Shown piece after piece: positions 1 to 64,000 of a stretch of 64,000 nucleotides of DNA. The position numbers and the translations under genes were made by a program. The notes under the pieces are model-generated. The model was not told the origin of the DNA and ran no database searches. It saw nothing but the letters and a program-made list of their open reading frames with translations. How positions within the stretch are numbered: the first letter of the stretch is position 1; each line of letters begins with the position of its first letter. This stretch comes from a virus (taxonomy: Duplodnaviria; Caudoviricetes), in the IMG/VR virus record IMGVR_UViG_3300010340_001122; one strand, written 5' to 3'.

Positions 1-669
1 GCTTGGAATGTAGGGGAAATTGATGAGATGGTTTTACCACCTTGTCATTACGGATTTCAAGTTTACACAAGAGAGTTGAGTTTTAATGAGAGATTAGATA
101 TCGCCGGTAAAAATAATGGATATGAATATCCTAATAGAATTAATGTTACTAAAGAAGATAATAAATTTTGGAATGAATGGCTTTTTGAAAAAAATGTTCC
201 AACCAGAGCAGTCTCTCTAATGTGGAATCAACGAAGTGTAGATACATTCTTAGGATTACCATTCAACATAGCTTCTTATGGTTTATTGCTTGAAATCATT
301 GCCAAAGAAGTAAACATGGTACCTGATGAATTAATTGGAAATTTAGGTGATGTTCATTTATATTCAAATCACATTGAACAAGCCAAAGAACAAATTGGTA
401 GAGAATTAAGCTTAGATGAGAGAAGGGAGATAGCTAATTTAAAACAAAACGATATTCATTATGGTGAGTTCATATCACCTATGACTATAGAACATTGGGA
501 TAGAATCAATATCCCAATCAGAACAAGAGAACCATATCCATTACCAATATTAAAGATAGCGGAAAACGGACCATCAATAATTGAAAAGATAAGGTATTGG
601 CGATCTGGAGATTTTGTAATTGAAAACTATCAATCCCACCCAACAATTAAAGCTCCTTTGAGTAATTAA
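1..669 (+). CDS. thyA: Thymidylate synthase, 3' part (starts upstream of window)
   Basis: Frame open from base 1: AWN..M.LPPCH (catalytic Cys), WNQRSVD.FLGLPFNIASY, GDVHLYSNH, C-terminal Y.SHPTIKAPLS. Confidence 0.97.
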   Translation, partial: AWNVGEIDEMVLPPCHYGFQVYTRELSFNERLDIAGKNNGYEYPNRINVTKEDNKFWNEWLFEKNVPTRAVSLMWNQRSVDTFLGLPFNIASYGLLLEIIAKEVNMVPDELIGNLGDVHLYSNHIEQAKEQIGRELSLDERREIANLKQNDIHYGEFISPMTIEHWDRINIPIRTREPYPLPILKIAENGPSIIEKIRYWRSGDFVIENYQSHPTIKAPLSN

Positions 670-685
670 AAAATAATTTAATAAT

Positions 686-1183
686 ATGAGTAAAGAAATA
701 GAATACGATCCAATTTATGATAGTATAGTTCAGCAAATCAAACAAATTGATAGAGATGATCTTTCAGATGATGTTGATCAAGGACCATTGAGTTCAGAAG
801 TTGAAAAACAAAAAGTTTATATATGGATTCGTTTGTATATAAAAGAGGAAATGTCTGGACTTAAAGAAGGTGATGACTTTAAAATCAAATATCTTGATTC
901 TGGTGAGGAGTTAATTACTAAGTTTATTTGTTTTGGTAAAAAGAATTCATTTAAAGATTCTGATGATTATGATCAAATTCAAATTACATCTGAAGATGAT
1001 ACTAAATGTTTGTGTTTAATGGTTGATGAGCAAGAGATACAGACATCAGATGCTATACCATTTATTAGAAGTTTATTTAGAGTTTCAAAGCATTTTGAAT
1101 ACCAGGTTTATAAAAGAGAAGATTTAACATTTACAAATGTTAGGACTGGTGAATCGGTTGAATATATTGATTGTGATTTTTAA
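686..1183 (+). CDS. Hypothetical protein
   Basis: 165-aa ORF in operon position; no motif recognised. Confidence 0.7.
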   Translation: MSKEIEYDPIYDSIVQQIKQIDRDDLSDDVDQGPLSSEVEKQKVYIWIRLYIKEEMSGLKEGDDFKIKYLDSGEELITKFICFGKKNSFKDSDDYDQIQITSEDDTKCLCLMVDEQEIQTSDAIPFIRSLFRVSKHFEYQVYKREDLTFTNVRTGESVEYIDCDF

Positions 1184-1587
1184 TTTCTAAATATAAATAA
1201 AAATCTCGATTGGGGGATCCTTTTAGATTTTAAATACTGGTTTTCATATGCTGTTAGTAATTCACAATTAAATTCAGATTGAAATCTTTTTAATAAGTCT
1301 TCACAATCATTATTAAATTCATATAGATCTTTATAGAAAACCTTAAATAAATCCATGTGTATTATTAAATAAACCTCATTTATATTTTTAATTTCTTTTC
1401 CAATTGATATTAATCTATGATATGAGGATATATCTTCTTCTTCTATAAAGAAGTTATATCCTCCTCTGCAATTAGAATCACCTTCGAATACCATGTCCCA
1501 TTTATCAACCAATTCTTGAAAAATATCTTTTATTTCTTCTATATCTGGTTGATTAGAAAAACTTTCAAATTTTGAAATAATATACAT
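1180..1587 (-). CDS. Hypothetical protein of the 'KFESF' N-terminal motif family
   Basis: Start re-called at ATG 1587 (MYIISKFESF), preceded by TATATATA; contains the IKDIFQEL.D motif shared with family members. Confidence 0.7.
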   Translation of the reverse strand: MYIISKFESFSNQPDIEEIKDIFQELVDKWDMVFEGDSNCRGGYNFFIEEEDISSYHRLISIGKEIKNINEVYLIIHMDLFKVFYKDLYEFNNDCEDLLKRFQSEFNCELLTAYENQYLKSKRIPQSRFLFIFRN

Positions 1588-1632
1588 GACATATATATAA
1601 AAATAGTATATAAAAAAAATAAGTAAAAAATA

Positions 1633-3174
1633 GTGCTGATTGATACACAATATTTGATAAATACGAAGAAATTAGTTGTTAGTTATGTTGATAAAACAGG
1701 TGATATTAAATTAAAATACTATGATTGGCAAAATCCTTTAAAGTATGTGACTTGTGAGGATACTGACCCTCAAAGGCATCCAGATTATAAGTCTTGGGAT
1801 AATAAACATGTTAAACAAATTGAAGTAAATCATCCGGATAGATATGCGGTTTATGAATTTTTAGATGCTCTTCCTGAAAAAGAAAGAGATGAGATTTTTG
1901 AATTTAATTTACCTAAAATATTTTTTATAGATATTGAAACAGAAATTGTGGATGGATTTCCGGAAGCTGCTGATATATTAAATGCTGATGGTTCGGTTAA
2001 AAAAGAAGGAGCATCTACCCAAGTACTATCTATATCTGTTGTTTATGATGATAAAATAATCCTTTTAGGATTGAAAGATATGCCTCAAGATATGCAGGAT
2101 CGTATATTAACTAATACGAATAAATATTTTGAAAAATCAAAAGTTGAATATAAATTCAAATACATTAAATATGATGATGAATTTGATATGTTATATAATT
2201 TCTTTTATAAAATGGTTCCAAAAATGCCACTTATTACTGGTTGGAATTTCTTAAACTATGACTGGTTATATTTGGTAAATCGATCTAGAAAATTAAGTAA
2301 ATGGGTTAATGGTAAGCAAATTAAAATTGATCCATCTGTTTCATCATTTACTAAAAGATTGAATAAAGTCTGGTCTACCGAATATGAAGTTCCCGCTCAT
2401 AGAATGATATTTGATTATATGCAATTATATGAAATATGTGATACCTCAATAAAAGTTAAAGAAAGTTCTTCATTGGATTTTGTTTCTAATAAATTAGTTG
2501 GTGTGGATAAGATTAAATATACCGGTTCACTCCAAAAACTTTATGAAGATGATTTTGAAACTTTTATGTATTATAACGCGGTTGACTCCGTTTTGGTGCA
2601 GAAAATTCATGAAGCCAGAAATTATATTTCCATTATTTTTGCTATTTCTTCTCTTGCTAAAATTAAAGTAGTTGATATCGTTTCTCAAATGAATAATGCT
2701 CTTGGTTCTTTAGCTATTACTGAGGGTGTTTTAAGAAATAGGTTCCGTGAAATGGAAAATATAATCTTATTTAAAGATGAAAATGCTGTTCGTGGAGGTG
2801 AATCTGGAATTGCAGGTGGATGGGTTAAAGATCCTGTTGTTGGTATGAATAAGTGGTGCGTAATCTATGACTTTGCATCACTTTATCCAACTACTCAGTT
2901 GCAGTTTTTTATAGCACCTGAAACATTTGTGGGTGTTAAAACAGAAGAAGAGAATGAATATTGTTTCAATGGTAATCAGAGAATTAAAATTGATCTTGAT
3001 AAACATGTTGTGTGTGTCAATGGTGTTGTTTTTGAGAAAAGATATTCACCAACTTTGAAGATGTTGGATGATGTTTATGCGGATAGAAAGAAGAATAAAA
3101 AAATTATGATGCAGAAGAAAGAAGAATATAAAGCGGTCATGGATGAGATTAAACAATTAGAATCTGAATTATAA
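1633..3174 (+). CDS. Family B DNA polymerase, N-terminal subunit (3'-5' exonuclease + motif A; split polymerase)
   Basis: ExoI FIDIET, ExoII TGWNFLNYD, ExoIII YNAVD, motif A YDFASLYP; ends in a fingers helix without motifs B and C. Confidence 0.9.
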   Translation: MLIDTQYLINTKKLVVSYVDKTGDIKLKYYDWQNPLKYVTCEDTDPQRHPDYKSWDNKHVKQIEVNHPDRYAVYEFLDALPEKERDEIFEFNLPKIFFIDIETEIVDGFPEAADILNADGSVKKEGASTQVLSISVVYDDKIILLGLKDMPQDMQDRILTNTNKYFEKSKVEYKFKYIKYDDEFDMLYNFFYKMVPKMPLITGWNFLNYDWLYLVNRSRKLSKWVNGKQIKIDPSVSSFTKRLNKVWSTEYEVPAHRMIFDYMQLYEICDTSIKVKESSSLDFVSNKLVGVDKIKYTGSLQKLYEDDFETFMYYNAVDSVLVQKIHEARNYISIIFAISSLAKIKVVDIVSQMNNALGSLAITEGVLRNRFREMENIILFKDENAVRGGESGIAGGWVKDPVVGMNKWCVIYDFASLYPTTQLQFFIAPETFVGVKTEEENEYCFNGNQRIKIDLDKHVVCVNGVVFEKRYSPTLKMLDDVYADRKKNKKIMMQKKEEYKAVMDEIKQLESEL

Positions 3175-3177
3175 AAT

Positions 3178-3579
3178 TTATGAGATTTTGATAATTAAAT
3201 GATAATTAACCAAAGTTTGTAATTCTCTTAATTCAAATGTATATCCAGTATCATTTATTAATTCCAAAACAATTGGATATAATTGATCAATAAATTCCTT
3301 TATTTTAGATAAATGTGATGATGTTTTTATGAAATGTTCAGGATCTCTAAAAGTTTGATAAACATGGCCTGGTATAAAAAAATCAACAACTATTTCTATA
3401 CTACCATTTCCTTTACTATATAATTCTTGACCAGAATCTCTTCTATTGTAAAATTTATCAAATTTTATTTCTATATTATCTATATCGGATAAACTACTAT
3501 TTGTAAAATATGATTTAACTTCTTCATATATTTCGTTATCTGATTTTTCTAAATTTTCGTAAAATTTTTTAATTTTCAT
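3178..3579 (-). CDS. Hypothetical protein, MKIKKFYEN N-terminal motif family
   Basis: N-terminal motif; TAATATATA just upstream. Confidence 0.7.
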   Translation of the reverse strand: MKIKKFYENLEKSDNEIYEEVKSYFTNSSLSDIDNIEIKFDKFYNRRDSGQELYSKGNGSIEIVVDFFIPGHVYQTFRDPEHFIKTSSHLSKIKEFIDQLYPIVLELINDTGYTFELRELQTLVNYHLIIKIS

Positions 3580-3611
3580 AATCTTATATATTAAAATAAC
3601 CTATAACAATC

Positions 3612-5279
3612 ATGTCATTAAAAAAAGATTTACTCAAATATACCCCTCGTAAAGAGCAACAAGAATGTATCGATTTTATCGATTCTCAATATAAAAATAA
3701 TAAAGAAAATAAATTCTTTCTTTTAAACTTACCCGTTGGGACGGGAAAATCACATTTAGCTTTGATGATTGCTGATTGGTATTTGAAAAACGTCAACGGT
3801 AATGCTAAGTTTGATGTTATTACAAATAGTAAAATCTTACAAGATCAGTATGTTGAAACATATGAATCTATCAATGATTTAAAGGGTAAGGAAAATTATG
3901 AGTGTGCTCAGTATGCTTGTTCTTGTGCTCAAGGTAATGAGTTCAATAGATTGAATAAAACGAGTTGTGAGTTTTGTCCACATTCTGGTGCGAGAGATGG
4001 ATATGTTTCAGGTAGAATGTCACTAACTAATTTTTATCTTTATATTCTATTTCAGTTATATATGACTAAGATGATGGATTCTAGAGGTAGTAATGTTTTG
4101 ATTGTTGACGAGGCACATGATTTTGATGATGTGATGTCGGATTTTATAACAATTAAAATAACTGAGTTTGTTGTTAAAAAATTGAAATTTTCAAATGAAG
4201 ATAAGATTCTTAAAGATTTAAAAAAAATCACTAATATTAGTGGGTATATTGATTTTCTAAAAGAATTACAAGGTGAGATTGCCACTACCATTGCAGATGT
4301 TGAGAGATCTTTAAGTGCTGAGAAGAGAAATATTAAATCAATTAAAAGAGAAAACTCTGTTAATAAAGTATTGGGTGGTAAAAATTCTGATATTAAATTA
4401 ATGCAAGTAATAACTGATTTGCAACAATATCAATCTAAGATTGAAATTTTCTTAAATGAATATAAAGCTAATCCTGATAATTGGGTATTGGAATCAAATT
4501 ATAATGAGAAAACAAAACAAAAAGAATTATCATTAGAACCTATTTGGGCTTTTGATTATCTCGATAAGTATATCTTTTCAAAATATGATATGGTATTTTT
4601 AATGTCGGGAACTATTCTTGATAAGAATTTATTTTGTCAACTTAATGGTTTGGATGTTGAGAAGGCTGTTTATTATTCAATTGAATCGCCATTTCCAGTT
4701 AAAAACCGACCAGTATATTACATGCCGCTTGGTAAAATGTCTTATAAATCAAAAGAAGATACTTTTAAGAATTATGTTCCATTTATTCAGAAAATATTGA
4801 ATAAATATCCTGATAAGAAAGGAATAGTACATACCAACTCTTTTGAATTGGCAAGTTGGATATCTCGGGATGTTAGAAATCCACGATTAGTTTATCATGA
4901 CTCATCTAATAAGGATTTGGTTCTACAAGAACATTATTCTACTGATAAACCAACTGTTATAGTTTCTCCGAGTATGGATACTGGTGTTAGTTTTGATGAT
5001 GATAAGGCAAGATTTCAAGTAATTGCTAAAATTCCGTATCCAACTCTAGCATCTCAGAAAAATAAACTAAGACAGAGAATGAATCCCGATTGGTATACTT
5101 GGAAAACAGTCTCTGGGTTGATTCAAATGACTGGTAGAGCAGTTAGATCAAATGAGGATTATGCTGATACAATTATCATTGATGGGTCTTTTTCAGACTT
5201 ATTAAAGTACTCTGGTCATTTTTTCCCTAATTGGTTTCAAGAGGCAATTAAGAAAGTTAATGTTAAAATTAACGCTTAA
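3612..5279 (+). CDS. DinG/XPD(Rad3)-family SF2 helicase
   Basis: Q motif PRKEQ, LPVGTGKS, Cys cluster (C..YACSC...C.FCP), DEAH, MSGT, Q.TGRAVRSNEDY. Confidence 0.92.
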   Translation: MSLKKDLLKYTPRKEQQECIDFIDSQYKNNKENKFFLLNLPVGTGKSHLALMIADWYLKNVNGNAKFDVITNSKILQDQYVETYESINDLKGKENYECAQYACSCAQGNEFNRLNKTSCEFCPHSGARDGYVSGRMSLTNFYLYILFQLYMTKMMDSRGSNVLIVDEAHDFDDVMSDFITIKITEFVVKKLKFSNEDKILKDLKKITNISGYIDFLKELQGEIATTIADVERSLSAEKRNIKSIKRENSVNKVLGGKNSDIKLMQVITDLQQYQSKIEIFLNEYKANPDNWVLESNYNEKTKQKELSLEPIWAFDYLDKYIFSKYDMVFLMSGTILDKNLFCQLNGLDVEKAVYYSIESPFPVKNRPVYYMPLGKMSYKSKEDTFKNYVPFIQKILNKYPDKKGIVHTNSFELASWISRDVRNPRLVYHDSSNKDLVLQEHYSTDKPTVIVSPSMDTGVSFDDDKARFQVIAKIPYPTLASQKNKLRQRMNPDWYTWKTVSGLIQMTGRAVRSNEDYADTIIIDGSFSDLLKYSGHFFPNWFQEAIKKVNVKINA

Positions 5280-5310
5280 AAGCTTGTAAACATCTTTCTC
5301 ATTTATATTA

Positions 5311-5339
5311 AAAAACCCACTCAATTTGAGTGGGTTTTT
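5311..5339. terminator. Bidirectional intrinsic terminator between convergent genes
   Basis: AAAAACCCACTCAA-T-TTGAGTGGGTTTTT perfect inverted repeat. Confidence 0.9.
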
Positions 5340-5340
5340 A

Positions 5341-5862
5341 TTATTTTTTCTTTCTAGCTTCTATTGCTTTTCTTAGACCTTCTGGTAATTTTTTCTGAGC
5401 TGATGTTAATCCTTTATCACCTTTACTATCTTTAGCGTCTTTAGCTGCTTTTTTCATAGTTTCTTTTTTATCGCCGTCTTTATCAATATCTAAAAAATCT
5501 GGTTTAGATTTTTTGCTACCTTTTTTATATGATTTTTTTGATTCGTCAAATTTCATTATATGACCTCCTGGAAATTCACCTTCTTCTTCCTCTGAAGAAT
5601 CATACATGTCTGAAAAATCACCTTCTTCTTCATCTGAAGAGTGCATATCCATATCCATTGAGAAATCATCTTCACCATTTGGTGTTATTTCGCCTGGTTC
5701 AGGTTGAGTTATTTCATCATCTTCACAAGGTTCACAGAATTCTTCTTCATTTTCTGAAGGCTTCATATTTCTGAGGTTTCTCGAGTAATCTAAAAATTCT
5801 TGCTCATCAGAATCAACATCTGGTGACAGATAAAAGTTTTCGAATTTTTTTAAATGTTTCAT
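5341..5862 (-). CDS. Acidic/basic low-complexity protein, possible prohead core/internal head protein
   Basis: MKHLKKFENF start; KPDFLDIDKDGDKKE.MKKAAKD (DxDxDG) motif; acidic N-half and basic C-half. Confidence 0.6.
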   Translation of the reverse strand: MKHLKKFENFYLSPDVDSDEQEFLDYSRNLRNMKPSENEEEFCEPCEDDEITQPEPGEITPNGEDDFSMDMDMHSSDEEEGDFSDMYDSSEEEEGEFPGGHIMKFDESKKSYKKGSKKSKPDFLDIDKDGDKKETMKKAAKDAKDSKGDKGLTSAQKKLPEGLRKAIEARKKK

Positions 5863-5931
5863 ATAATAGGTTTTTATTTTAATTATATATTAAAGCTTTA
5901 AATCGATTTATTGATTTTTATATATATTGAG

Positions 5932-7113
5932 ATGAAAATTTTAAACTTTTTTGATTTTATTTTAGAGAATTATAAAAAAATTGAAGTTCCGTTTCAATTT
6001 TGTCAAGAATTTGATTATGTTTTAAGAGAAATTGAATCTCCTATTTCTTCTGAAATTAGAAAAATGAGACTCCAACCATCTGATATTTCACTCCTAAATA
6101 TAGGTGATGAACCTGATATGGTATCATATACAACATCTCAGAAGTTATCACAACATTTTAATACAGAAGACCAGAGGCAACTTAATTTATTGGTTCAACC
6201 TTTGAGTAGAAATACTGAAATATATCATAAAAATCGAACTAACATTAAAGTTGGTAGATTAGTTAGAAAACTATTTGGTTCAAAATTTAGCGATTCGGAA
6301 ATTGAAAAATTTGTAAATCAATATAAATCTAGTATGGATGATAAAATATTAAATTTTGAAATTTGGGACGGTCAAGAAATAATTGATGGATATCGATCTA
6401 AAAATTATACTTATGATGGATCTAGTTCTAATCCTCTTCTAAATTCCTGTATGAATGATGAGTTACATCTAATTGATTTTTACCAATATGTTCCAGTAAA
6501 ACTTCTAGTTTTACTGAATAACGATGGTCACATTTTTGGAAGATCCCTTTTGTGGAAAACAGATAAGGGTCTTTTTATGGATAGAATTTATTCAGCATTT
6601 GATCAAGATTATTATAAATTTATTGAGTATGCTAAAAATAATAATATTATCTATAAAGAGGAGAATAAAAGTGGTAATTTAATTAAATATGTAAAAGATA
6701 ATAATGTTTCTTGGTTTCCAATGAAAATTAATTTGAAGTTTAATATAGAAGATTATAGTAAAGAGGAATTTACTGGAAGTGTAAGAGATATTCCATATAT
6801 GGATACTTTCATATATGGTCAAAAGAATACGTTATCTAACTATGAACCTTTGGATAACAAGTACTATGTTCTTACAGACACAGATGGTGAGCCATTAGAA
6901 GTTATACCGCAATATGATGTTAATGGTCAAAGAATTGATACAGATCAAATGGAATACTATGATTGGTCTAATATACAGAATGGATGGGTATATAGAAAAA
7001 GTGGAATTTTTGTGGATTCGGTTATGGACTTTTTATCATTAGATTACTTAAAAGATCCTAAAAATGGATTTATTTTTAATGAAAAAGATGGTTGGATTAA
7101 AATTAAAAATTAA
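5932..7113 (+). CDS. Conserved phage protein (SCM / GR.LLW / DRIY / PYMDT family), paralog of 7966..10290
   Basis: Motifs KVGR.VR, IEKFVN.YK, NSCM, GRSLLWK, MDRIY, PYMDT shared with 7966..10290; ATG start at 5932. Confidence 0.75.
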   Translation: MKILNFFDFILENYKKIEVPFQFCQEFDYVLREIESPISSEIRKMRLQPSDISLLNIGDEPDMVSYTTSQKLSQHFNTEDQRQLNLLVQPLSRNTEIYHKNRTNIKVGRLVRKLFGSKFSDSEIEKFVNQYKSSMDDKILNFEIWDGQEIIDGYRSKNYTYDGSSSNPLLNSCMNDELHLIDFYQYVPVKLLVLLNNDGHIFGRSLLWKTDKGLFMDRIYSAFDQDYYKFIEYAKNNNIIYKEENKSGNLIKYVKDNNVSWFPMKINLKFNIEDYSKEEFTGSVRDIPYMDTFIYGQKNTLSNYEPLDNKYYVLTDTDGEPLEVIPQYDVNGQRIDTDQMEYYDWSNIQNGWVYRKSGIFVDSVMDFLSLDYLKDPKNGFIFNEKDGWIKIKN

Positions 7114-7123
7114 TATATAATTA

Positions 7124-7969
7124 ATGAAAGTTTTAACTTATAGACAATATCAAATGGCTGAAGATTTATCAAATTTTATAGCAAATTCTCCTATTAATGA
7201 ATCTGATAATAAAAATACCGAAATTGATGGTATTTTAAAAAAATTATCACAGGATTTAAGATTTAATTACGGATTGGTATTTACATTTGGTGTTGGTGTT
7301 CGAGTTATGTATCCAATTGTCGAAGGATTAATTACAAATGGTGTTCTAAAAATAGAACCTACTATGGAAAATATTGTGCTTATTTCTATTGCTGCTCTCA
7401 CAATAACATATTTAGAAGAATCAAAAAATAAAGTAGGGGATTCAGAAATTCCTTGCGATTGTAAAAGTAAATCTAAGGATTGTAAAAAATGTGGAGGATC
7501 AGGTATGATTAAAAGTGTTGTTTCTAAACAAGATGCTAGAACAATTTTAGAGGAACTTAAACTCAGAGGAATTGGAAATGGTATAATTAAGAAAATGGTT
7601 GTGTGTTTTAAGTTTTTAGGAACTATTTTAAAAGATTTATTTAAAAATACCCCATATATTATCAATGGATTAATTGATATGTTAGCTTATACTAGTATTC
7701 TTATACCAGCTATGAATGGTATAAGTGCAATAGTTGGTAAATATGATTTAACTATAGATACTCTTATAGGAAATTCTTCAGCTATTTTATTAGGAATTTC
7801 AACATTTTTATCAAAATATGGTTTTGACTGGCTTGTTAAGAAATTTAAAAAATTTGGATTTAATACAAAGGGATTAAATTTACCAACCGCTGTTAGAACT
7901 TATGATATAGTTGATTCCGACACTGACGAGGAAGTTTTCGGTAATAATAAATTAATAAAAGAACAATGA
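7124..7969 (+). CDS. Hypothetical protein with hydrophobic segments and DnaJ-like Cys motif
   Basis: CDC.....DCKKCGGSG; TAATATATA upstream. Confidence 0.65.
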   Translation: MKVLTYRQYQMAEDLSNFIANSPINESDNKNTEIDGILKKLSQDLRFNYGLVFTFGVGVRVMYPIVEGLITNGVLKIEPTMENIVLISIAALTITYLEESKNKVGDSEIPCDCKSKSKDCKKCGGSGMIKSVVSKQDARTILEELKLRGIGNGIIKKMVVCFKFLGTILKDLFKNTPYIINGLIDMLAYTSILIPAMNGISAIVGKYDLTIDTLIGNSSAILLGISTFLSKYGFDWLVKKFKKFGFNTKGLNLPTAVRTYDIVDSDTDEEVFGNNKLIKEQ

Positions 7970-10290
7970 TGTATAAATATTTTGATTTTAGATACTTTAC
8001 ACTTTTGGAATCTATTTTAAAAGTCGATCCTAATTTTTTATCCTTAATTAAATCAATTGCTGATAAAGGAGATGCTGTTGGTAGTATGTTAAATAATTTA
8101 ATAAGTAAAGATATAAAAACTAATGTCAATTATTTAAAAGTTTCTGATAAAAATGATGACATGAAATTTGTAAATGATACTCAAGTGAAAAGATTTATAG
8201 ACGCTGGTCAAGATCCATTTGATAGAGCTACAAATAGTGCTAAAGTTGGTAGAACAGTTAGACAAATTTTAACTACAAATGGTATTTCTGTAACCGATCA
8301 ACAAATCGAAAAGTTTGTTAATTTATATAAAAATTCTTGGGACAAATCATTCAAAAAAACTGGAGAAGGTATCCATTTGGTTTCTGGAGAAGATATTAGG
8401 AATTGGTATCATCATTCCAAGTATGTTCCAGGCGGGGGTCAATTAAACAGTTCTTGTATGAGATATGATGAGACTCAAGATTTTTTAAACATCTATACTG
8501 AAAATCCGGAAGTTTGTCAATTAGTAATTTTAGTTGATGATAGAAATAGATTACTAGGAAGAGCATTGCTTTGGAAATTAGTTGATGGTATTAATAAATA
8601 TGGATATTATCTAGATAGAATCTATACAAGATTTGATAGTGATGGTGAGAAATTTGCTGATTGGTATAAGGATTTTATAAAAGCAACTGATGATGATTTT
8701 AAAGCACATTACATTGGTAGGACAAGTAATTGTAAAGTTCAATTAAAAAAATGGAAATTTAAATTTTATCCATATATGGATACATTAGCAATAATAGATT
8801 ATGAGACTGGTATTTTAGCGACATATCAAATAGAAGATAGTAAGAGATTACAATTACATATTCAAAATACTAGTGGAGAACCTTATGTTCCTAATTATAA
8901 TTGGTCTAATTTTCATCAAAAGTATATACCTTTGAGTGAATCGGTATATATATCAGGACGTCAGGATTACTTCTTAAAAACTGAGTGTGTTCAAGATTAT
9001 AAAAGCGATTGGATTTATAAAGAAGATGCTATTTATTCAGATTATTATCAATCATATATTAAGAAAGAAAATTCTCAAGAATTAGAAGGATTTGGATTAG
9101 TTGATTCTGATGATATATTGGAGGTTTATGACTCTATTGTGGATGGAGGACCAAGTGATATGAGAAAATTTTTATATACTAAATTAAAAGGATCAAAATA
9201 TGTAGAGGTTGATATTAGATGGAATTCATATTGGGTTAATAGTGATTTTTGTTATTATGATGCTTATGAGAATCATTATTTTGTTAAAACAGATTTAGAA
9301 GGTAGATATCAGAGTTTATATAGTGTTAGTCTTGAGGAATATAGTGATATTAATAATAATTTATTTGATAATTTATTAGATAAATTTAATAATTATTATC
9401 AATCATATGGATCGAATAGTGAGTTATATAAATTTCCTATATTTCATTATTTATATATGAATGGTGCATCATATAATGAAAAAGAGAGAGATTTCTTTGC
9501 AAGTGGTGAAATGTTAGATTTTTTAAATCTAAAACCTGATGGTAGAACTGCAGTTTATATGAAAAATAATGATTATTTTAAAGGTTTTTCTAAAATGTGT
9601 TATAAATATAATATTATAGAACTTAATAAATTATCTGAGAATATAGACGGTTGTGATATCAATCCTTTATTAAAAAAACTTAAAATTATAGATGGTTATT
9701 TATATTCTAATGATATTGGTAATTATCGAAGTATAAATGATACATATGCTAATATGATTAAGTATGGAACATTTACAAAATATTTAAATAACACTTTGGT
9801 AAAATTGTATAAAGGAGTTAATTTTACTGGTGTTCTTTTAAGTGATAAATCTATTAATGAATATTTTTCATATATTAAAAATCAAAAAGTTATAGTTATT
9901 AGCAATAATGGACTTGATTCAATAGATTTTAAAGATACTAATTTAAAAGATAATTTAAAAGATATACTTACAAAATTTAAAGAAATTTTATTATATTTTT
10001 CTTATTGGTATATTGTTTTGAGTAATGATGACGCTGCTTATATGAGGACAGAGGATTATATTTCAACAAAAGGTTTTGAAATATCACCTGATTTATTGAG
10101 AGTTCTTACATGGTTTTGTAGATATACTGATGTTGGTGGTGAGTATTCTGAATATTTACATGGAATTAGATCTTCAATTTCAAAATTTCCAACTTCGGAA
10201 TTTTTGAAAGAAAATAATATGTCTTTATCATCAGATAAGTCTAAAAAATCAATTGAGATTTATAATGACTTTTTAGATTTATTAAAATAA
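7966..10290 (+). CDS. Conserved phage protein (SCM / GRALLW / DRIY / PYMDT family) with long C-terminal extension
   Basis: 774-aa ORF; motifs shared with 5932..7113. Confidence 0.75.
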   Translation: MMYKYFDFRYFTLLESILKVDPNFLSLIKSIADKGDAVGSMLNNLISKDIKTNVNYLKVSDKNDDMKFVNDTQVKRFIDAGQDPFDRATNSAKVGRTVRQILTTNGISVTDQQIEKFVNLYKNSWDKSFKKTGEGIHLVSGEDIRNWYHHSKYVPGGGQLNSSCMRYDETQDFLNIYTENPEVCQLVILVDDRNRLLGRALLWKLVDGINKYGYYLDRIYTRFDSDGEKFADWYKDFIKATDDDFKAHYIGRTSNCKVQLKKWKFKFYPYMDTLAIIDYETGILATYQIEDSKRLQLHIQNTSGEPYVPNYNWSNFHQKYIPLSESVYISGRQDYFLKTECVQDYKSDWIYKEDAIYSDYYQSYIKKENSQELEGFGLVDSDDILEVYDSIVDGGPSDMRKFLYTKLKGSKYVEVDIRWNSYWVNSDFCYYDAYENHYFVKTDLEGRYQSLYSVSLEEYSDINNNLFDNLLDKFNNYYQSYGSNSELYKFPIFHYLYMNGASYNEKERDFFASGEMLDFLNLKPDGRTAVYMKNNDYFKGFSKMCYKYNIIELNKLSENIDGCDINPLLKKLKIIDGYLYSNDIGNYRSINDTYANMIKYGTFTKYLNNTLVKLYKGVNFTGVLLSDKSINEYFSYIKNQKVIVISNNGLDSIDFKDTNLKDNLKDILTKFKEILLYFSYWYIVLSNDDAAYMRTEDYISTKGFEISPDLLRVLTWFCRYTDVGGEYSEYLHGIRSSISKFPTSEFLKENNMSLSSDKSKKSIEIYNDFLDLLK

Positions 10291-10350
10291 GGAAAAAGTT
10301 GCAAACAATAAAATATATTTTGACTATAAAATCAAAATATAATAAACATT

Positions 10351-11679
10351 ATGACCTCGTCACTAGAAAAGGTTTTTTTTAATTACATTTTAAAGAATAA
10401 GAAATATTTTGAAATTGTACGGCCCTATTTTTTTAGAAACTCTGAAGTTCAATTTGTATTTGGAATAATTAGAGAATATATTATTAAAAATTCAGAAGCT
10501 CAAATACCTACACCAAGACAAATTTTGGAAATGGTATCTTTAGAAGATAAAAATGGTATAATTACAAAAGAGATTCTTAAATCTTTACTTACTGATAATT
10601 TAAAAGATTACGATGAAAAGAATTTTGTTGAACCTAAGTTTAATGCTTGGGTTTTAACAAATAGAATTAAAACAGGAACAGTAGATATTATTGATGAGAC
10701 AAGAAACTTTGATAATATAACTGATTTTGATACAGCTATAGAGGCTGCTAATAAAATAAGATCTATAGTTGATGATATGTCTTCTACTAGCTTTGTTGAT
10801 GATGATGACATGGGTTCAGATTTTGATGAAGCAGAATTACACGTTCAAGATAGTTCAAGATTCAAAGTTAAGTCTGGGTTTGAAACAATTGATCATATTT
10901 TAGGCGGAGGATGGGATATTGGTACTTTTAATTGTATAATGGCAGAGACTAATAATGGTAAATCACTTTGGATGCAAAATTTTGCTGTTAGATCTGCTGA
11001 TATGGGTTATAATGTCTTATACATAACACTTGAGATGAGTGAGCGTAAAGTATTGAAGAGATTAGGATCAATGCGTCTAAGGATACCTATTAATGACTAT
11101 GATGTTGTTAGTAAAGATACAGAACTAATTCGTAAGAAAATAAAATCACTTGGTTCTATGAAAGAAGGTGGTGATTTATTTACTAATAAAGTTGGTAAGA
11201 TTTACTCTAAATTTTGGGCAGCTGGAACGGCTACTGTAAATGATTTTGATAACTATATTCAAAAAATTGGTCAGAAAAAAGGAATTAAATTTGATTTAAT
11301 TATTGTTGATTATATCACATTAATTGCTCCGCCTAAAAATGCTGGTGATAATCTTTATACAAAAGGTAAAAATTTAGCAGAAGGTTTAAGAGCCTTAGGT
11401 GCTAAATATAAATGTCCAATCATTACCGGTGTTCAGGTTTCAAAGGATGCTTGGAATGCATCCGATATAACATTAGAAAGTGTTCCAGAAAGTAAGGCAA
11501 TCGCTGAAACAGCAGACACTTTTTTTGCTATAATAAGAACCGAAGAAATGAAACGTTTAAATATTTATAGATTTAAACTTTTAAAACAAAGAGACGGTGA
11601 CTTTTTAAAGAGCCAGATAAAATTGACTTTAAACTCTACTTATTTAACATTAGAGAATGATCAGTTTTTAGATTCTTAA
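10351..11679 (+). CDS. Replicative DnaB/T4 gp41-like helicase
   Basis: Walker A AETNNGKS, YITLEMSE, Walker B IIVDY, ESKAIAETAD, LKQRDG. Confidence 0.92.
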   Translation: MTSSLEKVFFNYILKNKKYFEIVRPYFFRNSEVQFVFGIIREYIIKNSEAQIPTPRQILEMVSLEDKNGIITKEILKSLLTDNLKDYDEKNFVEPKFNAWVLTNRIKTGTVDIIDETRNFDNITDFDTAIEAANKIRSIVDDMSSTSFVDDDDMGSDFDEAELHVQDSSRFKVKSGFETIDHILGGGWDIGTFNCIMAETNNGKSLWMQNFAVRSADMGYNVLYITLEMSERKVLKRLGSMRLRIPINDYDVVSKDTELIRKKIKSLGSMKEGGDLFTNKVGKIYSKFWAAGTATVNDFDNYIQKIGQKKGIKFDLIIVDYITLIAPPKNAGDNLYTKGKNLAEGLRALGAKYKCPIITGVQVSKDAWNASDITLESVPESKAIAETADTFFAIIRTEEMKRLNIYRFKLLKQRDGDFLKSQIKLTLNSTYLTLENDQFLDS

Positions 11680-11694
11680 AAAAATAAAATATTT

Positions 11695-12636
11695 ATGGGT
11701 AAAAAGAAAAAGTATGATGAGGATGAGGATTTGGAAAATTTTGACGAATTAGAAGATAATTCTAATTTTGAAGAAGAAGTTCCAGAAGAAGATTCAGATT
11801 CATCAAGTGATGATGTAGGGGAGTCTTTAATATCGGATGATACAGATGATATTGATATAATTATTGAAATATCAGAAGATGATGCTGAAGTAGAAGAAGA
11901 ACCACCTGCACAAGATGATGTAATATTATCTAAACATAAAGTTCAAGGAAAACACTCTTTGAAATATGACTCAATCTTTAAAGGAAAAAAAGACGAAAAG
12001 TTAGATGAGGAAGCTGGAGATCAAGCTAATATGTATTTTAATGAAAAATTCGAAGTTGATAAATCTTCATTTTTTTATGTAGAGTCATATGATAATGAGT
12101 TTTATATCAGACAAAAAAATGTAAAAGAAAAAGTTTATAATGTGTTGTTAGCTCATACAAGTATAAATTTTTTAAATAATCGTAGAAAACCATCAAAGTC
12201 TGATTTTAATCATTATTACCATTTGTTAAAAGTTAATTTAGAAGATGACGGCTTTACAAATATTGAATTATTTAATGAGTTATCTGTCTATTTTTCCGAT
12301 AATTTATTTAATATGTTTAAATTACTTGATAACAAATGGAGAAATTTAATTATAATTGAATTACAGGATCATATTGGTAAGAATACAAATTCTAAAGAGA
12401 TAACAAATAGAAATATTTATGTTGGTACTGAATTGGAATTTTCACATCTAGATCCTCTAGGTAAAGAAAAAAACTTTACTGGTGTAGTGGTGGAGACCGA
12501 TTATGATGAATCAATATTTAAGATAGACTCTTATGAAAATATTTATGAAATTCATATTACATCTGTTACAAAAATACTAAATAATACAAAATTTAAGTAT
12601 AATTTAAATAAATTAAACAATATAGATTTTCTTTAA
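11695..12636 (+). CDS. Hypothetical protein with very acidic N-terminus
   Basis: 313-aa ORF; D/E-rich first 75 aa. Confidence 0.7.
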   Translation: MGKKKKYDEDEDLENFDELEDNSNFEEEVPEEDSDSSSDDVGESLISDDTDDIDIIIEISEDDAEVEEEPPAQDDVILSKHKVQGKHSLKYDSIFKGKKDEKLDEEAGDQANMYFNEKFEVDKSSFFYVESYDNEFYIRQKNVKEKVYNVLLAHTSINFLNNRRKPSKSDFNHYYHLLKVNLEDDGFTNIELFNELSVYFSDNLFNMFKLLDNKWRNLIIIELQDHIGKNTNSKEITNRNIYVGTELEFSHLDPLGKEKNFTGVVVETDYDESIFKIDSYENIYEIHITSVTKILNNTKFKYNLNKLNNIDFL

Positions 12637-12755
12637 AAAACCTTAAAAAGATATTTTAAACATAAAATTATAACAATATATAAATTTCTAAAAAATAAAA
12701 CATACTAATATGCAAGAAATGATATCGAAAGATGTTAAGAGATCCACTCGTAGTA

Positions 12756-14378
12756 ATGAGGTTGAATGTTAAGAAAAGAAATGGCCAAACAGAAGTATTT
12801 GAGGCCGAAAAAATTAATAAGGTTTTAATTTGGGCTACATCTGGTATAAGTGGAGTTTCCGCATCTGACGTGGCGATGAACTCCCGACTACAATTTTATC
12901 CAGGTATAAAAACCTCTGAAATACACAAAGTTTTGATTCAATCAGCTGTTGATTTGATTTCAGATAAAAATCCAAACTATCAATATGTTGCTTCGAACTT
13001 ATTGAATTATTTAGTTCGTAAAGAAGTTTTTGAAACGAAGAAAGAATTACCATCTCTTTTAGAATGTATCAACCGAAACATTAAAGTAGATTTATATGAT
13101 TCATTGATATTGTCAAAATATAATAAAGAAGAAATTTCTAAATGTGATTCATATATAAAACATGAACGAGATTATGATTTGACATATGCTGGTCTTCAAC
13201 AATTGATTGATAAATATCTTGTTAAAGATAGAAGTACTGGTAAATCATATGAAACACCACAATTTTGCTTTATGATGATTGCGATGACTGTTTTTGCAGA
13301 CTATGATAAATCTACAAGAATTGAATTTGTAAAAGAATTGTATGATATGATTTCTGAACATAAGATTTCTCTACCAACACCGATTATGGCTGGTATTAGA
13401 ACTCCTAATCGTCAATTTTCAAGTTGTACTTTAATTGAGGTTGGTGATTCACTAGACTCAATATTTCATGGTAATGTTGCAATTGGTCAGTATGTTGCTA
13501 AAAGAGCTGGTATTGGTATTAATGCTGGTCAAATTAGAGCACTTGGTTCTAAAGTTCGTAACGGTGAAGTAGTTCACACAGGTGTTATTCCTTTCTTCAA
13601 AATGTTTCAATCAACTCTACACTCTTGTTCTCAAGGAGGTATTCGTAAAGGATCAGCAACTCTTTATTTCCCTTGGTGGCATAAAGAGATTGAAGATGTT
13701 CTTGTATTGAAAAATAACAAAGGTACTGATGATAATCGTGTAAGACACATGGATTATGGTATTCAGTTTGAGAAAACATTCTATAATCGATTCATTTCAA
13801 ACGGTGATATTGCACTTTTCTCCCCTTCTGATGTACCAGGTCTTTATGATGTTTTTGGACTTCCAGAATTTGAAGAAATGTATTTGAAATACGAATCTGA
13901 TAAAAAGATTCCTAAGAAATTTGTTAAGGCGAGGGAGTTGATGAATTCTTTTGCTCAAGAAAGAATAGGTACTGGACGTATGTATGTTATGAATATCGAT
14001 AATGTTAATACAAATTCTCCTTTTATTGAAAGATTGAAAATGTCTAATCTTTGTTTAGATATAGAGACATCATTTGTAAATTCTGTTGAAATAGATGGTG
14101 TTTTATATGAGAAAATGCAGTTATCTGAACTAATTGAAATATTCAATAGTGGTAAAAACATAAAAGTCCTATCTAAGAATTTATATAATGGTGAGATGGA
14201 ATTCAAACAGGTTGAGAAGGCATGGATAACTAAAGAGGATGCTGATGTTATGGAAATAGAAGATGTTGATACAGGATTTAAAATAATTTGTACACCAGAC
14301 CACTTAATTTTTACAAAAAATAGAGGATGGATTGAGGCACAAAATTTAGATGAGAATGATATTTTAGATTTAATTTAA
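12756..14378 (+). CDS. nrdA: Class Ia ribonucleotide reductase alpha, N-terminal fragment fused to N-intein
   Basis: ATP-cone (VKKRNG), ETPQF, SLPTP, QFSSC, SCSQGGIRKG, KMSNL then intein CLD...TPDH; start at ATG 12756 or 12732. Confidence 0.95.
   Translation: MRLNVKKRNGQTEVFEAEKINKVLIWATSGISGVSASDVAMNSRLQFYPGIKTSEIHKVLIQSAVDLISDKNPNYQYVASNLLNYLVRKEVFETKKELPSLLECINRNIKVDLYDSLILSKYNKEEISKCDSYIKHERDYDLTYAGLQQLIDKYLVKDRSTGKSYETPQFCFMMIAMTVFADYDKSTRIEFVKELYDMISEHKISLPTPIMAGIRTPNRQFSSCTLIEVGDSLDSIFHGNVAIGQYVAKRAGIGINAGQIRALGSKVRNGEVVHTGVIPFFKMFQSTLHSCSQGGIRKGSATLYFPWWHKEIEDVLVLKNNKGTDDNRVRHMDYGIQFEKTFYNRFISNGDIALFSPSDVPGLYDVFGLPEFEEMYLKYESDKKIPKKFVKARELMNSFAQERIGTGRMYVMNIDNVNTNSPFIERLKMSNLCLDIETSFVNSVEIDGVLYEKMQLSELIEIFNSGKNIKVLSKNLYNGEMEFKQVEKAWITKEDADVMEIEDVDTGFKIICTPDHLIFTKNRGWIEAQNLDENDILDLI
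14052..14375 (+). mobile_element. Split intein, N-terminal half (108 aa)
   Basis: Begins at Cys (CLDIETS) right after SNL; block B CTPDH; RGWIEAQNLDEND; then stop. Confidence 0.93.
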
Positions 14379-14426
14379 AAGGTAGGTAGTATTATTTAAT
14401 ATATAATTGAAATTATACTACCGACT

Positions 14427-15182
14427 ATGAAAAAAGAATACAAAGTCTATAAGATAGAAAATATTATGAATAGTAAAGTTTATATAGGATATACATCATT
14501 AAGTATCAATGAAAGACTACATAAGCACTATACTAATGCTTTATATGGTACAAAATCTAAATTATATGAATCTATAAGAAAAAATGGAATTTCAAATTTT
14601 AAACTCTCTCAATTATTTTCATCAGATTCTAAGGAAGAAGCATTAAAAATGGAAATATTTTTTATTGAGAAATATGATTCATTCAAAAGTGGATATAACA
14701 TGACTTTAGGAGGTGACGGTGGTGACTGTACATTGTATATGAATCATGATCAACTTAAAGATTATAGGGAGAAATTAAGTTCATGTAATGGTGGATATAA
14801 CAATAATACTTTTTCTGGATATACTGATGATGAAATAGTTGACTTTGGAGTAAAGTGTTATCTTGATAATAACAATTGGGTACAATCACATTGGTTAGAA
14901 AATTATTGTTCTAAATTTAATATACCAAAATCTTATTCAAAATTTAGATTTAATGGTAAAGGATGGCAAGGACTAAAGATTTTAATTTTAAATAAATTGA
15001 ATGAAATGGGATATGATGTTAAGGATTTAAAATATAAAAAGACTGATGAACACAAAAATAAATTAGCTTCTCTTTATAAGGGAAAGAAATGGTATCATAA
15101 TGAAGAACTTAAAATAAATAAACAAATATTCAAAGAGGAAGTGGATAATAGTTGGCTTCCTGGAAGAAAAAAATATAATTAA
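14427..15182 (+). CDS. GIY-YIG homing endonuclease between the two nrdA halves
   Basis: KVYKIEN..NSKVYIGYT, R...H, E.FFI, GYNMTLGGDG. Confidence 0.9.
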   Translation: MKKEYKVYKIENIMNSKVYIGYTSLSINERLHKHYTNALYGTKSKLYESIRKNGISNFKLSQLFSSDSKEEALKMEIFFIEKYDSFKSGYNMTLGGDGGDCTLYMNHDQLKDYREKLSSCNGGYNNNTFSGYTDDEIVDFGVKCYLDNNNWVQSHWLENYCSKFNIPKSYSKFRFNGKGWQGLKILILNKLNEMGYDVKDLKYKKTDEHKNKLASLYKGKKWYHNEELKINKQIFKEEVDNSWLPGRKKYN

Positions 15183-15184
15183 AT

Positions 15185-15283
15185 ATGTTAAAAATAAAAA
15201 GAATATCTCAGAAGAAGAATGTAGGAGACTTAACTGTAAAAGACAACCACAACTTTTATGCCAATAATATATTGGTTCATAAC
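15185..15283 (+). mobile_element. Split intein, C-terminal half (33 aa)
   Basis: VGDLTVKDNHNFYANNILVHN|C, canonical blocks F and G. Confidence 0.95.
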
Positions 15284-16261
15284 TGCGTAGAAATTGTTTT
15301 ACCAACATCACCGATTGAAAATATCTATGATATTGATAATAAAAAAGAAACTGAACAATATTCAGATGCTGAAATTGCACTTTGTACATTAGCAGCATTT
15401 AACTTAGGGAATATTAAATCTTGGACTGAACTTCATAAAGTTGCCGAATATATTGTTAGAATACTAGAATATGTAATTGAAAATCAAGATTATCCAATTA
15501 ATGCGGCTAAAAAGATGTTAAAGCGTCGTTCGGTTGGTGTTGGTGTTACAAATTTTGCATACTGGTTAGCTAAACAAGGAGTTAAATATTCTGATAAAGA
15601 AGCACTTTTCTATGTTGATGAGTTATTTGAAAATATTCAATATTCTTTATTGAAAGCTTCAAATAAATTAGCACAAGAATTTGGAAAATGTGAATGGTAT
15701 GATAAAACTACATATTCTCAGGGTATTTTACCAATTGATCGTTATAATAAAAATGTTGATGAATTAGTTAAAAGAGATTATTCATGTGATTGGGACACGT
15801 TAAGAAAAGATATTGAAGAATTTGGATTAAGGAATTCTGTATTGACAGCAATTATGCCAGCTGAATCATCAGCAGTTGTTCAAAATGCAACCAATGGTAT
15901 TGAGCCTATTCGTTCTCTTGTTATCACTAAGAAGTCTAAATCAGGACTTGTTAAACAAGTGGCACCAGAGTGTATTAAATTGAAAAATAAATATGAAATG
16001 GCATTTGAAATGCCGGATAATCGTGGATATACTAATATTTGTGCAGTAATTCAAAAATGGATTGACCAATCAATTTCAGCAAATCATTATTATCAATATT
16101 CTTCTGATGGTATTTCAATTGGTGGTGTTATTAAAGATGTATTATACGCATATAAATATGGATTAAAAACACTTTATTATGCTAATACAGATGATAAAAA
16201 ATCAGATGATTTAGATTCTATGGGAATGGATGGATGTGAATCTGGATCCTGCACATTGTGA
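15185..16261 (+). CDS. nrdA: C-intein fused to ribonucleotide reductase alpha C-terminal fragment
   Basis: 33-aa C-intein ending VHN, then CVEI (catalytic Cys/Glu), ALCTL, MPAESS, TNGIEP, IDQSIS, KTLYY, C-terminal CESGSC. Confidence 0.95.
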   Translation: MLKIKRISQKKNVGDLTVKDNHNFYANNILVHNCVEIVLPTSPIENIYDIDNKKETEQYSDAEIALCTLAAFNLGNIKSWTELHKVAEYIVRILEYVIENQDYPINAAKKMLKRRSVGVGVTNFAYWLAKQGVKYSDKEALFYVDELFENIQYSLLKASNKLAQEFGKCEWYDKTTYSQGILPIDRYNKNVDELVKRDYSCDWDTLRKDIEEFGLRNSVLTAIMPAESSAVVQNATNGIEPIRSLVITKKSKSGLVKQVAPECIKLKNKYEMAFEMPDNRGYTNICAVIQKWIDQSISANHYYQYSSDGISIGGVIKDVLYAYKYGLKTLYYANTDDKKSDDLDSMGMDGCESGSCTL

Positions 16262-16294
16262 TATAGGGACTTGTTGTTGTTTAATATATAATTA

Positions 16295-17518
16295 ATGATA
16301 TTAAACAATATAGAAGTAAATTCTAGAAAAAATTTACTTAGATTAGTAAAAAAAATCGATATTCAAACTTTAGAAGATATAGAGGATGATTTTGAAAAGT
16401 GGTTTGAATTAAAAATAACAGATAGTGGTAAGATATTAATTCTTAATATAATAAAAGTATATAAGAGTAATAGAATACTATCTATCTGTTTATTTTTTAA
16501 AACAAATAATATTCTTGATTTTTCAGAAGAAAGATTTAAAAAATATATGAATTATATTGAACTTCATCCTAAAGATAAAGTATCCAAAGATTATTATAAA
16601 CTTAGATATGGGAAAGAATATGAAATTTACTACAATAATAGGATTAAAAATGGAGCTCTAAGCAAGGAAAAATTTATTAGTAAGTATGGTGATATTAATG
16701 GTATTGTACGGTATGATTTGTGGAAAGAATCACAAAAAAAATCATCAAAGAGAACAATTGGATATTGGTTAAATATTTATGAAAATTTAGATGTGGCAAA
16801 GAAAAAATTAAAAGAATATCAGTCCAATCACACTAAGAAACATTTAAGTGGAAAATCAGAAGAATATATAAAAGAGTATAATCAAAAGAACTCACCTTGG
16901 AGAGTTGAATATTATTTGAATAGAGGATATACTGAAAAAGAAGCTAAAGAGATTATATCTAAGATAAAAAAAGAGTCTTCGATGTTTTGTTCAGAATATT
17001 ATCAAAAGCTAGGACATACAATTGAAGAATCTAATGATTTAAGTTATGAGTATTGGAAAGAACATTGTTATAAAAACAATTCTAATGTTTCTAAAGAATC
17101 ATTGAAAATATTTTCAGTTATTTACGAAAGAATAAAAGACTTGACTAATATATGTGTTTATTATGGTGATCCTAAAATTGATAAGAAAGAGTATTTTCTA
17201 TATGATAAGAGTGAAAAAAGATATTACTTTTATGACTTTACAATACTAAAGGATGATTTAAAGATTATTATAGAATATAATGGTTCCAAATTTCATCCAA
17301 GAAAGTATAGTCTAACAGAAGAAGAATGGAAAAACTGGAGATGTTTATTTAACGAGGATATTGATGCTGATACTAAGTATAAATATGATTGTAAAAAGAG
17401 AGATTTGGCCTTGGATAATGGATTTCAATATTTAGAGATCTGGTCTGATGATGTTTTTGATTCTAATATAGAAAAATCAATTGATTTCATTCTACAATCA
17501 CTTCAAAATGTGGTTTAA
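16295..17518 (+). CDS. Putative Vsr/PD-(D/E)XK-like free-standing homing endonuclease
   Basis: C-terminal YFYDF...IIIEYNG..FHP...D..K..LA...GF..LEIW; repeated Y...GYT.EEA and KYG motifs. Confidence 0.75.
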   Translation: MILNNIEVNSRKNLLRLVKKIDIQTLEDIEDDFEKWFELKITDSGKILILNIIKVYKSNRILSICLFFKTNNILDFSEERFKKYMNYIELHPKDKVSKDYYKLRYGKEYEIYYNNRIKNGALSKEKFISKYGDINGIVRYDLWKESQKKSSKRTIGYWLNIYENLDVAKKKLKEYQSNHTKKHLSGKSEEYIKEYNQKNSPWRVEYYLNRGYTEKEAKEIISKIKKESSMFCSEYYQKLGHTIEESNDLSYEYWKEHCYKNNSNVSKESLKIFSVIYERIKDLTNICVYYGDPKIDKKEYFLYDKSEKRYYFYDFTILKDDLKIIIEYNGSKFHPRKYSLTEEEWKNWRCLFNEDIDADTKYKYDCKKRDLALDNGFQYLEIWSDDVFDSNIEKSIDFILQSLQNVV

Positions 17519-18023
17519 ATTTGTTCCATACTTCAATTATTGGATCTATATCAATACCTGTTTTAAAAATTATACAATTTGTACATACGGATCCGTCCCC
17601 TGAGTAAAGTGGTTGATTAAAGTATCTAATTTGATATCCATCTATTGATTTTAAATATTGATAATTTATTCTAGATCTTTTATTTAGTTTATCAATCGGA
17701 CAATCTTCATTCTCCATAAGTGTGTGCATTATTATCAAAACTTCAACATTTTCCTCTTTTAAAAAGTTTTCGGTAATTTCAGTGACCGTTGAGAGTATGT
17801 TATATGGATTTTTATTTGACTGGTGGAATCCGATTTCTCTGTTAGTTTTTAAATCATATTGTCTAGACCAACAAGATTTATATTCTTTGGTAAAAGATGG
17901 AATGAAATCGACTTTATAAGTTAATTCATCAGTTGTAAATTCATAACTATTGTCACTGATTTTATTAAAGGGATTTTTTCTATTTGTTAGTTCTATTTCT
18001 TCAAAGTATTTCAAGTGTCTCAT
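17487..18023 (-). CDS. Hypothetical protein, MRHLKYFEE family; paralog of 49600..50070
   Basis: Shared NP..I.STV and R......YL motifs. Confidence 0.7.
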   Translation of the reverse strand: MRHLKYFEEIELTNRKNPFNKISDNSYEFTTDELTYKVDFIPSFTKEYKSCWSRQYDLKTNREIGFHQSNKNPYNILSTVTEITENFLKEENVEVLIIMHTLMENEDCPIDKLNKRSRINYQYLKSIDGYQIRYFNQPLYSGDGSVCTNCIIFKTGIDIDPIIEVWNKFKPHFEVIVE

Positions 18024-18066
18024 GTTTTATATATAAACAATTAATAGTAGAATTTATATAAATATC

Positions 18067-18315
18067 ATGATAAATTGGATTAAAAACTTATTTAAAAAGA
18101 AAGAGGAATTAATTATTCCTTTCTCTCTTCCAAATAATTGGACAATTAGTAGTACTAACAATAGAGTCGTATATAAAATACTTTTTGGCAAATTGTCTAA
18201 AGAAGAAGCTGAGAAACAATTAAAACAACTTATTTCAAATTATCAAACTCCACTAACTAAATCTGAAAAAATTGAAAGGATTTTAAACAGAATACAACCT
18301 AAAGAGGAAAATTAA
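18067..18315 (+). CDS. Small hypothetical protein
   Basis: 82-aa ORF filling the gap before nrdB. Confidence 0.55.
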   Translation: MINWIKNLFKKKEELIIPFSLPNNWTISSTNNRVVYKILFGKLSKEEAEKQLKQLISNYQTPLTKSEKIERILNRIQPKEEN

Positions 18316-18343
18316 TATAATAAAGACAATAAAATTTAAAAAC

Positions 18344-19420
18344 ATGAAATCAATAATTAATTTAAATACAGATTTAGACTTTACAAAAGTACCGCTATTC
18401 TTCGGTGGCGATCTATCATTACAAAGATATGATAAATTTAGATATGAGAAGATTTTTAATATGTTTAAACAACATATTTCTTACTTTTGGAGACCAGAAG
18501 AAATTAACTTATCAAAAGATAAAGCAGATTTTCAATCATTAACGGAACATGAGAAGTTCATTTTTACAAAAAACTTAGGATATCAAATTCTTTTAGACTC
18601 AGTTCAAAGTCGTGGTATTTCTAATCTATTATCAGATTGTTCAAATCAAGAAGTAGAATTATTTTCAAAGACTTGGGAATTTTTTGAAACACTGCACTCT
18701 TACTCCTACACATATATTATTAAAAATATTTACTCAAATCCTAGTGAAGTTTTTGATAATATTTTAAAAGATGAGGAAATTGTTAAGAGAACAACCTCAG
18801 TGACTTATTACTATGATGATTTGATTAACTCACTTGATAGTGATACTGAACATGATAGAAAAAAGAAGTTATATTTAACACTTGTTTCTATTAATATTCT
18901 TGAAGGTATTAGATTCTATGTTTCATTTGCTTGTTCATACTGCTTTGCCCAGAATAAGAAAATGGAAGGAAATGCTAAGATTATCTCATTAATCAATCGT
19001 GACGAAAATTTACATATGGGATTCACATCATTCTTATTAAAAACTTTAAAAGAAGAGTGGTCGGAAGGTTTTCAACAAATTGCAACTGAATGTGAGCCAT
19101 TAGTTATTAAGATGTATGAGGATGCTGCTAAGGAGGAACTAGAATGGGCTGAATATCTATTCAAAGATGGTTCAATGATTGGGTTAAATGCTGAGATTTT
19201 AACTCAATATATGAAGTGGTTAACAAATAATCGTATGAAAATTATTGGTTTAGATCCTCTTTTCGATAAAGTTCAGAATCCAATTTCTTGGATTAATAAC
19301 TGGACATCTGGTTCTACATCAGTTCAAAATGCTCCTCAAGAAACTGAGATTGAAACTTATGTGGTTGGTGCTTATAAGCAAGATGTTGATGAGGAAAGTT
19401 ATGATGAATTTGATTTTTAA
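18344..19420 (+). CDS. nrdB: Class Ia ribonucleotide reductase beta subunit
   Basis: FWRPEE, LDSVQ, ETLHSYSY, LEGIRFYVSF, RDENLH, APQETEI..Y. Confidence 0.97.
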   Translation: MKSIINLNTDLDFTKVPLFFGGDLSLQRYDKFRYEKIFNMFKQHISYFWRPEEINLSKDKADFQSLTEHEKFIFTKNLGYQILLDSVQSRGISNLLSDCSNQEVELFSKTWEFFETLHSYSYTYIIKNIYSNPSEVFDNILKDEEIVKRTTSVTYYYDDLINSLDSDTEHDRKKKLYLTLVSINILEGIRFYVSFACSYCFAQNKKMEGNAKIISLINRDENLHMGFTSFLLKTLKEEWSEGFQQIATECEPLVIKMYEDAAKEELEWAEYLFKDGSMIGLNAEILTQYMKWLTNNRMKIIGLDPLFDKVQNPISWINNWTSGSTSVQNAPQETEIETYVVGAYKQDVDEESYDEFDF

Positions 19421-19422
19421 TA

Positions 19423-19770
19423 ATGAATAAACATGAATTACATGAATTAACTGTGTATTTTGATTATCTTAATACTCACAAAATAGAGATTTTTAATTCT
19501 CTTCACAAATTAAAAAATAATAGAGAATTGAAACTCTCTAATTTATTAAATGGAGATGATTTATTACCTGAGGTAATATGCGAAATTGATAATTTAATTT
19601 TAAATTTAAATAAAATTTCAGAAAAAAATGATGAATTAATTAAAAATTCTGATGATTTAAATTTTATAAAAGATTGGTTAGAGTTTTATGCAAAACGACT
19701 TGATGATGTTATTTTATATATCGAGTATCTTGATGAAACAATAAACCGACAAAAGTATTGGAAAATTTAA
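19423..19770 (+). CDS. Hypothetical helical protein
   Basis: 115-aa ORF immediately after nrdB. Confidence 0.6.
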   Translation: MNKHELHELTVYFDYLNTHKIEIFNSLHKLKNNRELKLSNLLNGDDLLPEVICEIDNLILNLNKISEKNDELIKNSDDLNFIKDWLEFYAKRLDDVILYIEYLDETINRQKYWKI

Positions 19771-19780
19771 TAAATACATA

Positions 19781-21256
19781 ATGGAAAAAAAGATATTACC
19801 TTATTTAGTAGTACTTTCTGCACTTTCTGTTTCTTTATCAGCAGCGTTCTACTCTGTTACTGGACTTGGAAAGATGTTTTCAGGTGCTAGTATTCAAGTG
19901 ATGATTATGATGGGTTCACTTGAGATAGCTAAATTAGTTTTAGCGTCATTATTATACCAATATTGGGGAAAATTAAATAAAGCATTAAAATTTTATTATT
20001 TTGTAGCTTTATTTGTTCTTATGTCTATTACATCTGCTGGTATTTATGGATATTTATCATCAGCTTATTCTGAGACTTCTAATAAAGTTGAAAATATTGA
20101 TAAACAAGTTAAAGTTCTTGATACAAAACGTGAGATGTACCAAGTTCAATTGAATGATGTTAGATCTGAGAAGGAAAGAATTAGCTCAAATATTTCAGAA
20201 TTAACAAAAGCGGTTTCTAATAATTTTATTCAGACAAAGGATAGAAAGGGTAATATTATCACAACATCTTCATCTGCTAATAGAAAGGTTTATGAGGAAC
20301 AACTTAAATCGTCACAAAAAAGAAGAGATGATATTTTACTTACTGAAACTGCTTTAAATGATTCTATTACTAAAATAGATTTAAAAAAATTAGACTTAGA
20401 AACTAATACTGATATTGCTGGTGAGGTTGGTCCTTTAAAATACATCGCTAAATTAACTGGCAAATCAATTGATCAGGTTATTAATTGGTTTATTATTGCT
20501 TTAATGTTGGTATTTGATCCCTTAGCAGTTTCTCTTGTAGTAGGTGCGAATGTTATTTTCAGAGATAAGAAGAAAGAGGAAGAAAAATTATTACTTAGTA
20601 AAGAAATTGATAATAAAATAAAGGATTTTGAAATAAAAGAAAAGGAATTTAATATTTTAAGTAAAGAGTTTGAAAATAAGTTACTTAAAATTAAAAATGA
20701 TGAGATTAATTCGTTGGAAAAAATATCTCAGAGAGAAAAGGAAATTAATGAAAAGGAAAGTGAGATAAAGGAGTTGGGTGAAAAGGTTAGAGTTAAATCT
20801 GAGGAAATGAATTTAGATTTTCAAACAAAAGAAAAAAGTTTTGAAGACTATGCTGATTCTGAAAGAAAAAAGTTAGAAGAAAAAAGATTGGAAATTAATG
20901 ATTTACAAAATGAGCTACAACAAAAAACTGAAAATTATAGAGAGCTTATTCTAAAAGAAGAAGAAGAATATAAATCTAAGTTGGACACACAAAGAAAAAA
21001 ATTAGAAGAAGATTCTCAAATATTAAAAAAGGAAAGAAAAGAATTTAATAGTTTTAAGAAAAAAGTTCTTGAAGATAGAGAAGATGTCGATGATTTGATG
21101 ATTAAGTTAGAATCTAAAGAAGAAGAACTAAATCAAAGAGAAAATGAATTGGACCGAATAAAGGAAGAACTAGAGAGCTTAGACCAAGAGATCAAATCTT
21201 GGGAGTCACAAAATTTTAAAATGAAAAGAATGAATAGACCACCATCCTCTTTGTAA
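19781..21256 (+). CDS. Membrane protein with long coiled-coil
   Basis: N-terminal TM helices (AAFYSVTGL, LEIAKLV, TSAGIYGYLS), EVGPLKYIA, VFDPLAV; K/E-rich tail. Confidence 0.8.
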   Translation: MEKKILPYLVVLSALSVSLSAAFYSVTGLGKMFSGASIQVMIMMGSLEIAKLVLASLLYQYWGKLNKALKFYYFVALFVLMSITSAGIYGYLSSAYSETSNKVENIDKQVKVLDTKREMYQVQLNDVRSEKERISSNISELTKAVSNNFIQTKDRKGNIITTSSSANRKVYEEQLKSSQKRRDDILLTETALNDSITKIDLKKLDLETNTDIAGEVGPLKYIAKLTGKSIDQVINWFIIALMLVFDPLAVSLVVGANVIFRDKKKEEEKLLLSKEIDNKIKDFEIKEKEFNILSKEFENKLLKIKNDEINSLEKISQREKEINEKESEIKELGEKVRVKSEEMNLDFQTKEKSFEDYADSERKKLEEKRLEINDLQNELQQKTENYRELILKEEEEYKSKLDTQRKKLEEDSQILKKERKEFNSFKKKVLEDREDVDDLMIKLESKEEELNQRENELDRIKEELESLDQEIKSWESQNFKMKRMNRPPSSL

Positions 21257-21383
21257 AAAATCCACACTTGAATTTTTTTAATTTTTTGACATCATATATA
21301 ATAACATCTGAATATTTAAAAATTTTAAACTTTATTAAAACTTTTAAAACTTTTAATATAAAAGATAGACAATCAAAAATAAT

Positions 21384-21444
21384 CCAGTAGCGATTTTGAG
21401 GGTTACTTCGTATGGAAAAAATACTCTCGAAAAGTTATCTCTGG
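21384..21444 (+). ncRNA. Short Y-RNA-like hairpin upstream of Ro60
   Basis: CCAG/CTGG end pairing, TTTTGAGGGT/ACTCTCGAAA stem, TAGYGAT-N6-GRGTTACTTCG motif shared with next RNA. Confidence 0.6.
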
Positions 21445-21467
21445 TCCATTATATATTGAATGTTAAA

Positions 21468-21728
21468 GCAAACATAGTGATAGATTGAGTTACTTCGAAT
21501 ATAATTCAACTAAACACAGAAAGACTGAAAGCTAATCCAAGCAATCAGATTGGTAGTGAAATAATAAGCTACTCGGTGAAAAAGGATAGAGTAATTCACT
21601 TTAAGGATTCAAGAATTTACCACTTCTTGTAAATAAAGAGTAGGATAAGATGTATATCCTAAAGAATATCGGTCCTAGACTTCGGGATGAAGTCCGGATG
21701 ACATCTCACTCTAGATTTACTTGTTTGC
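21468..21728 (+). ncRNA. Long multi-hairpin Y-RNA-like RNA upstream of Ro60
   Basis: GCAAACA/TGTTTGC end pairing, TAGA.TGAG/CTCA.TCTA stem, at least 5 internal hairpins, same motif as 21384..21444, no ORF. Confidence 0.65.
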
Positions 21729-21743
21729 CACATTAATATAAAG

Positions 21744-21777
21744 AAGACCAGATTTACGTAAGTGAATCTGGTTTTTT
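21744..21777 (+). terminator. Intrinsic terminator after the Y-like RNAs
   Basis: AAGACCAGATTTAC-GTAA-GTGAATCTGGTTTTTT. Confidence 0.85.
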
Positions 21778-21802
21778 ATTGAAAAAAATTAAAAATTAAT
21801 AT

Positions 21803-23251
21803 ATGTCAAAGTTTAACGCAACATCACCAAAACAAAAGACACTTACAACTAACATTGCAGGTGGTCAGGCTTACAAACAATCAAACGAATTAGAATTAAT
21901 ATCAATTCTTTTGACTTCGTTTGTTAGTGATCAGTTTTATAGATCATCTAATGATACTTTAAATAGAGTTAAAGAACTTCTAGGTAAAGTTGATCCTAAA
22001 TTTGCAGCAAAAGCTGCAATTTTTGCTCGTGATAAATTTGGTATGAGAAGTATCGCACATGCGTTGGCTGGCGAATTAACTTCAAATATCTCTGGTCAAG
22101 AATGGTCTAAAAACTTTTATGATAAAGTAGTTGTTCGTGTTGATGATATGACTGAAATTATGTCTTATTACCTTGAGAATAAAACTGACAAGAATAAACC
22201 AAAGTTTCCAAATTCTTTGAAAAAAGGATTTGCATCAGCATTTAATAGATTTGATAATTATCAACTTGCTAAATATAAGAGTGAGGGTAAAGAAGTTAAA
22301 CTTATTGATATAGTAAATTTAGTTCATCCAATTCCAAACTCATCAAATAGAGAAGCTCTGGCTAAACTTGTTTCTGGTGGGTTGAAATCGACTGATACTT
22401 GGGAATCCAAGTTATCTAAAGCTGGTCAAGATGCATCTAATGGTGAAGAGTTGTCACAGTTAAAATCAGATGCTTGGGGTGAGTTACTTACAACAAAAAA
22501 GATTGGATATTTTGCACTTCTTAGAAACTTGAGAAATATTATTAATCAAGCTCCACAATTTGTTGGTTTAGCTTGTGATATGTTAACAGATGAAAAACTA
22601 ATTAAGTCAAGTCGTATTCTTCCATTTAGGTTCTCAACCGCTTATGAAGAAATCTCTAAGTTAGGATCTTCATCCGATGTTAGAATGGTGATGACTGCGT
22701 TACATCAGGCTTTGGATATATCATCAATTAATATTCCTAAATTTGATGGTGAAACATTAGTAGTACTTGATGTATCAGGATCTATGAGTGGAAAACCATC
22801 TGAAATAGCATCTTTATTTGGTGCTATGTTATCAAAGGCTAATAATTGTGATGTTATGACATTTGCTACAAGTGCTAGTTACAAAGCATATAATCCAATG
22901 GACTCAATACTTACTATTAGAAATGGGTTCCGTTTCTCTGGTGGTGGAACAAATTTTAAAGATATTTTCTTAAAAGCTAACAAGAAATATGATAATATTA
23001 TAATACTTAGCGACCTTCAAGGATGGATTGGTGATACAACACCATCATCTGAATTTAATCTTTATAAGAAGAAATTTAATTGTAATCCTCATGTGTTTTC
23101 CTGGGATCTAACAGGATATGGAAGCTTACAATTGCCAGAATCTCAGGTTTATTGTCTATCTGGATTTTCAGACAAAGTTTTCGATATAATAGAATTATTA
23201 AAAACAGATAAAAATCATTTGTTGAACGAAATAAATTCTATTTGTATTTAA
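21803..23251 (+). CDS. Ro60/Rsr (TROVE + vWA) RNA-binding protein
   Basis: TTNIAGG.AY, FDNYQLAKY, TWE, ALLRNLRNI, PFRF..AY, MIDAS DVSGSM, GGTN, ILSD.Q. Confidence 0.93.
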   Translation: MSKFNATSPKQKTLTTNIAGGQAYKQSNELELISILLTSFVSDQFYRSSNDTLNRVKELLGKVDPKFAAKAAIFARDKFGMRSIAHALAGELTSNISGQEWSKNFYDKVVVRVDDMTEIMSYYLENKTDKNKPKFPNSLKKGFASAFNRFDNYQLAKYKSEGKEVKLIDIVNLVHPIPNSSNREALAKLVSGGLKSTDTWESKLSKAGQDASNGEELSQLKSDAWGELLTTKKIGYFALLRNLRNIINQAPQFVGLACDMLTDEKLIKSSRILPFRFSTAYEEISKLGSSSDVRMVMTALHQALDISSINIPKFDGETLVVLDVSGSMSGKPSEIASLFGAMLSKANNCDVMTFATSASYKAYNPMDSILTIRNGFRFSGGGTNFKDIFLKANKKYDNIIILSDLQGWIGDTTPSSEFNLYKKKFNCNPHVFSWDLTGYGSLQLPESQVYCLSGFSDKVFDIIELLKTDKNHLLNEINSICI

Positions 23252-24206
23252 AATCATTTTCAGATAGTACTCCCTTTTTCTTATTAATTGACCTTTTTGT
23301 TATACAGAGATTATTTATATTTCCTATATCAATTGGGTCAATTTTATTTATAAATCCATAATATATTGATATTTTATGATCTATTGATGGGTAATCATTA
23401 TTATTATAATCCATAGAGTAGTTTTGTAAAATATATTCACCATCATAGTAATCATATCCATTCCAGTTTTCTATAAGTATTTTTTTAACTCTATATGTTA
23501 ATTTCCATACTTCATCTTTATAAATTTCAAATTCATTTTTATCTTTTATTGTGATATACGGATTATATCCATATTTTTCTTTAAAAAATTCACCTTTGAT
23601 TTCATTTGAGCTAAAAATATGATTAATTCCATAATTTTTTTGAAATGTATTTCTTTTTTTCTCTTTTATATAGTCTAACTTTGATACATTATCTACACCA
23701 AATTTATCAATATTCATTTTTTTAAATTTATCAATAAATTCTTTAGATTTCATATGGTGACTTACCCCATATTTATCTAGATTATATTTTATAGTTTTAT
23801 TTTTTATATCATTAGATTGTAGATAAAAATCAGTTCCATATTTTTCATTATTAGTTTCTTTAGTTTTAACTAAATATTCATTAGTTTTAGTAAAACTATC
23901 AACTCCATATTTTTCTAAGCAAGTTTTTTTTCTCTTTTCTACCACATTTGGATCATTCCAGGAACATTTTCGGGAACATCTTTTTGAATAACCCTCACTA
24001 TATTTTAAATATTTAACAGGATTTCCACAATAACATAAAATTACTTTATTTATATTATTATCTACACAATATACTCTCTCACCAATACTTGCAGATTCAG
24101 ATAGAAATTCTGTTCTTTTTATTAGTTCAATCTTTAAATCTTTATCTTTAAATTTTGAAATTTTAACTTTCAAAGGTAATTTTATAACATCATCATAGTT
24201 TATCAT
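23238..24206 (-). CDS. Putative HNH homing endonuclease with KxTxxEKYG repeats
   Basis: Cys motif C.CG...CS.KC, repeated T...KYG, C-terminal SIDHKIS...NL....RSIN..K. Confidence 0.75.
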   Translation of the reverse strand: MINYDDVIKLPLKVKISKFKDKDLKIELIKRTEFLSESASIGERVYCVDNNINKVILCYCGNPVKYLKYSEGYSKRCSRKCSWNDPNVVEKRKKTCLEKYGVDSFTKTNEYLVKTKETNNEKYGTDFYLQSNDIKNKTIKYNLDKYGVSHHMKSKEFIDKFKKMNIDKFGVDNVSKLDYIKEKKRNTFQKNYGINHIFSSNEIKGEFFKEKYGYNPYITIKDKNEFEIYKDEVWKLTYRVKKILIENWNGYDYYDGEYILQNYSMDYNNNDYPSIDHKISIYYGFINKIDPIDIGNINNLCITKRSINKKKGVLSENDFKYK

Positions 24207-24252
24207 ATATGTATATATAAAATATGATAGTCTCTTTATTCTATTTGATTGA

Positions 24253-25086
24253 TTATTTAAATTTTCTATTTTTGATAATCATTTTAGTGTGTGTTGAATG
24301 TGTTAATTCAACATTAAAATCCTTTTTAACTTGTTCTTTTAGGAAAGGTAATAGAAAATCTTCCTCATAAACAATTTTATAATCTCCTGGTATTTTAGAT
24401 TTAACCGTTTCTAATGAAACAGGAAGATAATTTTCATTAACTTCTCTATCCCAGTTGTCTGTAAATCTATATTTCATTAAGTAATGAACGAATGTTCTAT
24501 AATTATCACTAATAGTTCCCCATTTTTTTTCAAATGAGTCTAGATAAAATTTATCAGTTTTAGATCTAACTTTTCTGACATCATCTTTAAAGTGGTTAAT
24601 CTCTTGTTTATCCATTTCTAAAGATGGTATCATATCTCTAATTGTGATATATTTAAAATCACCGCCAAATACTTGTTCATTCCAGAATTGTGATATTACA
24701 TTTGGTCTTGAATAAGAATAAACTTCATGTATTACAGAACTTAGATTTAATAATGGGCTTTTGGATCCACTAGTATATTTGACTGCATCATACCAATTGT
24801 TAGTAAATATTGCTTTTTTTCCTAGTTTCGATTGTGCTTTAGATAGCATTGTATCATCTAAATCATATCCTATTAGTTTAACTCCTGGTTTTATTTTAGA
24901 AAGTTGTTCTAAGAATGTTCCATCGGCACATCCAAAATCAACTATTACATCAAAATTAACCATTTCAGTGAAGAATAGTTTATCCTTCATTGAATAATTC
25001 ATACCATCTATGTATGATTGTAAATTTGAAATTGGTTTTTCACCAACTAACTCTTCTAGAAAGAATTGCCAATTAAGTATATTCAT
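24253..25086 (-). CDS. Class I SAM-dependent methyltransferase
   Basis: IVDFGCADG, IGYDLD..ML, LSSVIHE. Confidence 0.85.
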   Translation of the reverse strand: MNILNWQFFLEELVGEKPISNLQSYIDGMNYSMKDKLFFTEMVNFDVIVDFGCADGTFLEQLSKIKPGVKLIGYDLDDTMLSKAQSKLGKKAIFTNNWYDAVKYTSGSKSPLLNLSSVIHEVYSYSRPNVISQFWNEQVFGGDFKYITIRDMIPSLEMDKQEINHFKDDVRKVRSKTDKFYLDSFEKKWGTISDNYRTFVHYLMKYRFTDNWDREVNENYLPVSLETVKSKIPGDYKIVYEEDFLLPFLKEQVKKDFNVELTHSTHTKMIIKNRKFK

Positions 25087-25104
25087 AATGTATATATTAT
25101 GAAT

Positions 25105-25875
25105 TTATTTCCAAATTGTCTCTAAGTCAATTTTTGCGGTTACGTCAATTATTTGTGAATCTTTTTTAAGAGAATATTTTCCAATTACTGACATATTTTT
25201 GACTATTTTTCTAACTCTTTTTTTATCATTTTCATCCATATCAAAATTGAATATTTGAATTAGATTCTCTATTTCATCAAATGATAGGTGTGATTTATGT
25301 CCTAGAAAATATAGAAAATCATATGAGTAGTCATTATAAACATCGGATCCTGGTATTTCAGATTTTGATATTAAAAAATATGTTAATGAATTTTCAACAC
25401 CAATGCAAGGAACCGAATATTTATATCCATTGAAATCAAATTCACGAGTTTCATTGTTATATTTTTCAATAACATCATCATCTAATTTACAATAGTTAAA
25501 TGTTGATGATTCAAATTTTATTTGTTCTTCTCTACCAATTGTGTCATTAAAGAAATATAAAGTTACTGGTCTATTATTTGTGAATTTTACAATCTCTAAA
25601 AATAAATAAACTATATCTATACTTTTAATATCATTATAGGAATATCCCCTAGATAGAATAACATTTTTTTCAACAATTTTTTTAAGTCTTGTTATTACAA
25701 CACCTAAATCTTCTTTATCATATTTGTGTTCATATTCAATAACATCTTCTAAATCTGCCTTTTTAATATGTATTTCAAAATCTGACTTATAGAAAAACCC
25801 TTGAGATGGTAATTGATAAGTTTCTATTTTTTTATGGACATTTAGTATTCCTTTAATTATGTTAAATAGACTCAT
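25105..25875 (-). CDS. Putative baseplate hub assembly protein (T4 gp26-like)
   Basis: QLPSQG.FY start and D..YLFL.I motif typical of gp26-like proteins. Confidence 0.5.
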   Translation of the reverse strand: MSLFNIIKGILNVHKKIETYQLPSQGFFYKSDFEIHIKKADLEDVIEYEHKYDKEDLGVVITRLKKIVEKNVILSRGYSYNDIKSIDIVYLFLEIVKFTNNRPVTLYFFNDTIGREEQIKFESSTFNYCKLDDDVIEKYNNETREFDFNGYKYSVPCIGVENSLTYFLISKSEIPGSDVYNDYSYDFLYFLGHKSHLSFDEIENLIQIFNFDMDENDKKRVRKIVKNMSVIGKYSLKKDSQIIDVTAKIDLETIWK

Positions 25876-25884
25876 AGTTTTATT

Positions 25885-27027
25885 TTAATTTTCTTCAAGA
25901 AGTAAATAAATAGTGTTACAAAAATCCTCAATATTTATTTCTTCTGATAAATCATTTGGATGAAGCATATGAATTTTTATTAAATCTTTTTTAATATCAT
26001 ATTTAATATTTATTATATAATGTTCTCCTTTAAAATTTATATCAAATAAGTAGAAATAGTTTCCCTCATGAGTCCATTCGGCATCTATTCCGTACTCTTC
26101 CAATTTTCTAAATTCTTCGTATAAATCAGATATTCTTTTTGTTTCTTGGGTTTCAAAAATAGGAAAAACTTTCTCTCTAATAATGTTTAATAACATTTCT
26201 GCTTCATAGTTAGGATCTGAATTTAAATCTAATTTAAATTCTAAATTTATTGAGTTTATTTTTTTTTCTATAATTTTTAATTCATCAAATACGTTCCAAT
26301 AAACTGGATGTAAATTGATTTTAATCCAATTTTTAATATCTAAATCACTTTTTCTAAATCCTTCAGGTTTATCTAAATCAAGATCTTGTATCCATCGGTT
26401 TGGTAAATCTCTAGCACTGTTGAATAAAAATATTGGATTTATTTTATAATTTAAATAATTAGATTCAATTTTTTCTCTATCTAATCTTAGATTTACTCCA
26501 AATTTACTTAAATATTTTCTTATCCAAATAGTTATACTTTTAAAGTTTACAAAACCATCTGATGTCAGCTCTATAGATGATGTGTAAGGATTATTTTCCA
26601 TATTACATATCACATCTTCGATAGAATCTTCAAAATCATAGATTGATTGTAATATATTATACTCATCTTCATTACAAATCACAAATTCATCTATTGGAAA
26701 TGATTTTAACGCAATACATTTTATTTTTTCATCAAATTCTAAAGATAATGTAGATTCAATTCTTGGTGATATATTATCAAAATCTTCTTTTTTAATTTTT
26801 TGATTTAAAGATATTAAATAACTTTTAAAATCAATATTACCACTATTATTTTCACTTCTTTTTAAATCAAGACAGGTTATTTCACTATCTGATATGGTTA
26901 TTACTGATTGATAAACTATTGGTTTGATAGATTCTATTTCTTCTATTTCAGATAGAATAGAATCTTCTATGGTATCTCTTACAAAAGATAAATCATTATA
27001 ATCTTTAAATTCTAATAGAAGCTTCAT
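25885..27027 (-). CDS. Hypothetical protein
   Basis: 380-aa ORF, MKLLLEFKDY start. Confidence 0.7.
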   Translation of the reverse strand: MKLLLEFKDYNDLSFVRDTIEDSILSEIEEIESIKPIVYQSVITISDSEITCLDLKRSENNSGNIDFKSYLISLNQKIKKEDFDNISPRIESTLSLEFDEKIKCIALKSFPIDEFVICNEDEYNILQSIYDFEDSIEDVICNMENNPYTSSIELTSDGFVNFKSITIWIRKYLSKFGVNLRLDREKIESNYLNYKINPIFLFNSARDLPNRWIQDLDLDKPEGFRKSDLDIKNWIKINLHPVYWNVFDELKIIEKKINSINLEFKLDLNSDPNYEAEMLLNIIREKVFPIFETQETKRISDLYEEFRKLEEYGIDAEWTHEGNYFYLFDINFKGEHYIINIKYDIKKDLIKIHMLHPNDLSEEINIEDFCNTIYLLLEEN

Positions 27028-27062
27028 GTTAGAGTATATATAATTAAAATTGAATCATATAA

Positions 27063-27764
27063 GTGTTAATTTTTGATGATTGTTTTAATTATTTAAGTAA
27101 AATTGAAGATAATTCAATAGACTTAATACTCACGGACCCTCCCTATGATATTTCAAAAAAATCGGGTTTCAGTTCCGGTAAGATGTCAAAGTTTACACAG
27201 ATATCGATTGATTTTGGATACTGGGACACTGAGATAGATTTAGATACTTTATTCAAAGAGTATTATAGAGTTCTTAAAAAAGGTGGAACTTTAGTTTTAT
27301 TTTATGATATTTGGAAGTCTGGAATGATTAAAGAGTTTGCGGCAAAGAATAAATTTAAACAGCCTAGAATAGGACAATGGTTGAAGAATAATCCAGTTCC
27401 CGTTAATTCAAAAATTAATTATTTGTCTAATTGTTCTGAATACTTTTTTACTTTTGTTAAAGATAAAAATGCAACTTTTAATTCTGAATATGATAATGCG
27501 ATTTATAATTATCCACTTTGCCATGGAAAGGAAAGACTAGAACATCCAACTCAAAAACCATTGGGTTTGATTAAGGATTTAATAGTTAAGCATTCTAATA
27601 AAAATGATATTGTTCTGGACACATTTTCTGGAACATCAACAACAGCTATTGCTTGTATGGAGACTGAGAGACAATTTATTTGTGTTGAAAGAGATGAAAA
27701 ATATTATGAAATTTCAAAAATTAGAATTGATAATTATAAACAACGAATTAAAAACACTATATAA
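27063..27764 (+). CDS. N4/N6 DNA methyltransferase (beta class), orphan
   Basis: LILTDPPY, HPTQKP, VLDTFSGTSTT; no adjacent restriction gene. Confidence 0.93.
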   Translation: MLIFDDCFNYLSKIEDNSIDLILTDPPYDISKKSGFSSGKMSKFTQISIDFGYWDTEIDLDTLFKEYYRVLKKGGTLVLFYDIWKSGMIKEFAAKNKFKQPRIGQWLKNNPVPVNSKINYLSNCSEYFFTFVKDKNATFNSEYDNAIYNYPLCHGKERLEHPTQKPLGLIKDLIVKHSNKNDIVLDTFSGTSTTAIACMETERQFICVERDEKYYEISKIRIDNYKQRIKNTI

Positions 27765-27778
27765 AAATAAAAATACCT

Positions 27779-28192
27779 ATGTCATTTATAGTAAAAAACT
27801 CACAATTATCAAATGAAGCTTTAAATTCTTTAAATTCTTTAATTGAACAAGATATCAACGCAACATGTGCTTTTAAATTAATAAGAATTATTAAATTTAT
27901 ATCTTCTGTTGTTGAGGATAAAGTAAAAGCTGAAAAGTTAATTTTCGATAAATGGGTTCAAAAAGATGAAAATGGTAATCAGTTGAGAGCTCAAGATGAA
28001 AATGGTGTTGATATACCTGACACTGTTCTTTTATCTGATATAGATTCTTTTAGTAAAGAAATGTCAGATCTTTTAAATGTTGAGAATGAAATTCCTTTTG
28101 ATAAAATTAGTTTTAATGATTTACAATTAAAAACAATTAAAATAAAAGATTTAATTAAAATAGAATTTCTATTTGATGATTTCGATAATTAA
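27779..28192 (+). CDS. Hypothetical protein
   Basis: 137-aa ORF. Confidence 0.65.
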   Translation: MSFIVKNSQLSNEALNSLNSLIEQDINATCAFKLIRIIKFISSVVEDKVKAEKLIFDKWVQKDENGNQLRAQDENGVDIPDTVLLSDIDSFSKEMSDLLNVENEIPFDKISFNDLQLKTIKIKDLIKIEFLFDDFDN

Positions 28193-28258
28193 TTCAAAAT
28201 AATAAGTTCATTATAAGAATTAAGTTTTAATATATACATTAAAATTGATTCTTATTAA

Positions 28259-29848
28259 ATGTCTTATATTTTAGCTACTTATAGTGAAGCGATTGGTACA
28301 ACAACAGAGGCTGTTAGTAAAACAGCATTACTAGATGTAATATCATTACTTCCTGATAATACTTCTAAAGAAATTACCCCAAGGGATGTGAGGGACGCTA
28401 TACTTTCAACTTGGGAAACTTCAGCAATAAGATATACTAGTAATGGTACTGATGCTTATATTGGTGTTGATAGAGATGATGTAAAGGATATAAAATTATT
28501 TTTAGGTAAAAAAGAAATATCAGGATCTACTATTCTCTCAACTATATTAACTGGTAGTGATACAGATATATTTTTATATAATTTTAAATCTGATTCTGAT
28601 CCTACACAAGATCTAAAAATTAGTTTATTAGCTGGTAGTTCGGCATCTTTTTTCCCATTAGCTCCTTATTTTAAATCTGCTTATGTTTCATCATTTGGTG
28701 GATATTTATCATTAGATATTGTTAATCCGGCTATTTATGGAACAATTAATATACAGAGTGGATCATCAGCTAGTATTAGTATTAATAACCTTGATTGGCC
28801 TTCTATAAATTATATAAATAGTGTTATTGCAAATCCATCAAATGCATCTGCATCAACAAGTTCAGATTTATTTCTCGTTGTTAGATCCGGTAACTCTTTG
28901 GAATTGACAACTTATCAATCTAATGGTGGTAATTTAGGAACTCCTGGTTCTCCTACAAACATATATGGTAGTCCAGTTCAATTAAATGGATATGATTTAG
29001 AATATACAAATTTAATTCCTACTGTTGCAACTTTTGGTGGTATATCTTTAGGATCAACTTTTAGTAATGTTCCTTTATCTACTATGATAACAGCTATGTT
29101 ATACCCTAACTATCCACCTATTTCAACAATAACTATTACAACAACATCAGATGGAGCATTGAGTTATAATAATAGTCTTGAAAGAAGACACGGTACTACT
29201 CCTATTACAATTACTTACACATATACGTTAACAAAATTAACAAATAATATAACTTCTACTAATTTCTCATTAGTTAGAAATTTAACATCAATTGCTCCTG
29301 GTGGTGGTTGGCCAACAACAACATTGTCAGGACTAGGTTTAGTTACACAAACTTATACTGGTAATACAGTTGATGTTCCTGGTACAACAATAGGTGCTTT
29401 CACTGGAAAGAGTGTATTTACTTTCTCAGTTTCTCCTAATGATGGAACATATTCATCAACAGCTTCTACTTATTTTGAAGTTGTTTATCCTTATTTTTAT
29501 GGATTTTCATCAACATCTTCGAATAGTCAGGCAATTACACAGGCTTATGCAATGGCTGAGACTACTAAAAGAATTGATATTATGGGAAGTCAAAGTTTAG
29601 CTTTGAGTGGTAGTGGATATTTACATTTTATTTATCCATCATCTTATGGAACACTTTCAAATATTCTGGATGGTAATAATTTCATTGAATATACACATGG
29701 ATCTTCTGGAACTTGGACATATTCTATTCAGAGCCTTAGTAGTCCAACTGATCCGAGTGCATATTGGGCATCTGCTAACTTCTATGTTTATAGAAAAACA
29801 TTAACAACAACTATACCACCATCACAAATTTATAAATTTAATTTTTAA
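28259..29848 (+). CDS. Ser/Thr/Gly-rich virion structural protein
   Basis: LPDNTSKEITPRDVRD N-terminus, beta-rich S/T composition, VYPYFYG and YLHFIYPSSYG.L; TAATATATA promoter. Confidence 0.65.
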   Translation: MSYILATYSEAIGTTTEAVSKTALLDVISLLPDNTSKEITPRDVRDAILSTWETSAIRYTSNGTDAYIGVDRDDVKDIKLFLGKKEISGSTILSTILTGSDTDIFLYNFKSDSDPTQDLKISLLAGSSASFFPLAPYFKSAYVSSFGGYLSLDIVNPAIYGTINIQSGSSASISINNLDWPSINYINSVIANPSNASASTSSDLFLVVRSGNSLELTTYQSNGGNLGTPGSPTNIYGSPVQLNGYDLEYTNLIPTVATFGGISLGSTFSNVPLSTMITAMLYPNYPPISTITITTTSDGALSYNNSLERRHGTTPITITYTYTLTKLTNNITSTNFSLVRNLTSIAPGGGWPTTTLSGLGLVTQTYTGNTVDVPGTTIGAFTGKSVFTFSVSPNDGTYSSTASTYFEVVYPYFYGFSSTSSNSQAITQAYAMAETTKRIDIMGSQSLALSGSGYLHFIYPSSYGTLSNILDGNNFIEYTHGSSGTWTYSIQSLSSPTDPSAYWASANFYVYRKTLTTTIPPSQIYKFNF

Positions 29849-29851
29849 ACT

Positions 29852-31375
29852 ATGGCAATAAATATTCAAGAACAATTTAAAGTAAATATATCCTTACCGA
29901 TTGACTCAAGATTAGTTGCAGAAGGAACTGCCGCTAGAGATTCGATTGCTTATAAATATGATGGTATGTTAGTTTTTGATACAGTAGATAGAAAAACTTA
30001 TGTTTGGAATTCATCTGGCGCATCATATTCATTAACAGATTTATCTGGCGTTGGCCAAAATGGTTATGTTTCTAGATGGTCATCTGTTAGTGGATTAACA
30101 GCATCACCAATTGTAATCTTAGACGTTTCAAGTAATACAAATGGTAAAGTTGGTATAAATACTTCTACATCAACTATAAGGGAAGTTTTTCAAGTAAATT
30201 CAGCAAATACATCTTCACAGCCTTTTGTAATTCATAAAGGAGCTGCTAATAATATTTTAGCTTCTAATTGGTATAATTCTGGAGGAACTGATAATTATTT
30301 TGATTCAGCTTCTGGATCTGGTGCTATAAAATTCAAAAGTGATGGTCAAGTTTGGATAATTACGAGAGGATCTAATAGTGTTGCTATGAATACAAGTGAT
30401 ACTATAAATTCAAATGTTGTTGCTATATTTGAGGATACTCGTGTTAATTTTTTAAAACAAGTTCATTTTAATTCATCTGGTACATCAAATACAGGATCAG
30501 CAGCATTTATTAGATCAATGTCTGGATATTCAACACCAACTTCACCAGATTATACTTGGTGGTATAATGATCAAACTGGTATTTACCATCCTGCTAACGA
30601 TAGAATTGGAATATCAATTGCAGGTACACAAAAATTTATTTTAAATTCTACCGGTTTACTATTATCTTCAAATAGTAGTATAACAGTTCCTTCATCAAGA
30701 TTACATTTGGATAGTGGTAGTAGTGGATCATCTTATATGCAGTTTACATCCGGATCGGTTACTGGAACTGGGGCAAATACAGGATTTATGTTAGGTATTA
30801 GTAGTACAGGATATGCGTCATTACAGTCACGATATAATAATAATCCATTTTTATTTATTTTTACAAATGGGAATAACTATTATAGAATGGATAGAAATCA
30901 ATTAACTATTTATTCTAATTCAGTTGGTGAAACTATATCAACTGTTACTAGTGGTGGGGGGCATAGAACAATATATGGTACACGTTCTAATTTTTCACCA
31001 ACATTAGGTATTTTAGAAATAGGTAGTATCACAGTTCCCAATAGTTGTTATTTTAGTATAGAGGCAACCTTTACTGCTGGTTTGCCTACTACACCTAATA
31101 GACAATTTAGAACAAATAAAATAATTGCATCATACGCGGTTAATTCAAGTGGTGTTATATCACCACAGAACTCAACAGATTCTGGATTTACATCGACTTC
31201 TAGTGGAATTAGTTTGGCTATGTTGAAGAGCTCATCAGCTAGTGGTATAAATGGAGGAACATTTGATATATCAACTATCAATACTGTTAAGTTTGTACAA
31301 GGTTTTTCTGTTAGTTCGGGTCACTCAACTGTTGCTTTTACTGCTGTTATTAATACTGGGGTCGGTCAAATCTAA
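29852..31375 (+). CDS. Tail fibre/spike-like structural protein
   Basis: PIDSRLV, YDGMLVFD, GKVGINT, TGIYHPA.D.IG. Confidence 0.65.
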   Translation: MAINIQEQFKVNISLPIDSRLVAEGTAARDSIAYKYDGMLVFDTVDRKTYVWNSSGASYSLTDLSGVGQNGYVSRWSSVSGLTASPIVILDVSSNTNGKVGINTSTSTIREVFQVNSANTSSQPFVIHKGAANNILASNWYNSGGTDNYFDSASGSGAIKFKSDGQVWIITRGSNSVAMNTSDTINSNVVAIFEDTRVNFLKQVHFNSSGTSNTGSAAFIRSMSGYSTPTSPDYTWWYNDQTGIYHPANDRIGISIAGTQKFILNSTGLLLSSNSSITVPSSRLHLDSGSSGSSYMQFTSGSVTGTGANTGFMLGISSTGYASLQSRYNNNPFLFIFTNGNNYYRMDRNQLTIYSNSVGETISTVTSGGGHRTIYGTRSNFSPTLGILEIGSITVPNSCYFSIEATFTAGLPTTPNRQFRTNKIIASYAVNSSGVISPQNSTDSGFTSTSSGISLAMLKSSSASGINGGTFDISTINTVKFVQGFSVSSGHSTVAFTAVINTGVGQI

Positions 31376-32052
31376 TTTTCTTGAGGTTCAAACCACCAAT
31401 TAAAATATATAAAATTATCACCAATTAGTGTATATTGTTCAGAATCATATTCGAATATGATTCTATCATCATATGATTTTAAAACTTCAATAATAGAGTT
31501 ATTAGGCAAATTTAACATTTTACCAGTTTTACTAGAGTAACAAATTATTTCATCTTTTAATAGTTTAAATTTACCAAACTGTGGTTTTAACCAATTTTTA
31601 ATAGATTTTATTATTAATCCTTTAATTTTTATAACCCATTCTTTTGTTTGTATTAAATCAAAGTCTTTGAAAACTTCGGATTTAAATTCCGAATTACCTG
31701 TTACGTCATTAATTATTCCCCAATATTCATCCTCATCTATTATGAATGAAATATAAACATCATATTTATAAGATGTTGATTTTACTATTCTTATGATTTT
31801 AAGATTAGAAACATCTTGATCATCAAGAGATAATTTAGATTTTAATGATCTATAACTAGATGTATTTTGAAGAGATTTAGTTAATGTTCCTATTTTAGAA
31901 ATTGCATTTCTTATTATATCTTCATGTTTATCAAATGCATTAATTGATAGTGATGGATCATCTACATGTATAGCTGATCCTACAGAATCCGAATTTAATC
32001 TTTGTGCATTAAATTCTGTAAATTCTAAAATTAATTTCTTTGACCTTTTCAT
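31372..32052 (-). CDS. Hypothetical protein
   Basis: 226-aa ORF. Confidence 0.7.
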   Translation of the reverse strand: MKRSKKLILEFTEFNAQRLNSDSVGSAIHVDDPSLSINAFDKHEDIIRNAISKIGTLTKSLQNTSSYRSLKSKLSLDDQDVSNLKIIRIVKSTSYKYDVYISFIIDEDEYWGIINDVTGNSEFKSEVFKDFDLIQTKEWVIKIKGLIIKSIKNWLKPQFGKFKLLKDEIICYSSKTGKMLNLPNNSIIEVLKSYDDRIIFEYDSEQYTLIGDNFIYFNWWFEPQEN

Positions 32053-32054
32053 AC

Positions 32055-32068
32055 TTAATATATATTAA
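32055..32068. promoter_or_regulatory. Palindromic TTAATATATATTAA, candidate bidirectional late promoter
   Basis: TAATATATA on both strands between divergent genes starting at 32052(-) and 32085(+). Confidence 0.55.
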
Positions 32069-32084
32069 AACTTAAAATCACTAT

Positions 32085-32390
32085 ATGAAAATTAAAAAGT
32101 TTAATGAGAATGAAATACCTGATTTATCAACTGAAAGAGCTGATGAAATTGTTGAAAATTTGACAGAGTTATCATCTCATATAAATCAAAAGAATGAAAT
32201 TATCGATTCATTTATAAATGAATTAAATAATTTTAGAAGTAGTAAGAAATCTACTAATGATCAAATAGATGATTCAATTGCAAATCTTCAATTAATACGT
32301 GGATCTTTTACTGATGCTGTTGATAAAATTGATAATGTTGTGAATAATATGAAAGATTACAACAAATCAGGTCGTAAATACATATACTAA
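32085..32390 (+). CDS. Hypothetical coiled-coil protein, MKIKKFNEN family
   Basis: N-terminal motif. Confidence 0.7.
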   Translation: MKIKKFNENEIPDLSTERADEIVENLTELSSHINQKNEIIDSFINELNNFRSSKKSTNDQIDDSIANLQLIRGSFTDAVDKIDNVVNNMKDYNKSGRKYIY

Positions 32391-32392
32391 GT

Positions 32393-32587
32393 ATGATTGA
32401 AATTGGTAAAAAAAGTAAGGATTTAGAATCTGGTTATGTATGGGTACCTTATATAATATCATATGATGTTGTGGCTTCACCAGGTTTTTCTGGTGCATCA
32501 ATGATATCCAGATATCAGAATACTAAAATTAAAAAGATAAAAAAAATCCTCGAAAATATAGAGGATTTTAATTTTATTTCAAGTTAG
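32393..32587 (+). CDS. Small protein with GYVWVPYI...SRY motif
   Basis: Resembles the Y.PY.P....RY segment of T4-type capsid proteins; weak. Confidence 0.45.
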   Translation: MIEIGKKSKDLESGYVWVPYIISYDVVASPGFSGASMISRYQNTKIKKIKKILENIEDFNFISS

Positions 32588-33089
32588 TTAATTTATAAAT
32601 TGTTTTATAACAAAGTGAAACAATTTCATCAATTATATTATGTAGATGTGTATCTTCTTCTTTTATTATTTTTCTCTCAGATCTAATATAATCAACTGTT
32701 TTTTGTAAATATTCTAAAGATTTGATTTGTCCAGTCGCTGATGAATCTATAATCTCATATCCCTCAACAATACCATATTGACCTTGATAAGTCTCGATTA
32801 TTTCATCTGTTAGCTCTAGAATATTTTCATAGAATGAATTTAATGCTGAATGTTCCCACCCTGAACCCATTTCAGATTTAACTTGTAGATGAAAAATATG
32901 TGACATTTGTCTAGCTTCAAATAATTTTGAAAAAAATTTCACTGGAGATGAATCACCTTGATCTTGATTTTCGGGTTGTTCTTGCTTTACTTCTTCAGGT
33001 TTTGTTTCTATATTTTGTGGTAATGTTAATTCTTGTTCATTTATTTTTTTAAGAACTCTTGATTTCTGTATTGATGAAAATCGTTTCAT
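32574..33089 (-). CDS. Ferritin/Dps-like four-helix protein (DUF5856-like)
   Basis: H.FHLQ, EH.AL..FYE, D..IETYQGQYG, NIIDEI......YKL. Confidence 0.7.
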   Translation of the reverse strand: MKRFSSIQKSRVLKKINEQELTLPQNIETKPEEVKQEQPENQDQGDSSPVKFFSKLFEARQMSHIFHLQVKSEMGSGWEHSALNSFYENILELTDEIIETYQGQYGIVEGYEIIDSSATGQIKSLEYLQKTVDYIRSERKIIKEEDTHLHNIIDEIVSLCYKTIYKLTNLK

Positions 33090-33115
33090 AGAGTAGATTT
33101 ATTTTTCTTTATATA

Positions 33116-33574
33116 TTAAATTTCCTTTATTGGGTTTTTTAGAAATTTAAGTATTAATTTTCCATCAATTCCAGCTAATCTCATTCTATGATAGAATTCC
33201 ATTCTTTTTTGGGTGTTTGGATTTGAATTTCCAAATAATGCTCCCCAGGTTGATTTTATTTTTTCTTCATCTGTTTTTTCAATACCATTATCGGAAAAAG
33301 ATCCTGCATATTTTCCCATGTATAAATAAGATGGTTCTGATTCTTCTTCACTTTCTGAAATATTTTCAAAATATTTTTGATATTCTTCTTTAGATACTTC
33401 ACCAATGTTGTTGATTTTGAAATCAACTTGTTCTTCAATTAATCCCAATATAGAGTCACTTTTATATCCAGCTTCTCCTTCATTATCTGATTTTACTATT
33501 AATTTAATTTCAGCTAATATTTCAAAGTATTTCTCATTAGTTTGAGTTTCTAATATTTTGGTGAATTTTTTCAT
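33116..33574 (-). CDS. Hypothetical protein
   Basis: 152-aa ORF, MKKFTKILE start. Confidence 0.65.
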   Translation of the reverse strand: MKKFTKILETQTNEKYFEILAEIKLIVKSDNEGEAGYKSDSILGLIEEQVDFKINNIGEVSKEEYQKYFENISESEEESEPSYLYMGKYAGSFSDNGIEKTDEEKIKSTWGALFGNSNPNTQKRMEFYHRMRLAGIDGKLILKFLKNPIKEI

Positions 33575-33657
33575 TTCTTGATCATATTTTAATTTATAAA
33601 GAAAATCCTCATAATAACTATATATTATTATGAGGACTATATTTTATTTTTAATATT

Positions 33658-34086
33658 TTATAATATCTGTTTTAATTTAGATTCTCTAAAATCTTGTTGG
33701 TCAACTTCTACATCAACCATTTCGTAAAAGGTTAGATTAACCATTTTTATATATTTTTTAGATTCTTCATCAGTTGCCATATTATGTAATCTATATTGAT
33801 CTACCGAATCCCATCTATTTTTAGATTCAATTTTACCATATTTCTCATTTAGAGAATTACAGAATTGTAATAATTCATCTGAATCATCGCAAATATCTTC
33901 AATATCGTAGGAATATTGAGTAATATTTGTTTGTTTGAATTCTTCAATATTCATTTTTTCAACTTCTTCTTCAGCTCCTTCCTTGGTGAAGAATATTTTA
34001 TGTGGATTTCCACCACCACTTTCAGTTGTTGAATATACTTCATCATTATATTCAAATCCTTTTTGTAATACTACGTATCCTATCAT
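33658..34086 (-). CDS. Hypothetical protein with C-terminal RESKLKQIL motif
   Basis: GFEYNDE.Y N-terminal motif; C-terminal motif family. Confidence 0.7.
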   Translation of the reverse strand: MIGYVVLQKGFEYNDEVYSTTESGGGNPHKIFFTKEGAEEEVEKMNIEEFKQTNITQYSYDIEDICDDSDELLQFCNSLNEKYGKIESKNRWDSVDQYRLHNMATDEESKKYIKMVNLTFYEMVDVEVDQQDFRESKLKQIL

Positions 34087-34562
34087 ATTTTACTTTTTAA
34101 GTTATTTAACCATTTATCGACTTGACTATCAGCCATTTCGATTATTTCTTTTTTTGAAAATTTCTGATTAGTTAAAATATCCATTGACATTATTAAACAA
34201 TCTACAGCCTCTAATAAAATATTTCTTTGAATTTCTATTTCACTTAAATTTGAATGCTTGAACCCTATCATTTTAAGTGCTTCTGCTGATAATTCTCCAA
34301 CCTCCTCTTGTAGTTTACAAACCCTTTCTAAGAGACCATATCCTTGAAGACTTGAAACATTTTGAATTATTTCGTAAATATAATCAAAATTATTAAATTC
34401 TTTAACTTTTGACATATTATTTTGTTCATAATGTTCAAGTAGTTGTTGTATTATTAAAATTTCATTATTATCTTCTTCTGTAAGAACTACATCAGATAAA
34501 CTATTTAGATATTCTGTGAATTTTTTATAATCTTCTTTTGTTTTTATTGCTTTTATTTTCAT
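34083..34562 (-). CDS. MazG-like nucleotide pyrophosphohydrolase with HigA-like N-terminus
   Basis: KLQEEVGEL...EAVD MazG motif; N-terminal IKT.EDY...L.E.YE. Confidence 0.75.
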   Translation of the reverse strand: MKIKAIKTKEDYKKFTEYLNSLSDVVLTEEDNNEILIIQQLLEHYEQNNMSKVKEFNNFDYIYEIIQNVSSLQGYGLLERVCKLQEEVGELSAEALKMIGFKHSNLSEIEIQRNILLEAVDCLIMSMDILTNQKFSKKEIIEMADSQVDKWLNNLKSKI

Positions 34563-34608
34563 AAATGAGTTTAAAAATTAAATATATACTTAAAATATAA
34601 TTTTATAT

Positions 34609-34878
34609 ATGAAATATATTAAAAAGTTTGAGAGATTTAGAATGGGTGGAGACACACAAACAAAACCAGCTCCAACTACAAAACCAGCACCAACGACTAC
34701 TCCATCACCAAGTGAAAAACCAGGTCGTCCAAGTCCTATAAGAAGAGATAGACCTTCAGTTAATCCTGATCCACTCGCAGTTGTGGATATGCCAAAAGCT
34801 GAAGAAGAAGCTATTGCTAATAGATTTATTGAATTGGCAAATAGTAAGGGAGTCGATCTAAAAAAATATTTTGAATAA
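34609..34878 (+). CDS. Pro/Thr-rich small protein, MKYIKKFERF family
   Basis: TKPAPT repeated twice. Confidence 0.7.
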   Translation: MKYIKKFERFRMGGDTQTKPAPTTKPAPTTTPSPSEKPGRPSPIRRDRPSVNPDPLAVVDMPKAEEEAIANRFIELANSKGVDLKKYFE

Positions 34879-36507
34879 ATGAAGAATTTTTCCGATTTTC
34901 TAAGAGAATCTAAAATAAGAGGTACGCGAGGTGTTCCTGATAGATATATCTCTGATGTAGAAAGAAGAGCTGCTCATGATATGAGAGACGCTGGTGATCC
35001 AATGGATTTAATGAGATTAGTTGGTGAGGCTACTGATTTATTAGTAGTTGATGCTATTAATCCTAGAGCCAATGGTAGAGATAGGCAAGATATATTGATG
35101 AGATATTTTAATGGTAGATTGTCTGGAGCTGAAAAGGCATCAGTAAGAAATATATTTTCACAGTTAGAAGAATTGGCAGAGTTAATAATTAGGAATAATT
35201 ACGGATCTATTTTGGATAATGTCGATTTAGATATTAAGATGATAACTCCTGGTGCTGTTGGCCAGTTTATGGATGATAACAAAGTAGAAAAGAAAGTAAA
35301 GGCAAAGCCAGAACTTGATAAGAACAAGGAAGATGATATAAAAAAGAAAGAAGAGGAACTAAACAAAAAGTCTGAACAAAATCCAAAAACTGATAATGAT
35401 AAACCGAAAGATAAAGATTTAGATATCAATAAAATTAAGAGTGGAATTGATAGATCAAAAATAGCTAACTCCATAACACAAGGTGAGGGGTTGAATACTA
35501 AAAATATTCTACACTCAGAAGAGGTTAAATCTGAATTATCGAGAATTTTTGGAGATCAAAAAGCTAGAAGATTATTCTCACTTTGGGATTCTATTACAAA
35601 ACTAGCATCTAAAATGGATTGGGAAATATCAATTGATGATAAAGCAAGAATGATGGAAAACCAACCTCAAGGAATGGCTGGTGCTTGTTCTTGTGAATGG
35701 CCAGATGCTCCAAAAGCTACTGATGAACAAAAGAAAAATATATCAGACTGTTTAGAAAATGGTGATTTATTTAATAATGATAACGATGATGAGGATGATG
35801 ATTCTAATGATTCTGATGCTGAGAATGATTTAGGAGAATTATTCTCACAAGGTAACCCTAAGATTAAAGCAGTTGGTATTGATTTTCCTATGTTATTACA
35901 TGAAACTGTTAAAGGTATTTATCAAATGATTTCAGCTGTTGCTATTCCTGAAGATCCTACTTTAGCCACTCTTGTTAAAATGGGAACTTCATCTTTTGAA
36001 GATGAGTCAGAGGATTTTAGATATGGTCCTTATATAGCTGGGGATTTTAGAGACTTTGTTAATAGAAATCCAAAGGCTTTAGATTATCCAAATCTTAGAG
36101 AATTTGTTTATGGTCGAGTTTTACAACTACCAGATGAGGATTTTTTCAGCCTTATTGAAAAAATATTAATGTCTAAAGTTGAAGGTAGAGATAATCAATA
36201 CGCTAGAAGAACCATTGATGCTATAATTGATGAGATAATAGAAGAACTTAAGGGATATGATTATCAACAAGCTATAGATTCTCAAAAAGATGATACAGAA
36301 TATTCTGAGCCAGAGCCAGAAATGGGTGACTCTGAAATGTCTGATATTGATAAATTGATATCACAGTCTAATCAACCTAAATCAGGTGAGAGAGAGTTGA
36401 GTAAGTCAGAGCTTCAAAAAGAAATTGATGATGCTTTGGATAGAGGAGATATGACTTCCGTTAAGAAGTTTGGTGAAGAATTAGCAAAAAGATTTCCAGA
36501 TGCATAA
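34879..36507 (+). CDS. Conserved jumbo-phage hypothetical protein
   Basis: NSITQG, FP.LLHE.VKG, E.EDFRYGP, C-terminal IDDALDRGD. Confidence 0.75.
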   Translation: MKNFSDFLRESKIRGTRGVPDRYISDVERRAAHDMRDAGDPMDLMRLVGEATDLLVVDAINPRANGRDRQDILMRYFNGRLSGAEKASVRNIFSQLEELAELIIRNNYGSILDNVDLDIKMITPGAVGQFMDDNKVEKKVKAKPELDKNKEDDIKKKEEELNKKSEQNPKTDNDKPKDKDLDINKIKSGIDRSKIANSITQGEGLNTKNILHSEEVKSELSRIFGDQKARRLFSLWDSITKLASKMDWEISIDDKARMMENQPQGMAGACSCEWPDAPKATDEQKKNISDCLENGDLFNNDNDDEDDDSNDSDAENDLGELFSQGNPKIKAVGIDFPMLLHETVKGIYQMISAVAIPEDPTLATLVKMGTSSFEDESEDFRYGPYIAGDFRDFVNRNPKALDYPNLREFVYGRVLQLPDEDFFSLIEKILMSKVEGRDNQYARRTIDAIIDEIIEELKGYDYQQAIDSQKDDTEYSEPEPEMGDSEMSDIDKLISQSNQPKSGERELSKSELQKEIDDALDRGDMTSVKKFGEELAKRFPDA

Positions 36508-36524
36508 AATAAATTAAAAAAGAT

Positions 36525-38519
36525 ATGTTATTCAAATACTCAGATTTTAAAAATCAAATACTAAATGAAAATATAGCAGGTGCTAAAAAGATATTAAAAG
36601 ATACTTTTATTATAAACCGTGCTGTTAAAGAAGTTTCTCCTTTAAAAACAGATTCAAGTGGTATGTTTATTTTAGATAAACATGATGAACCTATTGATTT
36701 TAATAGTTTATCACCTGAAATAAAAGATGAGGCTAGAAAGAAGTTTCGAGAAATTAAATTAACTGAGGATGAGTTGCGTCGTGTTGAAAGACATCCTAAA
36801 TTTCAAGAAATTAGAGAATTTTTAGGAGATAAATTAGGATGGGCAGCACTTTTCACATATCTTTATTTCAAAGAAAGAACTTCTATGGAAGAGTTAAAGG
36901 GTATTTTTGCGGATATGGTTAAATATCATGACTTATTATCTAAAACAAGAAGACCGATTACTAATTATATAGACACAAATATTTCAAATAATACTGAACA
37001 ACTTATAGATGATTTAGAGGATATTAAAAGATATAGAAAATTAAAAAAATTTATTGATGAATTTAATTCGGATTTGAAACGTGATTATGCTGTCGCTCCA
37101 ATTTATTTTAAAGAAAGATTGATGGATATTGCTACAGCATTTGATGATATTGGTAAAGATGATAGTGGAAAAATAGATAGTGAGAAACAAAGAGTTATTC
37201 AGAAAAGGTTTTTTGATAAAATTGGTAGATACAAAACTGTTAGAGAATTGACAACAGGTGCTGAAGCTTTCTTAAAAGCTGAATCTAATGCTGGTGTTTC
37301 TAAGTTCTATCAGGCTATTGATACTTGTAATCGAAAGTATGGTGATTATGGTGTTAAAGTTCTTTATGATGAGGGTGGTCTTATGGTGATGGAAGTTAAA
37401 TCTTTTGCAGCTTGTAAAGATTTATTTTCTAATACATCTTGGTGTATTGCTCAGTATTTAGGACAGTGGAATAATTATGTAGGTGGTGATGATGTTTATA
37501 ATAAACAATATTCAATTTTAAATTTTAATTTAGCACCATCTGATAATGAATCTATTATAGGTATTACTATTGGTCCCAATCAGTCAGTTAGAGCTTGCCA
37601 TTTAAAAAATGATGCTGGTGCGGGTAGTACATTTAAGGGAATATTTAATAAATTTGAAAATTCACTAGGTCTTGAGAAAGGATTTATTTGGGAAGGTTTA
37701 GTTCCAATGACTTCTAAAGAAATAGATGAGAAGAAAAGAAGAATTGTTGCTAATAGAGAATTAATTAAAAGAGGATTAACATTAGATCAAATTAAAAAAT
37801 ATATTGTTGAAGATGGTGCTGATGTCAATGCTGGTAATGGTGCTGCGCTTGATAATGCTGTTGCCGATGATGATATTAAAATAGTTGAATTTTTATTAGA
37901 TTATGGAGCTTCTGCTAATTTGAGATCTAGACAGGAAGCTACTGTTAATAAGGTTAAATCATTTGATATTTTAAAATTATTAATTAGTAAAGGTGCTGAG
38001 ATAACACCTCAGGTATTTAAATCATTGGTTGAGGATGAAGATGCTGTTAAGTTTTGTTTAGATAATGGATTAGATCCTAATTTTAATGATAATATGCCAA
38101 TGAGAATTGCTATCAAAAATGGTAAGATAAATTTAGTTAAAATGTTAGAAGACTATAATGTTAATAGTGATAACAGAAGACAGATGAATACTAAACATGC
38201 TGCTGAATATGATAGATGGGATATTTTAGAATATTTTATAAACAAAGGTGGAACTTATTCAGAAGGATTCCAAGAAGTTTTAAAATGGATTGGTCATACT
38301 CAAAAATATAATATGTTACCAAATGCTATAGAAAAGAAGCTACAAGTTTTAGATAAATTACAATCTTATATTGATAAGGGAACTGTTACATGTCATGATT
38401 CACCATATAAAATTGGAACAAATAGAAACTGCACACTTGATGATGTTATTAAACAGTTTGGAAGTGTTAAAAACTGGGTAATTTCTTCACATCCAGATTT
38501 ATCTAAATTTGCTAAATAG
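36525..38519 (+). CDS. Ankyrin-repeat protein with central WC-motif (PcfJ-like) domain
   Basis: GADVN, IVEFLLDYGA, LLISKGA, NGLDPN repeats; SFAAC..L...TSWCIA. Confidence 0.75.
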   Translation: MLFKYSDFKNQILNENIAGAKKILKDTFIINRAVKEVSPLKTDSSGMFILDKHDEPIDFNSLSPEIKDEARKKFREIKLTEDELRRVERHPKFQEIREFLGDKLGWAALFTYLYFKERTSMEELKGIFADMVKYHDLLSKTRRPITNYIDTNISNNTEQLIDDLEDIKRYRKLKKFIDEFNSDLKRDYAVAPIYFKERLMDIATAFDDIGKDDSGKIDSEKQRVIQKRFFDKIGRYKTVRELTTGAEAFLKAESNAGVSKFYQAIDTCNRKYGDYGVKVLYDEGGLMVMEVKSFAACKDLFSNTSWCIAQYLGQWNNYVGGDDVYNKQYSILNFNLAPSDNESIIGITIGPNQSVRACHLKNDAGAGSTFKGIFNKFENSLGLEKGFIWEGLVPMTSKEIDEKKRRIVANRELIKRGLTLDQIKKYIVEDGADVNAGNGAALDNAVADDDIKIVEFLLDYGASANLRSRQEATVNKVKSFDILKLLISKGAEITPQVFKSLVEDEDAVKFCLDNGLDPNFNDNMPMRIAIKNGKINLVKMLEDYNVNSDNRRQMNTKHAAEYDRWDILEYFINKGGTYSEGFQEVLKWIGHTQKYNMLPNAIEKKLQVLDKLQSYIDKGTVTCHDSPYKIGTNRNCTLDDVIKQFGSVKNWVISSHPDLSKFAK

Positions 38520-39011
38520 TTAATCTAAAAGCTCGTCAAGGTTTGAATCTCTGGCTAATCCAGAGTTTATCATTACCTCGTTATATAGTTCATTAAAGTT
38601 ATTATCATTTAATTTAGAAAATGCTGTTTGAATTTCATCAATTAAATCATCATATATTTTAGGATCTCTATAAGCTAGTCTTTTATCTTTATAACACATT
38701 ATATAACCAGTATCTTTTATTATCTCAATACTAAAATAATCATTTGAGTATGGTGAGCTTTTTGAGTTTTTTAATCCATACTCAGATCCAATTGTAATTG
38801 ATTGATCATTTATACCAATAGATAATTGATCTCTTAGACTTATTAATCTAAATATCATATTTCTACTTTTTTCTTTAACCTCAACACTACATTCACTGAA
38901 CATATACTCATTAAATGATTTAGTACTTACAGATAAATGTGTTGGCATTGGCTCTCGTAATAGTTGTGCAGTTTTTTTTGATATTAATTTAGCTAATTTC
39001 TTTTTGTTCAT
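38520..39011 (-). CDS. Hypothetical protein with C-terminal RDSNLDELL motif
   Basis: Start re-called at ATG 39011. Confidence 0.65.
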   Translation of the reverse strand: MNKKKLAKLISKKTAQLLREPMPTHLSVSTKSFNEYMFSECSVEVKEKSRNMIFRLISLRDQLSIGINDQSITIGSEYGLKNSKSSPYSNDYFSIEIIKDTGYIMCYKDKRLAYRDPKIYDDLIDEIQTAFSKLNDNNFNELYNEVMINSGLARDSNLDELLD

Positions 39012-39075
39012 AAAAATTATATTTAAATATATGGAATAGTTCAAATTTGATATATATAAAAAATATTAAAAATTT

Positions 39076-39783
39076 GTGAATTTTATAGGAATCGATCCAT
39101 CATTAGTATCTACTGCTGTTGTTGTAAATGGTACAATAATAAATTATTGCCGAGAATCTAAAGTTATGTTAAAAAATGGCATGTCTAAATGGTTTAAATC
39201 AGCTGAACAATACTGCAACTATCGTTATATAAATTATAGAAGTTTTGATAATTATTCGGATGGTGAGTTAATTAAACTAAAAGATTATGATTCTATAACC
39301 GAATTGATTATTGAAGATATTCTAGAAAGAATTGATACTAATGTTGATTCAATAGTTGGAATAGAGGGATATAATTATGGTGCTACTGTGGGTGACTTAG
39401 TTGATTTGGTTACTTTTTCAACACTTTTAAGAAAAAAATTATTTGATAGAGTTTCTCAAAGAATTATTGTTTTATCACCATCTACTTTAAAACTAGAAGC
39501 TTGTAAATTAACTTATGATCCAATCGTTAAAGAGGTTGGTAAGAAAGTTAAAAGAATTGAGTATGAATATCGAAATAAATTAGGTATATCTGGTGGTAAA
39601 TTTACTAAAAGAGATATGGCAATGGCTATAATGGATAATACTAAAATTGAAGATCCTTGGTTTAAATATTTAAAATCAGTTAGAGATGAAGTTTTATCGG
39701 TTAAGGACATACAGAAGCCACATGAAGATGTAAATGATGCTGTTTTAATATACCATATATTAAAATCAGGAAATATAAGTTAA
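39076..39783 (+). CDS. RuvC-like Holliday junction resolvase
   Basis: FIGIDPSL, VGIEGY, PSTLK, K..M, EDVNDA. Confidence 0.85.
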   Translation: MNFIGIDPSLVSTAVVVNGTIINYCRESKVMLKNGMSKWFKSAEQYCNYRYINYRSFDNYSDGELIKLKDYDSITELIIEDILERIDTNVDSIVGIEGYNYGATVGDLVDLVTFSTLLRKKLFDRVSQRIIVLSPSTLKLEACKLTYDPIVKEVGKKVKRIEYEYRNKLGISGGKFTKRDMAMAIMDNTKIEDPWFKYLKSVRDEVLSVKDIQKPHEDVNDAVLIYHILKSGNIS

Positions 39784-39794
39784 TATATAAATTT

Positions 39795-40115
39795 ATGGCA
39801 AAAACAAATTTTGAGGATATTTTTGGTTCAAATTCTAATGAATATCTGGATTCTATTATTGAAATATATGGTTTGAAGCCGATATATTTGGTTTATCAAG
39901 ATGATACATTGGATATAATTATTGATGAACAATGGAAATCAACTGAAAATGATGTTGTTAAAGTTAATAGAATATTTAAATTTGACATACTATTTCTAGA
40001 TTTGATAAAAGAAGAATCTAGATTAGATGTTTTAAAAAAAGTTCTTGATATCTATGTCAGAAATGAGAATTATGAAGAAGCTGTTTATATTAGAGATATA
40101 ATTAATTTCTATTAA
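39795..40115 (+). CDS. Small protein with C-terminal UVR-like motif
   Basis: V.NENYEEA..IRD.I. Confidence 0.65.
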   Translation: MAKTNFEDIFGSNSNEYLDSIIEIYGLKPIYLVYQDDTLDIIIDEQWKSTENDVVKVNRIFKFDILFLDLIKEESRLDVLKKVLDIYVRNENYEEAVYIRDIINFY

Positions 40116-40462
40116 TTCGGATTTTTAACCAACTGATTTATTGTAAAAACAATTTTATTATCACCTTTTTTATATTCGAGATTTTTTATCTCGAAGTTCA
40201 TAACATCAAAGTGATTTTTTATCTTGGTATAAATATCTTTCTTTTTTAACACCTCATACTCTTTAATTAAATCATTTGGCTTATCACCGGGATCCTTATC
40301 AATTAACTCAATTTTGAAGTTGCTTTTATCAACTTCTACAAGTTCTATTCCAATGTATGGATATTTGTCTAAAAAGTCAGAAAATACAAATGATAAAACA
40401 TCTTCATCTATATCAAAGTGTTTATCAAAATCAAAAAATTCGAAGGTTTTTAAATATTTCAT
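40112..40462 (-). CDS. Hypothetical protein, MKYLKTFE family
   Basis: N-terminal motif; TAATATATA upstream. Confidence 0.7.
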   Translation of the reverse strand: MKYLKTFEFFDFDKHFDIDEDVLSFVFSDFLDKYPYIGIELVEVDKSNFKIELIDKDPGDKPNDLIKEYEVLKKKDIYTKIKNHFDVMNFEIKNLEYKKGDNKIVFTINQLVKNPN

Positions 40463-40513
40463 ATAATCTATATATTATATTGTAATATCAAAAAATATCC
40501 TTATATTTGAAAT

Positions 40514-40924
40514 ATGAAAGGACATATTATAGATCATTCGAAAGCTGTTGAATTTATTCTTGGTGGTAAGTCTTTATTCACTTTTCTGAATACTAAATCT
40601 GATAATAGATTCACTTATAAAGTGAAAAAACACAAGATAGATGATGTTTATTTCGTAAGTGTTCTTACAAGTCCTGATGTATATCAGTATATTGGTATGA
40701 TTAAAAATCAAGAATATACACATACAAGAAAATCAAAAATTTCTAAAGAATCACAATCTGTTCGTGTTTTTGATTTTGTCTTTTCAAAATTAAAAACTGC
40801 AAATCTACCGGAGTTTATTGAAATCTGGCACGAAGGTAAATGTGGTAAATGTGGTAGAACATTAACCGTACCATCCAGTATTAAAAGTGGATTCGGTCCC
40901 GAATGTATTAAAATGTTTAAATAA
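40514..40924 (+). CDS. DUF6011-like zinc-binding protein
   Basis: HEGKCGKCGRTLTVPSSI.SGFGPEC; TATATTTG promoter at 40502. Confidence 0.8.
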   Translation: MKGHIIDHSKAVEFILGGKSLFTFLNTKSDNRFTYKVKKHKIDDVYFVSVLTSPDVYQYIGMIKNQEYTHTRKSKISKESQSVRVFDFVFSKLKTANLPEFIEIWHEGKCGKCGRTLTVPSSIKSGFGPECIKMFK

Positions 40925-40929
40925 TAATT

Positions 40930-41388
40930 ATGTTTTCACTTATATTTTCACTTATTCCTATTTTTCTAATTATATTCTATTTTTTTAATATTAAACGTAT
41001 AGGAGGAATGGATACCTATATTAAAAATTTATTAAATAAAAAGAATGGAATATCTTGTTATGAGTGTAACTCAGATTTGGATCATATGTTCCCAGTAAAA
41101 GATGATCCAAAAGTTTGTAAGTCTTGTGAGAGAGATAGACGAGTTAATTTTTTGATTAAACCATTTAAGTCAAAGTATTATGACTTTGATAAGATTTTTT
41201 TTGATGCTAAGTTTGATAGATATTTATCCATTCTAATAATTAGTGCAATTGGACTAATACTTCTTAATGTAGTTCTAAGTTTTTTCGATATTAGACTGAG
41301 TTCAATACCTAATAATATATTATTGATTATTTATTGGTGTTTGATGATTTACCGTTTTAAAGTTGTGATGAGAGGCACCTCGAAATAA
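40930..41388 (+). CDS. Membrane protein with CxxC-CxxC motif
   Basis: 3 hydrophobic segments, CYEC...CKSC. Confidence 0.65.
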   Translation: MFSLIFSLIPIFLIIFYFFNIKRIGGMDTYIKNLLNKKNGISCYECNSDLDHMFPVKDDPKVCKSCERDRRVNFLIKPFKSKYYDFDKIFFDAKFDRYLSILIISAIGLILLNVVLSFFDIRLSSIPNNILLIIYWCLMIYRFKVVMRGTSK

Positions 41389-41411
41389 AAAACCCTCCGA
41401 AGAGGGTTTTT
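41387..41411. terminator. Bidirectional intrinsic terminator
   Basis: AAAAAACCCTC-CGAA-GAGGGTTTTT (C-UUCG-G loop on minus strand). Confidence 0.9.
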
Positions 41412-41471
41412 AGGGCCGTAGCAATTTCTCGCCGTTCCACCAATTTGTTTTTTACTCAAACAAATAAACAT
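41387..41471 (-). ncRNA. Candidate small structured RNA
   Basis: GC-rich island; hairpins ATTTGTTT/AAACAAAT and GGCGA-GAAA-TTGCT; TATATAAT upstream; own terminator. Confidence 0.4.
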
Positions 41472-41503
41472 AATTATTATATAACCAAAAAATAAAATGT
41501 TTA

Positions 41504-42406
41504 ATGGATTTGAATTCTTTATATAATTATAATGGAGATTTTACAGTTAGATTAGTTGAAGAATCTGATTATTTATTTGAACAAATAAGACGAGGTAAGA
41601 AAGTTATAGGTACCTATGATTATAATAGAATTCCAACTGATAATGAGATTATTATTATTATAGGTGATTACCCTGTTAATAAAGAGTCCTTGGTTATAAG
41701 TAATCCTATGAGAAGAAACTATCGTTGGGCTCTTAAATTTCAATATGACGAATTTGAAGGTCATGAATGTTGGAAAAATATAGATTCAATTAATATTATA
41801 AATAGTGATGATAGACCTGATAGACTTTTTGATATATTAAAAGAGTTTAAAAAAATGGGTGTTCCACTTAATAAAGTTTATCGACAATCTGCCATTATAG
41901 ATACATCAACCGAAAATACATATGTTAATGGATTGGTTGGATGTTTTAAATCTCATTTATCAATATTGAAAAGATTTTCTAGTATTGATTTCAATAATAT
42001 AGCAGTTTTTGAAGATGATTTTACGTTTTCTGAACCAGTTGAAGAGAATCAAAATTCTTTAATTAAATTCTTTGATGGTAAGTATGATCATGAAGTTCTA
42101 TTACTATCAACAAGTGCTGAGGGTGTTATAGTTAAAAGGGATTTTTTAGTTAGCAATTCTTATCAACCTTGTACCACAACCTCTGGATTTATTTTATCTA
42201 AGAAGGGGTTAGAACGAGTTTTACCTCTTTGGGAAAAAGCAAACGATATGTTAATTACAACTTGTAATTTTAATGTCTATGCTTGTGATAGGTATTGGTC
42301 TTTAATTCAAGGTGATAACGGTATGTTTGTGTTTAATAGAAAACTTGGTTATCAAAGACCATCATTTAGTCAAACTTCAAAAACTTTGGCTTATAATTTG
42401 GATTAA
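41504..42406 (+). CDS. Glycosyltransferase family 25-like
   Basis: IN..DRPDR, GCFKSH, VFEDDF, TTSGF.LS, D.YW. Confidence 0.8.
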   Translation: MDLNSLYNYNGDFTVRLVEESDYLFEQIRRGKKVIGTYDYNRIPTDNEIIIIIGDYPVNKESLVISNPMRRNYRWALKFQYDEFEGHECWKNIDSINIINSDDRPDRLFDILKEFKKMGVPLNKVYRQSAIIDTSTENTYVNGLVGCFKSHLSILKRFSSIDFNNIAVFEDDFTFSEPVEENQNSLIKFFDGKYDHEVLLLSTSAEGVIVKRDFLVSNSYQPCTTTSGFILSKKGLERVLPLWEKANDMLITTCNFNVYACDRYWSLIQGDNGMFVFNRKLGYQRPSFSQTSKTLAYNLD

Positions 42407-42432
42407 TAAAATATTTAGTATATTTGTAAAAT

Positions 42433-43617
42433 ATGAAAAATGAACTTATTAAATTACTCGATCAGCTAATTGAATCTAAGTCACCAGGAAGTATTCCACT
42501 TTACCTTGTGATTCGAGGTTCTCATGCATATGGAACTAATATTCCAACTTCTGATATTGATTGTTCTGGAGTTTTTGTGCAAAACTTAGATTCAATTCTT
42601 GGTATGTCATATGTTGAGCAAATCAATGATGATAAAAATGACATTGTAATCTATGAACTTCGTAGATTCCTTGAACTTCTCGCTAAGAATAATCCAACTA
42701 TTCTTGAACTTTTGAATACTCCAGAAGATTGTGTTATTTATAAACATCCTCTTTTTGACAATATTCTTCAAAATAAAGATAATTTTTTGACTAAAATTTG
42801 TTCTAATTCTTTTGGTGGTTATGCAAAAGAACAGATTGGTAAGGCAAAAGGTCAGAATAAGAAACAAAACTGGGAAAAGGATAAGGTAACTCGTAAGACA
42901 CCACTTGATTTTTGTTATATTCATCAAGGTGAGAAGTCTATTCCATTGGTTGAATATTTAGAATCTAAAAATATGGATCAAAAGTTTGCAGGACTTTCAA
43001 AAGTTCCACATTCAAAAGATTCATATGCATTATTTTATGATTATGCTTGTGCTTCAATGTACTCTGAAAAGACTGGTAAAATTGAAAGTGTAATTAGTCG
43101 ATTTATTGATATTTTTAACACATATGTTCCTATGGGATTTAAGGGCATAGCATTTGAAGATTCTAATGATATTCGATTAAGTTCAATTCCTTTTGATTGC
43201 CCTAAACATTATTTTATTGCACACATTTCTTATAATAAGGATGGTTATATGCAACATTGTAAAGATTATAAATCTTATGAAACTTGGTTAGAACAACGAA
43301 ATGATCAACGTTGGGTTGATGTTGAATCACATGGTCAAAAGATTGATGGTAAGAATATGATGCACTGTCGTAGATTGATGGATATGGCTCGTGAAATTGC
43401 TGAGGGTAAAGGTATTGTTGTTCGACGACCAAATGCTCAGGAATTGATTGATATTCGTCAAGGTAAAATTGATCTTCAGACTTTAATTGATCATGTTGAG
43501 AATGAGATTAAAGAGATTGATATTCTTTATAAGAATTCAACTTTACCTGATAAGGTTGATATGAATCTTGTAGAAGAAATTTTAATTGATATTAGAAAAC
43601 AAATTTATAACATATGA
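42433..43617 (+). CDS. Pol-beta superfamily nucleotidyltransferase (YcgL/NrdC.11-like)
   Basis: RGSHAYG.N...SDID..GVF, NNPTILELL, DGKNMMHCRRL. Confidence 0.88.
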   Translation: MKNELIKLLDQLIESKSPGSIPLYLVIRGSHAYGTNIPTSDIDCSGVFVQNLDSILGMSYVEQINDDKNDIVIYELRRFLELLAKNNPTILELLNTPEDCVIYKHPLFDNILQNKDNFLTKICSNSFGGYAKEQIGKAKGQNKKQNWEKDKVTRKTPLDFCYIHQGEKSIPLVEYLESKNMDQKFAGLSKVPHSKDSYALFYDYACASMYSEKTGKIESVISRFIDIFNTYVPMGFKGIAFEDSNDIRLSSIPFDCPKHYFIAHISYNKDGYMQHCKDYKSYETWLEQRNDQRWVDVESHGQKIDGKNMMHCRRLMDMAREIAEGKGIVVRRPNAQELIDIRQGKIDLQTLIDHVENEIKEIDILYKNSTLPDKVDMNLVEEILIDIRKQIYNI

Positions 43618-44180
43618 TAAATATTTTCCTTATTGGTATTATTGTCGGAGTAATCATAACTTTATCTTTAATGTTTTTATCTTTAAAGATTAAAGATAAA
43701 AAATTGAAGATAAAGAATCAATCTGTCTATCAAGAAATTCTCGATAAACTAAATTCTAATGATATTACTTTTAGTTCTCGTATTAACAATACGGTGCAAC
43801 TCAATACTAATATAAAATCAGAAGGTGATGTTCAGATTATGTATTTCCTTGATAAAAAGGAGATTGCGATTTTTAAAGGAAATGATTGTTTATATACAAG
43901 TATTCTTATTGAAAATGATATTATAGATAAGATATCTATTGCCATTTGGAGTAGATTTTCAAATCAAATTAATGATATTGTTATTTTATCTAATAATGCT
44001 TTTGATAAGAAAACATTTATTATTCTTTCTGGTTTAAATCATAATGATTTAAATACTGGTGAGATAATTGATGAATATTCTCAGTATAATTTAGATGATA
44101 TCTTAGATAAGATCAATAAAGTAGGATATAATAATCTAACAGATGCTGAGAAAGATTTTCTTAAAAATATGAATAAATGA
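43614..44180 (+). CDS. Membrane-anchored protein with C-terminal DxILDKI..G...LT..EK.FL motif
   Basis: N-terminal TM helix; LDDILDKINKVGYNNLTDAEKDFL. Confidence 0.7.
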   Translation: MINIFLIGIIVGVIITLSLMFLSLKIKDKKLKIKNQSVYQEILDKLNSNDITFSSRINNTVQLNTNIKSEGDVQIMYFLDKKEIAIFKGNDCLYTSILIENDIIDKISIAIWSRFSNQINDIVILSNNAFDKKTFIILSGLNHNDLNTGEIIDEYSQYNLDDILDKINKVGYNNLTDAEKDFLKNMNK

Positions 44181-44404
44181 TGATAAAGTTAAAGTCTTAT
44201 GATTTTATAATGCAATCTACCTTTGATAGAATATGTGTAGGTAAATTATTTGATACCAATTTTAAACCATATTCTCAAGACTTTCTTGAAAAAGTTCTGA
44301 AATATTTACAGGATAAAGAAAGATATGAAGATTGTTCTATTCTACAAGAAATAATATCTAAGAGATATAACCACGATGATAACTATAAAAATATACATAT
44401 ATGA
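44177..44404 (+). CDS. Small protein with UVR-like motif
   Basis: E.YEDC..L..I. Confidence 0.55.
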   Translation: MMIKLKSYDFIMQSTFDRICVGKLFDTNFKPYSQDFLEKVLKYLQDKERYEDCSILQEIISKRYNHDDNYKNIHI

Positions 44405-44553
44405 ACTACGTTGATGAATTGAAACCTATAGAGTTTCTACCCAAAGAATTTTTAGATGAATTAAATAGATTTTTTGTTAATTCTGACTTATCAAAGACAC
44501 AGAGAAAAGAGCTTGTTGGTATAATTGAGAAAAATATTACCAAATTTAATTAA
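44401..44553 (+). CDS. Small hypothetical protein (50 aa, not in ORF track)
   Basis: ATGA overlap with previous stop; MNYVDELKPIEFLPKEFLDEL...KFN. Confidence 0.55.
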   Translation: MNYVDELKPIEFLPKEFLDELNRFFVNSDLSKTQRKELVGIIEKNITKFN

Positions 44554-44571
44554 TTTTTACTATATTTGTAT

Positions 44572-44808
44572 ATGGAAAATGAGGATTTGAAGCTGCGCCC
44601 ATATGATAGATTACAATCAATTCTATCTGAGAAAGATAATGGCAAGCTGACCAAAAACGCATCAGACAGACTTGATGAATTATTCGGTAATAAAAAAGAG
44701 GAAAGATTTTTAGATAAGATCAAAAACTTCTTTTTAAAGATTGACCGATTGATATTCAAATCAGGATCAAAAATGTATAATTCAACTTACTATAAACGAA
44801 AAAAATAA
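44572..44808 (+). CDS. Small hypothetical protein
   Basis: ATG 44572 after TATATTTG (44561). Confidence 0.55.
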   Translation: MENEDLKLRPYDRLQSILSEKDNGKLTKNASDRLDELFGNKKEERFLDKIKNFFLKIDRLIFKSGSKMYNSTYYKRKK

Positions 44809-45296
44809 TGTTCAATAATAAACCAAATAAAATGTTTCGTGATGAAAATGGTAAGATCCATTGGATTTCACGATCTGTTGCTATTGTTTCTGTTGTTATG
44901 TGGCAAGATAAATTTTTGGTTTTAAAGAGAGGTAAAAATGTTTCTAATTCTACAAAGTGGTGTTCTCCTTGTGGGTATTTAGATTGGGGTGAGTCTGCAT
45001 CTGAGTGTGCTGTTCGAGAAATCTATGAAGAAACTGGGATAAATTTGAGAAATTATCAAGTGTCTGGTTTAGATAATCCTTATGAAATAGTAACTGAGCC
45101 TGATGTTAATTGGAAACAAGACATTGCAATACATTTCAAAATTGTTATCGATTCAGAGACCGAACCAAAATATGACTTATCTATTGTTGATCCCGGAGAA
45201 ACATTAGACATCAAATGGATTACTATTGATGAATTATCAAATTATAATTTTGCTTTTAATCATGATAAAAGAATTTATAAATTTACTAATCAATGA
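44808..45296 (+). CDS. Nudix hydrolase
   Basis: PCGYLDWGE....AVREIYEETG Nudix box; AFNH. Confidence 0.92.
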   Translation: MFNNKPNKMFRDENGKIHWISRSVAIVSVVMWQDKFLVLKRGKNVSNSTKWCSPCGYLDWGESASECAVREIYEETGINLRNYQVSGLDNPYEIVTEPDVNWKQDIAIHFKIVIDSETEPKYDLSIVDPGETLDIKWITIDELSNYNFAFNHDKRIYKFTNQ

Positions 45297-45517
45297 CAGA
45301 AGAAGAAATTTCACAATTAGTCAAGTTATATTATGATGAATTTATCGAATTAATACTTATCGATATAATTAAATATTCTGATAAGAATCTACTTCCAATG
45401 TTATTGGATCATTTACAAAACTCAAAGATTAAAGAAGAGGTAAATACTGCGCTATCTAAAATAAGAGATAGTAAGATAAATAATATTTTAGATGAAAGAC
45501 CCGAAAAGCTTTGTTAA
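45293..45517 (+). CDS. Small protein with RDSKINNIL motif
   Basis: Coupled ORF; C-terminal motif family. Confidence 0.6.
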   Translation: MTEEEISQLVKLYYDEFIELILIDIIKYSDKNLLPMLLDHLQNSKIKEEVNTALSKIRDSKINNILDERPEKLC

Positions 45518-46358
45518 ATTATTTGATCTAAATGTTCCAGTAATAGAACATTTAGATTATTATATTGAACAAATGTCTAAAACACAAAAGTATAAAGATA
45601 TTAAACATTTCCGATCTTTACATGAAGAATCAGAAATGGAAATTGATGATGCTTATGAGTTTAGAAGAAATAGATCTGAAGAGATTATACAATTCATTAA
45701 AAGTACTAATGCTTATAATGAATTATGTTATGATAAAAATTTGATTGATTATCCAACGGCAAAATCTATCGAATATGTGGAAGGAACTAATTACCTCTCA
45801 ATCGATTTAAGAAGCGCAAATTGGGTTGCTCTAAAACACTATGATCCTGATCATATAAATGAGTTAGGTAAAGACTATATAGATTTTCTAGGTAAATTTG
45901 ATCTACCCAAGGTATTTGTTCATTCTAAATATCTTCGTCAGTTTATTTTTGGAAATGTTAATCCAAAAAGATTAATTAAAGTTCAAAGAAACCTAATACA
46001 AGAAATGGTTCGTAAATATCAGGATGAACTTCAAGTTGAAGGTGTTCGAAATGATGAAGTTATCTTCTCATTTAAAGATTTCAGTGAAATTAGAGATATT
46101 TATAATCAAATTGATCACAATCGATATAAAACAAAAATATTTACTATTAATCGAGTAGAGGATTTTAGAATTGACAATCTTTATGATGTTGATGGAAATT
46201 TACTTCATCGCGAAATGATGGGAGTTGATGGTACTTTGTTTTATATTAAATTAAAAGAGTATATAACTGGTGAGAAATTAGATATTCGAGATCTTTATTT
46301 TAAAAGTAATGGTAGAAAGGCTATTTGGGCAATTGATAATCTAAAATTAGAATTATGA
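45492..46358 (+). CDS. Hypothetical protein (SIDL..AN / NDE motifs)
   Basis: 288-aa ORF. Confidence 0.7.
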   Translation: MKDPKSFVKLFDLNVPVIEHLDYYIEQMSKTQKYKDIKHFRSLHEESEMEIDDAYEFRRNRSEEIIQFIKSTNAYNELCYDKNLIDYPTAKSIEYVEGTNYLSIDLRSANWVALKHYDPDHINELGKDYIDFLGKFDLPKVFVHSKYLRQFIFGNVNPKRLIKVQRNLIQEMVRKYQDELQVEGVRNDEVIFSFKDFSEIRDIYNQIDHNRYKTKIFTINRVEDFRIDNLYDVDGNLLHREMMGVDGTLFYIKLKEYITGEKLDIRDLYFKSNGRKAIWAIDNLKLEL

Positions 46359-46975
46359 GTTATTTATTTGATAAACCTGAGATAGACCTGACAAATATAA
46401 CTTGTCATTCTGGAGGTGCTCAAGGTTCTGATACTTATTGGGAAAATATAGGAGAAACATTTGGTGTTAAAACAAATGCTTACTCTTATAAAACTTCTTA
46501 TCATGTTAGTAAGAATAAAATTGAGATAAGTGACGAGGATTTTCAAGAAGGTGTTGATCAAATAAATAAGGCTAATAAAATTTTAGCCCGATTCGGTATT
46601 CAAAAATATATGAATCTTCTTGCTAGAAATTGGGCACAAGTGAAATATTCACATCAAATTTTCGCTATTGGATATATTGTTGATCCTGGTAAAAAATCAC
46701 CTAAAGGTTATTATTCTAAATCAAAAATTCAAACGGTTGATGGTGGCACGGGGTATGCTATAATGTGCGCTATTAATAATCTTAAAGAGGTTTATGTATT
46801 TGATCAAATAAAACTAAATTGGTACCGGTGGTCTTACTCCACTATGTCTTTTATAGAATTAAAGGAAATACCAAGAATTAGAACTCAAAATTTTGCTGGT
46901 ATCGGAACACGTGAAATAACAAGTGATGGTATCGAAGCTATTAATGATGTCTATAAAAAAACTTTTGAAAAATAA
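46355..46975 (+). CDS. SLOG/YspA-like nucleotide-binding protein
   Basis: HSGGA.GSD, LLARN..QV, GGTGYA, FAGIGTR. Confidence 0.7.
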   Translation: MSYLFDKPEIDLTNITCHSGGAQGSDTYWENIGETFGVKTNAYSYKTSYHVSKNKIEISDEDFQEGVDQINKANKILARFGIQKYMNLLARNWAQVKYSHQIFAIGYIVDPGKKSPKGYYSKSKIQTVDGGTGYAIMCAINNLKEVYVFDQIKLNWYRWSYSTMSFIELKEIPRIRTQNFAGIGTREITSDGIEAINDVYKKTFEK

Positions 46976-47025
46976 ACTTTCTTTATATTTAAAATATAAA
47001 GTCCTATTATAAAAAATATTATACT

Positions 47026-47493
47026 ATGAAAAATTATACAACAAAAATAGGTTATCAAATGATGATTGATGAACTCAATCACTTGAGTACTGTCGAATAT
47101 AAGAATGCGATTGAAATGTTACAAGAGGCTCGAGATAAAGGAGATTTATCAGAAAATGCGGAATATGATGCTGCTAAGGAGTATCATATGAATATTATGA
47201 ATAAAATTTCTATCTTAAAGGAAAAAATTAGAGTTTCAGAGGTTATTAATCAAGATCAATTATCAACTGATTCGGTAAATATGTTATCAACAGTTGAGAT
47301 AAAAAACCATAAATTAGGTGTTAATCAAACTTGGAGTTTAGTATCAGAAAGTGAAATTGATACTAAAAATGGAAAAATTTCATTTAATTCTCCAATTGGA
47401 ATGGCATTGATTGGGCATAAAATTGGTGAAATTGTTGAAGTTATTGTACCATCTGGTATCATGAGATTAGAAATTTTAGATATAAGACAATGA
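47026..47493 (+). CDS. greA: Transcription elongation factor GreA
   Basis: AR.KGDLSENAEY.AAK, GKIS.NSPIG.ALIG.K.G..V.V.VPSG. Confidence 0.95.
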   Translation: MKNYTTKIGYQMMIDELNHLSTVEYKNAIEMLQEARDKGDLSENAEYDAAKEYHMNIMNKISILKEKIRVSEVINQDQLSTDSVNMLSTVEIKNHKLGVNQTWSLVSESEIDTKNGKISFNSPIGMALIGHKIGEIVEVIVPSGIMRLEILDIRQ

Positions 47494-47513
47494 GGATCAG
47501 TTTCGATTTTTAA
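47490..47513 (+). pseudogene. Orphaned original 5' end (MRISFDF*) of the HAD gene at 48324
   Basis: ATG overlaps greA stop; encodes RISFDF, identical in protein to 48351..48368. Confidence 0.75.
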
Positions 47514-47557
47514 TGAAAATTAGTTTTGATTTTTAATATATAATATTAAAAATCAAT

Positions 47558-48334
47558 ATGTCAGGAGTTATTTACAAAATTACGTCACCAAGTGGTAAAA
47601 TCTATATAGGGCAAACTTTTAATTTTGAAAAGAGAATGTATTCTTATAAAAGTGGAGATTGTAAAAATCAAAAAATTTTATTCAGATCATTTGTTAAATA
47701 TGGTTTTGAAAATCATAAAATAGAGATAATAGATAGTAGAGATAGTATAATGGAATTATTAAATTTAGAAAAATTCTATATAGAATTATTTGATAGTTAT
47801 AATTCTGAAAATGGTATGAATCTAACAAGAGGTGGTGATGGATGCGCCATTGATCAACATAGTGAAGAAACTAAATTAAAGATCTCAAACACAAAAAAAA
47901 ATTCACCAAAAACTGAAAAGCAGATATTGGCTAATTTAAGAAGTTTTGGTGTTAAACACAAAGATGAGAGAAATTTAAAGAAGTCTATTTCACAAGGTGG
48001 TGAAAATCATTGGGCATATGGTAAAAAAATGAGTGATATAACGAAATTTAAAAAGTCTGAATCTATGAGAAAAAAGTATGAAGATGGATATATTAGTCCA
48101 AGAAAGGGAATTGAATTAGTTGAAGAAATTAAACAAAAAATTAAATTAAGTAAATCTATTCAAATATCACAATTTTCTAAAAATGGAGATTGGATAAAAG
48201 ACTGGATTTCTGCTAAAGATGCTTCTATTGAATTAAATATATCACATGGTAATATAAATGCCTCTTGTAAAGGTAAAAGAAAAACAGCAGGTGGATATAT
48301 TTGGAAATATAAAAATAATAATTATGAAATATAA
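47558..48334 (+). CDS. GIY-YIG homing endonuclease with NUMOD3/NUMOD1-type tail
   Basis: VIYKITSPSGKIYIGQT, GMNLTRGGDG, HSEETKLKIS, C.GKRKTAGGYIWKY. Confidence 0.92.
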   Translation: MSGVIYKITSPSGKIYIGQTFNFEKRMYSYKSGDCKNQKILFRSFVKYGFENHKIEIIDSRDSIMELLNLEKFYIELFDSYNSENGMNLTRGGDGCAIDQHSEETKLKISNTKKNSPKTEKQILANLRSFGVKHKDERNLKKSISQGGENHWAYGKKMSDITKFKKSESMRKKYEDGYISPRKGIELVEEIKQKIKLSKSIQISQFSKNGDWIKDWISAKDASIELNISHGNINASCKGKRKTAGGYIWKYKNNNYEI

Positions 48335-48746
48335 TTTTACAAAGAGTTTGCGTATCTCATTTGACTTTGACGGTACTTTAGATGATGAATTTGATGGAGT
48401 TCTGAATACTCAGAAGACTGAAATTCAAAATCTTGCTAAGAAGTATATTACTGAGGGTCACCAAGTTTGTATTATTACAAAGAGATATGGTCCAGAGTTT
48501 TCAAATATGGGTATTAATAATGAACATAAGATTGTTTTTGAACTAGCCAAAAAAATAGGAATAAAAGATATCTATTTTACAAATAGAGAAATGAAATTTT
48601 CTTATATTTTAAATCTAGGAATTCAAAAACATTTTGAAAATTCTAACTATGAGGTTGAATTAATTAATCAGGCTTGTAAAGAAAGAGGTTCTGAATGTTT
48701 AGTCATTCATGTTGAAGATCCTTATTGGAGGGATTTAGTTTATTAA
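48324..48746 (+). CDS. HAD-superfamily hydrolase
   Basis: ISFDFDGTLD, IIT.R; start re-called at ATG 48324. Confidence 0.8.
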   Translation: MKYNFTKSLRISFDFDGTLDDEFDGVLNTQKTEIQNLAKKYITEGHQVCIITKRYGPEFSNMGINNEHKIVFELAKKIGIKDIYFTNREMKFSYILNLGIQKHFENSNYEVELINQACKERGSECLVIHVEDPYWRDLVY

Positions 48747-48761
48747 TTTAATATATAATTT

Positions 48762-49241
48762 ATGATAAATAAATTTTCAAAACTTACAGAATCTAAATCT
48801 ACGAAATTTAAAATAGGTTTGGATTTTCATGGGGTGATAGATGCACTTCCTGACTTTTTTGCATTTTTAACTGAATCCGTCATTAAAAATGGTGGTGAAG
48901 TACATATTTTAACAGGCGGTTTATGGAATGAAGATTTGGAAAATCAGATAAATTCCTACGGAGTTAAATGGACACATTCGTTTTCAGTTTATGATCATCT
49001 AATTGAAATTGATACACCTACGACTGGAGAAATTAAATTTCCAGATGGTACAGTTCAAAAGAAGTTTGTTGGTGATGCTTGGGATAAGGCTAAGGGAGAC
49101 TATTGTAGAAAACATGGTATTTCATTTCATATTGATGATACATTAATTTATAATGATTTTTTTACAACACCTTTTTGTCGCTTATGGACACATAATAATA
49201 ATCCAAAGGCATCACATAAAGATGTTAGACACTTAGATTAA
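48762..49241 (+). CDS. HAD-like protein
   Basis: IGLDFHGVID, HILTG, K..YC....I.FHIDD. Confidence 0.7.
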   Translation: MINKFSKLTESKSTKFKIGLDFHGVIDALPDFFAFLTESVIKNGGEVHILTGGLWNEDLENQINSYGVKWTHSFSVYDHLIEIDTPTTGEIKFPDGTVQKKFVGDAWDKAKGDYCRKHGISFHIDDTLIYNDFFTTPFCRLWTHNNNPKASHKDVRHLD

Positions 49242-49257
49242 TCTAATTGTTCTAAGA

Positions 49258-49596
49258 TTAATCTCTTTTTGGTAGTGGCATATCACTTACTATATTTACT
49301 TTAAAAGTAAAACCATCATCTGTTCCATAAATAGTGTCTGAATCATAATTACCACCAAATGTGTAAGGTTTTGGACCATTCATTTTCCTCATTTGTTCTT
49401 GTAATCTTTGTTGATTCTTAGATTCCTCTTGTCGAATCATTTCTTCAAATGATAATCCATTATCTTGAGGTTGATAAGATTGTTGTGATTTATAACCATA
49501 TTTAGCAAGAAGCATTTCAGCTTCATTCTGAGAAATATCAGCTGGTTTTATTTCTTCTTGTTGGTCTTGTACTATTCTAACTTCCGGTCTATTCAT
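49258..49596 (-). CDS. Hypothetical Gln-rich protein
   Basis: 112-aa ORF. Confidence 0.65.
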   Translation of the reverse strand: MNRPEVRIVQDQQEEIKPADISQNEAEMLLAKYGYKSQQSYQPQDNGLSFEEMIRQEESKNQQRLQEQMRKMNGPKPYTFGGNYDSDTIYGTDDGFTFKVNIVSDMPLPKRD

Positions 49597-49599
49597 AAA

Positions 49600-50070
49600 T
49601 TATTTATTAATTTTTGTAAGTGTGATAGTGTTATTTCCATAATTAGTCATTTTAAAATCTGGTATTGGATTATTTGTCAGATATCTTAAATACATTTTTG
49701 TTCTTTGTGTTATATATGATTTTTCGTTTTCTTTTGCCAACCCTTCAAAAGTAAGCTTATTACAGATAAATGATTTTCTTTTTAAGAAGTCATTCATTAT
49801 AACACCTAGAACGGTTGAAACAATTTTCCAAGGATTTGATTCTATTAATTTCGAAACTGACCAGTTTTTCATATCATTATCCCAGACAAAATAAGACATT
49901 GTATATTCTTTACTTAATATATTTTTACCTATTGGTACATTTTTGAATTGTACCAAAAACTTATTATCCAAATCATCTTTGAATTTATACTCAATTTTTA
50001 AATCTTTATTTGATAATATTTCAAAATCATATGATTCATTAAAAAGTTTATAGTTATTTACGTATTTCAT
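49600..50070 (-). CDS. Hypothetical protein, paralog of 17487..18023
   Basis: MKYV..YKLFNES; NPWKIVSTV, QR.KMYLRYL. Confidence 0.7.
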   Translation of the reverse strand: MKYVNNYKLFNESYDFEILSNKDLKIEYKFKDDLDNKFLVQFKNVPIGKNILSKEYTMSYFVWDNDMKNWSVSKLIESNPWKIVSTVLGVIMNDFLKRKSFICNKLTFEGLAKENEKSYITQRTKMYLRYLTNNPIPDFKMTNYGNNTITLTKINK

Positions 50071-50138
50071 TGTATTATATATTAAAAAGTGATTTTAGAA
50101 TATAATATATACAAGTATAAAAAAATTATAAATGATAT

Positions 50139-50543
50139 ATGAAATACCTAAAAACTTTTGAATCTTTTGAAGAGTCGTTTGAATTGAATGAAGGAATTTT
50201 AGACTCTGATGTATATAAGTTCTTATCTGATAAGGATAATAAAGAAAAAATTATGTCAATTAATGTTCCGACATATATTAAACAAGCTTTGAATTCAAAG
50301 AAATATAAAAATTCTGAAACTGGTAAAATGATAGATCTTTCAGATTTAACAGAACAGGATTATAGAAAAGCAATTGAATTAGGTGAAGCTAATAAGTGGG
50401 GAAATCCACACGCTATGTTAGGAGCTCCAAAATTTTTCAAAGCTTTTGATGAGAAAACAAAAAAATCTTATGAGTATATTTATCAAAGAATTGGAATGGC
50501 TATCCAAGGTAAAGCACCTCATGGTTTTGGATCAGGATCTTAA
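50139..50543 (+). CDS. Hypothetical protein, MKYLKTFESF family
   Basis: N-terminal motif, LNEG, Gly-rich C-terminus. Confidence 0.7.
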   Translation: MKYLKTFESFEESFELNEGILDSDVYKFLSDKDNKEKIMSINVPTYIKQALNSKKYKNSETGKMIDLSDLTEQDYRKAIELGEANKWGNPHAMLGAPKFFKAFDEKTKKSYEYIYQRIGMAIQGKAPHGFGSGS

Positions 50544-50600
50544 ATTATTTTGATATATAAAAATAATTTTATATATTTAGAAGCATAAAATATATAGAAA

Positions 50601-51023
50601 ATGCTACCAAGAAATAGACGACTCGATAATACAATAGGTTTGGTTGTTTTTAAATTTGAGATGATTGCTAAAGACTGTAATATTCAACAAAGAGAATTTC
50701 AATCTTGGGGATTAACACCAACCGAAGGTAAAAGACATATAGTATTTTTAACTGAAACACCTCAGAAAGTTAATGAATTTATTTCAAAATTAATTTCTGA
50801 TGGTGTTTCTTTTTCTTATAATGATATCACAAAATCAGTTATTAAAATGATTGATGTTGATCCTCTTTTGTATAGAGCCTATAGATATAACTCTATTTTT
50901 AGATGGTGTATTAATCAGATTAGATTAGAAAATTTAAACACTGATGATATTTTGGATAAAATTAACCAATATGGTGAAAAATCACTAGATGATATTGATT
51001 TAATGATTTTAAAAAATTCCTAA
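50601..51023 (+). CDS. Hypothetical protein with C-terminal DDILDKI..G motif
   Basis: DDILDKINQYGEKSLDDID..IL. Confidence 0.65.
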   Translation: MLPRNRRLDNTIGLVVFKFEMIAKDCNIQQREFQSWGLTPTEGKRHIVFLTETPQKVNEFISKLISDGVSFSYNDITKSVIKMIDVDPLLYRAYRYNSIFRWCINQIRLENLNTDDILDKINQYGEKSLDDIDLMILKNS

Positions 51024-51067
51024 ATTGGTATTTTTTCCTTATATTTGTAAAACAAACGACAAAAGAC

Positions 51068-51484
51068 ATGACTAAGTTTTATAAATATATTTGGTGCTTA
51101 CCAGCTCTTGTTCTACACGAACTATCACATATTTTAGTTGCGTTAATATTATTAGGTCGCCTTAAAAAAGTACATGTTAAAAGACTTGATTCTATTAGAT
51201 TGTATATTTCTAATCTAAATACACTATTCCAAGTTAGATTAGTAGCATTTTCACCAATCTTAGTTCCTTTCGTATTTTCTTTACTTTCTTTTAAAAATAC
51301 TGATTTCGTTTGGGGTTTAGTTTATTTACTATCGACTATTAGAACAACACTTCCAAGTTTAGTTGACTTTAAAACAGCGCAAATTAAAGCTCCAGATTTT
51401 ATCAAATCTCTTTATAAAGAAACTAATGAAGATGATTTTGAATTTCCAAATGAAGATGAGATTTCAGTAGACTCTACACTTTAA
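51068..51484 (+). CDS. Putative membrane zinc metallopeptidase
   Basis: LHELSH (HExxH) in hydrophobic context; PS..D. Confidence 0.65.
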   Translation: MTKFYKYIWCLPALVLHELSHILVALILLGRLKKVHVKRLDSIRLYISNLNTLFQVRLVAFSPILVPFVFSLLSFKNTDFVWGLVYLLSTIRTTLPSLVDFKTAQIKAPDFIKSLYKETNEDDFEFPNEDEISVDSTL

Positions 51485-51487
51485 ACC

Positions 51488-52159
51488 CTATCTAGTATAG
51501 GGTTTAAAATTTAACCCTGTTAATACTTCAATTTCAGTCATATTGACTTTACATTGACCAAGTCCTTTAGGTTTTTCTGATTTATTATCAAATACAAAAG
51601 CATAGTAAGTTTTTGTTTTCACTATATAGATAACTTTCCAACATTTTAAAGGTATTGTAAGCCCATTTGACTTCTCATTTATACCAATTGATCCACACCA
51701 AACATAGACAGAATCATTTTCTATGCTTAGTTCCCTTGTCATTATTTCTAGTTTTTTCCAATCTCCAGCATTCAATGAGTGATATTGAGGCGCCATATTT
51801 GAAAAATAGAAACATTCTTCTAATAAAGTTTGATCACATTGATTATCAGCAGCTGGACACATATGTCCTCTATCAATTCCTGGAATCCCTTTTTCTTTGT
51901 GGTTTTTGTTTATTAACTCATATTCATCTTTTAAATCAGTTTGACTCTTTAAAAGTGGATCGGGTTTGAACTTATTTTTTCTAGGAATTTTGTCTAAACA
52001 CTCTAGTCTATTTTTAGTTTCAATCCATTTTACCATTACTGGATAATCAAGTATTGTATCATATATAGATGTATATCCTGTGTGAATTAGAGTTACACAA
52101 TTCTTCTGAGCCAATAATATAGTTGGAAATAGTAGTATTAATAGTAGTATTTTACTCAT
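51488..52159 (-). CDS. Secreted DNA/RNA non-specific endonuclease (NucA/EndoG-like)
   Basis: DRGHMCPAAD, SNMAPQ...LN.G.W..LE; signal peptide from ATG 52159. Confidence 0.92.
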   Translation of the reverse strand: MSKILLLILLFPTILLAQKNCVTLIHTGYTSIYDTILDYPVMVKWIETKNRLECLDKIPRKNKFKPDPLLKSQTDLKDEYELINKNHKEKGIPGIDRGHMCPAADNQCDQTLLEECFYFSNMAPQYHSLNAGDWKKLEIMTRELSIENDSVYVWCGSIGINEKSNGLTIPLKCWKVIYIVKTKTYYAFVFDNKSEKPKGLGQCKVNMTEIEVLTGLNFKPYTR

Positions 52160-52598
52160 TTTTAAAATCTGGATGCTTTTCTCCATATATATCTCGATTA
52201 ATCATTTCAAATTTAAAGTCTGTTAAAAAGTCAATTTCTTTTTTTAAAATTTTCCAAGTTCTTTCGACTCGACCATTACCATTTGATGGTAAGTGTGGAT
52301 TCTTACTTGAATCATATCTTATGGTGAGATTAAACCCTTGTTCATTTAAATATACTCTTATTCTTTTTATATAGTTTTCTAAATATTTAGATGTTACATT
52401 AGTTATATTAATAGATGGATATTTATCACCTTCCTTATATAATTTATCATATTTAGCATAAGGTGGCCACCATTGATATGATACTCTACAATCTATATCA
52501 TCTTTTAAATCATTCATTATGTCAACAATATCTAGCTGAATTTCTCTAGGTATTATCTCGTCTTTCCAATTTTCAAACTTCATTAAATGTCTTAACAT
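52152..52598 (-). CDS. Hypothetical protein, RHL.KFENW family
   Basis: N-terminal motif; DI.DI..DL.D; RI..YL..QGF. Confidence 0.7.
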   Translation of the reverse strand: MLRHLMKFENWKDEIIPREIQLDIVDIMNDLKDDIDCRVSYQWWPPYAKYDKLYKEGDKYPSINITNVTSKYLENYIKRIRVYLNEQGFNLTIRYDSSKNPHLPSNGNGRVERTWKILKKEIDFLTDFKFEMINRDIYGEKHPDFKNE

Positions 52599-52667
52599 AA
52601 TCTATATATAAAAAAAAATTGTAAAAAATCAAAACAAAGGAGTATATTTGTAATATATAATAAATAT

Positions 52668-52739
52668 TGCGGGGTAGAGCAGAGGCAGCTCGTTAGGCTC
52701 ATAACCTAAAGGTCGGTGGTTCGATTCCACCCCCCGCTA
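52668..52739 (+). tRNA. tRNA-Met(CAT), initiator-like
   Basis: TTAGG-CTCATAA-CCTAA anticodon arm, GGTTCGATTCC, unpaired 1:72 (T/T). Confidence 0.92.
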
Positions 52740-52746
52740 CAAAACT

Positions 52747-52774
52747 AAAACCACTAACAATAGTGGTTTTTTTT
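52747..52774 (+). terminator. Intrinsic terminator after tRNA-Met
   Basis: AAAACCACTA-ACAA-TAGTGGTTTTTTTT. Confidence 0.88.
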
Positions 52775-52821
52775 ATTTTCATTTATTATATAGGGAGTGA
52801 AACGGAATTTATATATACCTT

Positions 52822-53529
52822 ATGAATAGTAAAAGAAGATTGAATAAGATATTGATATATGCAAAAAAAATTAAAGCTATCAATATACTTGGTGGTAAAT
52901 GTAAATCTTGTGGTGAGAGTGATATGATCAAATTATGTTTCCATCATACTGATATGTCTGATAAAGAATTTGAAATATCAAAGATAAAATATAATAGATG
53001 GTCTCTTTGGGAAAAGGAAATAAAAAAATGTGAGTTGTTGTGTAACAATTGTCACGTAGAATTTCATCTAAATAATGAGATAACATATAGAAAGTTGAAT
53101 AAAAGTATATTCCTTGAATATAAAAAAATGTTCCATTGTGAAATTTGTGGATATGATAAGTGTCAACAAGCTTTACAATTTCATCATCTTAATGATAAGA
53201 GTTTTGAAATGAGGGGGATTCAGAAGAAATTTAAAAAATTATCTGATGTAGATTCTAATATTCTATTGGAAATAGATAAGTGTAGTGTTATATGTAATAA
53301 CTGCCATGTTTCAATACATTCGGATACACTTTTTTTTCATAATAATAAAGATGAAATTATGAAAAGAGTACATAATCTTAGAGAAAATTCAAGAAAAATC
53401 GATAAAAGTAATGTAATATCAATGTACAAGGATGGTCTTTCTGTTAAAGAAATTATGGACGAGATTGGTTGTAAGAAATCTGCGATCTATGACATTTTAA
53501 GTAAAATGAAAAAAAATTTACCACTTTGA
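52822..53529 (+). CDS. Tandem HNH-like zinc-binding endonuclease with C-terminal HTH
   Basis: Two C..CG....L.FHH....KC...C.NCH..H units. Confidence 0.8.
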   Translation: MNSKRRLNKILIYAKKIKAINILGGKCKSCGESDMIKLCFHHTDMSDKEFEISKIKYNRWSLWEKEIKKCELLCNNCHVEFHLNNEITYRKLNKSIFLEYKKMFHCEICGYDKCQQALQFHHLNDKSFEMRGIQKKFKKLSDVDSNILLEIDKCSVICNNCHVSIHSDTLFFHNNKDEIMKRVHNLRENSRKIDKSNVISMYKDGLSVKEIMDEIGCKKSAIYDILSKMKKNLPL

Positions 53530-53579
53530 ATATTGTATAATTTTTGTATATTTGTGATTGAAACTTTAAACTAAATTTT

Positions 53580-53771
53580 ATGAAAAAAATCAAAATTGTG
53601 ATGATGGCACTAATGATGTGCTCAGTATTTACTTCTTGTTCAAAAGAAGACGACGAAATAAGTAAAAAGTGTAATTGTGGCACTATTGCAAATGATGGTA
53701 TAGATACAAATCCAGATGGTTCTTCTTGTTATTGGTTAAGCACAACATTAGTGCCATTATCAAGATTTTAA
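53580..53771 (+). pseudogene. Cys-rich lipoprotein gene truncated by inversion (90 aa when segment is flipped)
   Basis: Lipobox FTSC; natural continuation is on the minus strand of 53739..53896. Confidence 0.8.
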
Positions 53772-53896
53772 TTGTTTTCATATTACCAACCTGCTTGATT
53801 TGTTACACAAAAATTACTACCTACATGATTATTAATCCAAACATCTTGGTCAAAACAGAATTTCTTTTTATTACCCGAACATTCAGATCTAATCTC
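53739..53896 (-). other. 158-bp inverted segment bounded by GTTA/TAAC
   Basis: Reverse complement supplies the in-frame 3' end of the upstream gene and the signal-peptide start of the downstream gene. Confidence 0.9.
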
Positions 53897-54375
53897 TAAC
53901 AAGTTTATCTTTTGGACAAAATAGCATAGAACATTGTAAGGATGTTATGACTGATAAAGAGTATGCTTTTTTTAAGAAAAATTTATTATGTAGTGATGAT
54001 AATAAAAAGGGATTTGTAATAAGTTTAAACTTAAATGTGAATAATTCTATTGCAGAATACGAAGGTTTTACAATTAAATCAGTTGGAATTGGTGGTTGTG
54101 TGGAAAATAGCAATGTTATCTTTTTATTTGAAGATACAACCAAATTTAGCCTAACTAGTTGGAATAAATTTAATTGTGATGGTAAATCATATTTCGATCT
54201 TAGAGGTGGGACATTTGATGAATTCTCGAATAAAAGAATTAAAGCTATTAGATTTACTAATGGTAGAACACATGATTCATACACCTATATTCTAAAAGAA
54301 AAAGAACGAGAATATTTTATTGAATGTAGAAAATTGCTACTATCAAAAGTTTATGTTGAAACTAAGTGTGAATAA
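53897..54375 (+). pseudogene. Secreted protein gene lacking its start because of the inversion (173 aa when flipped)
   Basis: TSLSFGQ in frame upstream of ATG 53947; missing MKTIKILIMALMLC lies on the minus strand. Confidence 0.8.
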
Positions 54376-54393
54376 AACTAAACTAAATTTTAT

Positions 54394-54882
54394 ATGAAAA
54401 CAATCAAAATTTTGATGATGGCACTAATGATGTGCTTAACAAGTTTATCTTTTGGACAATCGACAGGTGATAGTTCTCATTTGAGGATAAATGAAATTTG
54501 TCAAAGTTGTATTATAAGATCTGAGGATTCATTTATATCTGATTCACTTATTACTTTGAAAACTAATGATTATGTTGAATTTATAGATGTTGCGAAATAT
54601 CCTTATATTAAGGTTAGAAAGGACAATATTATTGGATTTTTAAGTGTTGCTTATGTTAATAATAATATTCATCCGCAGTTTTCTAAAGAAGTTGAAAAAA
54701 ATCATTTAGAATCACAAAAAAGTATAAGAGAAAATAGAGAGAGAAATCCAGATAGTTATTTCAGACACGTAACTTCTGATGGTGATGTTTATGAAATAAA
54801 AACTTGGTACAATGGTAATAGATATACTACAAAGACTTTTATCAATGGTAAGTTAGATAGTGAGTCAAATGGATACTTTTAA
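54394..54882 (+). CDS. Secreted protein, SH3-like segment
   Basis: Signal peptide MKTIKILMMALMMCLTSLSFGQ; YIKV.....IGFLS..YV. Confidence 0.7.
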   Translation: MKTIKILMMALMMCLTSLSFGQSTGDSSHLRINEICQSCIIRSEDSFISDSLITLKTNDYVEFIDVAKYPYIKVRKDNIIGFLSVAYVNNNIHPQFSKEVEKNHLESQKSIRENRERNPDSYFRHVTSDGDVYEIKTWYNGNRYTTKTFINGKLDSESNGYF

Positions 54883-54933
54883 AAAGGAGAGAAAACTTTT
54901 TTAATATATAATAATATAATTTTTACAAAAATA

Positions 54934-54964
54934 TTTGGAGATTTAAAAAATCTTCGTATATTTG
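54934..54964 (+). promoter_or_regulatory. Bacteroidota-type -33/-7 promoter for leader 1 / tRNA array 1
   Basis: TTTG-N19-TATATTTG. Confidence 0.8.
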
Positions 54965-55003
54965 TAAAACAAAACAAAACAAAACAATTTAAAAATAGAA
55001 ATC

Positions 55004-55084
55004 ATGGCAACTTTTGAAACATATTATTATGAAGCGTATGAGGAACACTCAGCGACTGGCAATACTATGTTCGTGAAAAGTTGA
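55004..55084 (+). CDS. Leader peptide 1 (Tyr/Glu-rich) MATFETYYYEAYEEHSATGNTMFVKS
   Basis: 26 codons, 4 TAT + 3 GAA + 1 GAG within codons 5-14; A-rich 5' UTR; followed by terminator. Confidence 0.85.
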   Translation: MATFETYYYEAYEEHSATGNTMFVKS

Positions 55085-55112
55085 TATAGAATATTAACTA
55101 AAAACGCAAAGT

Positions 55113-55148
55113 AACCCAGTCATTCAATAAAAAATGACTGGGTTTTTT
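55113..55148 (+). terminator. Attenuator terminator 1
   Basis: AACCCAGTCATT-N8-AATGACTGGGTTTTTT; 5' arm can alternatively pair with GACTGG 55054..55059. Confidence 0.9.
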
Positions 55149-55161
55149 GTTTTAAATATAT

Positions 55162-55253
55162 TGGGGTATAACGGCAGGGCCACGTAAAGGCCTGACAGAG
55201 TAAAATAAGCCGTATGGATTACCTGTGAGGGGGTTCGATTCCTTCTACCTCAA
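55162..55253 (+). ncRNA. Non-canonical tRNA-like RNA, GTA (Tyr) anticodon, no D arm, long variable arm
   Basis: TGGGGTA/TACCTCA acceptor, GGGCC-ACGTAAA-GGCCT, GGGGG-TTCGATT-CCTTC. Confidence 0.7.
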
Positions 55254-55261
55254 CTAAATAT

Positions 55262-55333
55262 GGTCCCATCATCTAATGGTTAGGATACAAGACTTTCAAT
55301 CTTGAAATGCGGGTTCGATCCCCGTTGGGACTA
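55262..55333 (+). tRNA. tRNA-Glu(TTC)
   Basis: CAAGA-CTTTCAA-TCTTG; full cloverleaf. Confidence 0.92.
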
Positions 55334-55344
55334 CAAAAATATAT

Positions 55345-55428
55345 GGGAGAGTAACCGGTAATTGGTAGCCGCGCGGACTGTAAATCCGCTCTCATTTGAG
55401 ACTGGGGGTTCGAGTCCCTCCTCTCCCA
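55345..55428 (+). tRNA. tRNA-Tyr(GTA)
   Basis: GCGGA-CTGTAAA-TCCGC; long variable arm. Confidence 0.92.
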
Positions 55429-55434
55429 CAAAAT

Positions 55435-55508
55435 GCTCTTGTCGTCTAACGGTAGGACTCCGGTTTTTCAAACCGATGTAGATGCGGGTTCGATTCCCGT
55501 CAAGAGTA
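55435..55508 (+). tRNA. tRNA-Glu(TTC)
   Basis: CGGT-TTTTCAA-ACCG; GCTCTTG/CAAGAGT acceptor. Confidence 0.85.
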
Positions 55509-55513
55509 CAAAT

Positions 55514-55574
55514 GGGATATGTCGTCACAAGGGGTCTGTAAAACCCCTCAGAGGTTCGATTCCTTCATATCCCA
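55514..55574 (+). ncRNA. D-armless 61-nt tRNA-like RNA, GTA (Tyr) anticodon
   Basis: GGGATATG/CATATCCC, AGGGGT-CTGTAAA-ACCCCT, GAGG-TTCGATT-CCTT. Confidence 0.7.
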
Positions 55575-55580
55575 CAAAAT

Positions 55581-55624
55581 GGTCCGCCACGGAGAAGACA
55601 CGGGTTCGAATCCCGTACGGACTA
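55581..55624 (+). ncRNA. Acceptor + T-arm minihelix (tRNA-Glu-like remnant)
   Basis: GGTCCG/CGGACT, ACGGG-TTCGAAT-CCCGT; no D or anticodon arm. Confidence 0.6.
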
Positions 55625-55631
55625 CAAATAT

Positions 55632-55705
55632 GGCCCTGTCGTCTACGATGGCTAGGACATCACCCTCTCAAGGTGAAGAAGGCGGATCGACACCGCTCAG
55701 GGCTA
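55632..55705 (+). tRNA. tRNA-Glu(CTC)
   Basis: TCACC-CTCTCAA-GGTGA; atypical T loop ATCGACA. Confidence 0.88.
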
Positions 55706-55716
55706 CAAATAACTAT

Positions 55717-55802
55717 TGGAAGGTGGCAGAGTGGTTAAATGCGCTTGACTGTAAATCAAGTCTCTTCGGAGTACGGGGGTTCGAATCCCTCCCTTCCAAC
55801 CA
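55717..55802 (+). tRNA. tRNA-Tyr(GTA), CCA encoded
   Basis: CTTGA-CTGTAAA-TCAAG; variable arm CTC-TTCG-GAG; ends ACCA. Confidence 0.95.
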
Positions 55803-55821
55803 ACCAAAATAACGATTGATT

Positions 55822-56895
55822 ATGAAAGGTCTTCAAAGATTTCCAAATATATTCACACTACCAAATAGAAAACTTAGAATTAAATTTGGAATAGATCCAA
55901 CATCTGATAAATTACATTTAGGTCATTTAATTCCTTTACAGATTGTAAAAGAATTTAAAGATAGAGGTGACCAAATTGATATTGTAATTGGTACATTTAC
56001 TGCTCAACTTGGTGATCCAAGTGGTAAAAACTCAATGAGACCAATACTTTCTTTCAATCAAACCCTAAAAAACTCAGAGTCTGTAATTGAACAAATTAAA
56101 AGAATCTTAGGAAATGATGTCAATATACATCTTAATCATACATGGTTTGAGAACATGTCAATGATAGAGATGATGAATTTAATGTCAAAATTTACTGTTG
56201 GTAATTTACTTAATAGAGATTCTTTTCAAAATAGAATTAAGGAATCTAATCCTATTGGGATGCATGAATTAATGGTTCCAATTTTACAAGGACTTGATTC
56301 TGTATTTCTTAAATCCGATGTTGAGATTGGTGGTTCAGATCAACTTTTTAATTTCAAAATTAGCCGTGAACTTCAAGTTATTTCTGGTCAAGAACCAGAG
56401 AATTGCTTGTTAGCTCCTATTATTAATGGCACCGATGGGAGAAAAATGTCTAAAACATTTAATAATTGTATATTTATCAACGATACTCCTCAAGATGTTT
56501 TTGGTAAGTGTATGTCTATTTCAGATGATACAATGGAAGAATGGTCTCAAATATTTTTAATTGATTCAACCATTACACATCCGATGCTTAAAAAGAAAAA
56601 ATTGGCACATAAAATTACACATTTAATTTGGGGAGAGGATTTGGCAAATAGTGCCATGAATCATTTTGAGACTGTTATTCAAGGTCGAAATATTCCAGAT
56701 GAAATGCCTGAAACCAATGATAGAAATCTAATTAATGTTGTTAAAATACTAAGAAATACTTCTATTAACCAAAGTAGGAGACTTCTTGAGTCAAATGCTG
56801 TAAAAGTTAACGGTGAAGTTGTTAATAGTAATATTGAGTTATCAATTGGTGATGTTGTGAAAGTTGGCAAAAAAGATTTTGTAAAGATTGTTTAG
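55822..56895 (+). CDS. tyrS: Tyrosyl-tRNA synthetase
   Basis: KFGIDPT..LHLGH, GDPSG, LQG.D, GGSDQ.FN, KMSKT, C-terminal S4 domain. Confidence 0.93.
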   Translation: MKGLQRFPNIFTLPNRKLRIKFGIDPTSDKLHLGHLIPLQIVKEFKDRGDQIDIVIGTFTAQLGDPSGKNSMRPILSFNQTLKNSESVIEQIKRILGNDVNIHLNHTWFENMSMIEMMNLMSKFTVGNLLNRDSFQNRIKESNPIGMHELMVPILQGLDSVFLKSDVEIGGSDQLFNFKISRELQVISGQEPENCLLAPIINGTDGRKMSKTFNNCIFINDTPQDVFGKCMSISDDTMEEWSQIFLIDSTITHPMLKKKKLAHKITHLIWGEDLANSAMNHFETVIQGRNIPDEMPETNDRNLINVVKILRNTSINQSRRLLESNAVKVNGEVVNSNIELSIGDVVKVGKKDFVKIV

Positions 56896-56937
56896 TATGT
56901 GAATTTTTCATATATTAGCCGAGTATTAAATGTCCTT

Positions 56938-57294
56938 ATGATAACAGTAATAGATAGAAATATATTAAATCAATTAAACGAATCAGGTATTGTGCTTGTC
57001 AATACTGACGATATTGATGGTCTTCTAATGGGGAAAGAGTTAATGTCATCGTCTCCTGATCCAAATGAATCTAAATTAGTTCCAACGGTTTTATATTCTT
57101 TATATCTAACATTTAAAGAGATTGATAAGGTTTTTATTAACTCAGTTAAAATTTCGGATAAAGACATTAAATTCGTTCATACAGATAAAAATAATTTAGT
57201 AATAAGAAATATTGATTTTTGTGATGATATTGTAATAGATTATGATACAAAACAAGATATGAGAGAAAAAAAACTAAACAAATTCATAAAATGA
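56938..57294 (+). CDS. Hypothetical protein with C-terminal REKKLNKF motif
   Basis: ATG 56938; C-terminal motif family. Confidence 0.6.
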   Translation: MITVIDRNILNQLNESGIVLVNTDDIDGLLMGKELMSSSPDPNESKLVPTVLYSLYLTFKEIDKVFINSVKISDKDIKFVHTDKNNLVIRNIDFCDDIVIDYDTKQDMREKKLNKFIK

Positions 57295-57555
57295 CGACAA
57301 AAGAAAAAGCGATTCAAATTTTAGATAGATTTATTCAATTAAATGGAAATTCTTTCTTTGCTAAAGAATGTTCTATTTTTAGTTGATGAAATATTAAAAC
57401 AATTTGATGGTTTGCATAAACCTGAATATTGCGCTTTTGATGCGATAGGTGAGAGAAAATTTACATTTGAAAGTGAATATCCTAATTATATGACAGGATA
57501 TGATATGATTGAATATTGGAAACAAGTGAAAATTGAAATTGATAAAATTCTTTAA
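57291..57555 (+). pseudogene. Frameshifted MT.KEKA...AK.C...VDEIL...YW.QVK.EI-type phage protein
   Basis: MTTKEKA..AKECSI in one frame and LVDEIL..YWKQVKIEI in another; shift in T-run 57376..57380. Confidence 0.65.
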
Positions 57556-57563
57556 AAAAATTA

Positions 57564-57595
57564 TTAGGAAGATAAAACTTTTTTATATATATTTG
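57564..57595 (+). promoter_or_regulatory. Bacteroidota-type promoter for leader 2 / tRNA array 2
   Basis: TTAG-N20-TATATTTG. Confidence 0.7.
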
Positions 57596-57617
57596 TATAA
57601 CATAAAACAGAAATAAA

Positions 57618-57695
57618 ATGAAAGCAGTTAATAACATATCAATCATAGGGAACGGCGCGATAGCGGGCGGTAGACCCATTATGCTGATTGGTTAA
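57618..57695 (+). CDS. Leader peptide 2 (Ile/Gly/Ala-rich) MKAVNNISIIGNGAIAGGRPIMLIG
   Basis: 25 codons; 3 ATA, 5 Gly, 3 Ala; A-rich 5' UTR; followed by terminator. Confidence 0.85.
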   Translation: MKAVNNISIIGNGAIAGGRPIMLIG

Positions 57696-57722
57696 GTATT
57701 AACTCTTTCATAAAGAATACTT

Positions 57723-57756
57723 AAAAACCCAGTCAGTAAATTGACTGGGTTTTTTT
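57723..57756 (+). terminator. Attenuator terminator 2
   Basis: AAAAACCCAGTCAG-TAAA-TTGACTGGGTTTTTTT; 5' arm alternatively pairs with CTGATTGG 57684..57691. Confidence 0.9.
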
Positions 57757-57760
57757 ATTT

Positions 57761-57841
57761 CGGCAGGTACCGTTGGTGTCTTATACACACTATACACGTA
57801 GCGGGAAGTTGAAAACGTGGGTTCGAATCCCACTCTGCCGA
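57761..57841 (+). ncRNA. Non-canonical tRNA-like RNA, TAT (Ile AUA) anticodon, no D arm, long variable region
   Basis: CGGCAGG/TCTGCCG, GGTGT-CTTATAC-ACACT, GTGGG-TTCGAAT-CCCAC. Confidence 0.75.
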
Positions 57842-57843
57842 CA

Positions 57844-57917
57844 AACTCAAACTTGTGTTAACTCTTTGAGAGTGAAGTTGTGTACACAACAGGTTAATTC
57901 CCATAAGTCCCTGAGTT
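57844..57917 (+). ncRNA. Unidentified structured RNA inside tRNA array 2
   Basis: AACTCA/TGAGTT, ACTTGTG/CATAAGT, TTAAC/GTTAA stacked stems with two apical hairpins. Confidence 0.5.
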
Positions 57918-57920
57918 ACT

Positions 57921-57994
57921 GCAGAAGTGGTGTTTAATGGTTAGCATGTGAGACTTCCACTCTCAAGGTGCCGGTTCGAATCCGGTCTTCTGCT
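57921..57994 (+). tRNA. tRNA-Gly(TCC)
   Basis: TGAGA-CTTCCAC-TCTCA; U73. Confidence 0.93.
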
Positions 57995-58000
57995 CAATAA

Positions 58001-58072
58001 GCGGGTATCGTATAACGGTTATTACTCTAGCCTTCCAAGCCTGAGATCTCGGTTCGATTCCGGGTGCCCGCT
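58001..58072 (+). tRNA. tRNA-Gly(TCC), mismatched anticodon stem
   Basis: GCGGGTA/TGCCCGC, loop CTTCCAA, U73. Confidence 0.82.
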
Positions 58073-58121
58073 CAAAAAGATGGAAAACTTTTAAAACCCA
58101 TCCCACCAGGATGTAAAAATC

Positions 58122-58194
58122 GCGAAAGTAGCTCAGCTGGTAGAGCTTCTCCTTGCCAAGGAGAAGGCCGCGGGTTCAAGTCCCGTCTTTCGCT
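58122..58194 (+). tRNA. tRNA-Gly(GCC)
   Basis: TCTCC-TTGCCAA-GGAGA; canonical D and T arms; U73. Confidence 0.95.
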
Positions 58195-58200
58195 CTAAAT

Positions 58201-58238
58201 GCAGGATGATCCACCGTTGTATCACGGTGCCTGCTCCA
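58201..58238 (+). ncRNA. Gly-like minihelix ending in TCCA
   Basis: GCAGG/CCTGC-T-CCA with CACCGT/ACGGTG hairpin. Confidence 0.55.
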
Positions 58239-58311
58239 GGGGGATTAGTTTTAATGGCTAAAACACTTGTCTGGCTGACAAGATTTATCGGTTCGAATCC
58301 GGTATCCTCCA
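58239..58311 (+). tRNA. tRNA-Ala(GGC)
   Basis: CTTGT-CTGGCTG-ACAAG; G3:U70 pair; A73. Confidence 0.88.
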
Positions 58312-58317
58312 CAACAT

Positions 58318-58392
58318 GGGGGTGCATGTACTGAGGCTAAGCGAAAAGCACTTGCAATGCTTTTGATGTGATTTCGACTATCACCATCTCCA
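58318..58392 (+). tRNA. tRNA-Ala(TGC)
   Basis: AAGCA-CTTGCAA-TGCTT; G3:U70; T arm GTGAT-TTCGACT-ATCAC. Confidence 0.85.
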
Positions 58393-58447
58393 CGAGTTCG
58401 ATAGAGAAACTCTCCACTTTAATATATATTTAAAAAGTAATATTAAA

Positions 58448-59254
58448 ATGAAGTGTAAAAATATTGAGTGTCAAAATGAAACTACTGGTAAGAGGATTTA
58501 TTGCTCTCTTTCTTGTAGAAATATATTTGTTAATAAGTATCTAAGAAGTTATGATAAAGTTTCTGATACTTTTCAACAAAAGAAAAAAGAAAGAGAAGAA
58601 AAATATTTAGAAAATCCAAAAAAATGTCTTCACTGCGAAGGTATAATACCATATGATTCTAGAGAGAATAATTATTGTAACCATTCTTGTCATTCGAAAT
58701 CAACAAATGGTGATAGAGAATATACATGGGGTGATAAGATAAGTGAGGGTGTGAAAAAATATATTGAAGTAAATGGATACTTTGGAGCATTAAAATCAAA
58801 TTCAGGTAGACCTAAAGGTTTTGTGGAAAAAATATGTCCAAACTGTGAAAAAACTTTCAATAAAAAAACTAAATATTGTAATGATCCTTGTCGTAGAGAA
58901 TTTGAAAGAAAAAACATGGACGAATACCAAAAGTACAAATTAGATGCTAATTTCAAATTCAATCTTAAAGATTATTCAGATGAATTTGACTTTTCTTTGG
59001 TTAAAGAACATGGATGGTATTCACCGACAAATAAAAATAATAATTTAGATGGTGTGAGTAGAGATCATATGTTTTCAGTCAGAGAAGGATTTGAAAAAGG
59101 AATTGATCCAAAAATAATTTCACATCCGGCTAATTGTAGATTAATGATTCATAATGAGAATATAAGTAAAAATAAAAAATCTGTTATAACGATTGAAGAG
59201 TTGTTAGATAGAATAGAAAAATTTGAACAAAAATATAAAAATATAAAGATATAG
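58448..59254 (+). CDS. HNH homing endonuclease with Cys-rich repeats
   Basis: Three C..C....YC...C units; SRDHMFSV...HPANC.LM.H.EN..K. Confidence 0.85.
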   Translation: MKCKNIECQNETTGKRIYCSLSCRNIFVNKYLRSYDKVSDTFQQKKKEREEKYLENPKKCLHCEGIIPYDSRENNYCNHSCHSKSTNGDREYTWGDKISEGVKKYIEVNGYFGALKSNSGRPKGFVEKICPNCEKTFNKKTKYCNDPCRREFERKNMDEYQKYKLDANFKFNLKDYSDEFDFSLVKEHGWYSPTNKNNNLDGVSRDHMFSVREGFEKGIDPKIISHPANCRLMIHNENISKNKKSVITIEELLDRIEKFEQKYKNIKI

Positions 59255-59750
59255 GAGGAACCCAGGCTGTGGACGCATTAAACTAAAACTCGAAAAAATT
59301 GAGAGCCGTAAAAAAGAAATCGGTTCCAAACACCATAGAAAACTTAAAAAGTATTCTAATAATTTCAATAAGATATTCTATTTCTTTTTAGAATCATATC
59401 GAAAAGATATACTTACTTTCTGTGGTTCTAATGTAGAAGTTTTATATGATCCAAATGGTCCAGATGCTAAAGAAGGCTTTAGACTCTATGATGATGGACA
59501 TTTCAAATTAAAGCCTATTATATCCAGACAACCAAATGTTTTAAAATCAATTATAATATCTAAAAAATCTTGGGGATTATGGGTTCAAGAATGGACAGAT
59601 GGAATTGTAGATTGGACTTTCACTAAAGAAGAAATACTCAGTCAGTTTGATGGTATTGAGATACCTGAATCTTTCTTAAATGATTTTGAAAATGTTTTAA
59701 ATAGGAAAAAATCTATTAGAAACGAAAACTACTTTAAAAGCTTACAATAG
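59247..59750 (+). CDS. Open frame of about 160 aa without ATG/GTG/TTG start (GRIKLKLEKIE...KSLQ)
   Basis: Stop-free from 59247 to TAG 59750 with normal codon usage; missed by ORF track. Confidence 0.6.
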   Translation, partial: RYRRNPGCGRIKLKLEKIESRKKEIGSKHHRKLKKYSNNFNKIFYFFLESYRKDILTFCGSNVEVLYDPNGPDAKEGFRLYDDGHFKLKPIISRQPNVLKSIIISKKSWGLWVQEWTDGIVDWTFTKEEILSQFDGIEIPESFLNDFENVLNRKKSIRNENYFKSLQ

Positions 59751-59751
59751 A

Positions 59752-60180
59752 TTATATTTTACCTTGTATTATTATTCTTTTTTCACCACCTAAATTATTA
59801 TATGAAAATAATAAATCAAGTCCTATCTCATCTTGTATTCTTTTTATAGCAATTACAAAATCAATAAATTCTTCTGATGATAGGTTCGTGTCGTTAGTGG
59901 TTTTTTTAGTTTTCCATGAAATCTCACCATTAGAATCTATAGAACCGGTAAATTCAAATTTCTTATAATCATAAGGATCATAATAAATGTGTTCTTCTTT
60001 TTTCATAATATATTTGAAGTGAGGTAATGGATAATAAGAAAAACCTGTATGTTCATCAGAAGCTTTTGACCAATACCAATTATTATCTTTAAATTCTAAA
60101 AAACAGTCTTTTATGGAATCAAAAACTTGATTATAAATTTGTTCTTCCATTGACTCATTAAATTTTTTAAGATATTTCAT
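59752..60180 (-). CDS. Hypothetical protein, MKYLKKFNES family
   Basis: N-terminal motif; IKDCFLEF.D. Confidence 0.7.
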   Translation of the reverse strand: MKYLKKFNESMEEQIYNQVFDSIKDCFLEFKDNNWYWSKASDEHTGFSYYPLPHFKYIMKKEEHIYYDPYDYKKFEFTGSIDSNGEISWKTKKTTNDTNLSSEEFIDFVIAIKRIQDEIGLDLLFSYNNLGGEKRIIIQGKI

Positions 60181-60213
60181 ATAGTATTTACAATTGTATT
60201 ATACTAAAGTATC

Positions 60214-61062
60214 TTAAAGATTTACAATAGATTTGTCTTTAAGATTATAGATTTTTACTGGATTTGCTTCAGCTACCCAATCGACTTTATAATGGTTTAG
60301 TTTAGACCAGTCGTTAATTCTGTTTTTAACTTGAACTGTTTTATATTCATTTGAGGTAGGTGAAAATATGATTATATCGGTGCCAAATATCATATCTAAA
60401 AAGTCGCCATTACCACCAGAGTAAGCAATTGATAATCCTTTAGATTGTAGAAAAGCACTTACTCGATCTTCTGCCTCTTCACCAATTTTAGACATTCTTA
60501 TTGAATAATTTGTGAATTTTTTAAAATCATCTAATCCTTTCCCTTTTTCGATAAAGTAATGTATAATTAATCTTTTCAGATGTGTTTTTATAGATAGTAA
60601 TCCTCTTGTAGGATTTTCCATAATTGAATCATAAACAATTTTACCTTTTTCGTAGTTATCACATCCTCTTTTTATTAATTCAACTAAAAGCTCGGATAGA
60701 TCAGAATAATTGGTATTTAACTTATTAACATGATGCCATTCGCCGTTCTCATCTAAAACTAATTTTTTATTATTTATACCATTTGGTAATTTATTTAAAA
60801 TCTGTGAGTTGATATATTCAATTGGCATTGAAGTTTTTTTTAATAACTCTATGCCATGATTAAATTTATCAATTTGTTTTTGGTTAAGTTTAGTTTCATA
60901 ATTATATTCTTTAAATATATCATCAATAATTGTCATCATTCCAAGACCATTTGATTTAAATATCCATGATTGTAATGGTTCTATTTTTCTAAAAAGAGCT
61001 TTAAAATTTAGAGGATCATTTGAATCAAATATTGATAATTGTGACTCTGTGAATTTTTTCAT
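60214..61062 (-). CDS. Protein with C-terminal PD-(D/E)XK-like nuclease motif
   Basis: GE.AE, D...GTD, TVQVK; start re-called at ATG 61062 after TAATATATA. Confidence 0.6.
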   Translation of the reverse strand: MKKFTESQLSIFDSNDPLNFKALFRKIEPLQSWIFKSNGLGMMTIIDDIFKEYNYETKLNQKQIDKFNHGIELLKKTSMPIEYINSQILNKLPNGINNKKLVLDENGEWHHVNKLNTNYSDLSELLVELIKRGCDNYEKGKIVYDSIMENPTRGLLSIKTHLKRLIIHYFIEKGKGLDDFKKFTNYSIRMSKIGEEAEDRVSAFLQSKGLSIAYSGGNGDFLDMIFGTDIIIFSPTSNEYKTVQVKNRINDWSKLNHYKVDWVAEANPVKIYNLKDKSIVNL

Positions 61063-61094
61063 AGTGTATATATTATTTAATAGATTTGTAATAT

Positions 61095-61985
61095 TTACCA
61101 CCAAGATTCTACAGTTTCATTGTTTGTATTCATTTTAAAATAAATATAAAATTCTCTAGAATTTTCTTTATTTGGTGAATATTTTATTTCAGTTGAAAAT
61201 CCTTCAGAATTAAGATAAGATTTTATTTGTTTTATGGCTGGTTCAACTTCTTCTAAAACAGGTTTATATCTAGAAAAAGCATTAGGACCTTTTATTTTAC
61301 CAGAAATCCAAATATAAGGATCATCTTGTATCCAAGAAATTTGATATGTGTATCTCCATTCTTCTTCAATACTACTTTTTATTATATCGTTAATATATTC
61401 CTCAATCTCTTTCCTAATTGAACTTTCAGGTCGGCACCAGTCGTATTTATATGGAATGTTACTCTCATTGATTTCATCATCCTTCTCATAGAATTCTATA
61501 ATAATGAAGTCACCTTTAAATCCAAAATTTAAAAATTCTGGATATTCCGTAGATAGAACTATACCATCATCCTCAGTTGATTTTGTTTTTCCTTGAAAGC
61601 CGATTTCTCTTTTTATCCATTTTTTAAATTCTTCTAAGTTTTCTAAATCTATTGTGTTTTGACGCACATACTGATCGCTATCACATATAATTACTTTATA
61701 ATCATAATCCTCCATATATTTTACAATTTCTTCAAGATATTGAATTAGTGTCTCATTTATTCTACCACCTCTATCATTAATATCTTCTCCGTCCTCGTCA
61801 AATTCATCTAATGGTTCAAGAATAACTTTACAAGAATATTTATCTTCATTATATTTTTCAGTGTTTGTGTGAATAGTTATACTCCATTCACCTTCATCTT
61901 GTAAATCTAAAGATAAGTCTTTGAGATGTTCAGAATCTTCATCTACATTATATTCAAATGATTCAAATCTTTTTAAGTATTTCAT
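61095..61985 (-). CDS. Hypothetical protein, MKYLKRFESF family (two modules)
   Basis: N-terminal motif, internal INES, LKDL.LDLQD. Confidence 0.7.
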   Translation of the reverse strand: MKYLKRFESFEYNVDEDSEHLKDLSLDLQDEGEWSITIHTNTEKYNEDKYSCKVILEPLDEFDEDGEDINDRGGRINETLIQYLEEIVKYMEDYDYKVIICDSDQYVRQNTIDLENLEEFKKWIKREIGFQGKTKSTEDDGIVLSTEYPEFLNFGFKGDFIIIEFYEKDDEINESNIPYKYDWCRPESSIRKEIEEYINDIIKSSIEEEWRYTYQISWIQDDPYIWISGKIKGPNAFSRYKPVLEEVEPAIKQIKSYLNSEGFSTEIKYSPNKENSREFYIYFKMNTNNETVESWW

Positions 61986-62698
61986 AAAGGATCTTGAATC
62001 TGTTCACCATTTTTATCTAATAGTTTAAACTCTTTAGGTCTAAAATAATTATTAGTGTATATTATTTCTCCTTTATCATTTTTCAATCTAATATCACCAC
62101 CAGATCCAGAATATTTATCAATCAGACCTTTATATTCCTGATCATCTATTCTAAATTCAGCAAATACTTCACCATTTTTAATTCTATCTTTAAATAGTTT
62201 TTTTCTGTATATTACTTCTGGATCTTTTAGATATTTTAACTTTTGTTCTTGATCCTTTATCTTTTTATCTTGTATAGTTGTTAATTCAGATAATAGTATT
62301 GTATATTTTCCAGTTTTTTCATCAAATTTACCAATTGAATAGTGTGTATTGTTTTTAACTGGTTCAATTGTTTGACAGTGTAATTTAGGTCCTCTATTTG
62401 TTACAAAGTTCCAATGATCAGATACTCTATATGACTTGTCTGGCTTAGACTCCCAAGATATATCATCTGATGAGTAAAATGATTTAGAGTAAGGTGACTT
62501 GTATATAGTTTCCCATTCTTTCATCATTTCTATTATTGAATCTGGAATTCCAAATTGTGATAGTTCTTCAGGCTGATATATTTTACCTGTTGGATTAGGA
62601 TTATTTTTATGCCAAAGTTCATTTCTAAGTTGTCTTTTACTTTTAACAGCTTCTTCTTCACCACTTTCAAAATCTTCAAATAGTTTTAAATATCTCAT
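61982..62698 (-). CDS. Hypothetical protein with SPYS.SFY / RVSDHWNF motifs
   Basis: MRYLKLFEDF start. Confidence 0.7.
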   Translation of the reverse strand: MRYLKLFEDFESGEEEAVKSKRQLRNELWHKNNPNPTGKIYQPEELSQFGIPDSIIEMMKEWETIYKSPYSKSFYSSDDISWESKPDKSYRVSDHWNFVTNRGPKLHCQTIEPVKNNTHYSIGKFDEKTGKYTILLSELTTIQDKKIKDQEQKLKYLKDPEVIYRKKLFKDRIKNGEVFAEFRIDDQEYKGLIDKYSGSGGDIRLKNDKGEIIYTNNYFRPKEFKLLDKNGEQIQDPL

Positions 62699-63162
62699 AA
62701 TTTATATTTTATATTTATTTGTATTAAATTTCCTAAATCTGATTTACGTTTTAGAAGTTTTAGAAAATATTCAAAACTATAATTTATAGCATCATTTGGT
62801 TTTGATATATGTAACCATATATCAGATATTTCACCATCAACTGACTCTATATAACTTTTAGATGTTAGTATTTGTTCTATTATCTCATTTATTTTAAAAG
62901 TAGATTGTTTAAACTTTGACCAATCATCTGATCCGTCTGTTTTTTTGAATTCTGGAGATTTTTTAATTAGGTTTACACCTATAGTATATCTATAAGAATT
63001 ATGTAATTTTATATGAAAATCCTCAGATAGATCTGAAAAAATATCTTTTAAATATTCAGATATTTCTTTAAGTTCTTCCTCATTATATTTACTATTTTCA
63101 CGAGGAATCATTTTATTTTTCTCATAATCATCATACATTTCAAATATTTTTAAATATTTCAT
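62695..63162 (-). CDS. Hypothetical protein, MKYLKIFE family
   Basis: N-terminal motif; LKDIFSDL; TAATATATA upstream. Confidence 0.7.
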   Translation of the reverse strand: MKYLKIFEMYDDYEKNKMIPRENSKYNEEELKEISEYLKDIFSDLSEDFHIKLHNSYRYTIGVNLIKKSPEFKKTDGSDDWSKFKQSTFKINEIIEQILTSKSYIESVDGEISDIWLHISKPNDAINYSFEYFLKLLKRKSDLGNLIQINIKYKL

Positions 63163-63199
63163 GTTTTATATATTAAAAAAATTAATTATATTTGTAGTT

Positions 63200-63544
63200 A
63201 TGATATATGAATTTTTTACAGATAAAACAAGTGGTGTACTTACTAATTATCTAAGTGATTTCTCAAATATACCTTTAAAGATGATTGAATATAAAATATT
63301 AGATCATCTTGAGTCACCAATACCTGAGCATGATGTTAAGAGATTTACTTTTGGTTATGATGATGAATCGTTTCATTTGTACATAACAAAAAATGATTCA
63401 ATTGTTTTGAAACCTACCCTTAGAAGTAGAATTATTTCGAAAATATTTATAAATTTTAAACAATATGATAGTGAAATAAATAAAACTGTCCGTGACTATT
63501 TATTGTCTTTATTAAGAGACTACAAGTTAAATCAAATAATTTAA
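63200..63544 (+). CDS. Hypothetical protein with C-terminal RDYKLNQII motif
   Basis: ATG 63200 after TATATTTG (63187). Confidence 0.65.
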   Translation: MIYEFFTDKTSGVLTNYLSDFSNIPLKMIEYKILDHLESPIPEHDVKRFTFGYDDESFHLYITKNDSIVLKPTLRSRIISKIFINFKQYDSEINKTVRDYLLSLLRDYKLNQII

Positions 63545-63549
63545 AAATC

Positions 63550-63804
63550 ATGAATGAAGATATTCAATACCGTATAAAAGAAGTCCGAGGATTTTTTAGA
63601 ATTCAAATTTATGCTTATGAAGAAGTAGGTATTTTATGCAAAAGAAAAGAATGGAAATGGGAATATACAAATGCTTGGGGTGGTGTTTGGGAAATATTTC
63701 CGGTTCCACAACCATTTAGTAAAACTTTTTCTTCATTAGAAGCAGCACAGGATCAAGTAAAAAAATGGAGAGGTAAATCTATTTCTATTTATCATCCTGT
63801 TTAA
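63550..63804 (+). CDS. Small hypothetical protein
   Basis: 84-aa ORF. Confidence 0.6.
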   Translation: MNEDIQYRIKEVRGFFRIQIYAYEEVGILCKRKEWKWEYTNAWGGVWEIFPVPQPFSKTFSSLEAAQDQVKKWRGKSISIYHPV

Positions 63805-63811
63805 TAATAAA

Positions 63812-63843
63812 TTTGGAAGATTAAACTTTAATACATATATTTG
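63812..63843 (+). promoter_or_regulatory. Bacteroidota-type -33/-7 promoter
   Basis: TTTG-N20-TATATTTG. Confidence 0.65.
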
Positions 63844-64000
63844 TAAAATAATAATAACATATCATTTTTCTTTGATCAAAAGGTGGAGAAAAAATTTTCA
63901 AAGAAATTTGAAAAAAAAGAAAAAAGATATGAAAAAAGGAAAAGATTTATTAGGGGAACGAATTAATTTTATATATAAAATCTATGATACTCTATGACAT

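Follow-up and report, generated by a model that had tools for sequence, protein, structure and literature searches.

How is the transcription of phage tRNA genes controlled, if it is controlled at all? Such genes are usually taken as constitutive cargo that answers to codon usage or to host tRNA loss. The viral DNA analysed here (IMG/VR record IMGVR_UViG_3300010340_001122, a stretch of 64,000 nucleotides, hereafter the window) carries two tRNA arrays that each stand behind a short open reading frame and a terminator. We propose, with a probability of roughly 85%, that both units are ribosome-mediated (leader-peptide) transcription attenuators placed before tRNA genes.

The two units share one architecture, as the initial annotation had described: a promoter, an A-rich untranslated region between promoter and leader, a leader ORF of 25–26 codons, an intrinsic terminator and tRNA genes beginning 5–14 nt further on, all of which were located (Table 1). 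Both hairpins are canonical intrinsic terminators, with stems of 12–14 bp, five G-C pairs and 6–7 U. Their common core, also reported there, occurs exactly twice in the window and not at all in 100 shuffles. The first tRNA-like element lies ~9–14 nt 3′ of the T-run in unit 1 and 4–5 nt in unit 2, and the gap of 4–17 nt leaves no room for an independent promoter between terminator and first tRNA, the arrangement that had been named as speaking against attenuation. The tRNA-Met gene at 52668, which serves as an internal control, has a promoter 18 nt upstream, its own terminator and no leader. In 17 of 30 related units (5.5% expected), the promoter motif TAnnTTTG is found 25–80 nt 5′ of the leader ATG; a scan with the sigma-70 consensus gave 56 sites against 45 expected, which is uninformative in AT-rich DNA. 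The conserved motif further upstream of unit 1 is possibly a second, phage-type promoter, and the same motif stands immediately 5′ of Ile/Gly/Ala-type leaders in relatives.

Table 1. Features of the two leader-tRNA units (positions in the window).
Feature	Position	Strand	Evidence or detail
Unit 1: conserved upstream motif GGAGAGAAAAC-T-run-AATATATA...TATAAT	54884..54925	+	exact match 54891-54910
Bacteroidota-type promoter, unit 1	54934..54964	+	TTTG 54934-54937, 19 nt, TAnnTTTG 54957-54964
Leader ORF 1, 26 codons + TGA	55004..55084	+	control codons 55016-55045, motif ETYYYEAYEE
Region 2 (predicted antiterminator strand), putative attenuator 1	55053..55067	+	would pair with 55109-55122
Intrinsic terminator 1 (regions 3 + 4) with U-tract	55107..55150	+	stem 55113-55144, then T-tract
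Non-canonical Tyr(GTA)-like tRNA-like gene, first after terminator 1	55162..55256	+	
tRNA-Glu(ttc)	55262..55334	+	ARAGORN + Rfam
tRNA-Tyr(gta)	55345..55429	+	ARAGORN + Rfam
tRNA-Glu(ttc)	55435..55509	+	ARAGORN + Rfam
Short D-arm-less Tyr(gta)-like tRNA	55511..55574	+	ARAGORN relaxed threshold; weak Rfam clan hit
Truncated tRNA-Glu-like remnant, acceptor + T arm only	55581..55630	+	read by eye; called by no tool
tRNA-Glu(ctc)	55632..55706	+	ARAGORN + Rfam
tRNA-Tyr(gta)	55717..55802	+	ARAGORN + Rfam
Tyrosyl-tRNA synthetase gene (tyrS)	55822..56895	+	Pfam tRNA-synt_1b E=1.2e-53 + S4 domain
Unit 2: promoter region	57572..57595	+	conserved upstream motif overlapping TAnnTTTG 57588-57595
Leader ORF 2, 25 codons + TAA	57618..57695	+	control codons 57636-57671, motif ISIIGNGAIAGG
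Region 2, putative attenuator 2, adjoining the stop codon	57684..57692	+	would pair with CCAGTCAG of the terminator 5′ arm
Intrinsic terminator 2 with U-tract	57723..57756	+	stem 57723-57754
Non-canonical Ile(TAT)-like tRNA-like gene; D arm absent, anticodon arm extended	57761..57841	+	
tRNA-Gly(tcc)	57921..57995	+	ARAGORN + Rfam
tRNA-Gly(tcc)	58001..58073	+	ARAGORN + Rfam
tRNA-Gly(gcc)	58122..58195	+	ARAGORN + Rfam
tRNA-Ala(ggc)	58239..58312	+	ARAGORN + Rfam
tRNA-Ala(tgc), weak call	58318..58393	+	Rfam 24.8 bits, cut-off 29; ARAGORN relaxed threshold

Array 1 carries only Tyr and Glu anticodons and is followed by tyrS, a description with which the tRNA calls and Pfam agree; the tyrS product is a synthetase of class I, Tyr/Trp type, that carries an S4 domain, and the gene starts 20 nt 3′ of the last tRNA-Tyr. 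Array 2 had been said to hold Ile(TAT), Gly and Ala anticodons only. The Gly and Ala part of that statement stands, but the Ile(TAT) member is a non-canonical, D-arm-less tRNA-like element that is called neither by ARAGORN at default settings nor by the Rfam tRNA model. In four phages, compensatory changes preserve its TAT loop and its stems, and a canonical tRNA-Ile(tat) occupies the equivalent position in relatives. The Tyr(GTA)-like element that opens array 1 is kept in six phages, and its long-range stem co-varies. A tmRNA identity was rejected for the two odd tRNA-like elements, because their Rfam scores (17.8 and 12.5 bits) are far under the cut-off and they are only ~80–95 nt long.

The leaders are rich in codons for the same amino acids, Tyr/Glu in leader 1 and Ile/Gly/Ala in leader 2, and the codon counts bear out this earlier observation. 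In leader ORF 1, eight of the ten positions from codon 5 to codon 14 are Tyr or Glu; control codons account for 8 of 25, where 12.5% would be expected. Leader ORF 2 has 15 Ile, Gly or Ala codons among its 25 (six Ile, three of them ATA, six Gly and three Ala); with Ile left out, cognate codons still account for 8 of 24, against 8% expected.

Is this match peculiar to the window? Its closest DNA relatives are uncultured phages of 634–735 kb, and homologous units in the 634-kb phage (LR745206.1) keep the Tyr/Glu and Ile/Gly/Ala runs despite diverged sequence; the Tyr/Glu run of leader 1 is kept in relatives with its order altered and with synonymous changes. We assembled ~30 related, non-redundant units from viral contigs. 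Leader composition tracks array identity in these units and at every large array of the 634-kb relative. A run of five Gln codons stands before three tRNA-Gln genes, Lys/Tyr leaders precede Lys/Tyr arrays, Pro/Gln/Thr/Tyr/Gly/Lys leaders precede exactly those tRNAs, Ser/Arg and His/Phe/Trp/Lys leaders and arrays are paired likewise, and fused Tyr-Glu-Ile-Gly-Ala arrays have a leader with the union of those codons. Overall, 262 of 765 leader codons can be read by the unit's own array, where 118 are expected. There are mismatches: some leader residues have no cognate tRNA, and some tRNAs of an array are unrepresented in its leader (e.g. L128, L106).

Because related units share ancestry, p-values at the level of single units overstate independence, and permutations among classes and within one genome are the safer tests. 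Among the seven leader classes of the viral contigs, the true pairing of leaders with arrays was the best of all 5,040. The units of LR745206.1 were collected by walking upstream of every tRNA array rather than through the terminator motif; every large array has a leader unit, most with other terminator sequences, and for the seven units the true pairing again came out best of 5,040, beating the other 5,039. Comparison of leader codons and anticodons against shuffled pairings, the check that the initial annotation had called for, thus puts the true pairing on top in two tests.

An attenuator also needs alternative folds. In the model, region 2, in the 3′ third of the ORF, would pair either with region 1, the 5′ part of the ORF, or with region 3, the 5′ arm of the terminator, whose other arm is region 4. 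In every unit the leader ORF is indeed complementary, in its 3′ part, to the 5′ arm of its own terminator, and region 2 keeps a constant place in the 3′ third (combined p=1.5e-4 against shuffles, seven classes). In unit 1 this duplex reaches -12.3 kcal/mol (dinucleotide shuffles, p=0.03); in unit 2, comparison with shuffles gave region 2 no significance by itself (p=0.25), and its own terminator arm binds it best of 30 arms in a swap test. Across units, the swap test gave -12.6 kcal/mol for the own arm versus -10.1 kcal/mol for the arms of other units, a difference reached in 0 of 20,000 permutations (p ~5e-5), so that region 2 and terminator arm co-vary. All these are alignment-free duplex tests; a MAFFT alignment of 13 Ile/Gly/Ala-type units gave inconsistent columns, in which a loop-proximal terminator base and region 2 of the window's unit were misplaced.

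Partition functions with the ribosome footprint masked point to the same switch. For unit 2, the probability of upstream pairing of the terminator core was 0.85 with a ribosome stalled on the control codons versus 0.04 with a ribosome near the stop codon; for unit 1 the values were 0.86 versus 0.35–0.63, and the mean footprint contrast over 30 units was 0.41, versus 0.00 for shuffled leaders. A stall on the control codons is thereby predicted to favour the antiterminator, and a ribosome near the end of the ORF the terminator. Late stalls within the control run are predicted to mask region 2, and therefore only its early part should induce read-through. According to the models, the antiterminator (2:3) excludes the terminator and a terminating ribosome would cover region 2; the case for this is modest for unit 2 alone and strong in the aggregate and the swap test. 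The truncated-transcript model of unit 1 favours the antiterminator even without a ribosome (0.85), and the 1:2 helix, or anti-antiterminator, is therefore seen in this unit only in the full-length minimum-energy fold. That helix is clearly predicted for unit 2, and its register is not conserved across classes.

Attenuation of the trp/his/ilv type, which the initial annotation had put forward, is thus supported by the concordance, by the co-variation of region 2 with the terminator and by the footprint-masked folding. It would work as follows. Transcription would start from a promoter 30–50 nt 5′ of the short ORF and yield an A-rich leader without a Shine-Dalgarno sequence, in the middle of which the leading ribosome, presumably coupled to RNA polymerase, would meet a run of codons for the amino acids of the downstream tRNAs (Tyr/Glu in unit 1, Ile/Gly/Ala in unit 2). 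If the cognate charged tRNAs were scarce, this ribosome would stall, 2:3 pairing would block the terminator, and polymerase would read through into the array, continuing in unit 1 to tyrS. If decoding were fast, the ribosome would advance over region 2 and onto the stop codon, leaving regions 3 and 4 to form the hairpin that, with its U-tract, would stop transcription 5–14 nt before the first tRNA. The outcome would be negative feedback, with each amino-acid-sorted block of tRNAs made on demand. Since the tRNA blocks stand behind a codon-matched leader and a switchable terminator, the tRNA sets (and TyrRS) are probably made only when ribosomes read their codons slowly. The natural shortage to which the units would respond may arise from anticodon nucleases, from starvation or simply from a phage codon usage ill-suited to the tRNA pool of the host.

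Could the leader sense decoding and yet act otherwise than by intrinsic termination, through processing or stability (RNase P, RNase E), Rho loading, or a small-RNA or micropeptide product? A small-RNA gene has the same anatomy of promoter, structured RNA (~150 nt) and terminator, and the 5′ end of the first tRNA lies 4–14 nt from the hairpin, so that RNase P must cut beside it. We nevertheless hold this explanation to be improbable, given the canonical form of both hairpins and the co-variation between region 2 and the terminator arm, which control of termination predicts; a functional micropeptide is further argued against because the leader peptides conserve composition and not sequence. 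More improbable still is direct sensing of tRNA by the leader RNA, as in a T-box or another riboswitch, with no ribosome involved and the ORF incidental. Strong structure in both leaders (z = -6.0 and -7.4 versus shuffles) speaks for it, as does a terminator/antiterminator alternative that exists whatever reads the codons. However, cmscan of positions 50000-64000 (E<=1) found no T-box or other cis-regulatory Rfam family, and an ATG-to-stop frame of 15–38 codons is present in every one of ~37 units, although stops are frequent in AT-rich DNA. The control runs, moreover, span 5–15 codons, stand for as many as seven amino acids and differ in order and by synonymous changes, which fits in-frame reading rather than a single specifier, and region 2 sits at the end of the ORF, where a terminating ribosome would be.

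The least probable explanation, and a very unlikely one, is coincidence or operon punctuation: an unrelated ORF beside the terminator of an upstream transcript, with arrays whose constitutive expression comes from leak-through or other promoters. In its favour, transcripts of unit 1 and tyrS would likewise end at terminator 2, and the shared terminator core is common in many phages and bacteria. Against this, the leader/array match was the best of 5,040 in two separate tests, the same logic is found with unrelated terminator sequences, and each leader is preceded by a promoter motif that separates it from the upstream gene. Furthermore, when bacterial and archaeal genomes were scanned with the terminator motif, a search that covers attenuators with this terminator, none of the 120 loci listed, of at least 120 that match, combined a leader with a tRNA array; by itself the motif is no predictor of tRNA arrays.

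Leader-peptide attenuation, the reading we prefer, has well-studied counterparts. Among enterobacterial attenuators, the ilvGMEDA leader senses Ile/Leu/Val and the thr leader Thr/Ile, while trpL, hisL, pheL and leuL each sense a single amino acid. The phage units resemble the ilv, thr and trp types in their codon-rich short ORF, a region 2 with two predicted partners, an intrinsic terminator and induction predicted upon stalling, and, as in ilv and thr, one leader would sense several amino acids. The leu leader prefers rarely used codons, and so do the phage leaders, in which GCG, GGC, GGG and ATA are enriched. In contrast to the enterobacterial leaders, the phage units would regulate tRNA genes, whose non-coding products would relieve the stall, rather than biosynthetic enzymes; they are phage-encoded, and the set in one genome partitions the tRNA repertoire by amino acid. 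No covariance model of the Rfam leader families (His, Trp, Thr, Leu, Phe and similar) matched them. In E. coli pheST/pheM, leader-peptide attenuation governs an aminoacyl-tRNA synthetase operon. Unit 1 would likewise place translation machinery under control, with tyrS behind Tyr control codons, but its synthetase follows eight tRNA or tRNA-like genes and its leader is bivalent (Tyr and Glu). The T-box riboswitch (RF00230) works without ribosome or ORF, through one specifier codon and a conserved T-box sequence; as the phage units would do, it senses the state of a specific tRNA, switches between terminator and antiterminator and restores charged tRNA, whereas the phage units have an ORF and no RF00230 match. 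The tRNA clusters of phages such as T4, T5 and the huge phages are not known to be regulated. A literature search for attenuated tRNA arrays or trp-operon-style control of tRNA genes found no description. The large tRNA sets and synthetases encoded here are like those of the huge phages for which Al-Shayeb et al. 2020 (PMC7162821) gave tRNA and synthetase counts; the words 'attenuat' and 'leader' do not occur in that text, and it gives no regulatory logic for the arrays.

What would such control mean for these phages, whose host is probably a member of the Bacteroidota? One possibility, which we regard as unlikely, is that the set of attenuators forms a counter-defence sensor that would detect, for each codon family, the host tRNAs that anticodon nucleases or other tRNA-depleting immunity destroy or that are simply lacking, and would answer with matching tRNAs, a synthetase and an RNA ligase for tRNA repair, the first-placed non-canonical Tyr- and Ile-like tRNAs being nuclease-resistant or decoys. 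A sister unit in the 634-kb relative carries an RNA ligase.

Each block of phage tRNA genes, then, appears to be under the control of decoding speed at its own codons, the very quantity that it supplies. If this is true, textbook attenuation would extend to non-coding RNA products, and the leaders would give a direct read-out of the tRNAs that limit translation during infection and would serve synthetic biology as codon-specific sensors that are compact and portable. It would also predict coupling of transcription and translation in the Bacteroidota-type hosts of these phages, and would explain why the tRNA arrays of huge phages are sorted by amino acid.

The two units share one plan (see the table of features below). 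Unit 1 runs from a promoter motif through an A-rich stretch and a leader ORF to a terminator and a tRNA array, and all these elements were found in the region, as the initial annotation had described. The T-run lies 3′ of the terminator hairpin, and the tRNA series starts about 9-14 nt past it. Codons 5-14 of the leader translate as ETYYYEAYEE, which is the Tyr/Glu run reported earlier. Five downstream tRNA genes are recognised by both ARAGORN and Rfam, in the order Glu(ttc), Tyr(gta), Glu(ttc), Glu(ctc), Tyr(gta), all of them Tyr or Glu as claimed; the array additionally contains two non-canonical Tyr(GTA)-like elements, recognised by relaxed ARAGORN and inspection. A 357-aa protein, beginning 20 bases 3′ of the last tRNA-Tyr, carries the Tyr/Trp-type domain of class I synthetases (E=1.2e-53) plus an S4 domain at its C-terminus and is a TyrRS, in agreement with the tyrS gene proposed at this position. 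Between two array members, a stretch of ~50 nt is a truncated Glu-like remnant, an acceptor/T-arm minihelix resembling tRNA-Glu minus its D and anticodon arms.

Promoter motif, leader ORF, terminator and tRNA array were likewise all located in unit 2, where the leader is indeed packed with 6 Ile, 6 Gly and 3 Ala codons. The core shared by the terminators was seen twice in the window and in 0 of 100 shuffles. The anticodons assigned to array 2 stood for Gly(tcc), present twice, Gly(gcc) and Ala(ggc); Ala(tgc) is weak, and Ile(TAT) occurs only as the Ile(TAT)-like element. Within the Gly array, a spacer that is no tRNA (...GAAAAC..TTAAAACC.ATC.CACCAGGATGTAAAA...) is kept in the 634-kb uncultured phage LR745206.1 (locus L001, 3746-3790) and could function as a processing signal or else as a small RNA. 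Upstream of unit 2, two overlapping short ORFs in different frames may represent one gene with a frameshift or recoded stop; the second, the one of the two that was scanned, gave no Pfam match.

Features of the two units and their surroundings (window positions, + strand for both units)
Feature	Position	Remarks
tRNA-Met(cat)	52668-52740	initiator-like first-pair mismatch; TAnnTTTG 18 nt 5′
Terminator of tRNA-Met	52747-52770	
Second conserved motif, unit 1	54884-54925	
Promoter motif 1, TTTG	54934-54937	followed by 19 nt
Promoter motif 1, TAnnTTTG	54957-54964	A-rich stretch 3′
Leader ORF 1	55004-55084	ATG start, 26 codons
Terminator 1	55113-55144	12 paired bases
Tyr(GTA)-like element	55162-55256	heads array 1
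Tyr(GTA)-like element	55511-55574	
Glu-like remnant	55581-55630	
Short ORF	57291-57386	ends in TGA TGA doublet
Short ORF	57343-57555	
Second conserved motif, unit 2	57572-57593	
Promoter motif 2, TAnnTTTG	57588-57595	
Leader ORF 2	57618-57695	25 codons
Terminator 2	57723-57754	
Ile(TAT)-like element	57761-57841	heads array 2
Spacer in Gly array	58074-58121	

The first element downstream of each terminator is a non-canonical tRNA-like gene, and the same was found in compared viral loci (L036, L031, L077, L137, L037, L125, L128). These elements possess acceptor and T arms, lack a D arm, and have an extended anticodon arm or long-range stem enclosing a loop that carries TAT (Ile) or GTA (Tyr). 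Their stems are maintained by compensatory changes across phages, and a canonical tRNA-Ile or tRNA-Tyr takes the same position in relatives.

The 634-kb relative has homologues of both units, in which the leader sequences have diverged while the Tyr/Glu and Ile/Gly/Ala runs are kept and the same kinds of tRNA lie downstream. Viral contigs were scanned twice with the terminator motif, the terminator being the only selection. These scans yielded about 30 non-redundant units, each with a short ORF that stops 22-38 nt 5′ of the terminator and with tRNA genes 3′ of it. At least seven classes of leader can be distinguished, and in each the leader tracks the array; when every class is represented by a single unit, the true leader-array pairing tops the other 5,039 permutations, so the proposed concordance withstands shuffling. 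The terminator motif is common in bacteria, and the leader-plus-array arrangement was present at 0 of 120 bacterial loci among the matches listed. Independently of the terminator, all 61 tRNA matches of the 634-kb genome were mapped and the sequence upstream of every large array was read. Every one is headed by such a unit, mostly with other terminator sequences, and of the 5,040 possible pairings in this genome alone the true one once more scores highest.

Leader codons and downstream arrays outside the window
Source	Leader	Array
Terminator scans	five-Gln-codon run	three tRNA-Gln
Terminator scans	Lys/Tyr-rich	Lys, Tyr, Lys, Tyr, Lys
Terminator scans	Thr, Tyr, Gly, Lys, Gln, Pro	Pro, Gln, Tyr, Thr, Gly, Lys
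Terminator scans	Asn/Ile/Cys/Asp/Tyr/Glu/Met-rich	Asp, Tyr, Cys, Met, Ile, Asn, Glu
Terminator scans (two contigs)	union of Tyr/Glu and Ile/Gly/Ala codons	single fused Tyr-Glu-Ile-Gly-Ala
634-kb genome	His/Lys/Phe/Trp-containing	His, Phe, Trp, Lys
634-kb genome	Ser/Arg	Arg, Ser, Ser, Ser
634-kb genome	Asn/Leu/Thr/Met/Val/Ile/Arg	those seven kinds
634-kb genome	Pro/Gln/Asp	Pro and Asp
634-kb genome	Gln	three tRNA-Gln

At the level of codons, 262 of 765 leader codons are readable by the anticodons of their own array, compared with 118 expected from phage codon usage. The leaders strongly prefer codons that are rare in phage genes, namely GCG, GGC, GGG and, less so, ATA: over the 30 units GCG makes up 35 of 48 Ala codons in leaders versus 32 of 504 in genes; for Gly, GGC and GGG together account for 39 of 66 codons versus 66 of 819. 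This preference could tune sensitivity through wobble-read, slowly decoded codons, or could meet the G+C needs of the RNA helices. In the run of control codons, those cognate to the downstream tRNAs, composition alone is conserved; the order varies and synonymous changes occur (e.g. GAG versus GAA between the window and the compared locus L132), as would be expected if codons are sensed, but not if the peptide were functional or the RNA motif fixed.

Is there also an RNA switch that could read the leader? In nearly all units, the leader segment forming the best duplex with the 5′ arm of the terminator, at -8 to -16 kcal/mol, is found towards the ORF end, in its last third (region 2). Against dinucleotide shuffles this duplex is modest per unit (p=0.03 for unit 1, p=0.25 for unit 2), and for seven classes combined it reaches p=1.5e-4. 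In a swap test, in which the constant core is flanked by only four variable bases on either side, binding of leaders to their own arm (-12.6 kcal/mol) was stronger than to arms from other units (-10.1 kcal/mol; 0 of 20,000 permutations as good), and for unit 2 its own arm ranks best of 30. The nascent transcript, truncated after the 5′ arm, was folded with a masked ribosome footprint of 28 nt placed successively on every codon. In unit 2 the predicted pairing of the terminator core into the antiterminator is 0.85 with the A site at codons 1-13 and 0.03 from codon 15 to the stop; it is also 0.03 without a ribosome, because regions 1 and 2, the 5′ and 3′ parts of the ORF, pair with each other. 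The corresponding values in unit 1 are 0.85-0.86 through codon 13 and 0.35-0.6 after it. The contrast, early minus late, has a mean of 0.41 across the 30 units, versus 0.00 for shuffled leaders, and is positive in 29. The anti-antiterminator helix between regions 1 and 2 is predicted for unit 2 and full-length unit 1, its register is not conserved across classes, and it is the least secure element of the switch.

In 17 of 30 units, versus 5.5% expected, TAnnTTTG lies 25-80 nt 5′ of the leader's start codon (ATG); we take it, like TTTG, to be a Bacteroides promoter motif. A second conserved motif, consisting of GGAGAGAAAAC, a T-run, AATATATA and TATAAT ~14 nt further, precedes both window units and many Ile/Gly/Ala-type units in relatives; its single exact copy in the 64-kb window is at 54891. 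It may be a phage-specific or unit-specific promoter beside the Bacteroidota-type one. An independent promoter past the terminator, which would speak against attenuation, has no room, since the gap from U-tract to first tRNA is only 4-17 nt. The tRNA-Met gene adjoining the arrays provides an internal contrast: it has no leader ORF and is of the unattenuated type, and the solo tRNAs of the 634-kb relative are built in the same way, with TAnnTTTG, their own terminator and no leader. In several relatives a tRNA-Met is found immediately 5′ of a leader.

The simplest model covering all the evidence is that both units are classical ribosome-mediated attenuators regulating tRNA genes, to which we assign a probability of about 0.85 on sequence and folding grounds. 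Where the control codons are decoded slowly, read-through would raise the supply of exactly the cognate tRNAs (in unit 1 also of TyrRS); where decoding is fast, transcription would terminate, and the net effect would be feedback on tRNA supply. It is improbable that the units serve processing or stability control or make a small RNA or micropeptide, given that the co-varying complementarity to the terminator arm would be left unexplained. Direct, T-box-like sensing of tRNA by the RNA is more improbable still: ATG-to-stop frames are universal among the units, each leader holds many codons for several amino acids, region 2 is placed at the ORF end, and there is no Rfam match to such a family. 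A chance association of leaders, terminators and arrays is hardly credible and is ruled out by the permutation tests. For attenuation, candidate causes of the shortage are a mismatch between AT-rich phage codon usage and the host pool, host shut-off, amino-acid starvation and tRNA-cleaving defence, the last being attractive but unsupported.

Among public DNA, the window is closest to a set of uncultured phage genomes, 634-735 kb long and unannotated. For genomes of that size, Bacteroidetes hosts were predicted by Al-Shayeb et al. (2020; PMC7162821), who reported up to 67 tRNAs per genome; a term search found neither "attenuat" nor "leader" in the text of that paper. The TTTG/TAnnTTTG motif and the absence of Shine-Dalgarno sequences agree with a Bacteroidetes host. 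Attenuation itself is a mechanism of a known kind. In the published literature covered (most subscription journals lie outside it), attenuated phage tRNA arrays were not found, consistent with the novelty initially suggested, nor was any description of genome-wide sets of multivalent leaders partitioning a tRNA repertoire.

A sister unit, absent from the window, is present in the 634-kb relative (L002, LR745206.1 343656-346681; also L021 and L105), with the same terminator core and a 14-15-codon leader whose motif LHTYKI.ID is conserved on three contigs. It precedes protein genes, not tRNAs: a small Lys-rich ORF, a HisRS-like fragment (PF13393) and an RNA ligase (PF09414). Possibly it attenuates functions in tRNA charging or repair, and its position before the HisRS-like fragment and RNA ligase hints at a wider regulon.

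Follow-up and report, generated by a model that had tools for sequence, protein, structure and literature searches.

A putative leader-peptide attenuator that likely controls a Tyr/Glu tRNA array and tyrS in a huge phage

Organization of the locus

The window analyzed here is the whole 64,000-nt stretch of the IMG/VR record IMGVR_UViG_3300010340_001122 (Caudoviricetes), an AT-rich phage DNA (~27% GC) that carries genes for a DNA polymerase, a helicase and a ribonucleotide reductase. On its plus strand, a promoter is followed by an A-rich 5'-UTR, a leader ORF, a terminator, a tRNA array and tyrS, in this order. The promoter (54934..54964, plus strand) was identified by pattern match and its start site is unmapped; it comprises a -33 element TTTG (54934-37), a 19-nt spacer and a -7 element TATATTTG (54957-64), which we take to be a Bacteroidota-type (i.e., host-type) promoter by the sigma-A consensus TTTG/TAnnTTTG. 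This block is almost invariant across five relatives and is flanked by variable sequence. A second conserved motif, GGAGAGAAAACTTTTTTAATATATA, is also found upstream of the leaders. The 5'-UTR (54971..55003, plus strand; read from the sequence, with an inferred start) is A-rich and lacks a Shine-Dalgarno sequence. A-rich UTRs without Shine-Dalgarno sequences are typical for Bacteroidota-type translation initiation.

The leader ORF (55004..55084, plus strand; ORF listing and direct reading) has 26 codons, encodes MATFETYYYEAYEEHSATGNTMFVKS, and extends from ATG at 55004 to TGA at 55082-84. Within it lies a control block of 10 codons, GAA ACA TAT TAT TAT GAA GCG TAT GAG GAA (55016..55045, plus strand), in which four Tyr codons (TAT) are combined with four Glu codons (GAA x3, GAG). 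The window has 391 short ATG-ORFs in its six frames, and the leader, which scores 8, is the sole case with more than four Tyr plus Glu codons in any 10 codons; the binomial probability for a single 10-codon window is 2e-6 (Tyr+Glu background frequency, 12.5%). In the close clade (5 sequences, 93% identity), the control block changes only by one synonymous GAG>GAA, and flanking codons change non-synonymously. Both the length and the position of the leader ORF are conserved in all relatives. One criterion for membership among leader-peptide attenuators, namely a short 5'-leader ORF with clustered codons for the regulating amino acids, is met by these features.

The leader is followed by an intrinsic terminator (55113..55148, plus strand) made of a 12-bp stem (AACCCAGTCATT/AATGACTGGGTT), an 8-nt loop and a T6 tract at 55143-48. 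Its core, CCAGTC..GACTGG, occurs in two copies in the window and in none of 100 shuffles. The T-tract is followed, 14 nt on, by the first RNA gene, and the criterion of an intrinsic terminator placed between the leader ORF and the first RNA gene is likewise met.

Downstream RNA genes and tyrS

The first product after the terminator is a tRNA-shaped RNA of unknown identity (55162..55253, plus strand; fold), which combines an acceptor stem and a T arm with an atypical core containing the 7-nt loop ACGUAAA. It shows a weak match to tmRNA ends (12.5 bits), is called by ARAGORN only under relaxed settings, and is conserved in L120, a relative on a 642-kb contig that has a near-identical leader and array and a TyrRS with 85% identity. 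The array continues, on the plus strand throughout, with tRNA-Glu (TTC; 55262..55334), tRNA-Tyr (GTA; 55345..55429), a second tRNA-Glu (TTC; 55435..55509), a tRNA-Tyr-like gene (55513..55574), a tRNA-Glu remnant (55580..55625), tRNA-Glu (CTC; 55632..55706) and tRNA-Tyr (GTA; 55717..55802). Both the Tyr-like gene and the Glu remnant are internally deleted: the former has a GTA loop and a reduced D arm but no variable arm, and the latter consists of acceptor stem and T arm only. The L120 counterpart of 55513-55574 is ~30 nt longer, and ARAGORN likewise makes no tRNA call for it; the Glu remnant corresponds to a full-length tRNA-Glu at L120 3921-3996.

The last gene is tyrS (55822..56895, plus strand), encoding a tyrosyl-tRNA synthetase (TIGR00234, 275 bits against a cut-off of 114; Pfam tRNA-synt_1b and S4). 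It starts 19 nt past the last tRNA, with no intervening terminator or promoter. Inside the array, no terminator-like site was detected except a tRNA anticodon arm, and spacers do not exceed 19 nt. Since such spacers are too short for internal promoters, the array and tyrS are therefore transcribed only through the terminator. A further criterion, i.e., that the regulated genes serve the supply of the charged tRNAs that are sensed, is met by two tRNA-Tyr genes, three tRNA-Glu genes and tyrS.

Predicted mutually exclusive helices in the leader RNA

Predicted folding divides the leader RNA into segments (all on the plus strand) that compete for one another. Segment 1 (55002..55042; minimum-energy fold) is the 5' half of the leader hairpin and contains the control codons. 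Segment 2 (55048..55090; folds and footprint scan) is the alternative partner of segment 1 or segment 3, with the elements GACTGG (55054-59), TACT (55063-66) and CGT (55072-74). Segment 3 (55104..55124) includes ACG (55104-06), AGTA (55110-13) and the terminator 5' arm with CCAGTC (55116-21). The minimum-energy fold of 54985-55155 consists of the 1:2 hairpin (55002-55090) plus the terminator (z = -5.0 versus shuffles). In this hairpin, the outer pairings are those of CAACTTTT (55008-15) with AAAAGTTG (55076-83) and of AACATA (55018-23) with TATGTT (55066-71), and an extra inner helix, 55033-42 with 55048-57, directly sequesters GACTGG.

When segment 1 is omitted, the minimum-energy fold becomes the 2:3 structure (-20.3 kcal/mol, z = -4.3), in which GACTGG (55054-59) pairs with CCAGTC (55116-21) and TACT (55063-66) with AGTA (55110-13). 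As RNA, this structure reads GACUGG/CCAGUC, UACU/AGUA, UG/CA and CGU/ACG, and it encloses a small spacer hairpin (55079..55099, plus strand; fold, -4.6 kcal/mol), an equivalent of which is predicted in nearly all of 26 relatives. Evaluated on one RNA, the energies are -21.2 (1:2), -20.3 (2:3) and -17.3 kcal/mol (terminator stem); thus, the three predicted helices are mutually exclusive and of similar strength. Two more membership criteria are met in this way: in silico, a 2:3 antiterminator excludes the terminator at comparable stability (-20.3 versus -17.3), and, as judged by the fold, the footprint scan and the family-level fit (see below), the 5' strand of 1:2 holds the control codons, so that a stall there would free segment 2.

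Whether these helices could act as a switch depends on when they are allowed to form. With the full terminator present, equilibrium folding gives the terminator a probability of ~1 at every ribosome position, and a reading of the element as a thermodynamic switch was dropped for this reason. With the terminator favored at equilibrium in every case, switching must rest on kinetics: 2:3 has to form first and to persist for the device to work. Switching does appear in nascent RNA. When RNA ending at the terminator loop is folded with a 30-nt ribosome footprint masked, the terminator 5' arm is sequestered with P ~1 for an A site on codons 1-12, including all four Tyr codons. On the last two Glu codons, where a stalled ribosome would sit over segment 2, this probability drops to 0.81 and 0.30, and beyond them sequestration is lost. 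None of 100 shuffled spacers matches the observed sequestration.

Two states are less well accounted for. In ribosome-free nascent RNA, 2:3 together with small 5' hairpins (-27.2 kcal/mol) is more stable than 1:2, so that termination on an untranslated leader would require kinetic trapping in 1:2. When the ribosome sits on the stop codon, its 30-nt footprint begins just past GACTGG (23-28 nt upstream) and covers no more than the inner 2:3 helices; that 2:3 is blocked at this stage is therefore assumed, not shown.

The locus had been described in an initial annotation, made from the sequence alone, as a Tyr/Glu attenuator with three mutually exclusive helices upstream of Tyr/Glu tRNAs and tyrS. 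Direct sequence reading confirms all of its coordinates, and the ORF, the control codons (55016-55045), the four pairings it named and the terminator (55113-55148) hold exactly. Its placement upstream of Tyr/Glu tRNAs and tyrS is borne out by the tRNA calls and by TIGR00234 and Pfam. The exclusivity of the helices holds in silico by folding, and relatives reproduce it with different sequences and amino-acid sets. Its proposal that a stall on Tyr/Glu codons frees segment 2 is upheld by footprint-masked folding, only partly so for the last two Glu codons, and its claim that a ribosome reaching TGA melts 2:3 remains the assumption described above. The masked folding it had suggested as a check shows switching in nascent RNA and none at equilibrium with the full terminator. 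Likewise, the antiterminator, whose failure to compete energetically would have counted as a refutation, has an energy comparable to that of the terminator, yet the terminator wins at equilibrium.

Relatives and the match between leaders and tRNAs

A total of 26 distinct leaders sharing the terminator core CCCAGTC..GACTGGG were collected by scanning viral contigs for nothing but the core, by scanning for YYY-E plus the core, and from TyrRS homologues in a protein database. A single-protein TyrRS scan of viral contigs recovered no relatives. Most matches to the pattern TATTATTATGA..CCCAGTC were rejected as chance occurrences in AT-rich DNA, since they did not combine the full core with an adjacent downstream tRNA gene.

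Across this set, the amino acids encoded by each leader correspond to the tRNA genes that come after it. Tyr/Glu (YYYE) leaders stand ahead of Glu/Tyr tRNAs in eleven distinct versions, and Ile(ATA)/Gly/Ala leaders stand ahead of Ile-UAU/Gly/Ala tRNAs. Three tRNA-Gln genes follow a QQQQQ leader (MKMITQQQQQ...), and tRNAs for Pro, Gln, Lys, Tyr, Thr and Gly follow a P/Q/K/Y/T/G leader (MKMYTTYQKQYQPKGGKPYG...). In three relatives (L121, L105 and L086), one merged Y/E/I/G/A leader lies ahead of one merged array. The first of these, on a 709-kb contig (TyrRS identity, 67%), has a single leader, MNTLNYIGYIAEGGYEAGSFLIDLVMPMRKV, in which codons for Tyr, Glu, Gly, Ala and Ile(ATA) occur together, followed by the same terminator core and by a merged array of Glu, Glu, Tyr, Gly, Gly, Ile-UAU-like, Ala and Ala. 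When arrays are permuted among 14 representative leaders, matched codons amount to 62 +/- 9, compared to 115 observed, and none of 20,000 permutations reaches the observed match (P ~5e-5). The codon-to-tRNA match across relatives is thus shown. It does not extend consistently to the level of single anticodons: the presence of both GAA and GAG codons, which the initial annotation had matched to the TTC and CTC anticodons downstream, is true here but inconsistent in relatives, e.g., the L045 leader uses GAG although only TTC tRNAs are detected.

The short ORF is also tied to the terminator by position. Within the set found by the terminator alone, a short ORF ends 15-50 nt upstream in 13/13 terminator matches with downstream tRNAs, versus 19/121 without (Fisher, 9e-10). 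In relatives with downstream tRNAs, the ORF end lies 23-32 nt before the terminator core, the exception being L058 (13 nt).

A sister element is found in the same window (57619-57760, with its terminator at 57726-57760 and the same core CCCAGTC..GACTGGG). There, an ORF of 25 codons, MKAVNNISIIGNGAIAGGRPIMLIG, is followed by the terminator and by Ile-UAU-like, Gly and Ala tRNAs. The two elements share the promoter type, the terminator core, the ORF length (25 versus 26 codons), the stop-to-terminator distance and a leader written in the amino acids of the tRNAs behind it, whereas they differ in the amino-acid set (Ile-ATA/Gly/Ala in the sister element) and in the sequences of segments 1 and 2. 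Gly/Ala leaders form GC-rich islands in a 27% GC genome, which argues for codon selection and against compositional drift.

Among deposited phages, blastn of the leader region returned just two short matches, LR756501/LR756503 (a 735-kb record), and blastn of the L011 leader returned none. In LR756501.1, a published 735-kb phage, a Met/Gln/Glu-rich leader lies ahead of Glu-like, Met and two Gln tRNAs, and the terminator core is compensated (CCCAATCAG/ATGATTGGG). In Caulobacter phage phiCbK (NC_019405.1), an annotated 45-aa CDS, D865_gp335, is followed by an annotated terminator and then by tRNAs for Pro (x2), Lys (x2), Leu (x3) and Ser (x2); Ser, Leu, Pro and Lys account for 24/44 residues of D865_gp335 after the initiator Met. 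A short phiCbK ORF ahead of Glu/Asp tRNAs is less convincing than D865_gp335.

Conservation of the alternative pairings

The predicted alternative pairings, and their conservation, are shown at the level of the family. In 24/26 leaders, the best partner of the terminator 5' arm falls within the last 33 nt of the ORF. Over the 26 leaders, the mean probability that the arm is sequestered by a stall on a matched codon is 0.85, compared with 0.47 when spacers are shuffled; once the ribosome occupies the stop codon and the RNA behind it is masked, this probability is mostly <0.3. In a fold-anchored test, segment 2 pairs with its own terminator arm at -304 kcal/mol and with those of other loci at -241 +/- 8 kcal/mol (P ~5e-5). 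Correspondingly, segment 2 tracks the variable nucleotides beside the core, e.g., GUCAGACU/AGUCUGAC in the L147 clade and AUCAGAC/GUCUGAU in L045; further segment 2/arm pairs are GAAUGGCUUGG/CCCAGUCAUUC in L105 and AGGUUGAC/GUCAAUCU. Segment 1 likewise fits its own 3' partner, i.e., segment 2 (-400, versus -289 +/- 13 with other loci; P ~5e-5), and this fit accounts for the recurrent N-terminal xTxxNI motif of the peptides, which corresponds to the RNA helix AACAUA/UAUGUU. Since relatedness among loci is ignored in the permutation tests, their P values err on the optimistic side.

Evidence within the close clade is weak, and pair counts there say little. There, 2:3 is 99% paired, with an invariant outer helix and one compensatory pair (C55072-G55106, changed to U-A in L043, L120 and L151), and its shuffle control is not significant (51/500). 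The 1:2 helix is 92-98% paired without any compensatory pair, has uncompensated mismatches in L151, and its controls are not significant either. The terminator has one compensatory pair in the five sequences. In L056, a Tyr/Glu relative, the antiterminator is weak (P = 0.59) and no better than shuffles. Covariation among homologues, named in the initial annotation as a check, is seen in the family-level fit (P ~5e-5, optimistic as noted), with just one compensatory 2:3 pair in the close clade.

Proposed mechanism

Collectively, this evidence makes it likely that the locus is a ribosome-mediated leader-peptide transcription attenuator controlling the phage Tyr/Glu tRNA array and tyrS, an interpretation inferred from sequence and comparison in the absence of expression data. 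Leader translation, ribosome-polymerase coupling, actual termination or read-through and the physiological trigger are all inferred, without RNA or ribosome data. Transcription would start at the host-type promoter, and the 26-codon leader would be translated while being made. Given an ample supply of charged Tyr and Glu tRNAs, the ribosome would reach TGA at 55082 and either cover the 3' part of segment 2 or depart, upon which the 1:2 hairpin would re-form. Segment 3 would then be free to pair with segment 4, and RNA polymerase would stop at the T-tract (55143-48). Conversely, slow decoding at codons 5-12 would leave a stalled ribosome covering segment 1, and the freed segment 2 (GACTGG, TACT, CGT) would pair with segment 3 before segment 4 is transcribed, thus blocking the terminator. 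The polymerase would then enter the genes for the tRNA-like RNA, the Glu and Tyr tRNAs and tyrS, and the tRNA and TyrRS products would relieve the stall, closing a negative feedback. In this scheme, the tRNAs and the synthetase of this huge phage would probably be made only when ribosomes read Tyr/Glu codons slowly, again without expression data to support it directly.

Alternative explanations

One rival, which appears unlikely, is a plain leaky terminator, e.g., one that ends a small leader transcript or acts as a brake to hold tRNAs at a low constitutive level, with a short ORF that is untranslated or irrelevant and with no sensing. In its favor, the terminator is strong and always favored at equilibrium, expression data are lacking, and the outer 2:3 helix is invariant in the close clade. 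However, this explanation does not account for a short ORF at a fixed distance (13/13 matches with tRNAs versus 16% of other matches), for ORF amino acids that change with the tRNA set, or for segments 1, 2 and 3 that stay complementary despite sequence divergence.

Also improbable is a timing device, in which an antitermination factor of phage or host origin (e.g., a protein, or a polymerase that has been modified) lets transcription pass the terminator at a set stage of infection and the leader ORF is not the sensor. Terminator read-through is commonly used by phages for temporal control, and the conserved motif upstream of the leaders (GGAGAGAAAACTTTTTTAATATATA) could mark phage-specific transcription. 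Against it, no factor-binding element has been identified, and both the codon-to-tRNA matching and the overlap of segment 2 with the ORF's 3' end (24/26 leaders) would be purposeless.

A functional 26-residue micro-protein, with a terminator that merely ends its gene, is very unlikely: the ORF is conserved in relatives, but peptides share little between clades beyond the control residues and xTxxNI, this motif coincides with the RNA helix AACAUA/UAUGUU, and the composition follows the tRNAs, not a protein fold. Direct, translation-independent sensing of tRNA by the leader RNA, as in T-boxes, can be all but dismissed: tyrS and tRNAs are the kind of genes that T-boxes control in Firmicutes (PMC1262725), but neither the Rfam T-box model nor any other cis-regulator matches (gathering threshold; E<=5), one leader encodes several different amino acids, and every leader has an ORF that begins with ATG and stops at a fixed position.

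Each of these rivals fails on either the codon-to-tRNA tracking or the maintained complementarities, and none is excluded by experiment. Leader-peptide attenuation, as put forward in the initial annotation, thus remains the likely reading, supported in silico and by comparison but without experimental proof.

A bolder extension of the attenuator reading is conceivable and not excluded by the evidence, i.e., that these attenuators are the sensing half of a phage counter-defence against the destruction or depletion of tRNAs. Depletion could be caused by the host or by the phage's own shut-off, e.g., through anticodon nucleases aimed at tRNA-Tyr or tRNA-Glu. A stall on the matching leader might then switch on only that block of replacement tRNAs, here with tyrS and the 55162-55253 RNA. 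If true, this would amount to an on-demand, per-codon repair of the translation apparatus, beyond a supplement to codon usage.

Comparison with known systems

Leader-peptide attenuation is well known from the enterobacterial trpL, hisL, pheL and leuL leaders and from the multivalent thrL and ilvL. As in all of these, a short leader with clustered control codons is translated, an exclusive 1:2 helix, a 2:3 antiterminator and a 3:4 intrinsic terminator compete, and the position of the ribosome decides, although for the phage translation and ribosome control are inferred; as in thrL and ilvL, multiple amino acids would be sensed. In the trp operon too, the terminator is more stable than the antiterminator, hence control is kinetic. 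The differences lie in the genes behind the terminator, which are biosynthetic enzymes in the classical systems and tRNA genes plus an aminoacyl-tRNA synthetase here; in the phage-borne setting, with a Bacteroidota-type promoter and a UTR without Shine-Dalgarno sequence; and in the location of segment 2, which falls within the ORF's 3' end here and after the stop codon there. Sequence homology is lacking as well: the Rfam leader families (Trp, His, Leu, Thr, Phe and others) gave no match at the gathering threshold, or at E<=5 in 54900-55830, and neither did the Rfam T-box model.

Attenuators ahead of synthetase genes have also been described, i.e., pheST in E. coli and the candidates trpS and leuS in Streptomyces (PMC1262725). 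The phage element shares with them a synthetase behind a leader rich in cognate codons (here tyrS, with four Tyr codons). In contrast to them, its synthetase is the last gene of a unit with mainly tRNA products, and its leader is inferred to sense Glu as well, without a Glu synthetase being present. T-box riboswitches, such as that of B. subtilis tyrS, likewise adjust tRNA-charging capacity to demand by conditional terminator read-through, but they bind uncharged tRNA directly and need no translation, and their features are absent here.

In the full-text literature searched, no description was found of leader-peptide attenuation of tRNA genes, or of leader-peptide attenuation in phages. Phage tRNA genes are usually seen as constitutive supplements to codon usage or as spares against host tRNA nucleases, and their regulation is essentially undescribed. 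The arrangement has a signature that annotation can use, namely a short ORF, a terminator and a tRNA array, with a leader composition that predicts the tRNAs that follow, and its design lends itself directly to tests with reporters, with coupled in vitro systems and with those cultured phages in which it occurs. If the interpretation is true, the phage would measure decoding speed per codon group and make exactly the tRNAs that are short, here together with the synthetase. The proposed mechanism is the known one of trpL, hisL, thrL and ilvL, whereas tRNA genes are a new class of regulated gene, as far as the literature searched shows, and a textbook mechanism would be extended from the supply of amino acids to the decoding machinery.

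Putative Sister Attenuator and Upstream Motif

The putative sister attenuator of the Tyr/Glu element occupies window positions 57619-57760 and carries the leader MKAVNNISIIGNGAIAGGRPIMLIG, in which Ile(ATA), Gly and Ala are abundant. Its terminator contains CCAGUCAG, complementary to CUGAUUGG (57684-91), and has the same core as that of the Tyr/Glu attenuator; an Ile-UAU-like RNA and Gly (three) and Ala tRNAs follow.

Separately, the motif (G)GAGAG(A)AAACTTTTTTAATATATA is conserved 5' of both leaders (window 54884-54912 and 57563-57590) and of those of most relatives. It lies ~45 nt upstream of the Bacteroidota-type promoter of the Tyr/Glu attenuator and overlaps that of its sister; it is possible that this motif represents a second, phage-specific promoter or some other signal.

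Atypical tRNA-Shaped RNA and Internally Deleted tRNA Genes

Immediately 3' of the Tyr/Glu terminator lies a tRNA-shaped RNA of 92 nt (window 55162-55253). Its acceptor stem and T arm are clean, and its core is atypical, with a 4-bp stem carrying the 7-nt loop ACGUAAA. This loop could present GUA with C33. The RNA is not called by ARAGORN at default settings and matches tmRNA ends only weakly. Its counterpart is retained (3372-3466) in L120, a 642-kb relative contig with an almost identical leader and array.

Further downstream, two tRNA genes of the window array bear internal deletions: a Tyr(GTA)-like gene (55513-55574) lacks the variable arm and has a reduced D arm, and a Glu remnant (55580-55625) preserves only the acceptor stem and T arm. 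The Glu remnant corresponds to a full-length tRNA in L120 (3921-3996), and the L120 counterpart of the Tyr-like gene (3824-3915) is ~30 nt longer than the window copy and receives no tRNA call from ARAGORN.

Leader gating is not universal among the tRNAs of this phage: a tRNA-Met (52668-52740, within window 52640-52775) lacks a leader ORF and is provided with a separate TAnnTTTG promoter and terminator (52747-52770).

Related Layouts in Other Phages

In the 709-kb relative contig JAWVHH010000009.1 (locus L121, 830-5080), a single merged Tyr/Glu/Gly/Ala/Ile leader precedes a merged tRNA array. Because three synthetase-related genes lie 3' of this array, namely tRNA-synt_2b and tRNA-synt_2c (AlaRS-related; both Pfam) and TyrRS, the leader residues might correspond to the enzymes of the unit as well.

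In a published 735-kb huge phage (LR756501.1, ~174,080-174,213, minus strand; 1394-1530 of locus L280), the leader MNFRIINMIQEQMQQIQNLIGGTISY is accompanied by a terminator arm, CCAAUCAG, that is perfectly complementary to the CUGAUUGG of this locus; both arms of the terminator core are compensated (CCCAATCAG/ATGATTGGG), and a Glu-like RNA followed by Met, Gln and Gln tRNAs lies downstream. In Caulobacter phage phiCbK (NC_019405.1, 47300-52700), each of three tRNA blocks is directly preceded by an annotated rho-independent terminator. The 20-codon ORF preceding the Glu/Asp block contains only two Glu and one Asp, and the Pro/Lys/Leu/Ser block is preceded by gp335, an annotated 45-aa CDS; Ser, Leu, Pro and Lys together account for 24 of its 44 residues after the initiator Met.

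Follow-up and report, generated by a model that had tools for sequence, protein, structure and literature searches.

Two tRNA-like elements in a 64,000-nt stretch of DNA from a Caudoviricetes virus (IMGVR_UViG_3300010340_001122; hereafter, the window) raise the question of whether an RNA that lacks a D hairpin can be the gene product of a working tRNA system, or whether such elements are relics or mimics of tRNAs. Inspection of the sequence confirmed both at the positions given by the initial annotation, 55162-55253 (GTA anticodon) and 57761-57841 (TAT anticodon). In both, the acceptor stem is 7 bp long, the discriminator base is A73, the T-loop is of the TTCGA type, and TA occupies positions 8-9, with just 5-6 nt separating this TA from the anticodon stem; as first described, a short strand following TA replaces the D arm and neither element has a D hairpin. 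The MFE folds of both give the topology originally proposed. The accompanying statement that the acceptor, anticodon, and T arms are normal holds for the acceptor and T helices of both elements (98-99% paired in the homologue alignments, with covariation) and for the anticodon arm of the TAT element, but not for that of the GTA element, whose loop is ACGTAAA with C33. The anticodons fit the codons of the leaders, as had been noted, with TAT (Tyr) codons in the first leader and ATA codons in the second:

55004-55148, + strand: leader ORF with many Tyr and Glu codons; after it, a terminator (CCCAGTC...GACTGGG and a run of T) that lies 13 nt before the GTA element
57618-57756, + strand: leader ORF containing ATA codons and codons for Gly and Ala; after it, a terminator sharing that stem, which lies 4 nt before the TAT element

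Standard gene finders pass over both elements. ARAGORN calls neither as a tRNA and likewise finds no tmRNA, and the Rfam tRNA model (RF00005) matches neither even at E<=10. The sole Rfam matches at the two sites are weak tmRNA hits of 17.8 and 12.5 bits. Along with the TyrRS-type gene (PF00579 plus S4) located 3' of the first array, these hits could point to tRNA-like regulatory or structural RNAs that are not tRNAs, such as a tmRNA-type domain, a Y-RNA/YrlA-type mimic for a phage Ro60, or a synthetase operator. We regard this reading as highly improbable. The tmRNA matches span only the acceptor and T-arm and fall far under the gathering score of 47 bits, and a tmRNA (RF00023) identity was rejected on these scores together with the ARAGORN result; an mRNA-like domain is absent. 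Moreover, the elements carry isoacceptor-specific anticodons and are placed among isoacceptor genes in arrays with tRNA-like spacing, and the anticodon loop is canonical in every homologue of the TAT element described below. A search of IMG/VR for relatives by means of the TyrRS protein found none.

The TAT element belongs to a family of 71 distinct 81-nt homologues (the Ile family) from huge-phage and metagenome contigs. Its parts are read as follows:

57761-57841, + strand: first element of the Ile/Gly/Ala array, a putative rewired tRNA-Ile(UAU) gene of 81 nt; 98.5 bits against model R1 (see below)
57761-57767 and 57834-57840, + strand: acceptor stem, with T8A9 at 57768-57769 and A73 at 57841, from the sequence
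57771-57773, + strand: D' helix 5' strand CGT (equivalent to positions 23-25), paired with 57796-57798; covariation and RNAalifold
57775-57791, + strand: anticodon arm GGTGT / CTTATAC / ACACT, with TAT at 57782-57784, U33, and A37; from the alignment
57796-57798, + strand: D' helix 3' strand ACG (equivalent to positions 10-12, Y11 being paired to R24); covariation and RNAalifold
57799-57816, + strand: relocated D-loop and connector TAGCGGGAAGTTGAAAAC, read as T13, A14 (57800), G15 (57801), G18 G19 (57803-57804), A21 (57806), and C48 (57816); invariant columns and 15:48 covariation
57817-57833, + strand: T-arm GTGGG / TTCGAAT / CCCAC, from the alignment

All four helices of the Ile family covary: 99.1% of cells are paired, double changes occur in 17 of 20 pairs, and the covariation score was reached by 0 of 500 shuffles. 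Pairing is complete in the anticodon stem (100%, with double changes in 5/5 pairs) and amounts to 98.6% in the T-arm, where three pairs show double changes. The D' helix consists of 3 bp only, one of them invariant; it is 97.6% paired among 28 sequences, two of the three pairs showing double changes, and its strands are complementary in 69 of the 71 family members. RNAalifold, run independently, predicts the same structure, including the D' helix. The initial annotation had instead paired CCGTT (57770-57774) with AGCGG (57800-57804), a helix that can be drawn but is not conserved: this register is 78.8% paired in 16 homologues, of which about half cannot form pairs 13:41 and 14:40. A73, an Ile anticodon (TAT or GAT), and a 7-nt anticodon loop of canonical form (CTTATAC, CTTATAT, CTGATAA, or CTTATAA) are present in 71/71 members. 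Most likely, the TAT element serves the phage as a functional tRNA-Ile(UAU) that reads AUA codons.

Directly after the D' helix, the bases read as a normal D-loop, A14 R15 Y G18 G19 N A21. Columns T39, A40, G41, G43, G44, A46, and C56 are invariant in the 28 Ile-family sequences, as is G38 (57798), with which the D' 3' strand ends. The motif takes the form TAGYGG.A throughout the Ile family, TAAYYGG in Arg and GAT members, and TATGG in the Tyr family (TATTGG in locus L360). The Y11:R24 combination is retained, with Y in column 37 and R in column 12 of the Ile-family alignment. In 49 sequences drawn from Ile, Arg, and Met-type members, positions 15 and 48 are always paired, as G:C (31 sequences) or A:U (18 sequences); in the Tyr family the equivalent bases are an invariant T and A, hence no covariation signal arises there. 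From the normal-looking D-loop motif and the covarying 15:48 pair, we infer that the D-stem 5' strand (positions 10-13) and the D-loop (14-21) are moved 3' of the anticodon arm, into the variable region, and that the short strand after U8-A9 takes the role of positions 22-25. The L-shaped core is probably kept with its strand order permuted; covariation establishes the helix, and motif identity with one covarying tertiary pair suggests the three-dimensional consequence.

The GTA element has 11 distinct homologues (the Tyr family) and a more elaborate arrangement:

55162-55253, + strand: first element of the Tyr/Glu array, a putative tRNA-Tyr-like gene (GTA) with a rewired, pseudoknotted fold
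55162-55168 and 55246-55252, + strand: acceptor stem, with T8A9 at 55169-55170 and A73 at 55253, from the sequence
55171-55175, + strand: helix a 5' strand ACGGC, in place of D-stem positions 22-25, paired with 55209-55213
55177-55193, + strand: anticodon arm GGGCC/GGCCT with loop ACGTAAA, GTA at 55184-55186 and C33 at 55183, from the sequence
55195-55198, + strand: helix b 5' strand ACAG of the long variable arm, paired with 55223-55226
55209-55217, + strand: helix a 3' strand GCCGT (55209-55213), then ATGG (55214-55217), read as the relocated D-loop (A14 ... G18 G19)
55223-55226, + strand: helix b 3' strand CTGT
55229-55245, + strand: T-arm GGGGG / TTCGATT / CCTTC, from the sequence

Here, the pairing originally drawn between the D-replacement strand and the variable region is borne out, with helix a paired in 55/55 cells across the 11 homologues and double changes at two positions (pair 4 is G:C, T:G, T:A, A:T, or G:T; pair 5 is C:G, T:G, or A:T). 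Helix b is paired in 44/44 cells, and its stem sequence takes four different forms; since complementarity was the means of locating it, this score is inflated, and the real evidence is its fixed position, always starting 1 nt past the anticodon arm. Because helix b encloses the helix a 3' strand, the two form a pseudoknot. CGTAT(T)GG occurs in 11/11 Tyr homologues (CGTATGG in 10, CGTATTGG in L360), the motif itself having been used to find them. A tight Tyr-type DNA pattern gave 10 loci, and looser patterns gave mostly unrelated sequence among the matches listed. The relocated D-loop motif is found at the same position in the Tyr and Ile families. The shared topology that the initial annotation had recognized thus extends beyond what was claimed, in that C11-G12 pairs with a C-G just before T-A-(N)-G-G and the relocated D-loop motif is common to both elements. 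Homologues of both elements retain a helix between the D-replacement strand and the variable region, with covariation, and these conserved families (71 Ile and 11 Tyr homologues) support the initial view of a selected fold rather than decay.

For the GTA copy at the head of the array, decay has to be weighed separately. Five Tyr-family loci (L049, L360, L263, L380, and L379) have a canonical CTGTAAA loop and 4/4 class II tRNA-Tyr features (G1:C72, A73, a GUA anticodon, and a long variable arm). The window copy has A73, GTA, and the variable-arm stem, lacks G1:C72 (being T1:A72), and carries C33 as well as a G.T pair in the acceptor stem. U33 is near-universal in tRNA anticodon loops. GTA copies directly after a terminator have non-standard anticodon loops, with C33 in the window and lengths of 6, 8, or 9 nt in sister copies, so the window copy may not decode. 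GTAA is retained in most head copies, position 33 differs in each lineage, and the L032/L097 head copy is without the GTA triplet (loop ACGAAA). The GTA copy is 86% identical to its counterpart in L044, a divergence like that of the spacers (82-88%) and unlike that of the neighboring tRNAs (97-100% identical); it would fit both partial decay and a role in shape only. ARAGORN also calls two canonical Tyr-GTA genes beside the element, at 55345-55429 and 55717-55802, with which it would be redundant if it were a decaying, functionless paralogue of a once-working rewired tRNA-Tyr, the TAT element still being in use. The altered loops, the acceptor-stem changes, the spacer-like divergence, and these neighbors make such decay possible, but on balance we think it unlikely. 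In a neutral pseudogene, stems should decay at the same rate as loops, whereas all helices are paired in every head copy despite one- and two-sided changes. Copies with abnormal loops retain the anticodon hairpin via double changes (L046 versus L032), and helix a pair 4 is T:G or T:A. The same post-terminator position is also held in two diverged clades.

The rewired layout is found with Arg, Met-type, and Tyr anticodons in addition to Ile. Model R1, built from Ile members only, scores family members at 35-104 bits and all other matches, cloverleaf tRNAs included, at <=34 bits, and it recovers versions with GAT, TCG, TCT, ACG, and CAT anticodons. That each array opens with such an element is true within this window but not among relatives, where homologues also lie mid-array and cloverleaf Ile-TAT or Tyr-GTA genes occupy array heads; the tie between fold and array head is not a family trait. 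Cloverleaf Ile-TAT takes the same post-terminator position in L001, L032/L097, and L057/L062, and rewired and cloverleaf Ile-TAT never occur together in one locus. A complete 362-kb relative (G004) has rewired genes within its Arg and Ile clusters, where they supply Ile-UAU, Arg-UCG, and Arg-ACG, the slots without an ARAGORN-called gene in that genome; such gap filling is suggestive of use rather than proof, as a phage can also draw on host tRNAs. Neither element matched any of 50,697 GenBank phage records by blastn at E<=1e-3, yet the rewired fold is present in GenBank phage records with other anticodons. An Ile motif scan of one genome per species (185,579 bacterial and archaeal genomes) gave 23 pattern matches, one of them too near the locus end for scoring, and no scorable one folds as a family member.

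At the level of sequence, we consider it likely that both elements encode non-cloverleaf tRNAs of a type, found in huge phages, whose D-arm is permuted, the TAT gene working and the GTA head copy probably a poor decoder or none. In this design, the D-stem would still form and stack upon the anticodon stem, and contact between the D-loop GG and the T-loop would remain feasible. Transcription of the TAT element would follow read-through of the ATA/Gly/Ala leader attenuator; RNase P and a 3' nuclease would then release the RNA, which would acquire CCA and become a substrate for charging by IleRS. The GTA element would represent the class II version, in which the relocated segment lies in the loop of the long variable arm and so creates the pseudoknot. 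In this phage lineage, the head copy has lost U33 and G1:C72 and has canonical tRNA-Tyr genes adjoining, which suggests that it is kept for its shape; speculatively, it could act as a tRNA-like, cleavable buffer that separates the terminator hairpin from the first working tRNA.

Why the fold exists is a further claim, compatible with the permuted-D-arm architecture. Huge phages might carry a working non-cloverleaf set (Ile, Arg, Tyr, and Met-type) as counter-defense, the permuted D-arm making the Ile, Arg, and Tyr tRNAs poor substrates for host enzymes that cleave or modify tRNAs while leaving translation intact; head Tyr copies with altered positions 32/33 would then act as decoys, sequestering a tRNA-Tyr nuclease that is unable to cut them. 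Anticodon nucleases are known for all three identities, namely colicin D for Arg, colicin E5 for Tyr, and a CdiA toxin for Ile, and there are reports of phage tRNAs that evade enzymes of this kind. The limited set of identities with this fold (Ile, Arg, Tyr, and CAT), the retention of GTAA with a lineage-specific position 33, and the pace of change among close relatives, where anticodon arms change fastest and the relocated core is invariant, could all be read this way. Stems normally outpace tertiary cores in any tRNA family, however, so the last point proves nothing; the anticodon loop, by which known anticodon nucleases recognize their targets, has its canonical form in the Ile family; and a decoy should keep the GTA triplet or a constant loop, whereas L032/L097 lost the triplet and head GTA copies vary. 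No defense gene, nuclease target site, or experiment ties the fold to a nuclease, and we find the counter-defense account decidedly doubtful.

Textbooks describe all bacterial-type tRNAs as cloverleaf, and full-text literature searches found no description of a permuted-D-arm layout. Relative to cloverleaf class I tRNA-Ile (RF00005; e.g., Ile-TAT, LR745206 L001:3517-3591), the TAT element has the same 7-bp acceptor, A73, 5-bp anticodon stem, and 7-nt loop (U33, A37), as well as the same TTCGAAT T-loop, U8, equivalents of A14, R15:Y48, G18G19, and A21, Y11:R24, and array context. It departs from this tRNA in its order, with 22-25 followed by the anticodon arm and then 10-13 and 14-21 without a D hairpin, and in its 81-nt length and apparent 25-nt "variable region," and it is missed by both gene finders. 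The GTA element resembles class II tRNA-Tyr(GUA) in GUA, A73, the neighboring TyrRS gene, and a variable-arm stem that starts right at the end of the anticodon arm and stops 2-3 nt before the T-stem; unlike class II tRNA-Tyr, its variable-arm loop bears a D-stem strand and the D-loop GG, forming a pseudoknot with the strand after U8-A9, and the window copy has C33 and U1:A72 in place of U33 and G1:C72. Mitochondrial D-armless tRNAs, such as mammalian mt-tRNA-Ser(AGY), and the engineered "mini HisT" are likewise non-cloverleaf adaptors usable in translation (PMC11551756, PMC9427863). D-armless tRNAs lose the D-arm and T-loop contacts and adopt a Y-shaped fold (PMC11551756), whereas in the rewired tRNAs the replacement strand is paired, the D-stem/D-loop motifs (GG) are moved but kept, and the T-loop is canonical. 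The same 2024 account holds that natural armless tRNAs are mitochondrial only and that all known bacterial tRNAs are cloverleaf (PMC11551756). Allo-tRNAs, with 8/4 or 9/3 acceptor/T-stem layouts, also came to light from metagenomes and phages through structure-aware search (PMC5389517); they alter helix lengths inside the cloverleaf, whereas rewired tRNAs permute the order of the D-arm strands.

The head Tyr copies pose a separate question, namely the role of a shape-conserved, probably non-decoding tRNA mimic right behind an attenuator. Should the rewired tRNAs be charged and used, bacterial ribosomes, EF-Tu, RNase P, and synthetases would accept a differently wired tRNA core, and the fold would offer a natural scaffold for orthogonal tRNA design. 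Phage-genome tRNA counts would also be systematically too low, given that ARAGORN and the Rfam tRNA model miss the window elements; the published 635-kb genome LR745206 has at least three rewired tRNA genes.

The window is AT-rich (G+C ~27%) and resembles huge uncultured phages, its best blastn matches being LR745206 (635 kb), other LR7565xx genomes, and Lak megaphages. Each of its two tRNA arrays is preceded on the 5' side by a short leader ORF enriched in the amino acids of the same array, a terminator whose stem reads CCCAGTC...GACTGGG, and one odd element (GTA for array 1, TAT for array 2) missed by both ARAGORN and the Rfam tRNA model. Array 1 is followed by a gene of TyrRS type (55816-56895; PF00579 and S4 domains). 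The relevant features of the window are:

55004-55148: leader ORF and CCCAGTC...GACTGGG terminator of array 1
55162-55253 (+): GTA element, Tyr-like, head of array 1
55262-55802 (+): array 1, Glu/Tyr tRNAs (ARAGORN)
57618-57756: leader ORF and CCCAGTC...GACTGGG terminator of array 2
57761-57841 (+): TAT element, Ile-like, head of array 2
57771-73 / 57796-98: D-stem replacement helix of the Ile family (alignment columns 11-13 / 36-38), supported by covariation
57921-58312 (+): array 2, Gly/Ala tRNAs (ARAGORN)

Leaders followed by a terminator with this stem were also seen in the homologous loci L001 (LR745206), L012, L032, L035, L036, L044, L046, L051, L057, L062, L087, L096, L097, and L106, with three kinds of array behind them: Tyr/Glu, Ile/Gly/Ala, and Gln/Pro. 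Near the 3' end of many leaders lies a GACTGG-like copy of the terminator 3' strand, which could serve as an antiterminator.

In both odd elements, the acceptor stem has 7 bp, the discriminator is A73, the T-arm loop is of the TTCGA type, and positions 8-9 are TA, with only 5-6 nt in place of the D-arm. The initial annotation had paired these nucleotides with a segment of the variable region, and minimum free energy folds reproduced that topology for both elements. Judged by the sequences of their homologs, the GTA and TAT elements belong to a genuine and conserved tRNA architecture that is not a cloverleaf, termed rewired here, in which the D-stem 5' strand and D-loop have moved to the 3' side of the anticodon arm. 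Comparative data uphold the helix first proposed for the GTA element but not the one proposed for the TAT element; overall, the observation is partly confirmed and its interpretation partly supported.

Motif scans for relatives of the TAT element yielded an Ile family of 28 distinct members from IMG/VR, expanding to 71 with metagenomes. All 71 are exactly 81 nt long, with A73 and a TAT or GAT anticodon in a canonical 7-nt loop. Across the 28-member set, 99.1% of cells (base-pair positions scored across aligned homologs) were paired and 17 of 20 pairs displayed two-sided changes, a level of covariation that no shuffled or slid control approached. Within the replacement helix (97.6% paired, n = 28), one pair is G:C or A:U and the next occurs as four different types; the strands are complementary in 69/71 sequences, and RNAalifold, unaided, returned exactly this structure. 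The register originally suggested for the TAT element (columns 10-14 / 40-44) was only 78.8% paired, with two pairs failing, and was rejected.

The Tyr family, represented by the GTA element, comprises 11 distinct members. Here, the helix as first drawn (55171-75/55209-13) was paired in 55/55 cells, with G:C, T:G, T:A, A:T, and G:T all occurring at pair 4. ATGG (ATTGG in L360) directly follows its 3' strand, in a register matching that of the Ile family. A second stem (55195-98/55223-26) is separated from the anticodon arm by one base and from the T-stem by 2-3 bases, the placement seen for the long variable arm in class II tRNA-Tyr. Its four different complementary sequences pair in 44/44 cells, although the stem was located by complementarity, and it is the fixed position, not this count, that constitutes real evidence. 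Because the relocated strand sits within the loop of the second stem, the Tyr-family fold is a pseudoknot. The TAT and GTA elements thus represent a single design in its class I and class II forms, respectively.

On the 3' side of the helix strand, the Ile family carries T-A-G-Y-G-G-K-A, whose two A residues, third-position G, and GG are invariant. We read this segment as A14 R15 Y16 G18 G19 N20 A21, i.e., a normal D-loop. The replacement helix would correspond to positions 10-12 paired with 23-25, retaining the usual Y11:R24, with 13:22 mismatched; position 48 would be the last base 5' of the T-stem. The pair proposed between 15 and 48, the classical Levitt pair, was G:C in 31 and A:U in 18 of 49 distinct sequences, and unpaired in none. 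This covariation argues that the normal tRNA tertiary core is kept while the chain order through it is changed, such that the chain would run from 8-9 to 22-25, 26, the anticodon arm, 10-13, 14-21, and finally the T-arm. The rewired molecule would presumably still be L-shaped. Separately, L126, L158, and L196 (e.g., L126 near 8531-8650) contain a short tRNA-like element with an acceptor stem and T-arm in which a hairpin (loop TAACG..CCGTATGG) stands in for the entire D/anticodon region; the element resembles the rewired core minus the anticodon arm.

A covariance model built from Ile members only scored those members at 90-104 bits and all matches outside the fold, including cloverleaf tRNAs, at ≤34 bits. 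A middle tier (35-87 bits) showed the same layout with anticodons GAT, TCG, TCT, ACG (Arg), and CAT. Rewired genes in LR745206 include:

344211-344291: rewired Arg-TCG
387977-388055: rewired Ile-GAT (L525:1501-1579), with an aberrant T-arm lacking a TTCGA-type loop
388064-388143: rewired Arg-TCT

The paper describing the LR745206 group of genomes used tRNAscan-SE (PMC7162821). According to PMC11551756, every known bacterial tRNA is a cloverleaf and natural armless tRNAs are confined to mitochondria; a full-text literature search found no description of the rewired layout. Scanning one genome per species from 185,579 bacterial and archaeal species returned 23 matches to the Ile pattern, and none of the scorable matches adopts the family fold (one was too close to a locus end for scoring). 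Neither window element was found by blastn among 50,697 GenBank phage records.

Homologous arrays were gathered via the terminator stem, whose conservation extends to many IMG/VR contigs, up to 476 kb in length. The Ile/Gly/Ala array is headed by the 81-nt odd element in L036, L044, L096, L246, and L247 and by a cloverleaf Ile-TAT gene in L001, L032/L097, and L057/L062. The Tyr/Glu array opens with the odd GTA element in L044, L046, and L032/L097; elsewhere, its head is a cloverleaf Tyr-GTA (L057), a D-arm-poor Tyr (L001), or a Glu gene (L087, L106). This mixture indicates that the anticodon identity of the head tends to persist and the fold does not. Ile-type rewired members also reside mid-array (L238, L239, L241, L243, L244, L245, L248, and G004, a complete 362-kb relative), and the canonical-loop Tyr-type members of L049, L360, L263, and L379 are not directly behind a terminator. 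The notion that each array opens with such an RNA describes the phage lineage of the window rather than the fold. The cloverleaf Ile-TAT head genes L001:3517-3591 and L032:929-1003 have the T-loop ATCGTTA, with positions 54 and 58 swapped (A54, T58 versus the usual T54, A58).

Indirect evidence that the Ile element is a working tRNA is good. The TAT element has a canonical anticodon loop and discriminator, the stems of its family show the covariation typical of tRNAs, and the rewired Ile element adjoins Ile-GAT genes in many arrays. Rewired Ile and cloverleaf Ile-TAT never occurred together in any collected locus. None of the 40 tRNAs that ARAGORN identified in G004 is an Ile-TAT, Arg-TCG, or Arg-ACG; precisely these three are supplied by rewired genes located within its Arg and Ile clusters. 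Very probably, the TAT element serves as the tRNA-Ile(UAU) of this phage. G004 (IMGVR_UViG_3300045970_000794) also encodes a CTA tRNA at 71732-71807, an amber suppressor annotated as "Pyl" by ARAGORN, a hint that TAG may be recoded there.

The GTA element is a shape-conserved, probably non-decoding copy of the Tyr version. Five Tyr-family members (L049, L360, L263, L380, and L379) combine a CTGTAAA loop with G1:C72. This combination is absent from the copies directly behind a terminator (window, L044, L046, and L032/L097) and from the near-identical metagenomic L412 and L406. Loops of the head type are ACGTAAA (C33) in the window and L412, 9 nt in L044 and L406, and 8 nt in L046; the L032 copy has a 6-nt loop without GTA, and the window copy has T1:A72. 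The main rival explanation is a slowly decaying paralog: between the window and L044, the adjoining cloverleaf tRNAs are 97-100% identical and the GTA element 86%, near spacer level. Every helix, the anticodon stem included, remains paired in the head copies, and the anticodon stems of L046 and L032 differ by several double changes. We read the head Tyr copies as having lost decoding and retained shape. The initial annotation suggested that the fold confers nuclease resistance or acts as a decoy; the variable anticodon loops of the head copies speak against a decoy. A neutral origin is also possible, in which segment 10-21 was duplicated into the variable region and the original was then lost, via an intermediate in which either copy could pair with 22-25.

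Several smaller features accompany these elements. A rewired Ile-GAT member (L366:3085-3162) has the loop CCGATAC, so an odd position 33 (C33) is not limited to head Tyr copies. The window GTA element (55162-55168 / 55246-55253) combines G3.T70 with A73, the classical alanine identity set; the wobble lies at 4:69 in L044, L406, and L412, so G3.T70 may be due to chance. Array 1 contains a GTA tRNA-like gene (55513-55567) that has a canonical CTGTAAA loop, hardly any D-arm, and a short variable loop and is similar to the head element of L001, as well as a Glu-like minihelix (55581-55626) made up solely of an acceptor stem and a T-arm. The end of array 2 holds a segment (58322-58392) with weak similarity to tRNA (RF00005, 24.8 bits, under the gathering score). 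Positions 57842-57920, the 79-nt spacer separating the Ile element from the first Gly tRNA, share 95% identity with L044, equaling the flanking genes, and may be the site of another small RNA.

Follow-up and report, generated by a model that had tools for sequence, protein, structure and literature searches.

A likely leader-peptide transcription attenuator controlling an Ile/Gly/Ala tRNA cluster in a phage

Why phages carry tRNAs, and how these are dosed, is a long-standing question. The locus studied here raises it in a specific form, with a short open reading frame (ORF) full of Ile, Gly and Ala codons and an intrinsic terminator standing directly ahead of a cluster of Ile-, Gly- and Ala-type tRNA genes in a giant phage. 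Does a ribosome on this ORF decide whether the tRNAs are made? An initial annotation of the locus had read it as an attenuator. We analyzed the whole 64,000-nucleotide stretch of Caudoviricetes DNA that carries it (IMG/VR record IMGVR_UViG_3300010340_001122), referred to here as the window, together with related units from other phages. Every sequence-level feature of the attenuator reading is present, and the codon match between leader and tRNAs recurs in the related units, so that reading gains support. We consider it likely that the unit is a ribosome-mediated (leader-peptide) transcription attenuator controlling the phage tRNA cluster, a conclusion in which leader translation, ribosome stalling and the regulatory outcome are inferred without expression data.

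The window is AT-rich (~27% GC) and encodes a family B DNA polymerase, helicases, a Ro60/TROVE protein and ankyrin-repeat proteins. The closest public relatives of its tRNA region are LR745206.1 and LR756502.1, two uncultured phage assemblies of 635-642 kb. The Bacteroidota-type promoter pattern TTTG-N18-22-TAnnTTTG is over-represented (13 occurrences versus 5.1 ± 2.1 expected), an enrichment that hints at a Bacteroidota host without proving one, and the phage probably infects a member of that phylum. The window also carries a large-subunit ribonucleotide reductase gene with an intein splicing domain (12732-14378), and two overlapping ORFs (57291-57386 and 57343-57555) resemble a single gene broken by a frameshift. 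The features of the Ile/Gly/Ala unit, its tRNA cluster and a sister unit are collected in Table 1.

Table 1. Coordinates of the Ile/Gly/Ala unit, the tRNA cluster behind it and the sister unit in the window
Feature	Position	Strand	Description
Putative promoter region	57575-57595	+	Motif AAACTTTTTTATATATA (57575-57591), overlapping a Bacteroidota-type -7 box TATATTTG (57588-57595)
A-rich 5' UTR	After promoter region, to 57617	+	Assigned from sequence
Leader ORF	57618-57695	+	25 codons, MKAVNNISIIGNGAIAGGRPIMLIG; ATG 57618, stop TAA 57693-57695
Control codons 7-18	57636-57671	+	10 of 12 encode Ile, Gly or Ala
Predicted 1:2 hairpin (anti-antiterminator)	57618-57711	+	Segment 1 (57618-57659) pairs with segment 2 (57664-57711); −32.0 kcal/mol
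Predicted antiterminator 2:3	57684-57736	+	57684-57700 pairs with 57716-57736; 4-nt bulge 57725-28; may extend back to 57672
Intrinsic terminator	57723-57756	+	Stem 57723-57735 with 57742-57754, then T7
D-arm-less tRNA-like RNA	57761-57841	+	Anticodon loop CUUAUAC (UAU, reads AUA); Rfam tRNA 31.9 bits; no ARAGORN call
tRNA-Gly(TCC)	57921-57995	+	Ordinary tRNA
tRNA-Gly(TCC)	58001-58073	+	Ordinary tRNA
tRNA-Gly(GCC)	58122-58195	+	Ordinary tRNA
tRNA-Ala(GGC)	58239-58312	+	Ordinary tRNA
tRNA-like element	58318-58395	+	Acceptor stem, T arm and possible anticodon stem-loop AAGCA-CUUGCAA-UGCUU (UGC, Ala)
Sister unit (attenuator 1)	55004-55148	+	Tyr/Glu leader MATFETYYYEAYEEHSATGNTMFVKS (55004-55084); terminator stem 55115-55142

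On re-reading, codons 7 to 18 of the leader were exactly those initially annotated (ATA TCA ATC ATA GGG AAC GGC GCG ATA GCG GGC GGT), so that ATA occurs three times, GGC and GCG twice each, and ATC, GGG and GGT once each among the control codons. The accompanying remark that so GC-rich a codon choice is unusual for this genome also held: in the 54 long ORFs of the window, which served as the codon-usage reference, GGC and GGG make up 3% and 5% of Gly codons and GCG makes up 6% of Ala codons. Ile, Gly and Ala together account for 14 of 24 leader residues, compared to an expected fraction of 0.17 (binomial P = 7 × 10−6), and the Gly-plus-Ala content was matched by none of the 272 other small ORFs in the window. 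A similar bias was observed in the leaders of related units, where GCG supplies 80% of Ala codons (6% in the genome) and GGC supplies 40% of Gly codons (3% in the genome). In leaders that precede a tRNA-Ile(UAU), 67% of Ile codons are ATA, compared to 38% in the genome, and this raised ATA use fits the UAU anticodon. One feature counts against the attenuator reading, which is that a conserved N-terminal N-N-I-S and three Asn codons have no matching tRNA downstream.

The Ile/Gly/Ala leader has near-identical counterparts (L050, L216 and L243) and a larger set of homologues (L001, L002, L035, L042, L065, L109, L129, L133, L159 and others). Across these homologues, composition is kept and residue order is shuffled (IIGNGAIAGG, IAVIGNGAGAI, VGVIAIGAGS, AIIGGGAGAS and others), as expected if what counts is how many of each codon there are, not the peptide itself. 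The codons GGC, GCG and GGG are almost invariant at synonymous sites in these leaders, with the pair GGC GCG nearly invariant, and the GC-rich patch GGCGCGGGG is conserved at the nucleotide level, synonymous sites included. In the relatives, RNAalifold predicted base pairing between GGC GCG and the antiterminator strand. The two codons may thus also serve as segment 1, which leaves isoacceptor-specific sensing not established, and the GC-rich codon choice may have been kept for RNA structure rather than for isoacceptor sensing. No covariation was seen in the GGCGCG/CUGAGU pairing in the relatives.

We searched for the terminator motif in viral and metagenome contigs and in the two phage records (LR745206.1 and LR756502.1), kept matches with a tRNA no more than 400 nt downstream, and took as the leader the longest ATG frame that ended 5 to 70 nt before the stem, without any filter on composition. 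This gave 54 distinct leaders of 18 to 38 residues on related AT-rich phage contigs, with the stop codon 23 to 42 nt ahead of the terminator stem. One unit with a terminator and tRNAs but no convincing leader (L068) was excluded from the statistics, another was cut by the contig end (L136), and a third had no ORF (L208). A looser terminator pattern produced 232 matches, mostly in unrelated phages, and a tRNA lay downstream of 41 of them.

The make-up of the leaders tracks the tRNAs behind them. Cores of QQQQQ or QQQQQQ stand ahead of three tRNA-Gln genes (L041 and L306), HTNPVHHP ahead of His and Pro tRNAs (L242), and YYKQYYYK ahead of Lys, Lys and Tyr tRNAs (L171). The core YTTYQKQYQPKGGKPYG and its relatives precede Pro, Gln, Lys, Tyr, Thr and Gly tRNAs (L016, L060 and L204), leaders rich in N, D, Y, E and M precede Met, Asn, Asp, Tyr and Glu tRNAs (L015, L058, L094, L158 and L286), and IEAIGYAYEAG precedes a merged Tyr, Glu, Ile, Gly and Ala cluster (L102, L149, L193, L201 and L228). 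Over the 54 leaders, the excess of cognate residues over the proteome prediction averaged 4.2 per leader, a value that none of 20,000 permutations of the tRNA sets reached. The share of leader residues that are E, Y, G, A, Q or P was, for each of these, 2 to 20 times higher with the matching tRNA downstream (P from 10−5 to 10−8), and for I the ratio was 1.6 (P = 0.0016). With the exception of Met, the amino acids with several cases were enriched only where their own tRNA was present. When each of eight classes was represented by a single leader, the true leader-to-tRNA pairing was the single best of 40,320 permutations. Since this observed match recurs over units with different amino-acid sets, it cannot be explained by chance, by a membrane-peptide gene or by a plain terminator.

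The last two of these explanations belong to a fixed, unregulated arrangement, in which the small ORF would be a gene for a short hydrophobic, Ile/Gly/Ala-rich membrane-like peptide that ends in a plain terminator, and the tRNAs would come from constant read-through or another promoter. Taken alone, IIGNGAIAGG does resemble part of a transmembrane helix. Ordinary genes can also end in this terminator stem, such as a DnaK-like gene in LR756502 (L190; C-terminal translation judged by eye, with no family search), and the tRNA-Met gene at 52668 indicates that a plain promoter is possible for tRNAs in this phage. However, the other leader classes are not hydrophobic (QQQQQ, YYYEE and HHP) and still match their own tRNA sets, for which reason the membrane-peptide ORF was rejected, and the shuffling of residue order within a kept composition likewise argues against it. 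A second promoter is also hard to place: the first tRNA-like gene begins 4 nt past the end of the U tract, which leaves no room for one between 57756 and 57761. Together with the covarying complementarity to the terminator arm described below, these observations make the unregulated arrangement highly unlikely.

The motif AAACTTTTTTATATATA in the region upstream of the leader was kept in 11 of 11 aligned Ile/Gly/Ala leaders. The region contains the -7 box only, without the rest of the TTTG-N18-22-TAnnTTTG pattern, and its promoter function is inferred. A motif of the form AAAACTTTT(T/TT)AATATA(T/A)A has only three copies in the window (21347-21362, 54893-54910 and 57575-57591), each preceding a non-coding RNA unit, namely a Y-RNA-like/Ro60 region and the two tRNA leaders; it may represent a promoter class for stable RNAs. 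A TAnnTTTG box stands immediately ahead of the tRNA-Met gene (52668-52775); this gene ends in a terminator of its own and lacks a leader, which makes it an internal contrast to the attenuated clusters.

The secondary structures that had been proposed for the leader RNA were recovered by computation. The unconstrained minimum-energy fold of 57600-57758 consisted of the 1:2 hairpin plus the terminator and contained the annotated 1:2 helix (57638-45 with 57685-92). The annotated 2:3 helix (57684-91/57729-36 stacked on 57692-700/57716-24) appeared after the 5' half was masked and had an energy of −18.5 kcal/mol in isolation. The terminator was found where it had been claimed, with a 13- to 14-bp stem followed by T7 (−17.9 kcal/mol), and the leader stop codon does lie within the 2:3 helix. 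The duplex between leader and terminator arm in the window was predicted at −13.1 kcal/mol, compared to −9.0 kcal/mol with swapped terminator arms.

We modeled the ribosome as a mask that blocks everything 5' of its leading edge from pairing. In the window, a stall mask at codon 7, 9 or 13 to 15 flipped the equilibrium fold to a 17-bp antiterminator, and a mask at the stop codon left the terminator alone. In a nascent-RNA model, where the RNA was folded as transcribed only to the terminator loop, segment 2 of the window captured the terminator 5' arm for stalls at codons 2 to 19, and this arm was free for later positions, for a ribosome at the stop codon and in untranslated RNA. Control codons 7 to 18 all fall at positions from which, in these models, a stalled ribosome does not block the antiterminator. 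The predicted folds of the window have the geometry of a classical attenuator.

We observed the same design in the relatives at the level of complementarity. In each leader, the control codons are followed by a stretch that can pair with the 5' arm of the terminator behind that leader; arm variants TCTGAC, TCAA, TCC and TCTC are matched by leader segments GTCAGAC, TTGACTGG, GGACTGG and GAGACTG. Native leader/terminator-arm duplexes were 2.2 kcal/mol better than swapped ones (Wilcoxon P = 7 × 10−5), with z = −2.2 versus shuffled leaders. In an alignment of ten Ile/Gly/Ala units, the antiterminator helix was paired in 95.6% of cells versus 21-44% for slid controls, with one compensatory change from U-A to A-U. 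In nascent-RNA folds, the antiterminator formed with a stalled ribosome in all 54 leaders and with a ribosome at the stop codon in 2 of 54, being masked in the remaining 52. The antitermination-competent zone holds 373 of 421 cognate codons (89%) versus 538 of 964 non-cognate codons (56%).

These models also set limits. Nascent-RNA folds predicted the 1:2 helix in 15 of 54 leaders and the antiterminator without translation in 39 of 54, so far as such models can tell; the 1:2 helix, clear in the window, is not a general feature of the leader family. In full-length equilibrium folds, the terminator wins in nearly every relative at any ribosome position. The switch must therefore rest on co-transcriptional (kinetic) folding, which we modeled only crudely.

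The position of the stop codon bears on a reversed, feed-forward logic, by which fast translation of the leader would keep the ribosome near the polymerase and suppress the terminator, with plentiful tRNA leading to more tRNA. Closely coupled ribosomes can suppress terminators that lie a few bases past a stop codon, according to PMC4824070. In this unit, however, 33 nt separate the end of the stop codon from the CCAGTC core of the stem, and the spacing of 23 to 42 nt in the relatives is likewise past the ribosome's reach. Because the ribosome at the stop codon also masks the antiterminator in nearly all leaders, as the 52 cases above indicate, we give the feed-forward logic only a very slim chance of being correct.

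An RNA-only switch would dispense with the ribosome altogether: the leader RNA would bind an uncharged tRNA, as a T-box does, or a protein, and the reading frame would be incidental. Such tRNA-sensing leaders are known for translation-apparatus genes, and the nucleotide-level conservation of the GC-rich patch, synonymous sites included, is what recommends the idea here. It has to contend with the reading frame itself, since an ATG-to-stop frame is present in ~64 of 67 terminator-plus-tRNA cases, compared to 21% of shuffled upstream sequences, and the placement of the stop codon with respect to the antiterminator is fixed. Moreover, each leader holds several different codons that correspond to several different tRNAs, a match that one specifier codon could not provide, and no Rfam family, known leader families and the T-box included, matched the phage leader at threshold. 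We find an RNA-only switch scarcely credible and return to the ribosome-mediated attenuator. Sub-threshold Rfam matches to the rnk leader, VrrA and the trpB motif were rejected, as they were driven by the terminator hairpin alone.

The initial annotation had also stated that the leader codons can be decoded by downstream TAT, TCC, GCC and TGC anticodons, and this was only partly borne out. The TCC (two copies) and GCC anticodons belong to ordinary tRNAs, whereas TAT and TGC are found only in non-canonical tRNA-like RNAs. Decoding by these Ile(UAU) and Ala(UGC) tRNA-like RNAs of the window is unproven. Neither ARAGORN nor the Rfam tRNA model called the element at 58318-58395, homologues of which were identified by eye in L001 and L002, and relatives have canonical tRNA-Ile(TAT) and tRNA-Ala(TGC) genes at comparable places. 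The tRNA-like RNA at 57761-57841 has a long variable region. Two further elements lie between the tRNAs. A spacer, GAAAACWTTAAAMCC ... CCAGGATGTAAAA, is conserved at 58074-58121 of the window, ~1942-1984 of L001 and ~1383-1424 of L002, and might either direct RNA processing or, as an internal start site, let transcription bypass the attenuator. Between tRNA-Gly(GCC) and tRNA-Ala, a stable 43-nt hairpin that ends in CCA (58196-58238; −14.6 kcal/mol, z = −2.7) resembles a minihelix.

The sister unit lies 2.6 kb upstream of the Ile/Gly/Ala unit, with Glu and Tyr tRNAs and then tyrS behind its terminator. Its terminator stem (CCCAGTCA/TGACTGGG) is identical to that of the Ile/Gly/Ala unit, and these are the only two copies in the window. 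The tyrS gene (55816-56895) encodes a class I Tyr/Trp-type tRNA synthetase (Pfam tRNA-synt_1b, 1 × 10−53) and may be part of the unit controlled by the sister attenuator. Leaders with terminators also occur in the two phage records ahead of other genes of this kind. In LR756502.1 (L188, ~426,150-427,640), the leader MRKIIKLKDDRYLWTDCLAD precedes a class II Asp/Lys/Asn-type aminoacyl-tRNA synthetase gene, and in LR745206.1 (L185, ~345,020-346,060), the leader MRALHTYKITIDLG precedes a 67-amino-acid ORF and a HisRS-like fragment. Neither of these two leaders showed a clear single-amino-acid enrichment, and we excluded them from the support for the attenuator.

We propose the following mechanism. 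Transcription would start ~15-20 nt before the leader ATG, and a ribosome would translate the 25-codon leader as RNA polymerase approaches the terminator. A shortage of charged tRNAs for Ile(UAU), Gly and Ala would slow the decoding of AUA, GGN and GCN codons, and the ribosome would stall within codons 7 to 18. A ribosome stalled there would hold segment 1, so that segment 2 (57684-57700) could pair with the terminator 5' arm (57716-57736); with the antiterminator formed, there would be no terminator, and the polymerase would read on into the genes for the tRNA-like Ile(UAU) RNA, tRNA-Gly and tRNA-Ala. With fast decoding, the ribosome would run on to the final codons or to the stop (57693), where it would cover segment 2, the terminator would form, and transcription would end at ~57756. 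Without translation, the 1:2 hairpin would sequester segment 2, again with termination as the outcome. The Ile/Gly/Ala tRNAs are thus probably made only when ribosomes read the control codons slowly, although no experiment has addressed this. Because the products of the regulated genes would relieve the stall, the unit would act as a negative-feedback homeostat for tRNA supply.

Such attenuators could in addition serve as damage sensors in the conflict with the host. An anticodon nuclease or phage-induced host shut-off would deplete tRNAs, the leader ribosome would stall, and replacement tRNAs would be switched on; the D-arm-less tRNA-like RNAs that open each array would perhaps go unrecognized by nucleases. 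We offer this as a speculation that is unlikely to be right on present evidence. Were it true, each tRNA block would be an inducible counter-defense module with its own codon-coded trigger.

If tRNA blocks are each governed by a codon-matched leader, the phage would gauge decoding capacity codon by codon and top up shortages only, in a self-correcting loop whose regulated product is also the signal. The sequence rule predicts which tRNAs stand behind a given leader, and units of this kind could provide compact, programmable tRNA-supply sensors for synthetic biology.

Among known systems, the closest in mechanism are the leader-peptide attenuators of enterobacterial amino-acid operons, such as trpL, hisL, leuL, thrL and the multivalent ilvGMEDA leader. 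The phage unit has in common with them a promoter (here inferred), a short leader ORF in which control codons are clustered, predicted 2:3 and 3:4 helices as alternatives, the latter being the intrinsic terminator, and a stop codon that falls within or next to segment 2; a 1:2 helix folds clearly in the window but was predicted in only 15 of 54 leaders. Like the ilv and thr leaders, the phage leader would sense several amino acids together. The phage leader has no sequence similarity to the enterobacterial ones, and the phage unit differs from them in lying in a phage and in controlling tRNAs rather than biosynthetic enzymes. Since the regulated genes are tRNAs, the sensed quantity, which is the decoding capacity for particular codons, is made directly by the genes under control.

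In the pheM-pheST attenuator of Escherichia coli, a leader peptide controls an aminoacyl-tRNA synthetase. The likeness is that a translation-apparatus gene is placed under a leader peptide with codons that match the tRNA or amino acid served, and the phage clade has its own leader-plus-terminator arrangements before aminoacyl-tRNA synthetase genes (L188 and L185), as well as tyrS after the Tyr/Glu cluster of the window. The regulated products of the phage unit, unlike those of pheM-pheST, are the tRNAs themselves. T-box riboswitches (RF00230) also sense tRNA supply and set read-through by a terminator/antiterminator pair. In contrast to the phage unit, with its ORF and many control codons, a T-box needs no translation and binds one uncharged tRNA directly, using its T-box sequence and a specifier codon, and no T-box match was found at the gathering threshold in the window or at E ≤ 1 on 57560-58450.

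Bacterial tRNA operons are controlled at the promoter level (growth-rate and stringent control), and phages such as T4 carry tRNA clusters. Unlike the phage leader unit, these operons and the T4 cluster are regulated at the promoter or by infection timing, and we know of none with a translated leader that reads out the codons of its own tRNAs. A full-text literature search turned up no account of tRNA genes under the control of a leader peptide. The mechanism itself is already known from trpL, hisL, leuL and ilvL and, in spirit, from pheM-pheST; what is new is the tRNA-gene target, the closed feedback loop and the phage setting. The unit would thereby bring RNA genes, and phages that probably infect Bacteroidota, within the range of classical attenuation, in a setting where attenuators have been little studied.
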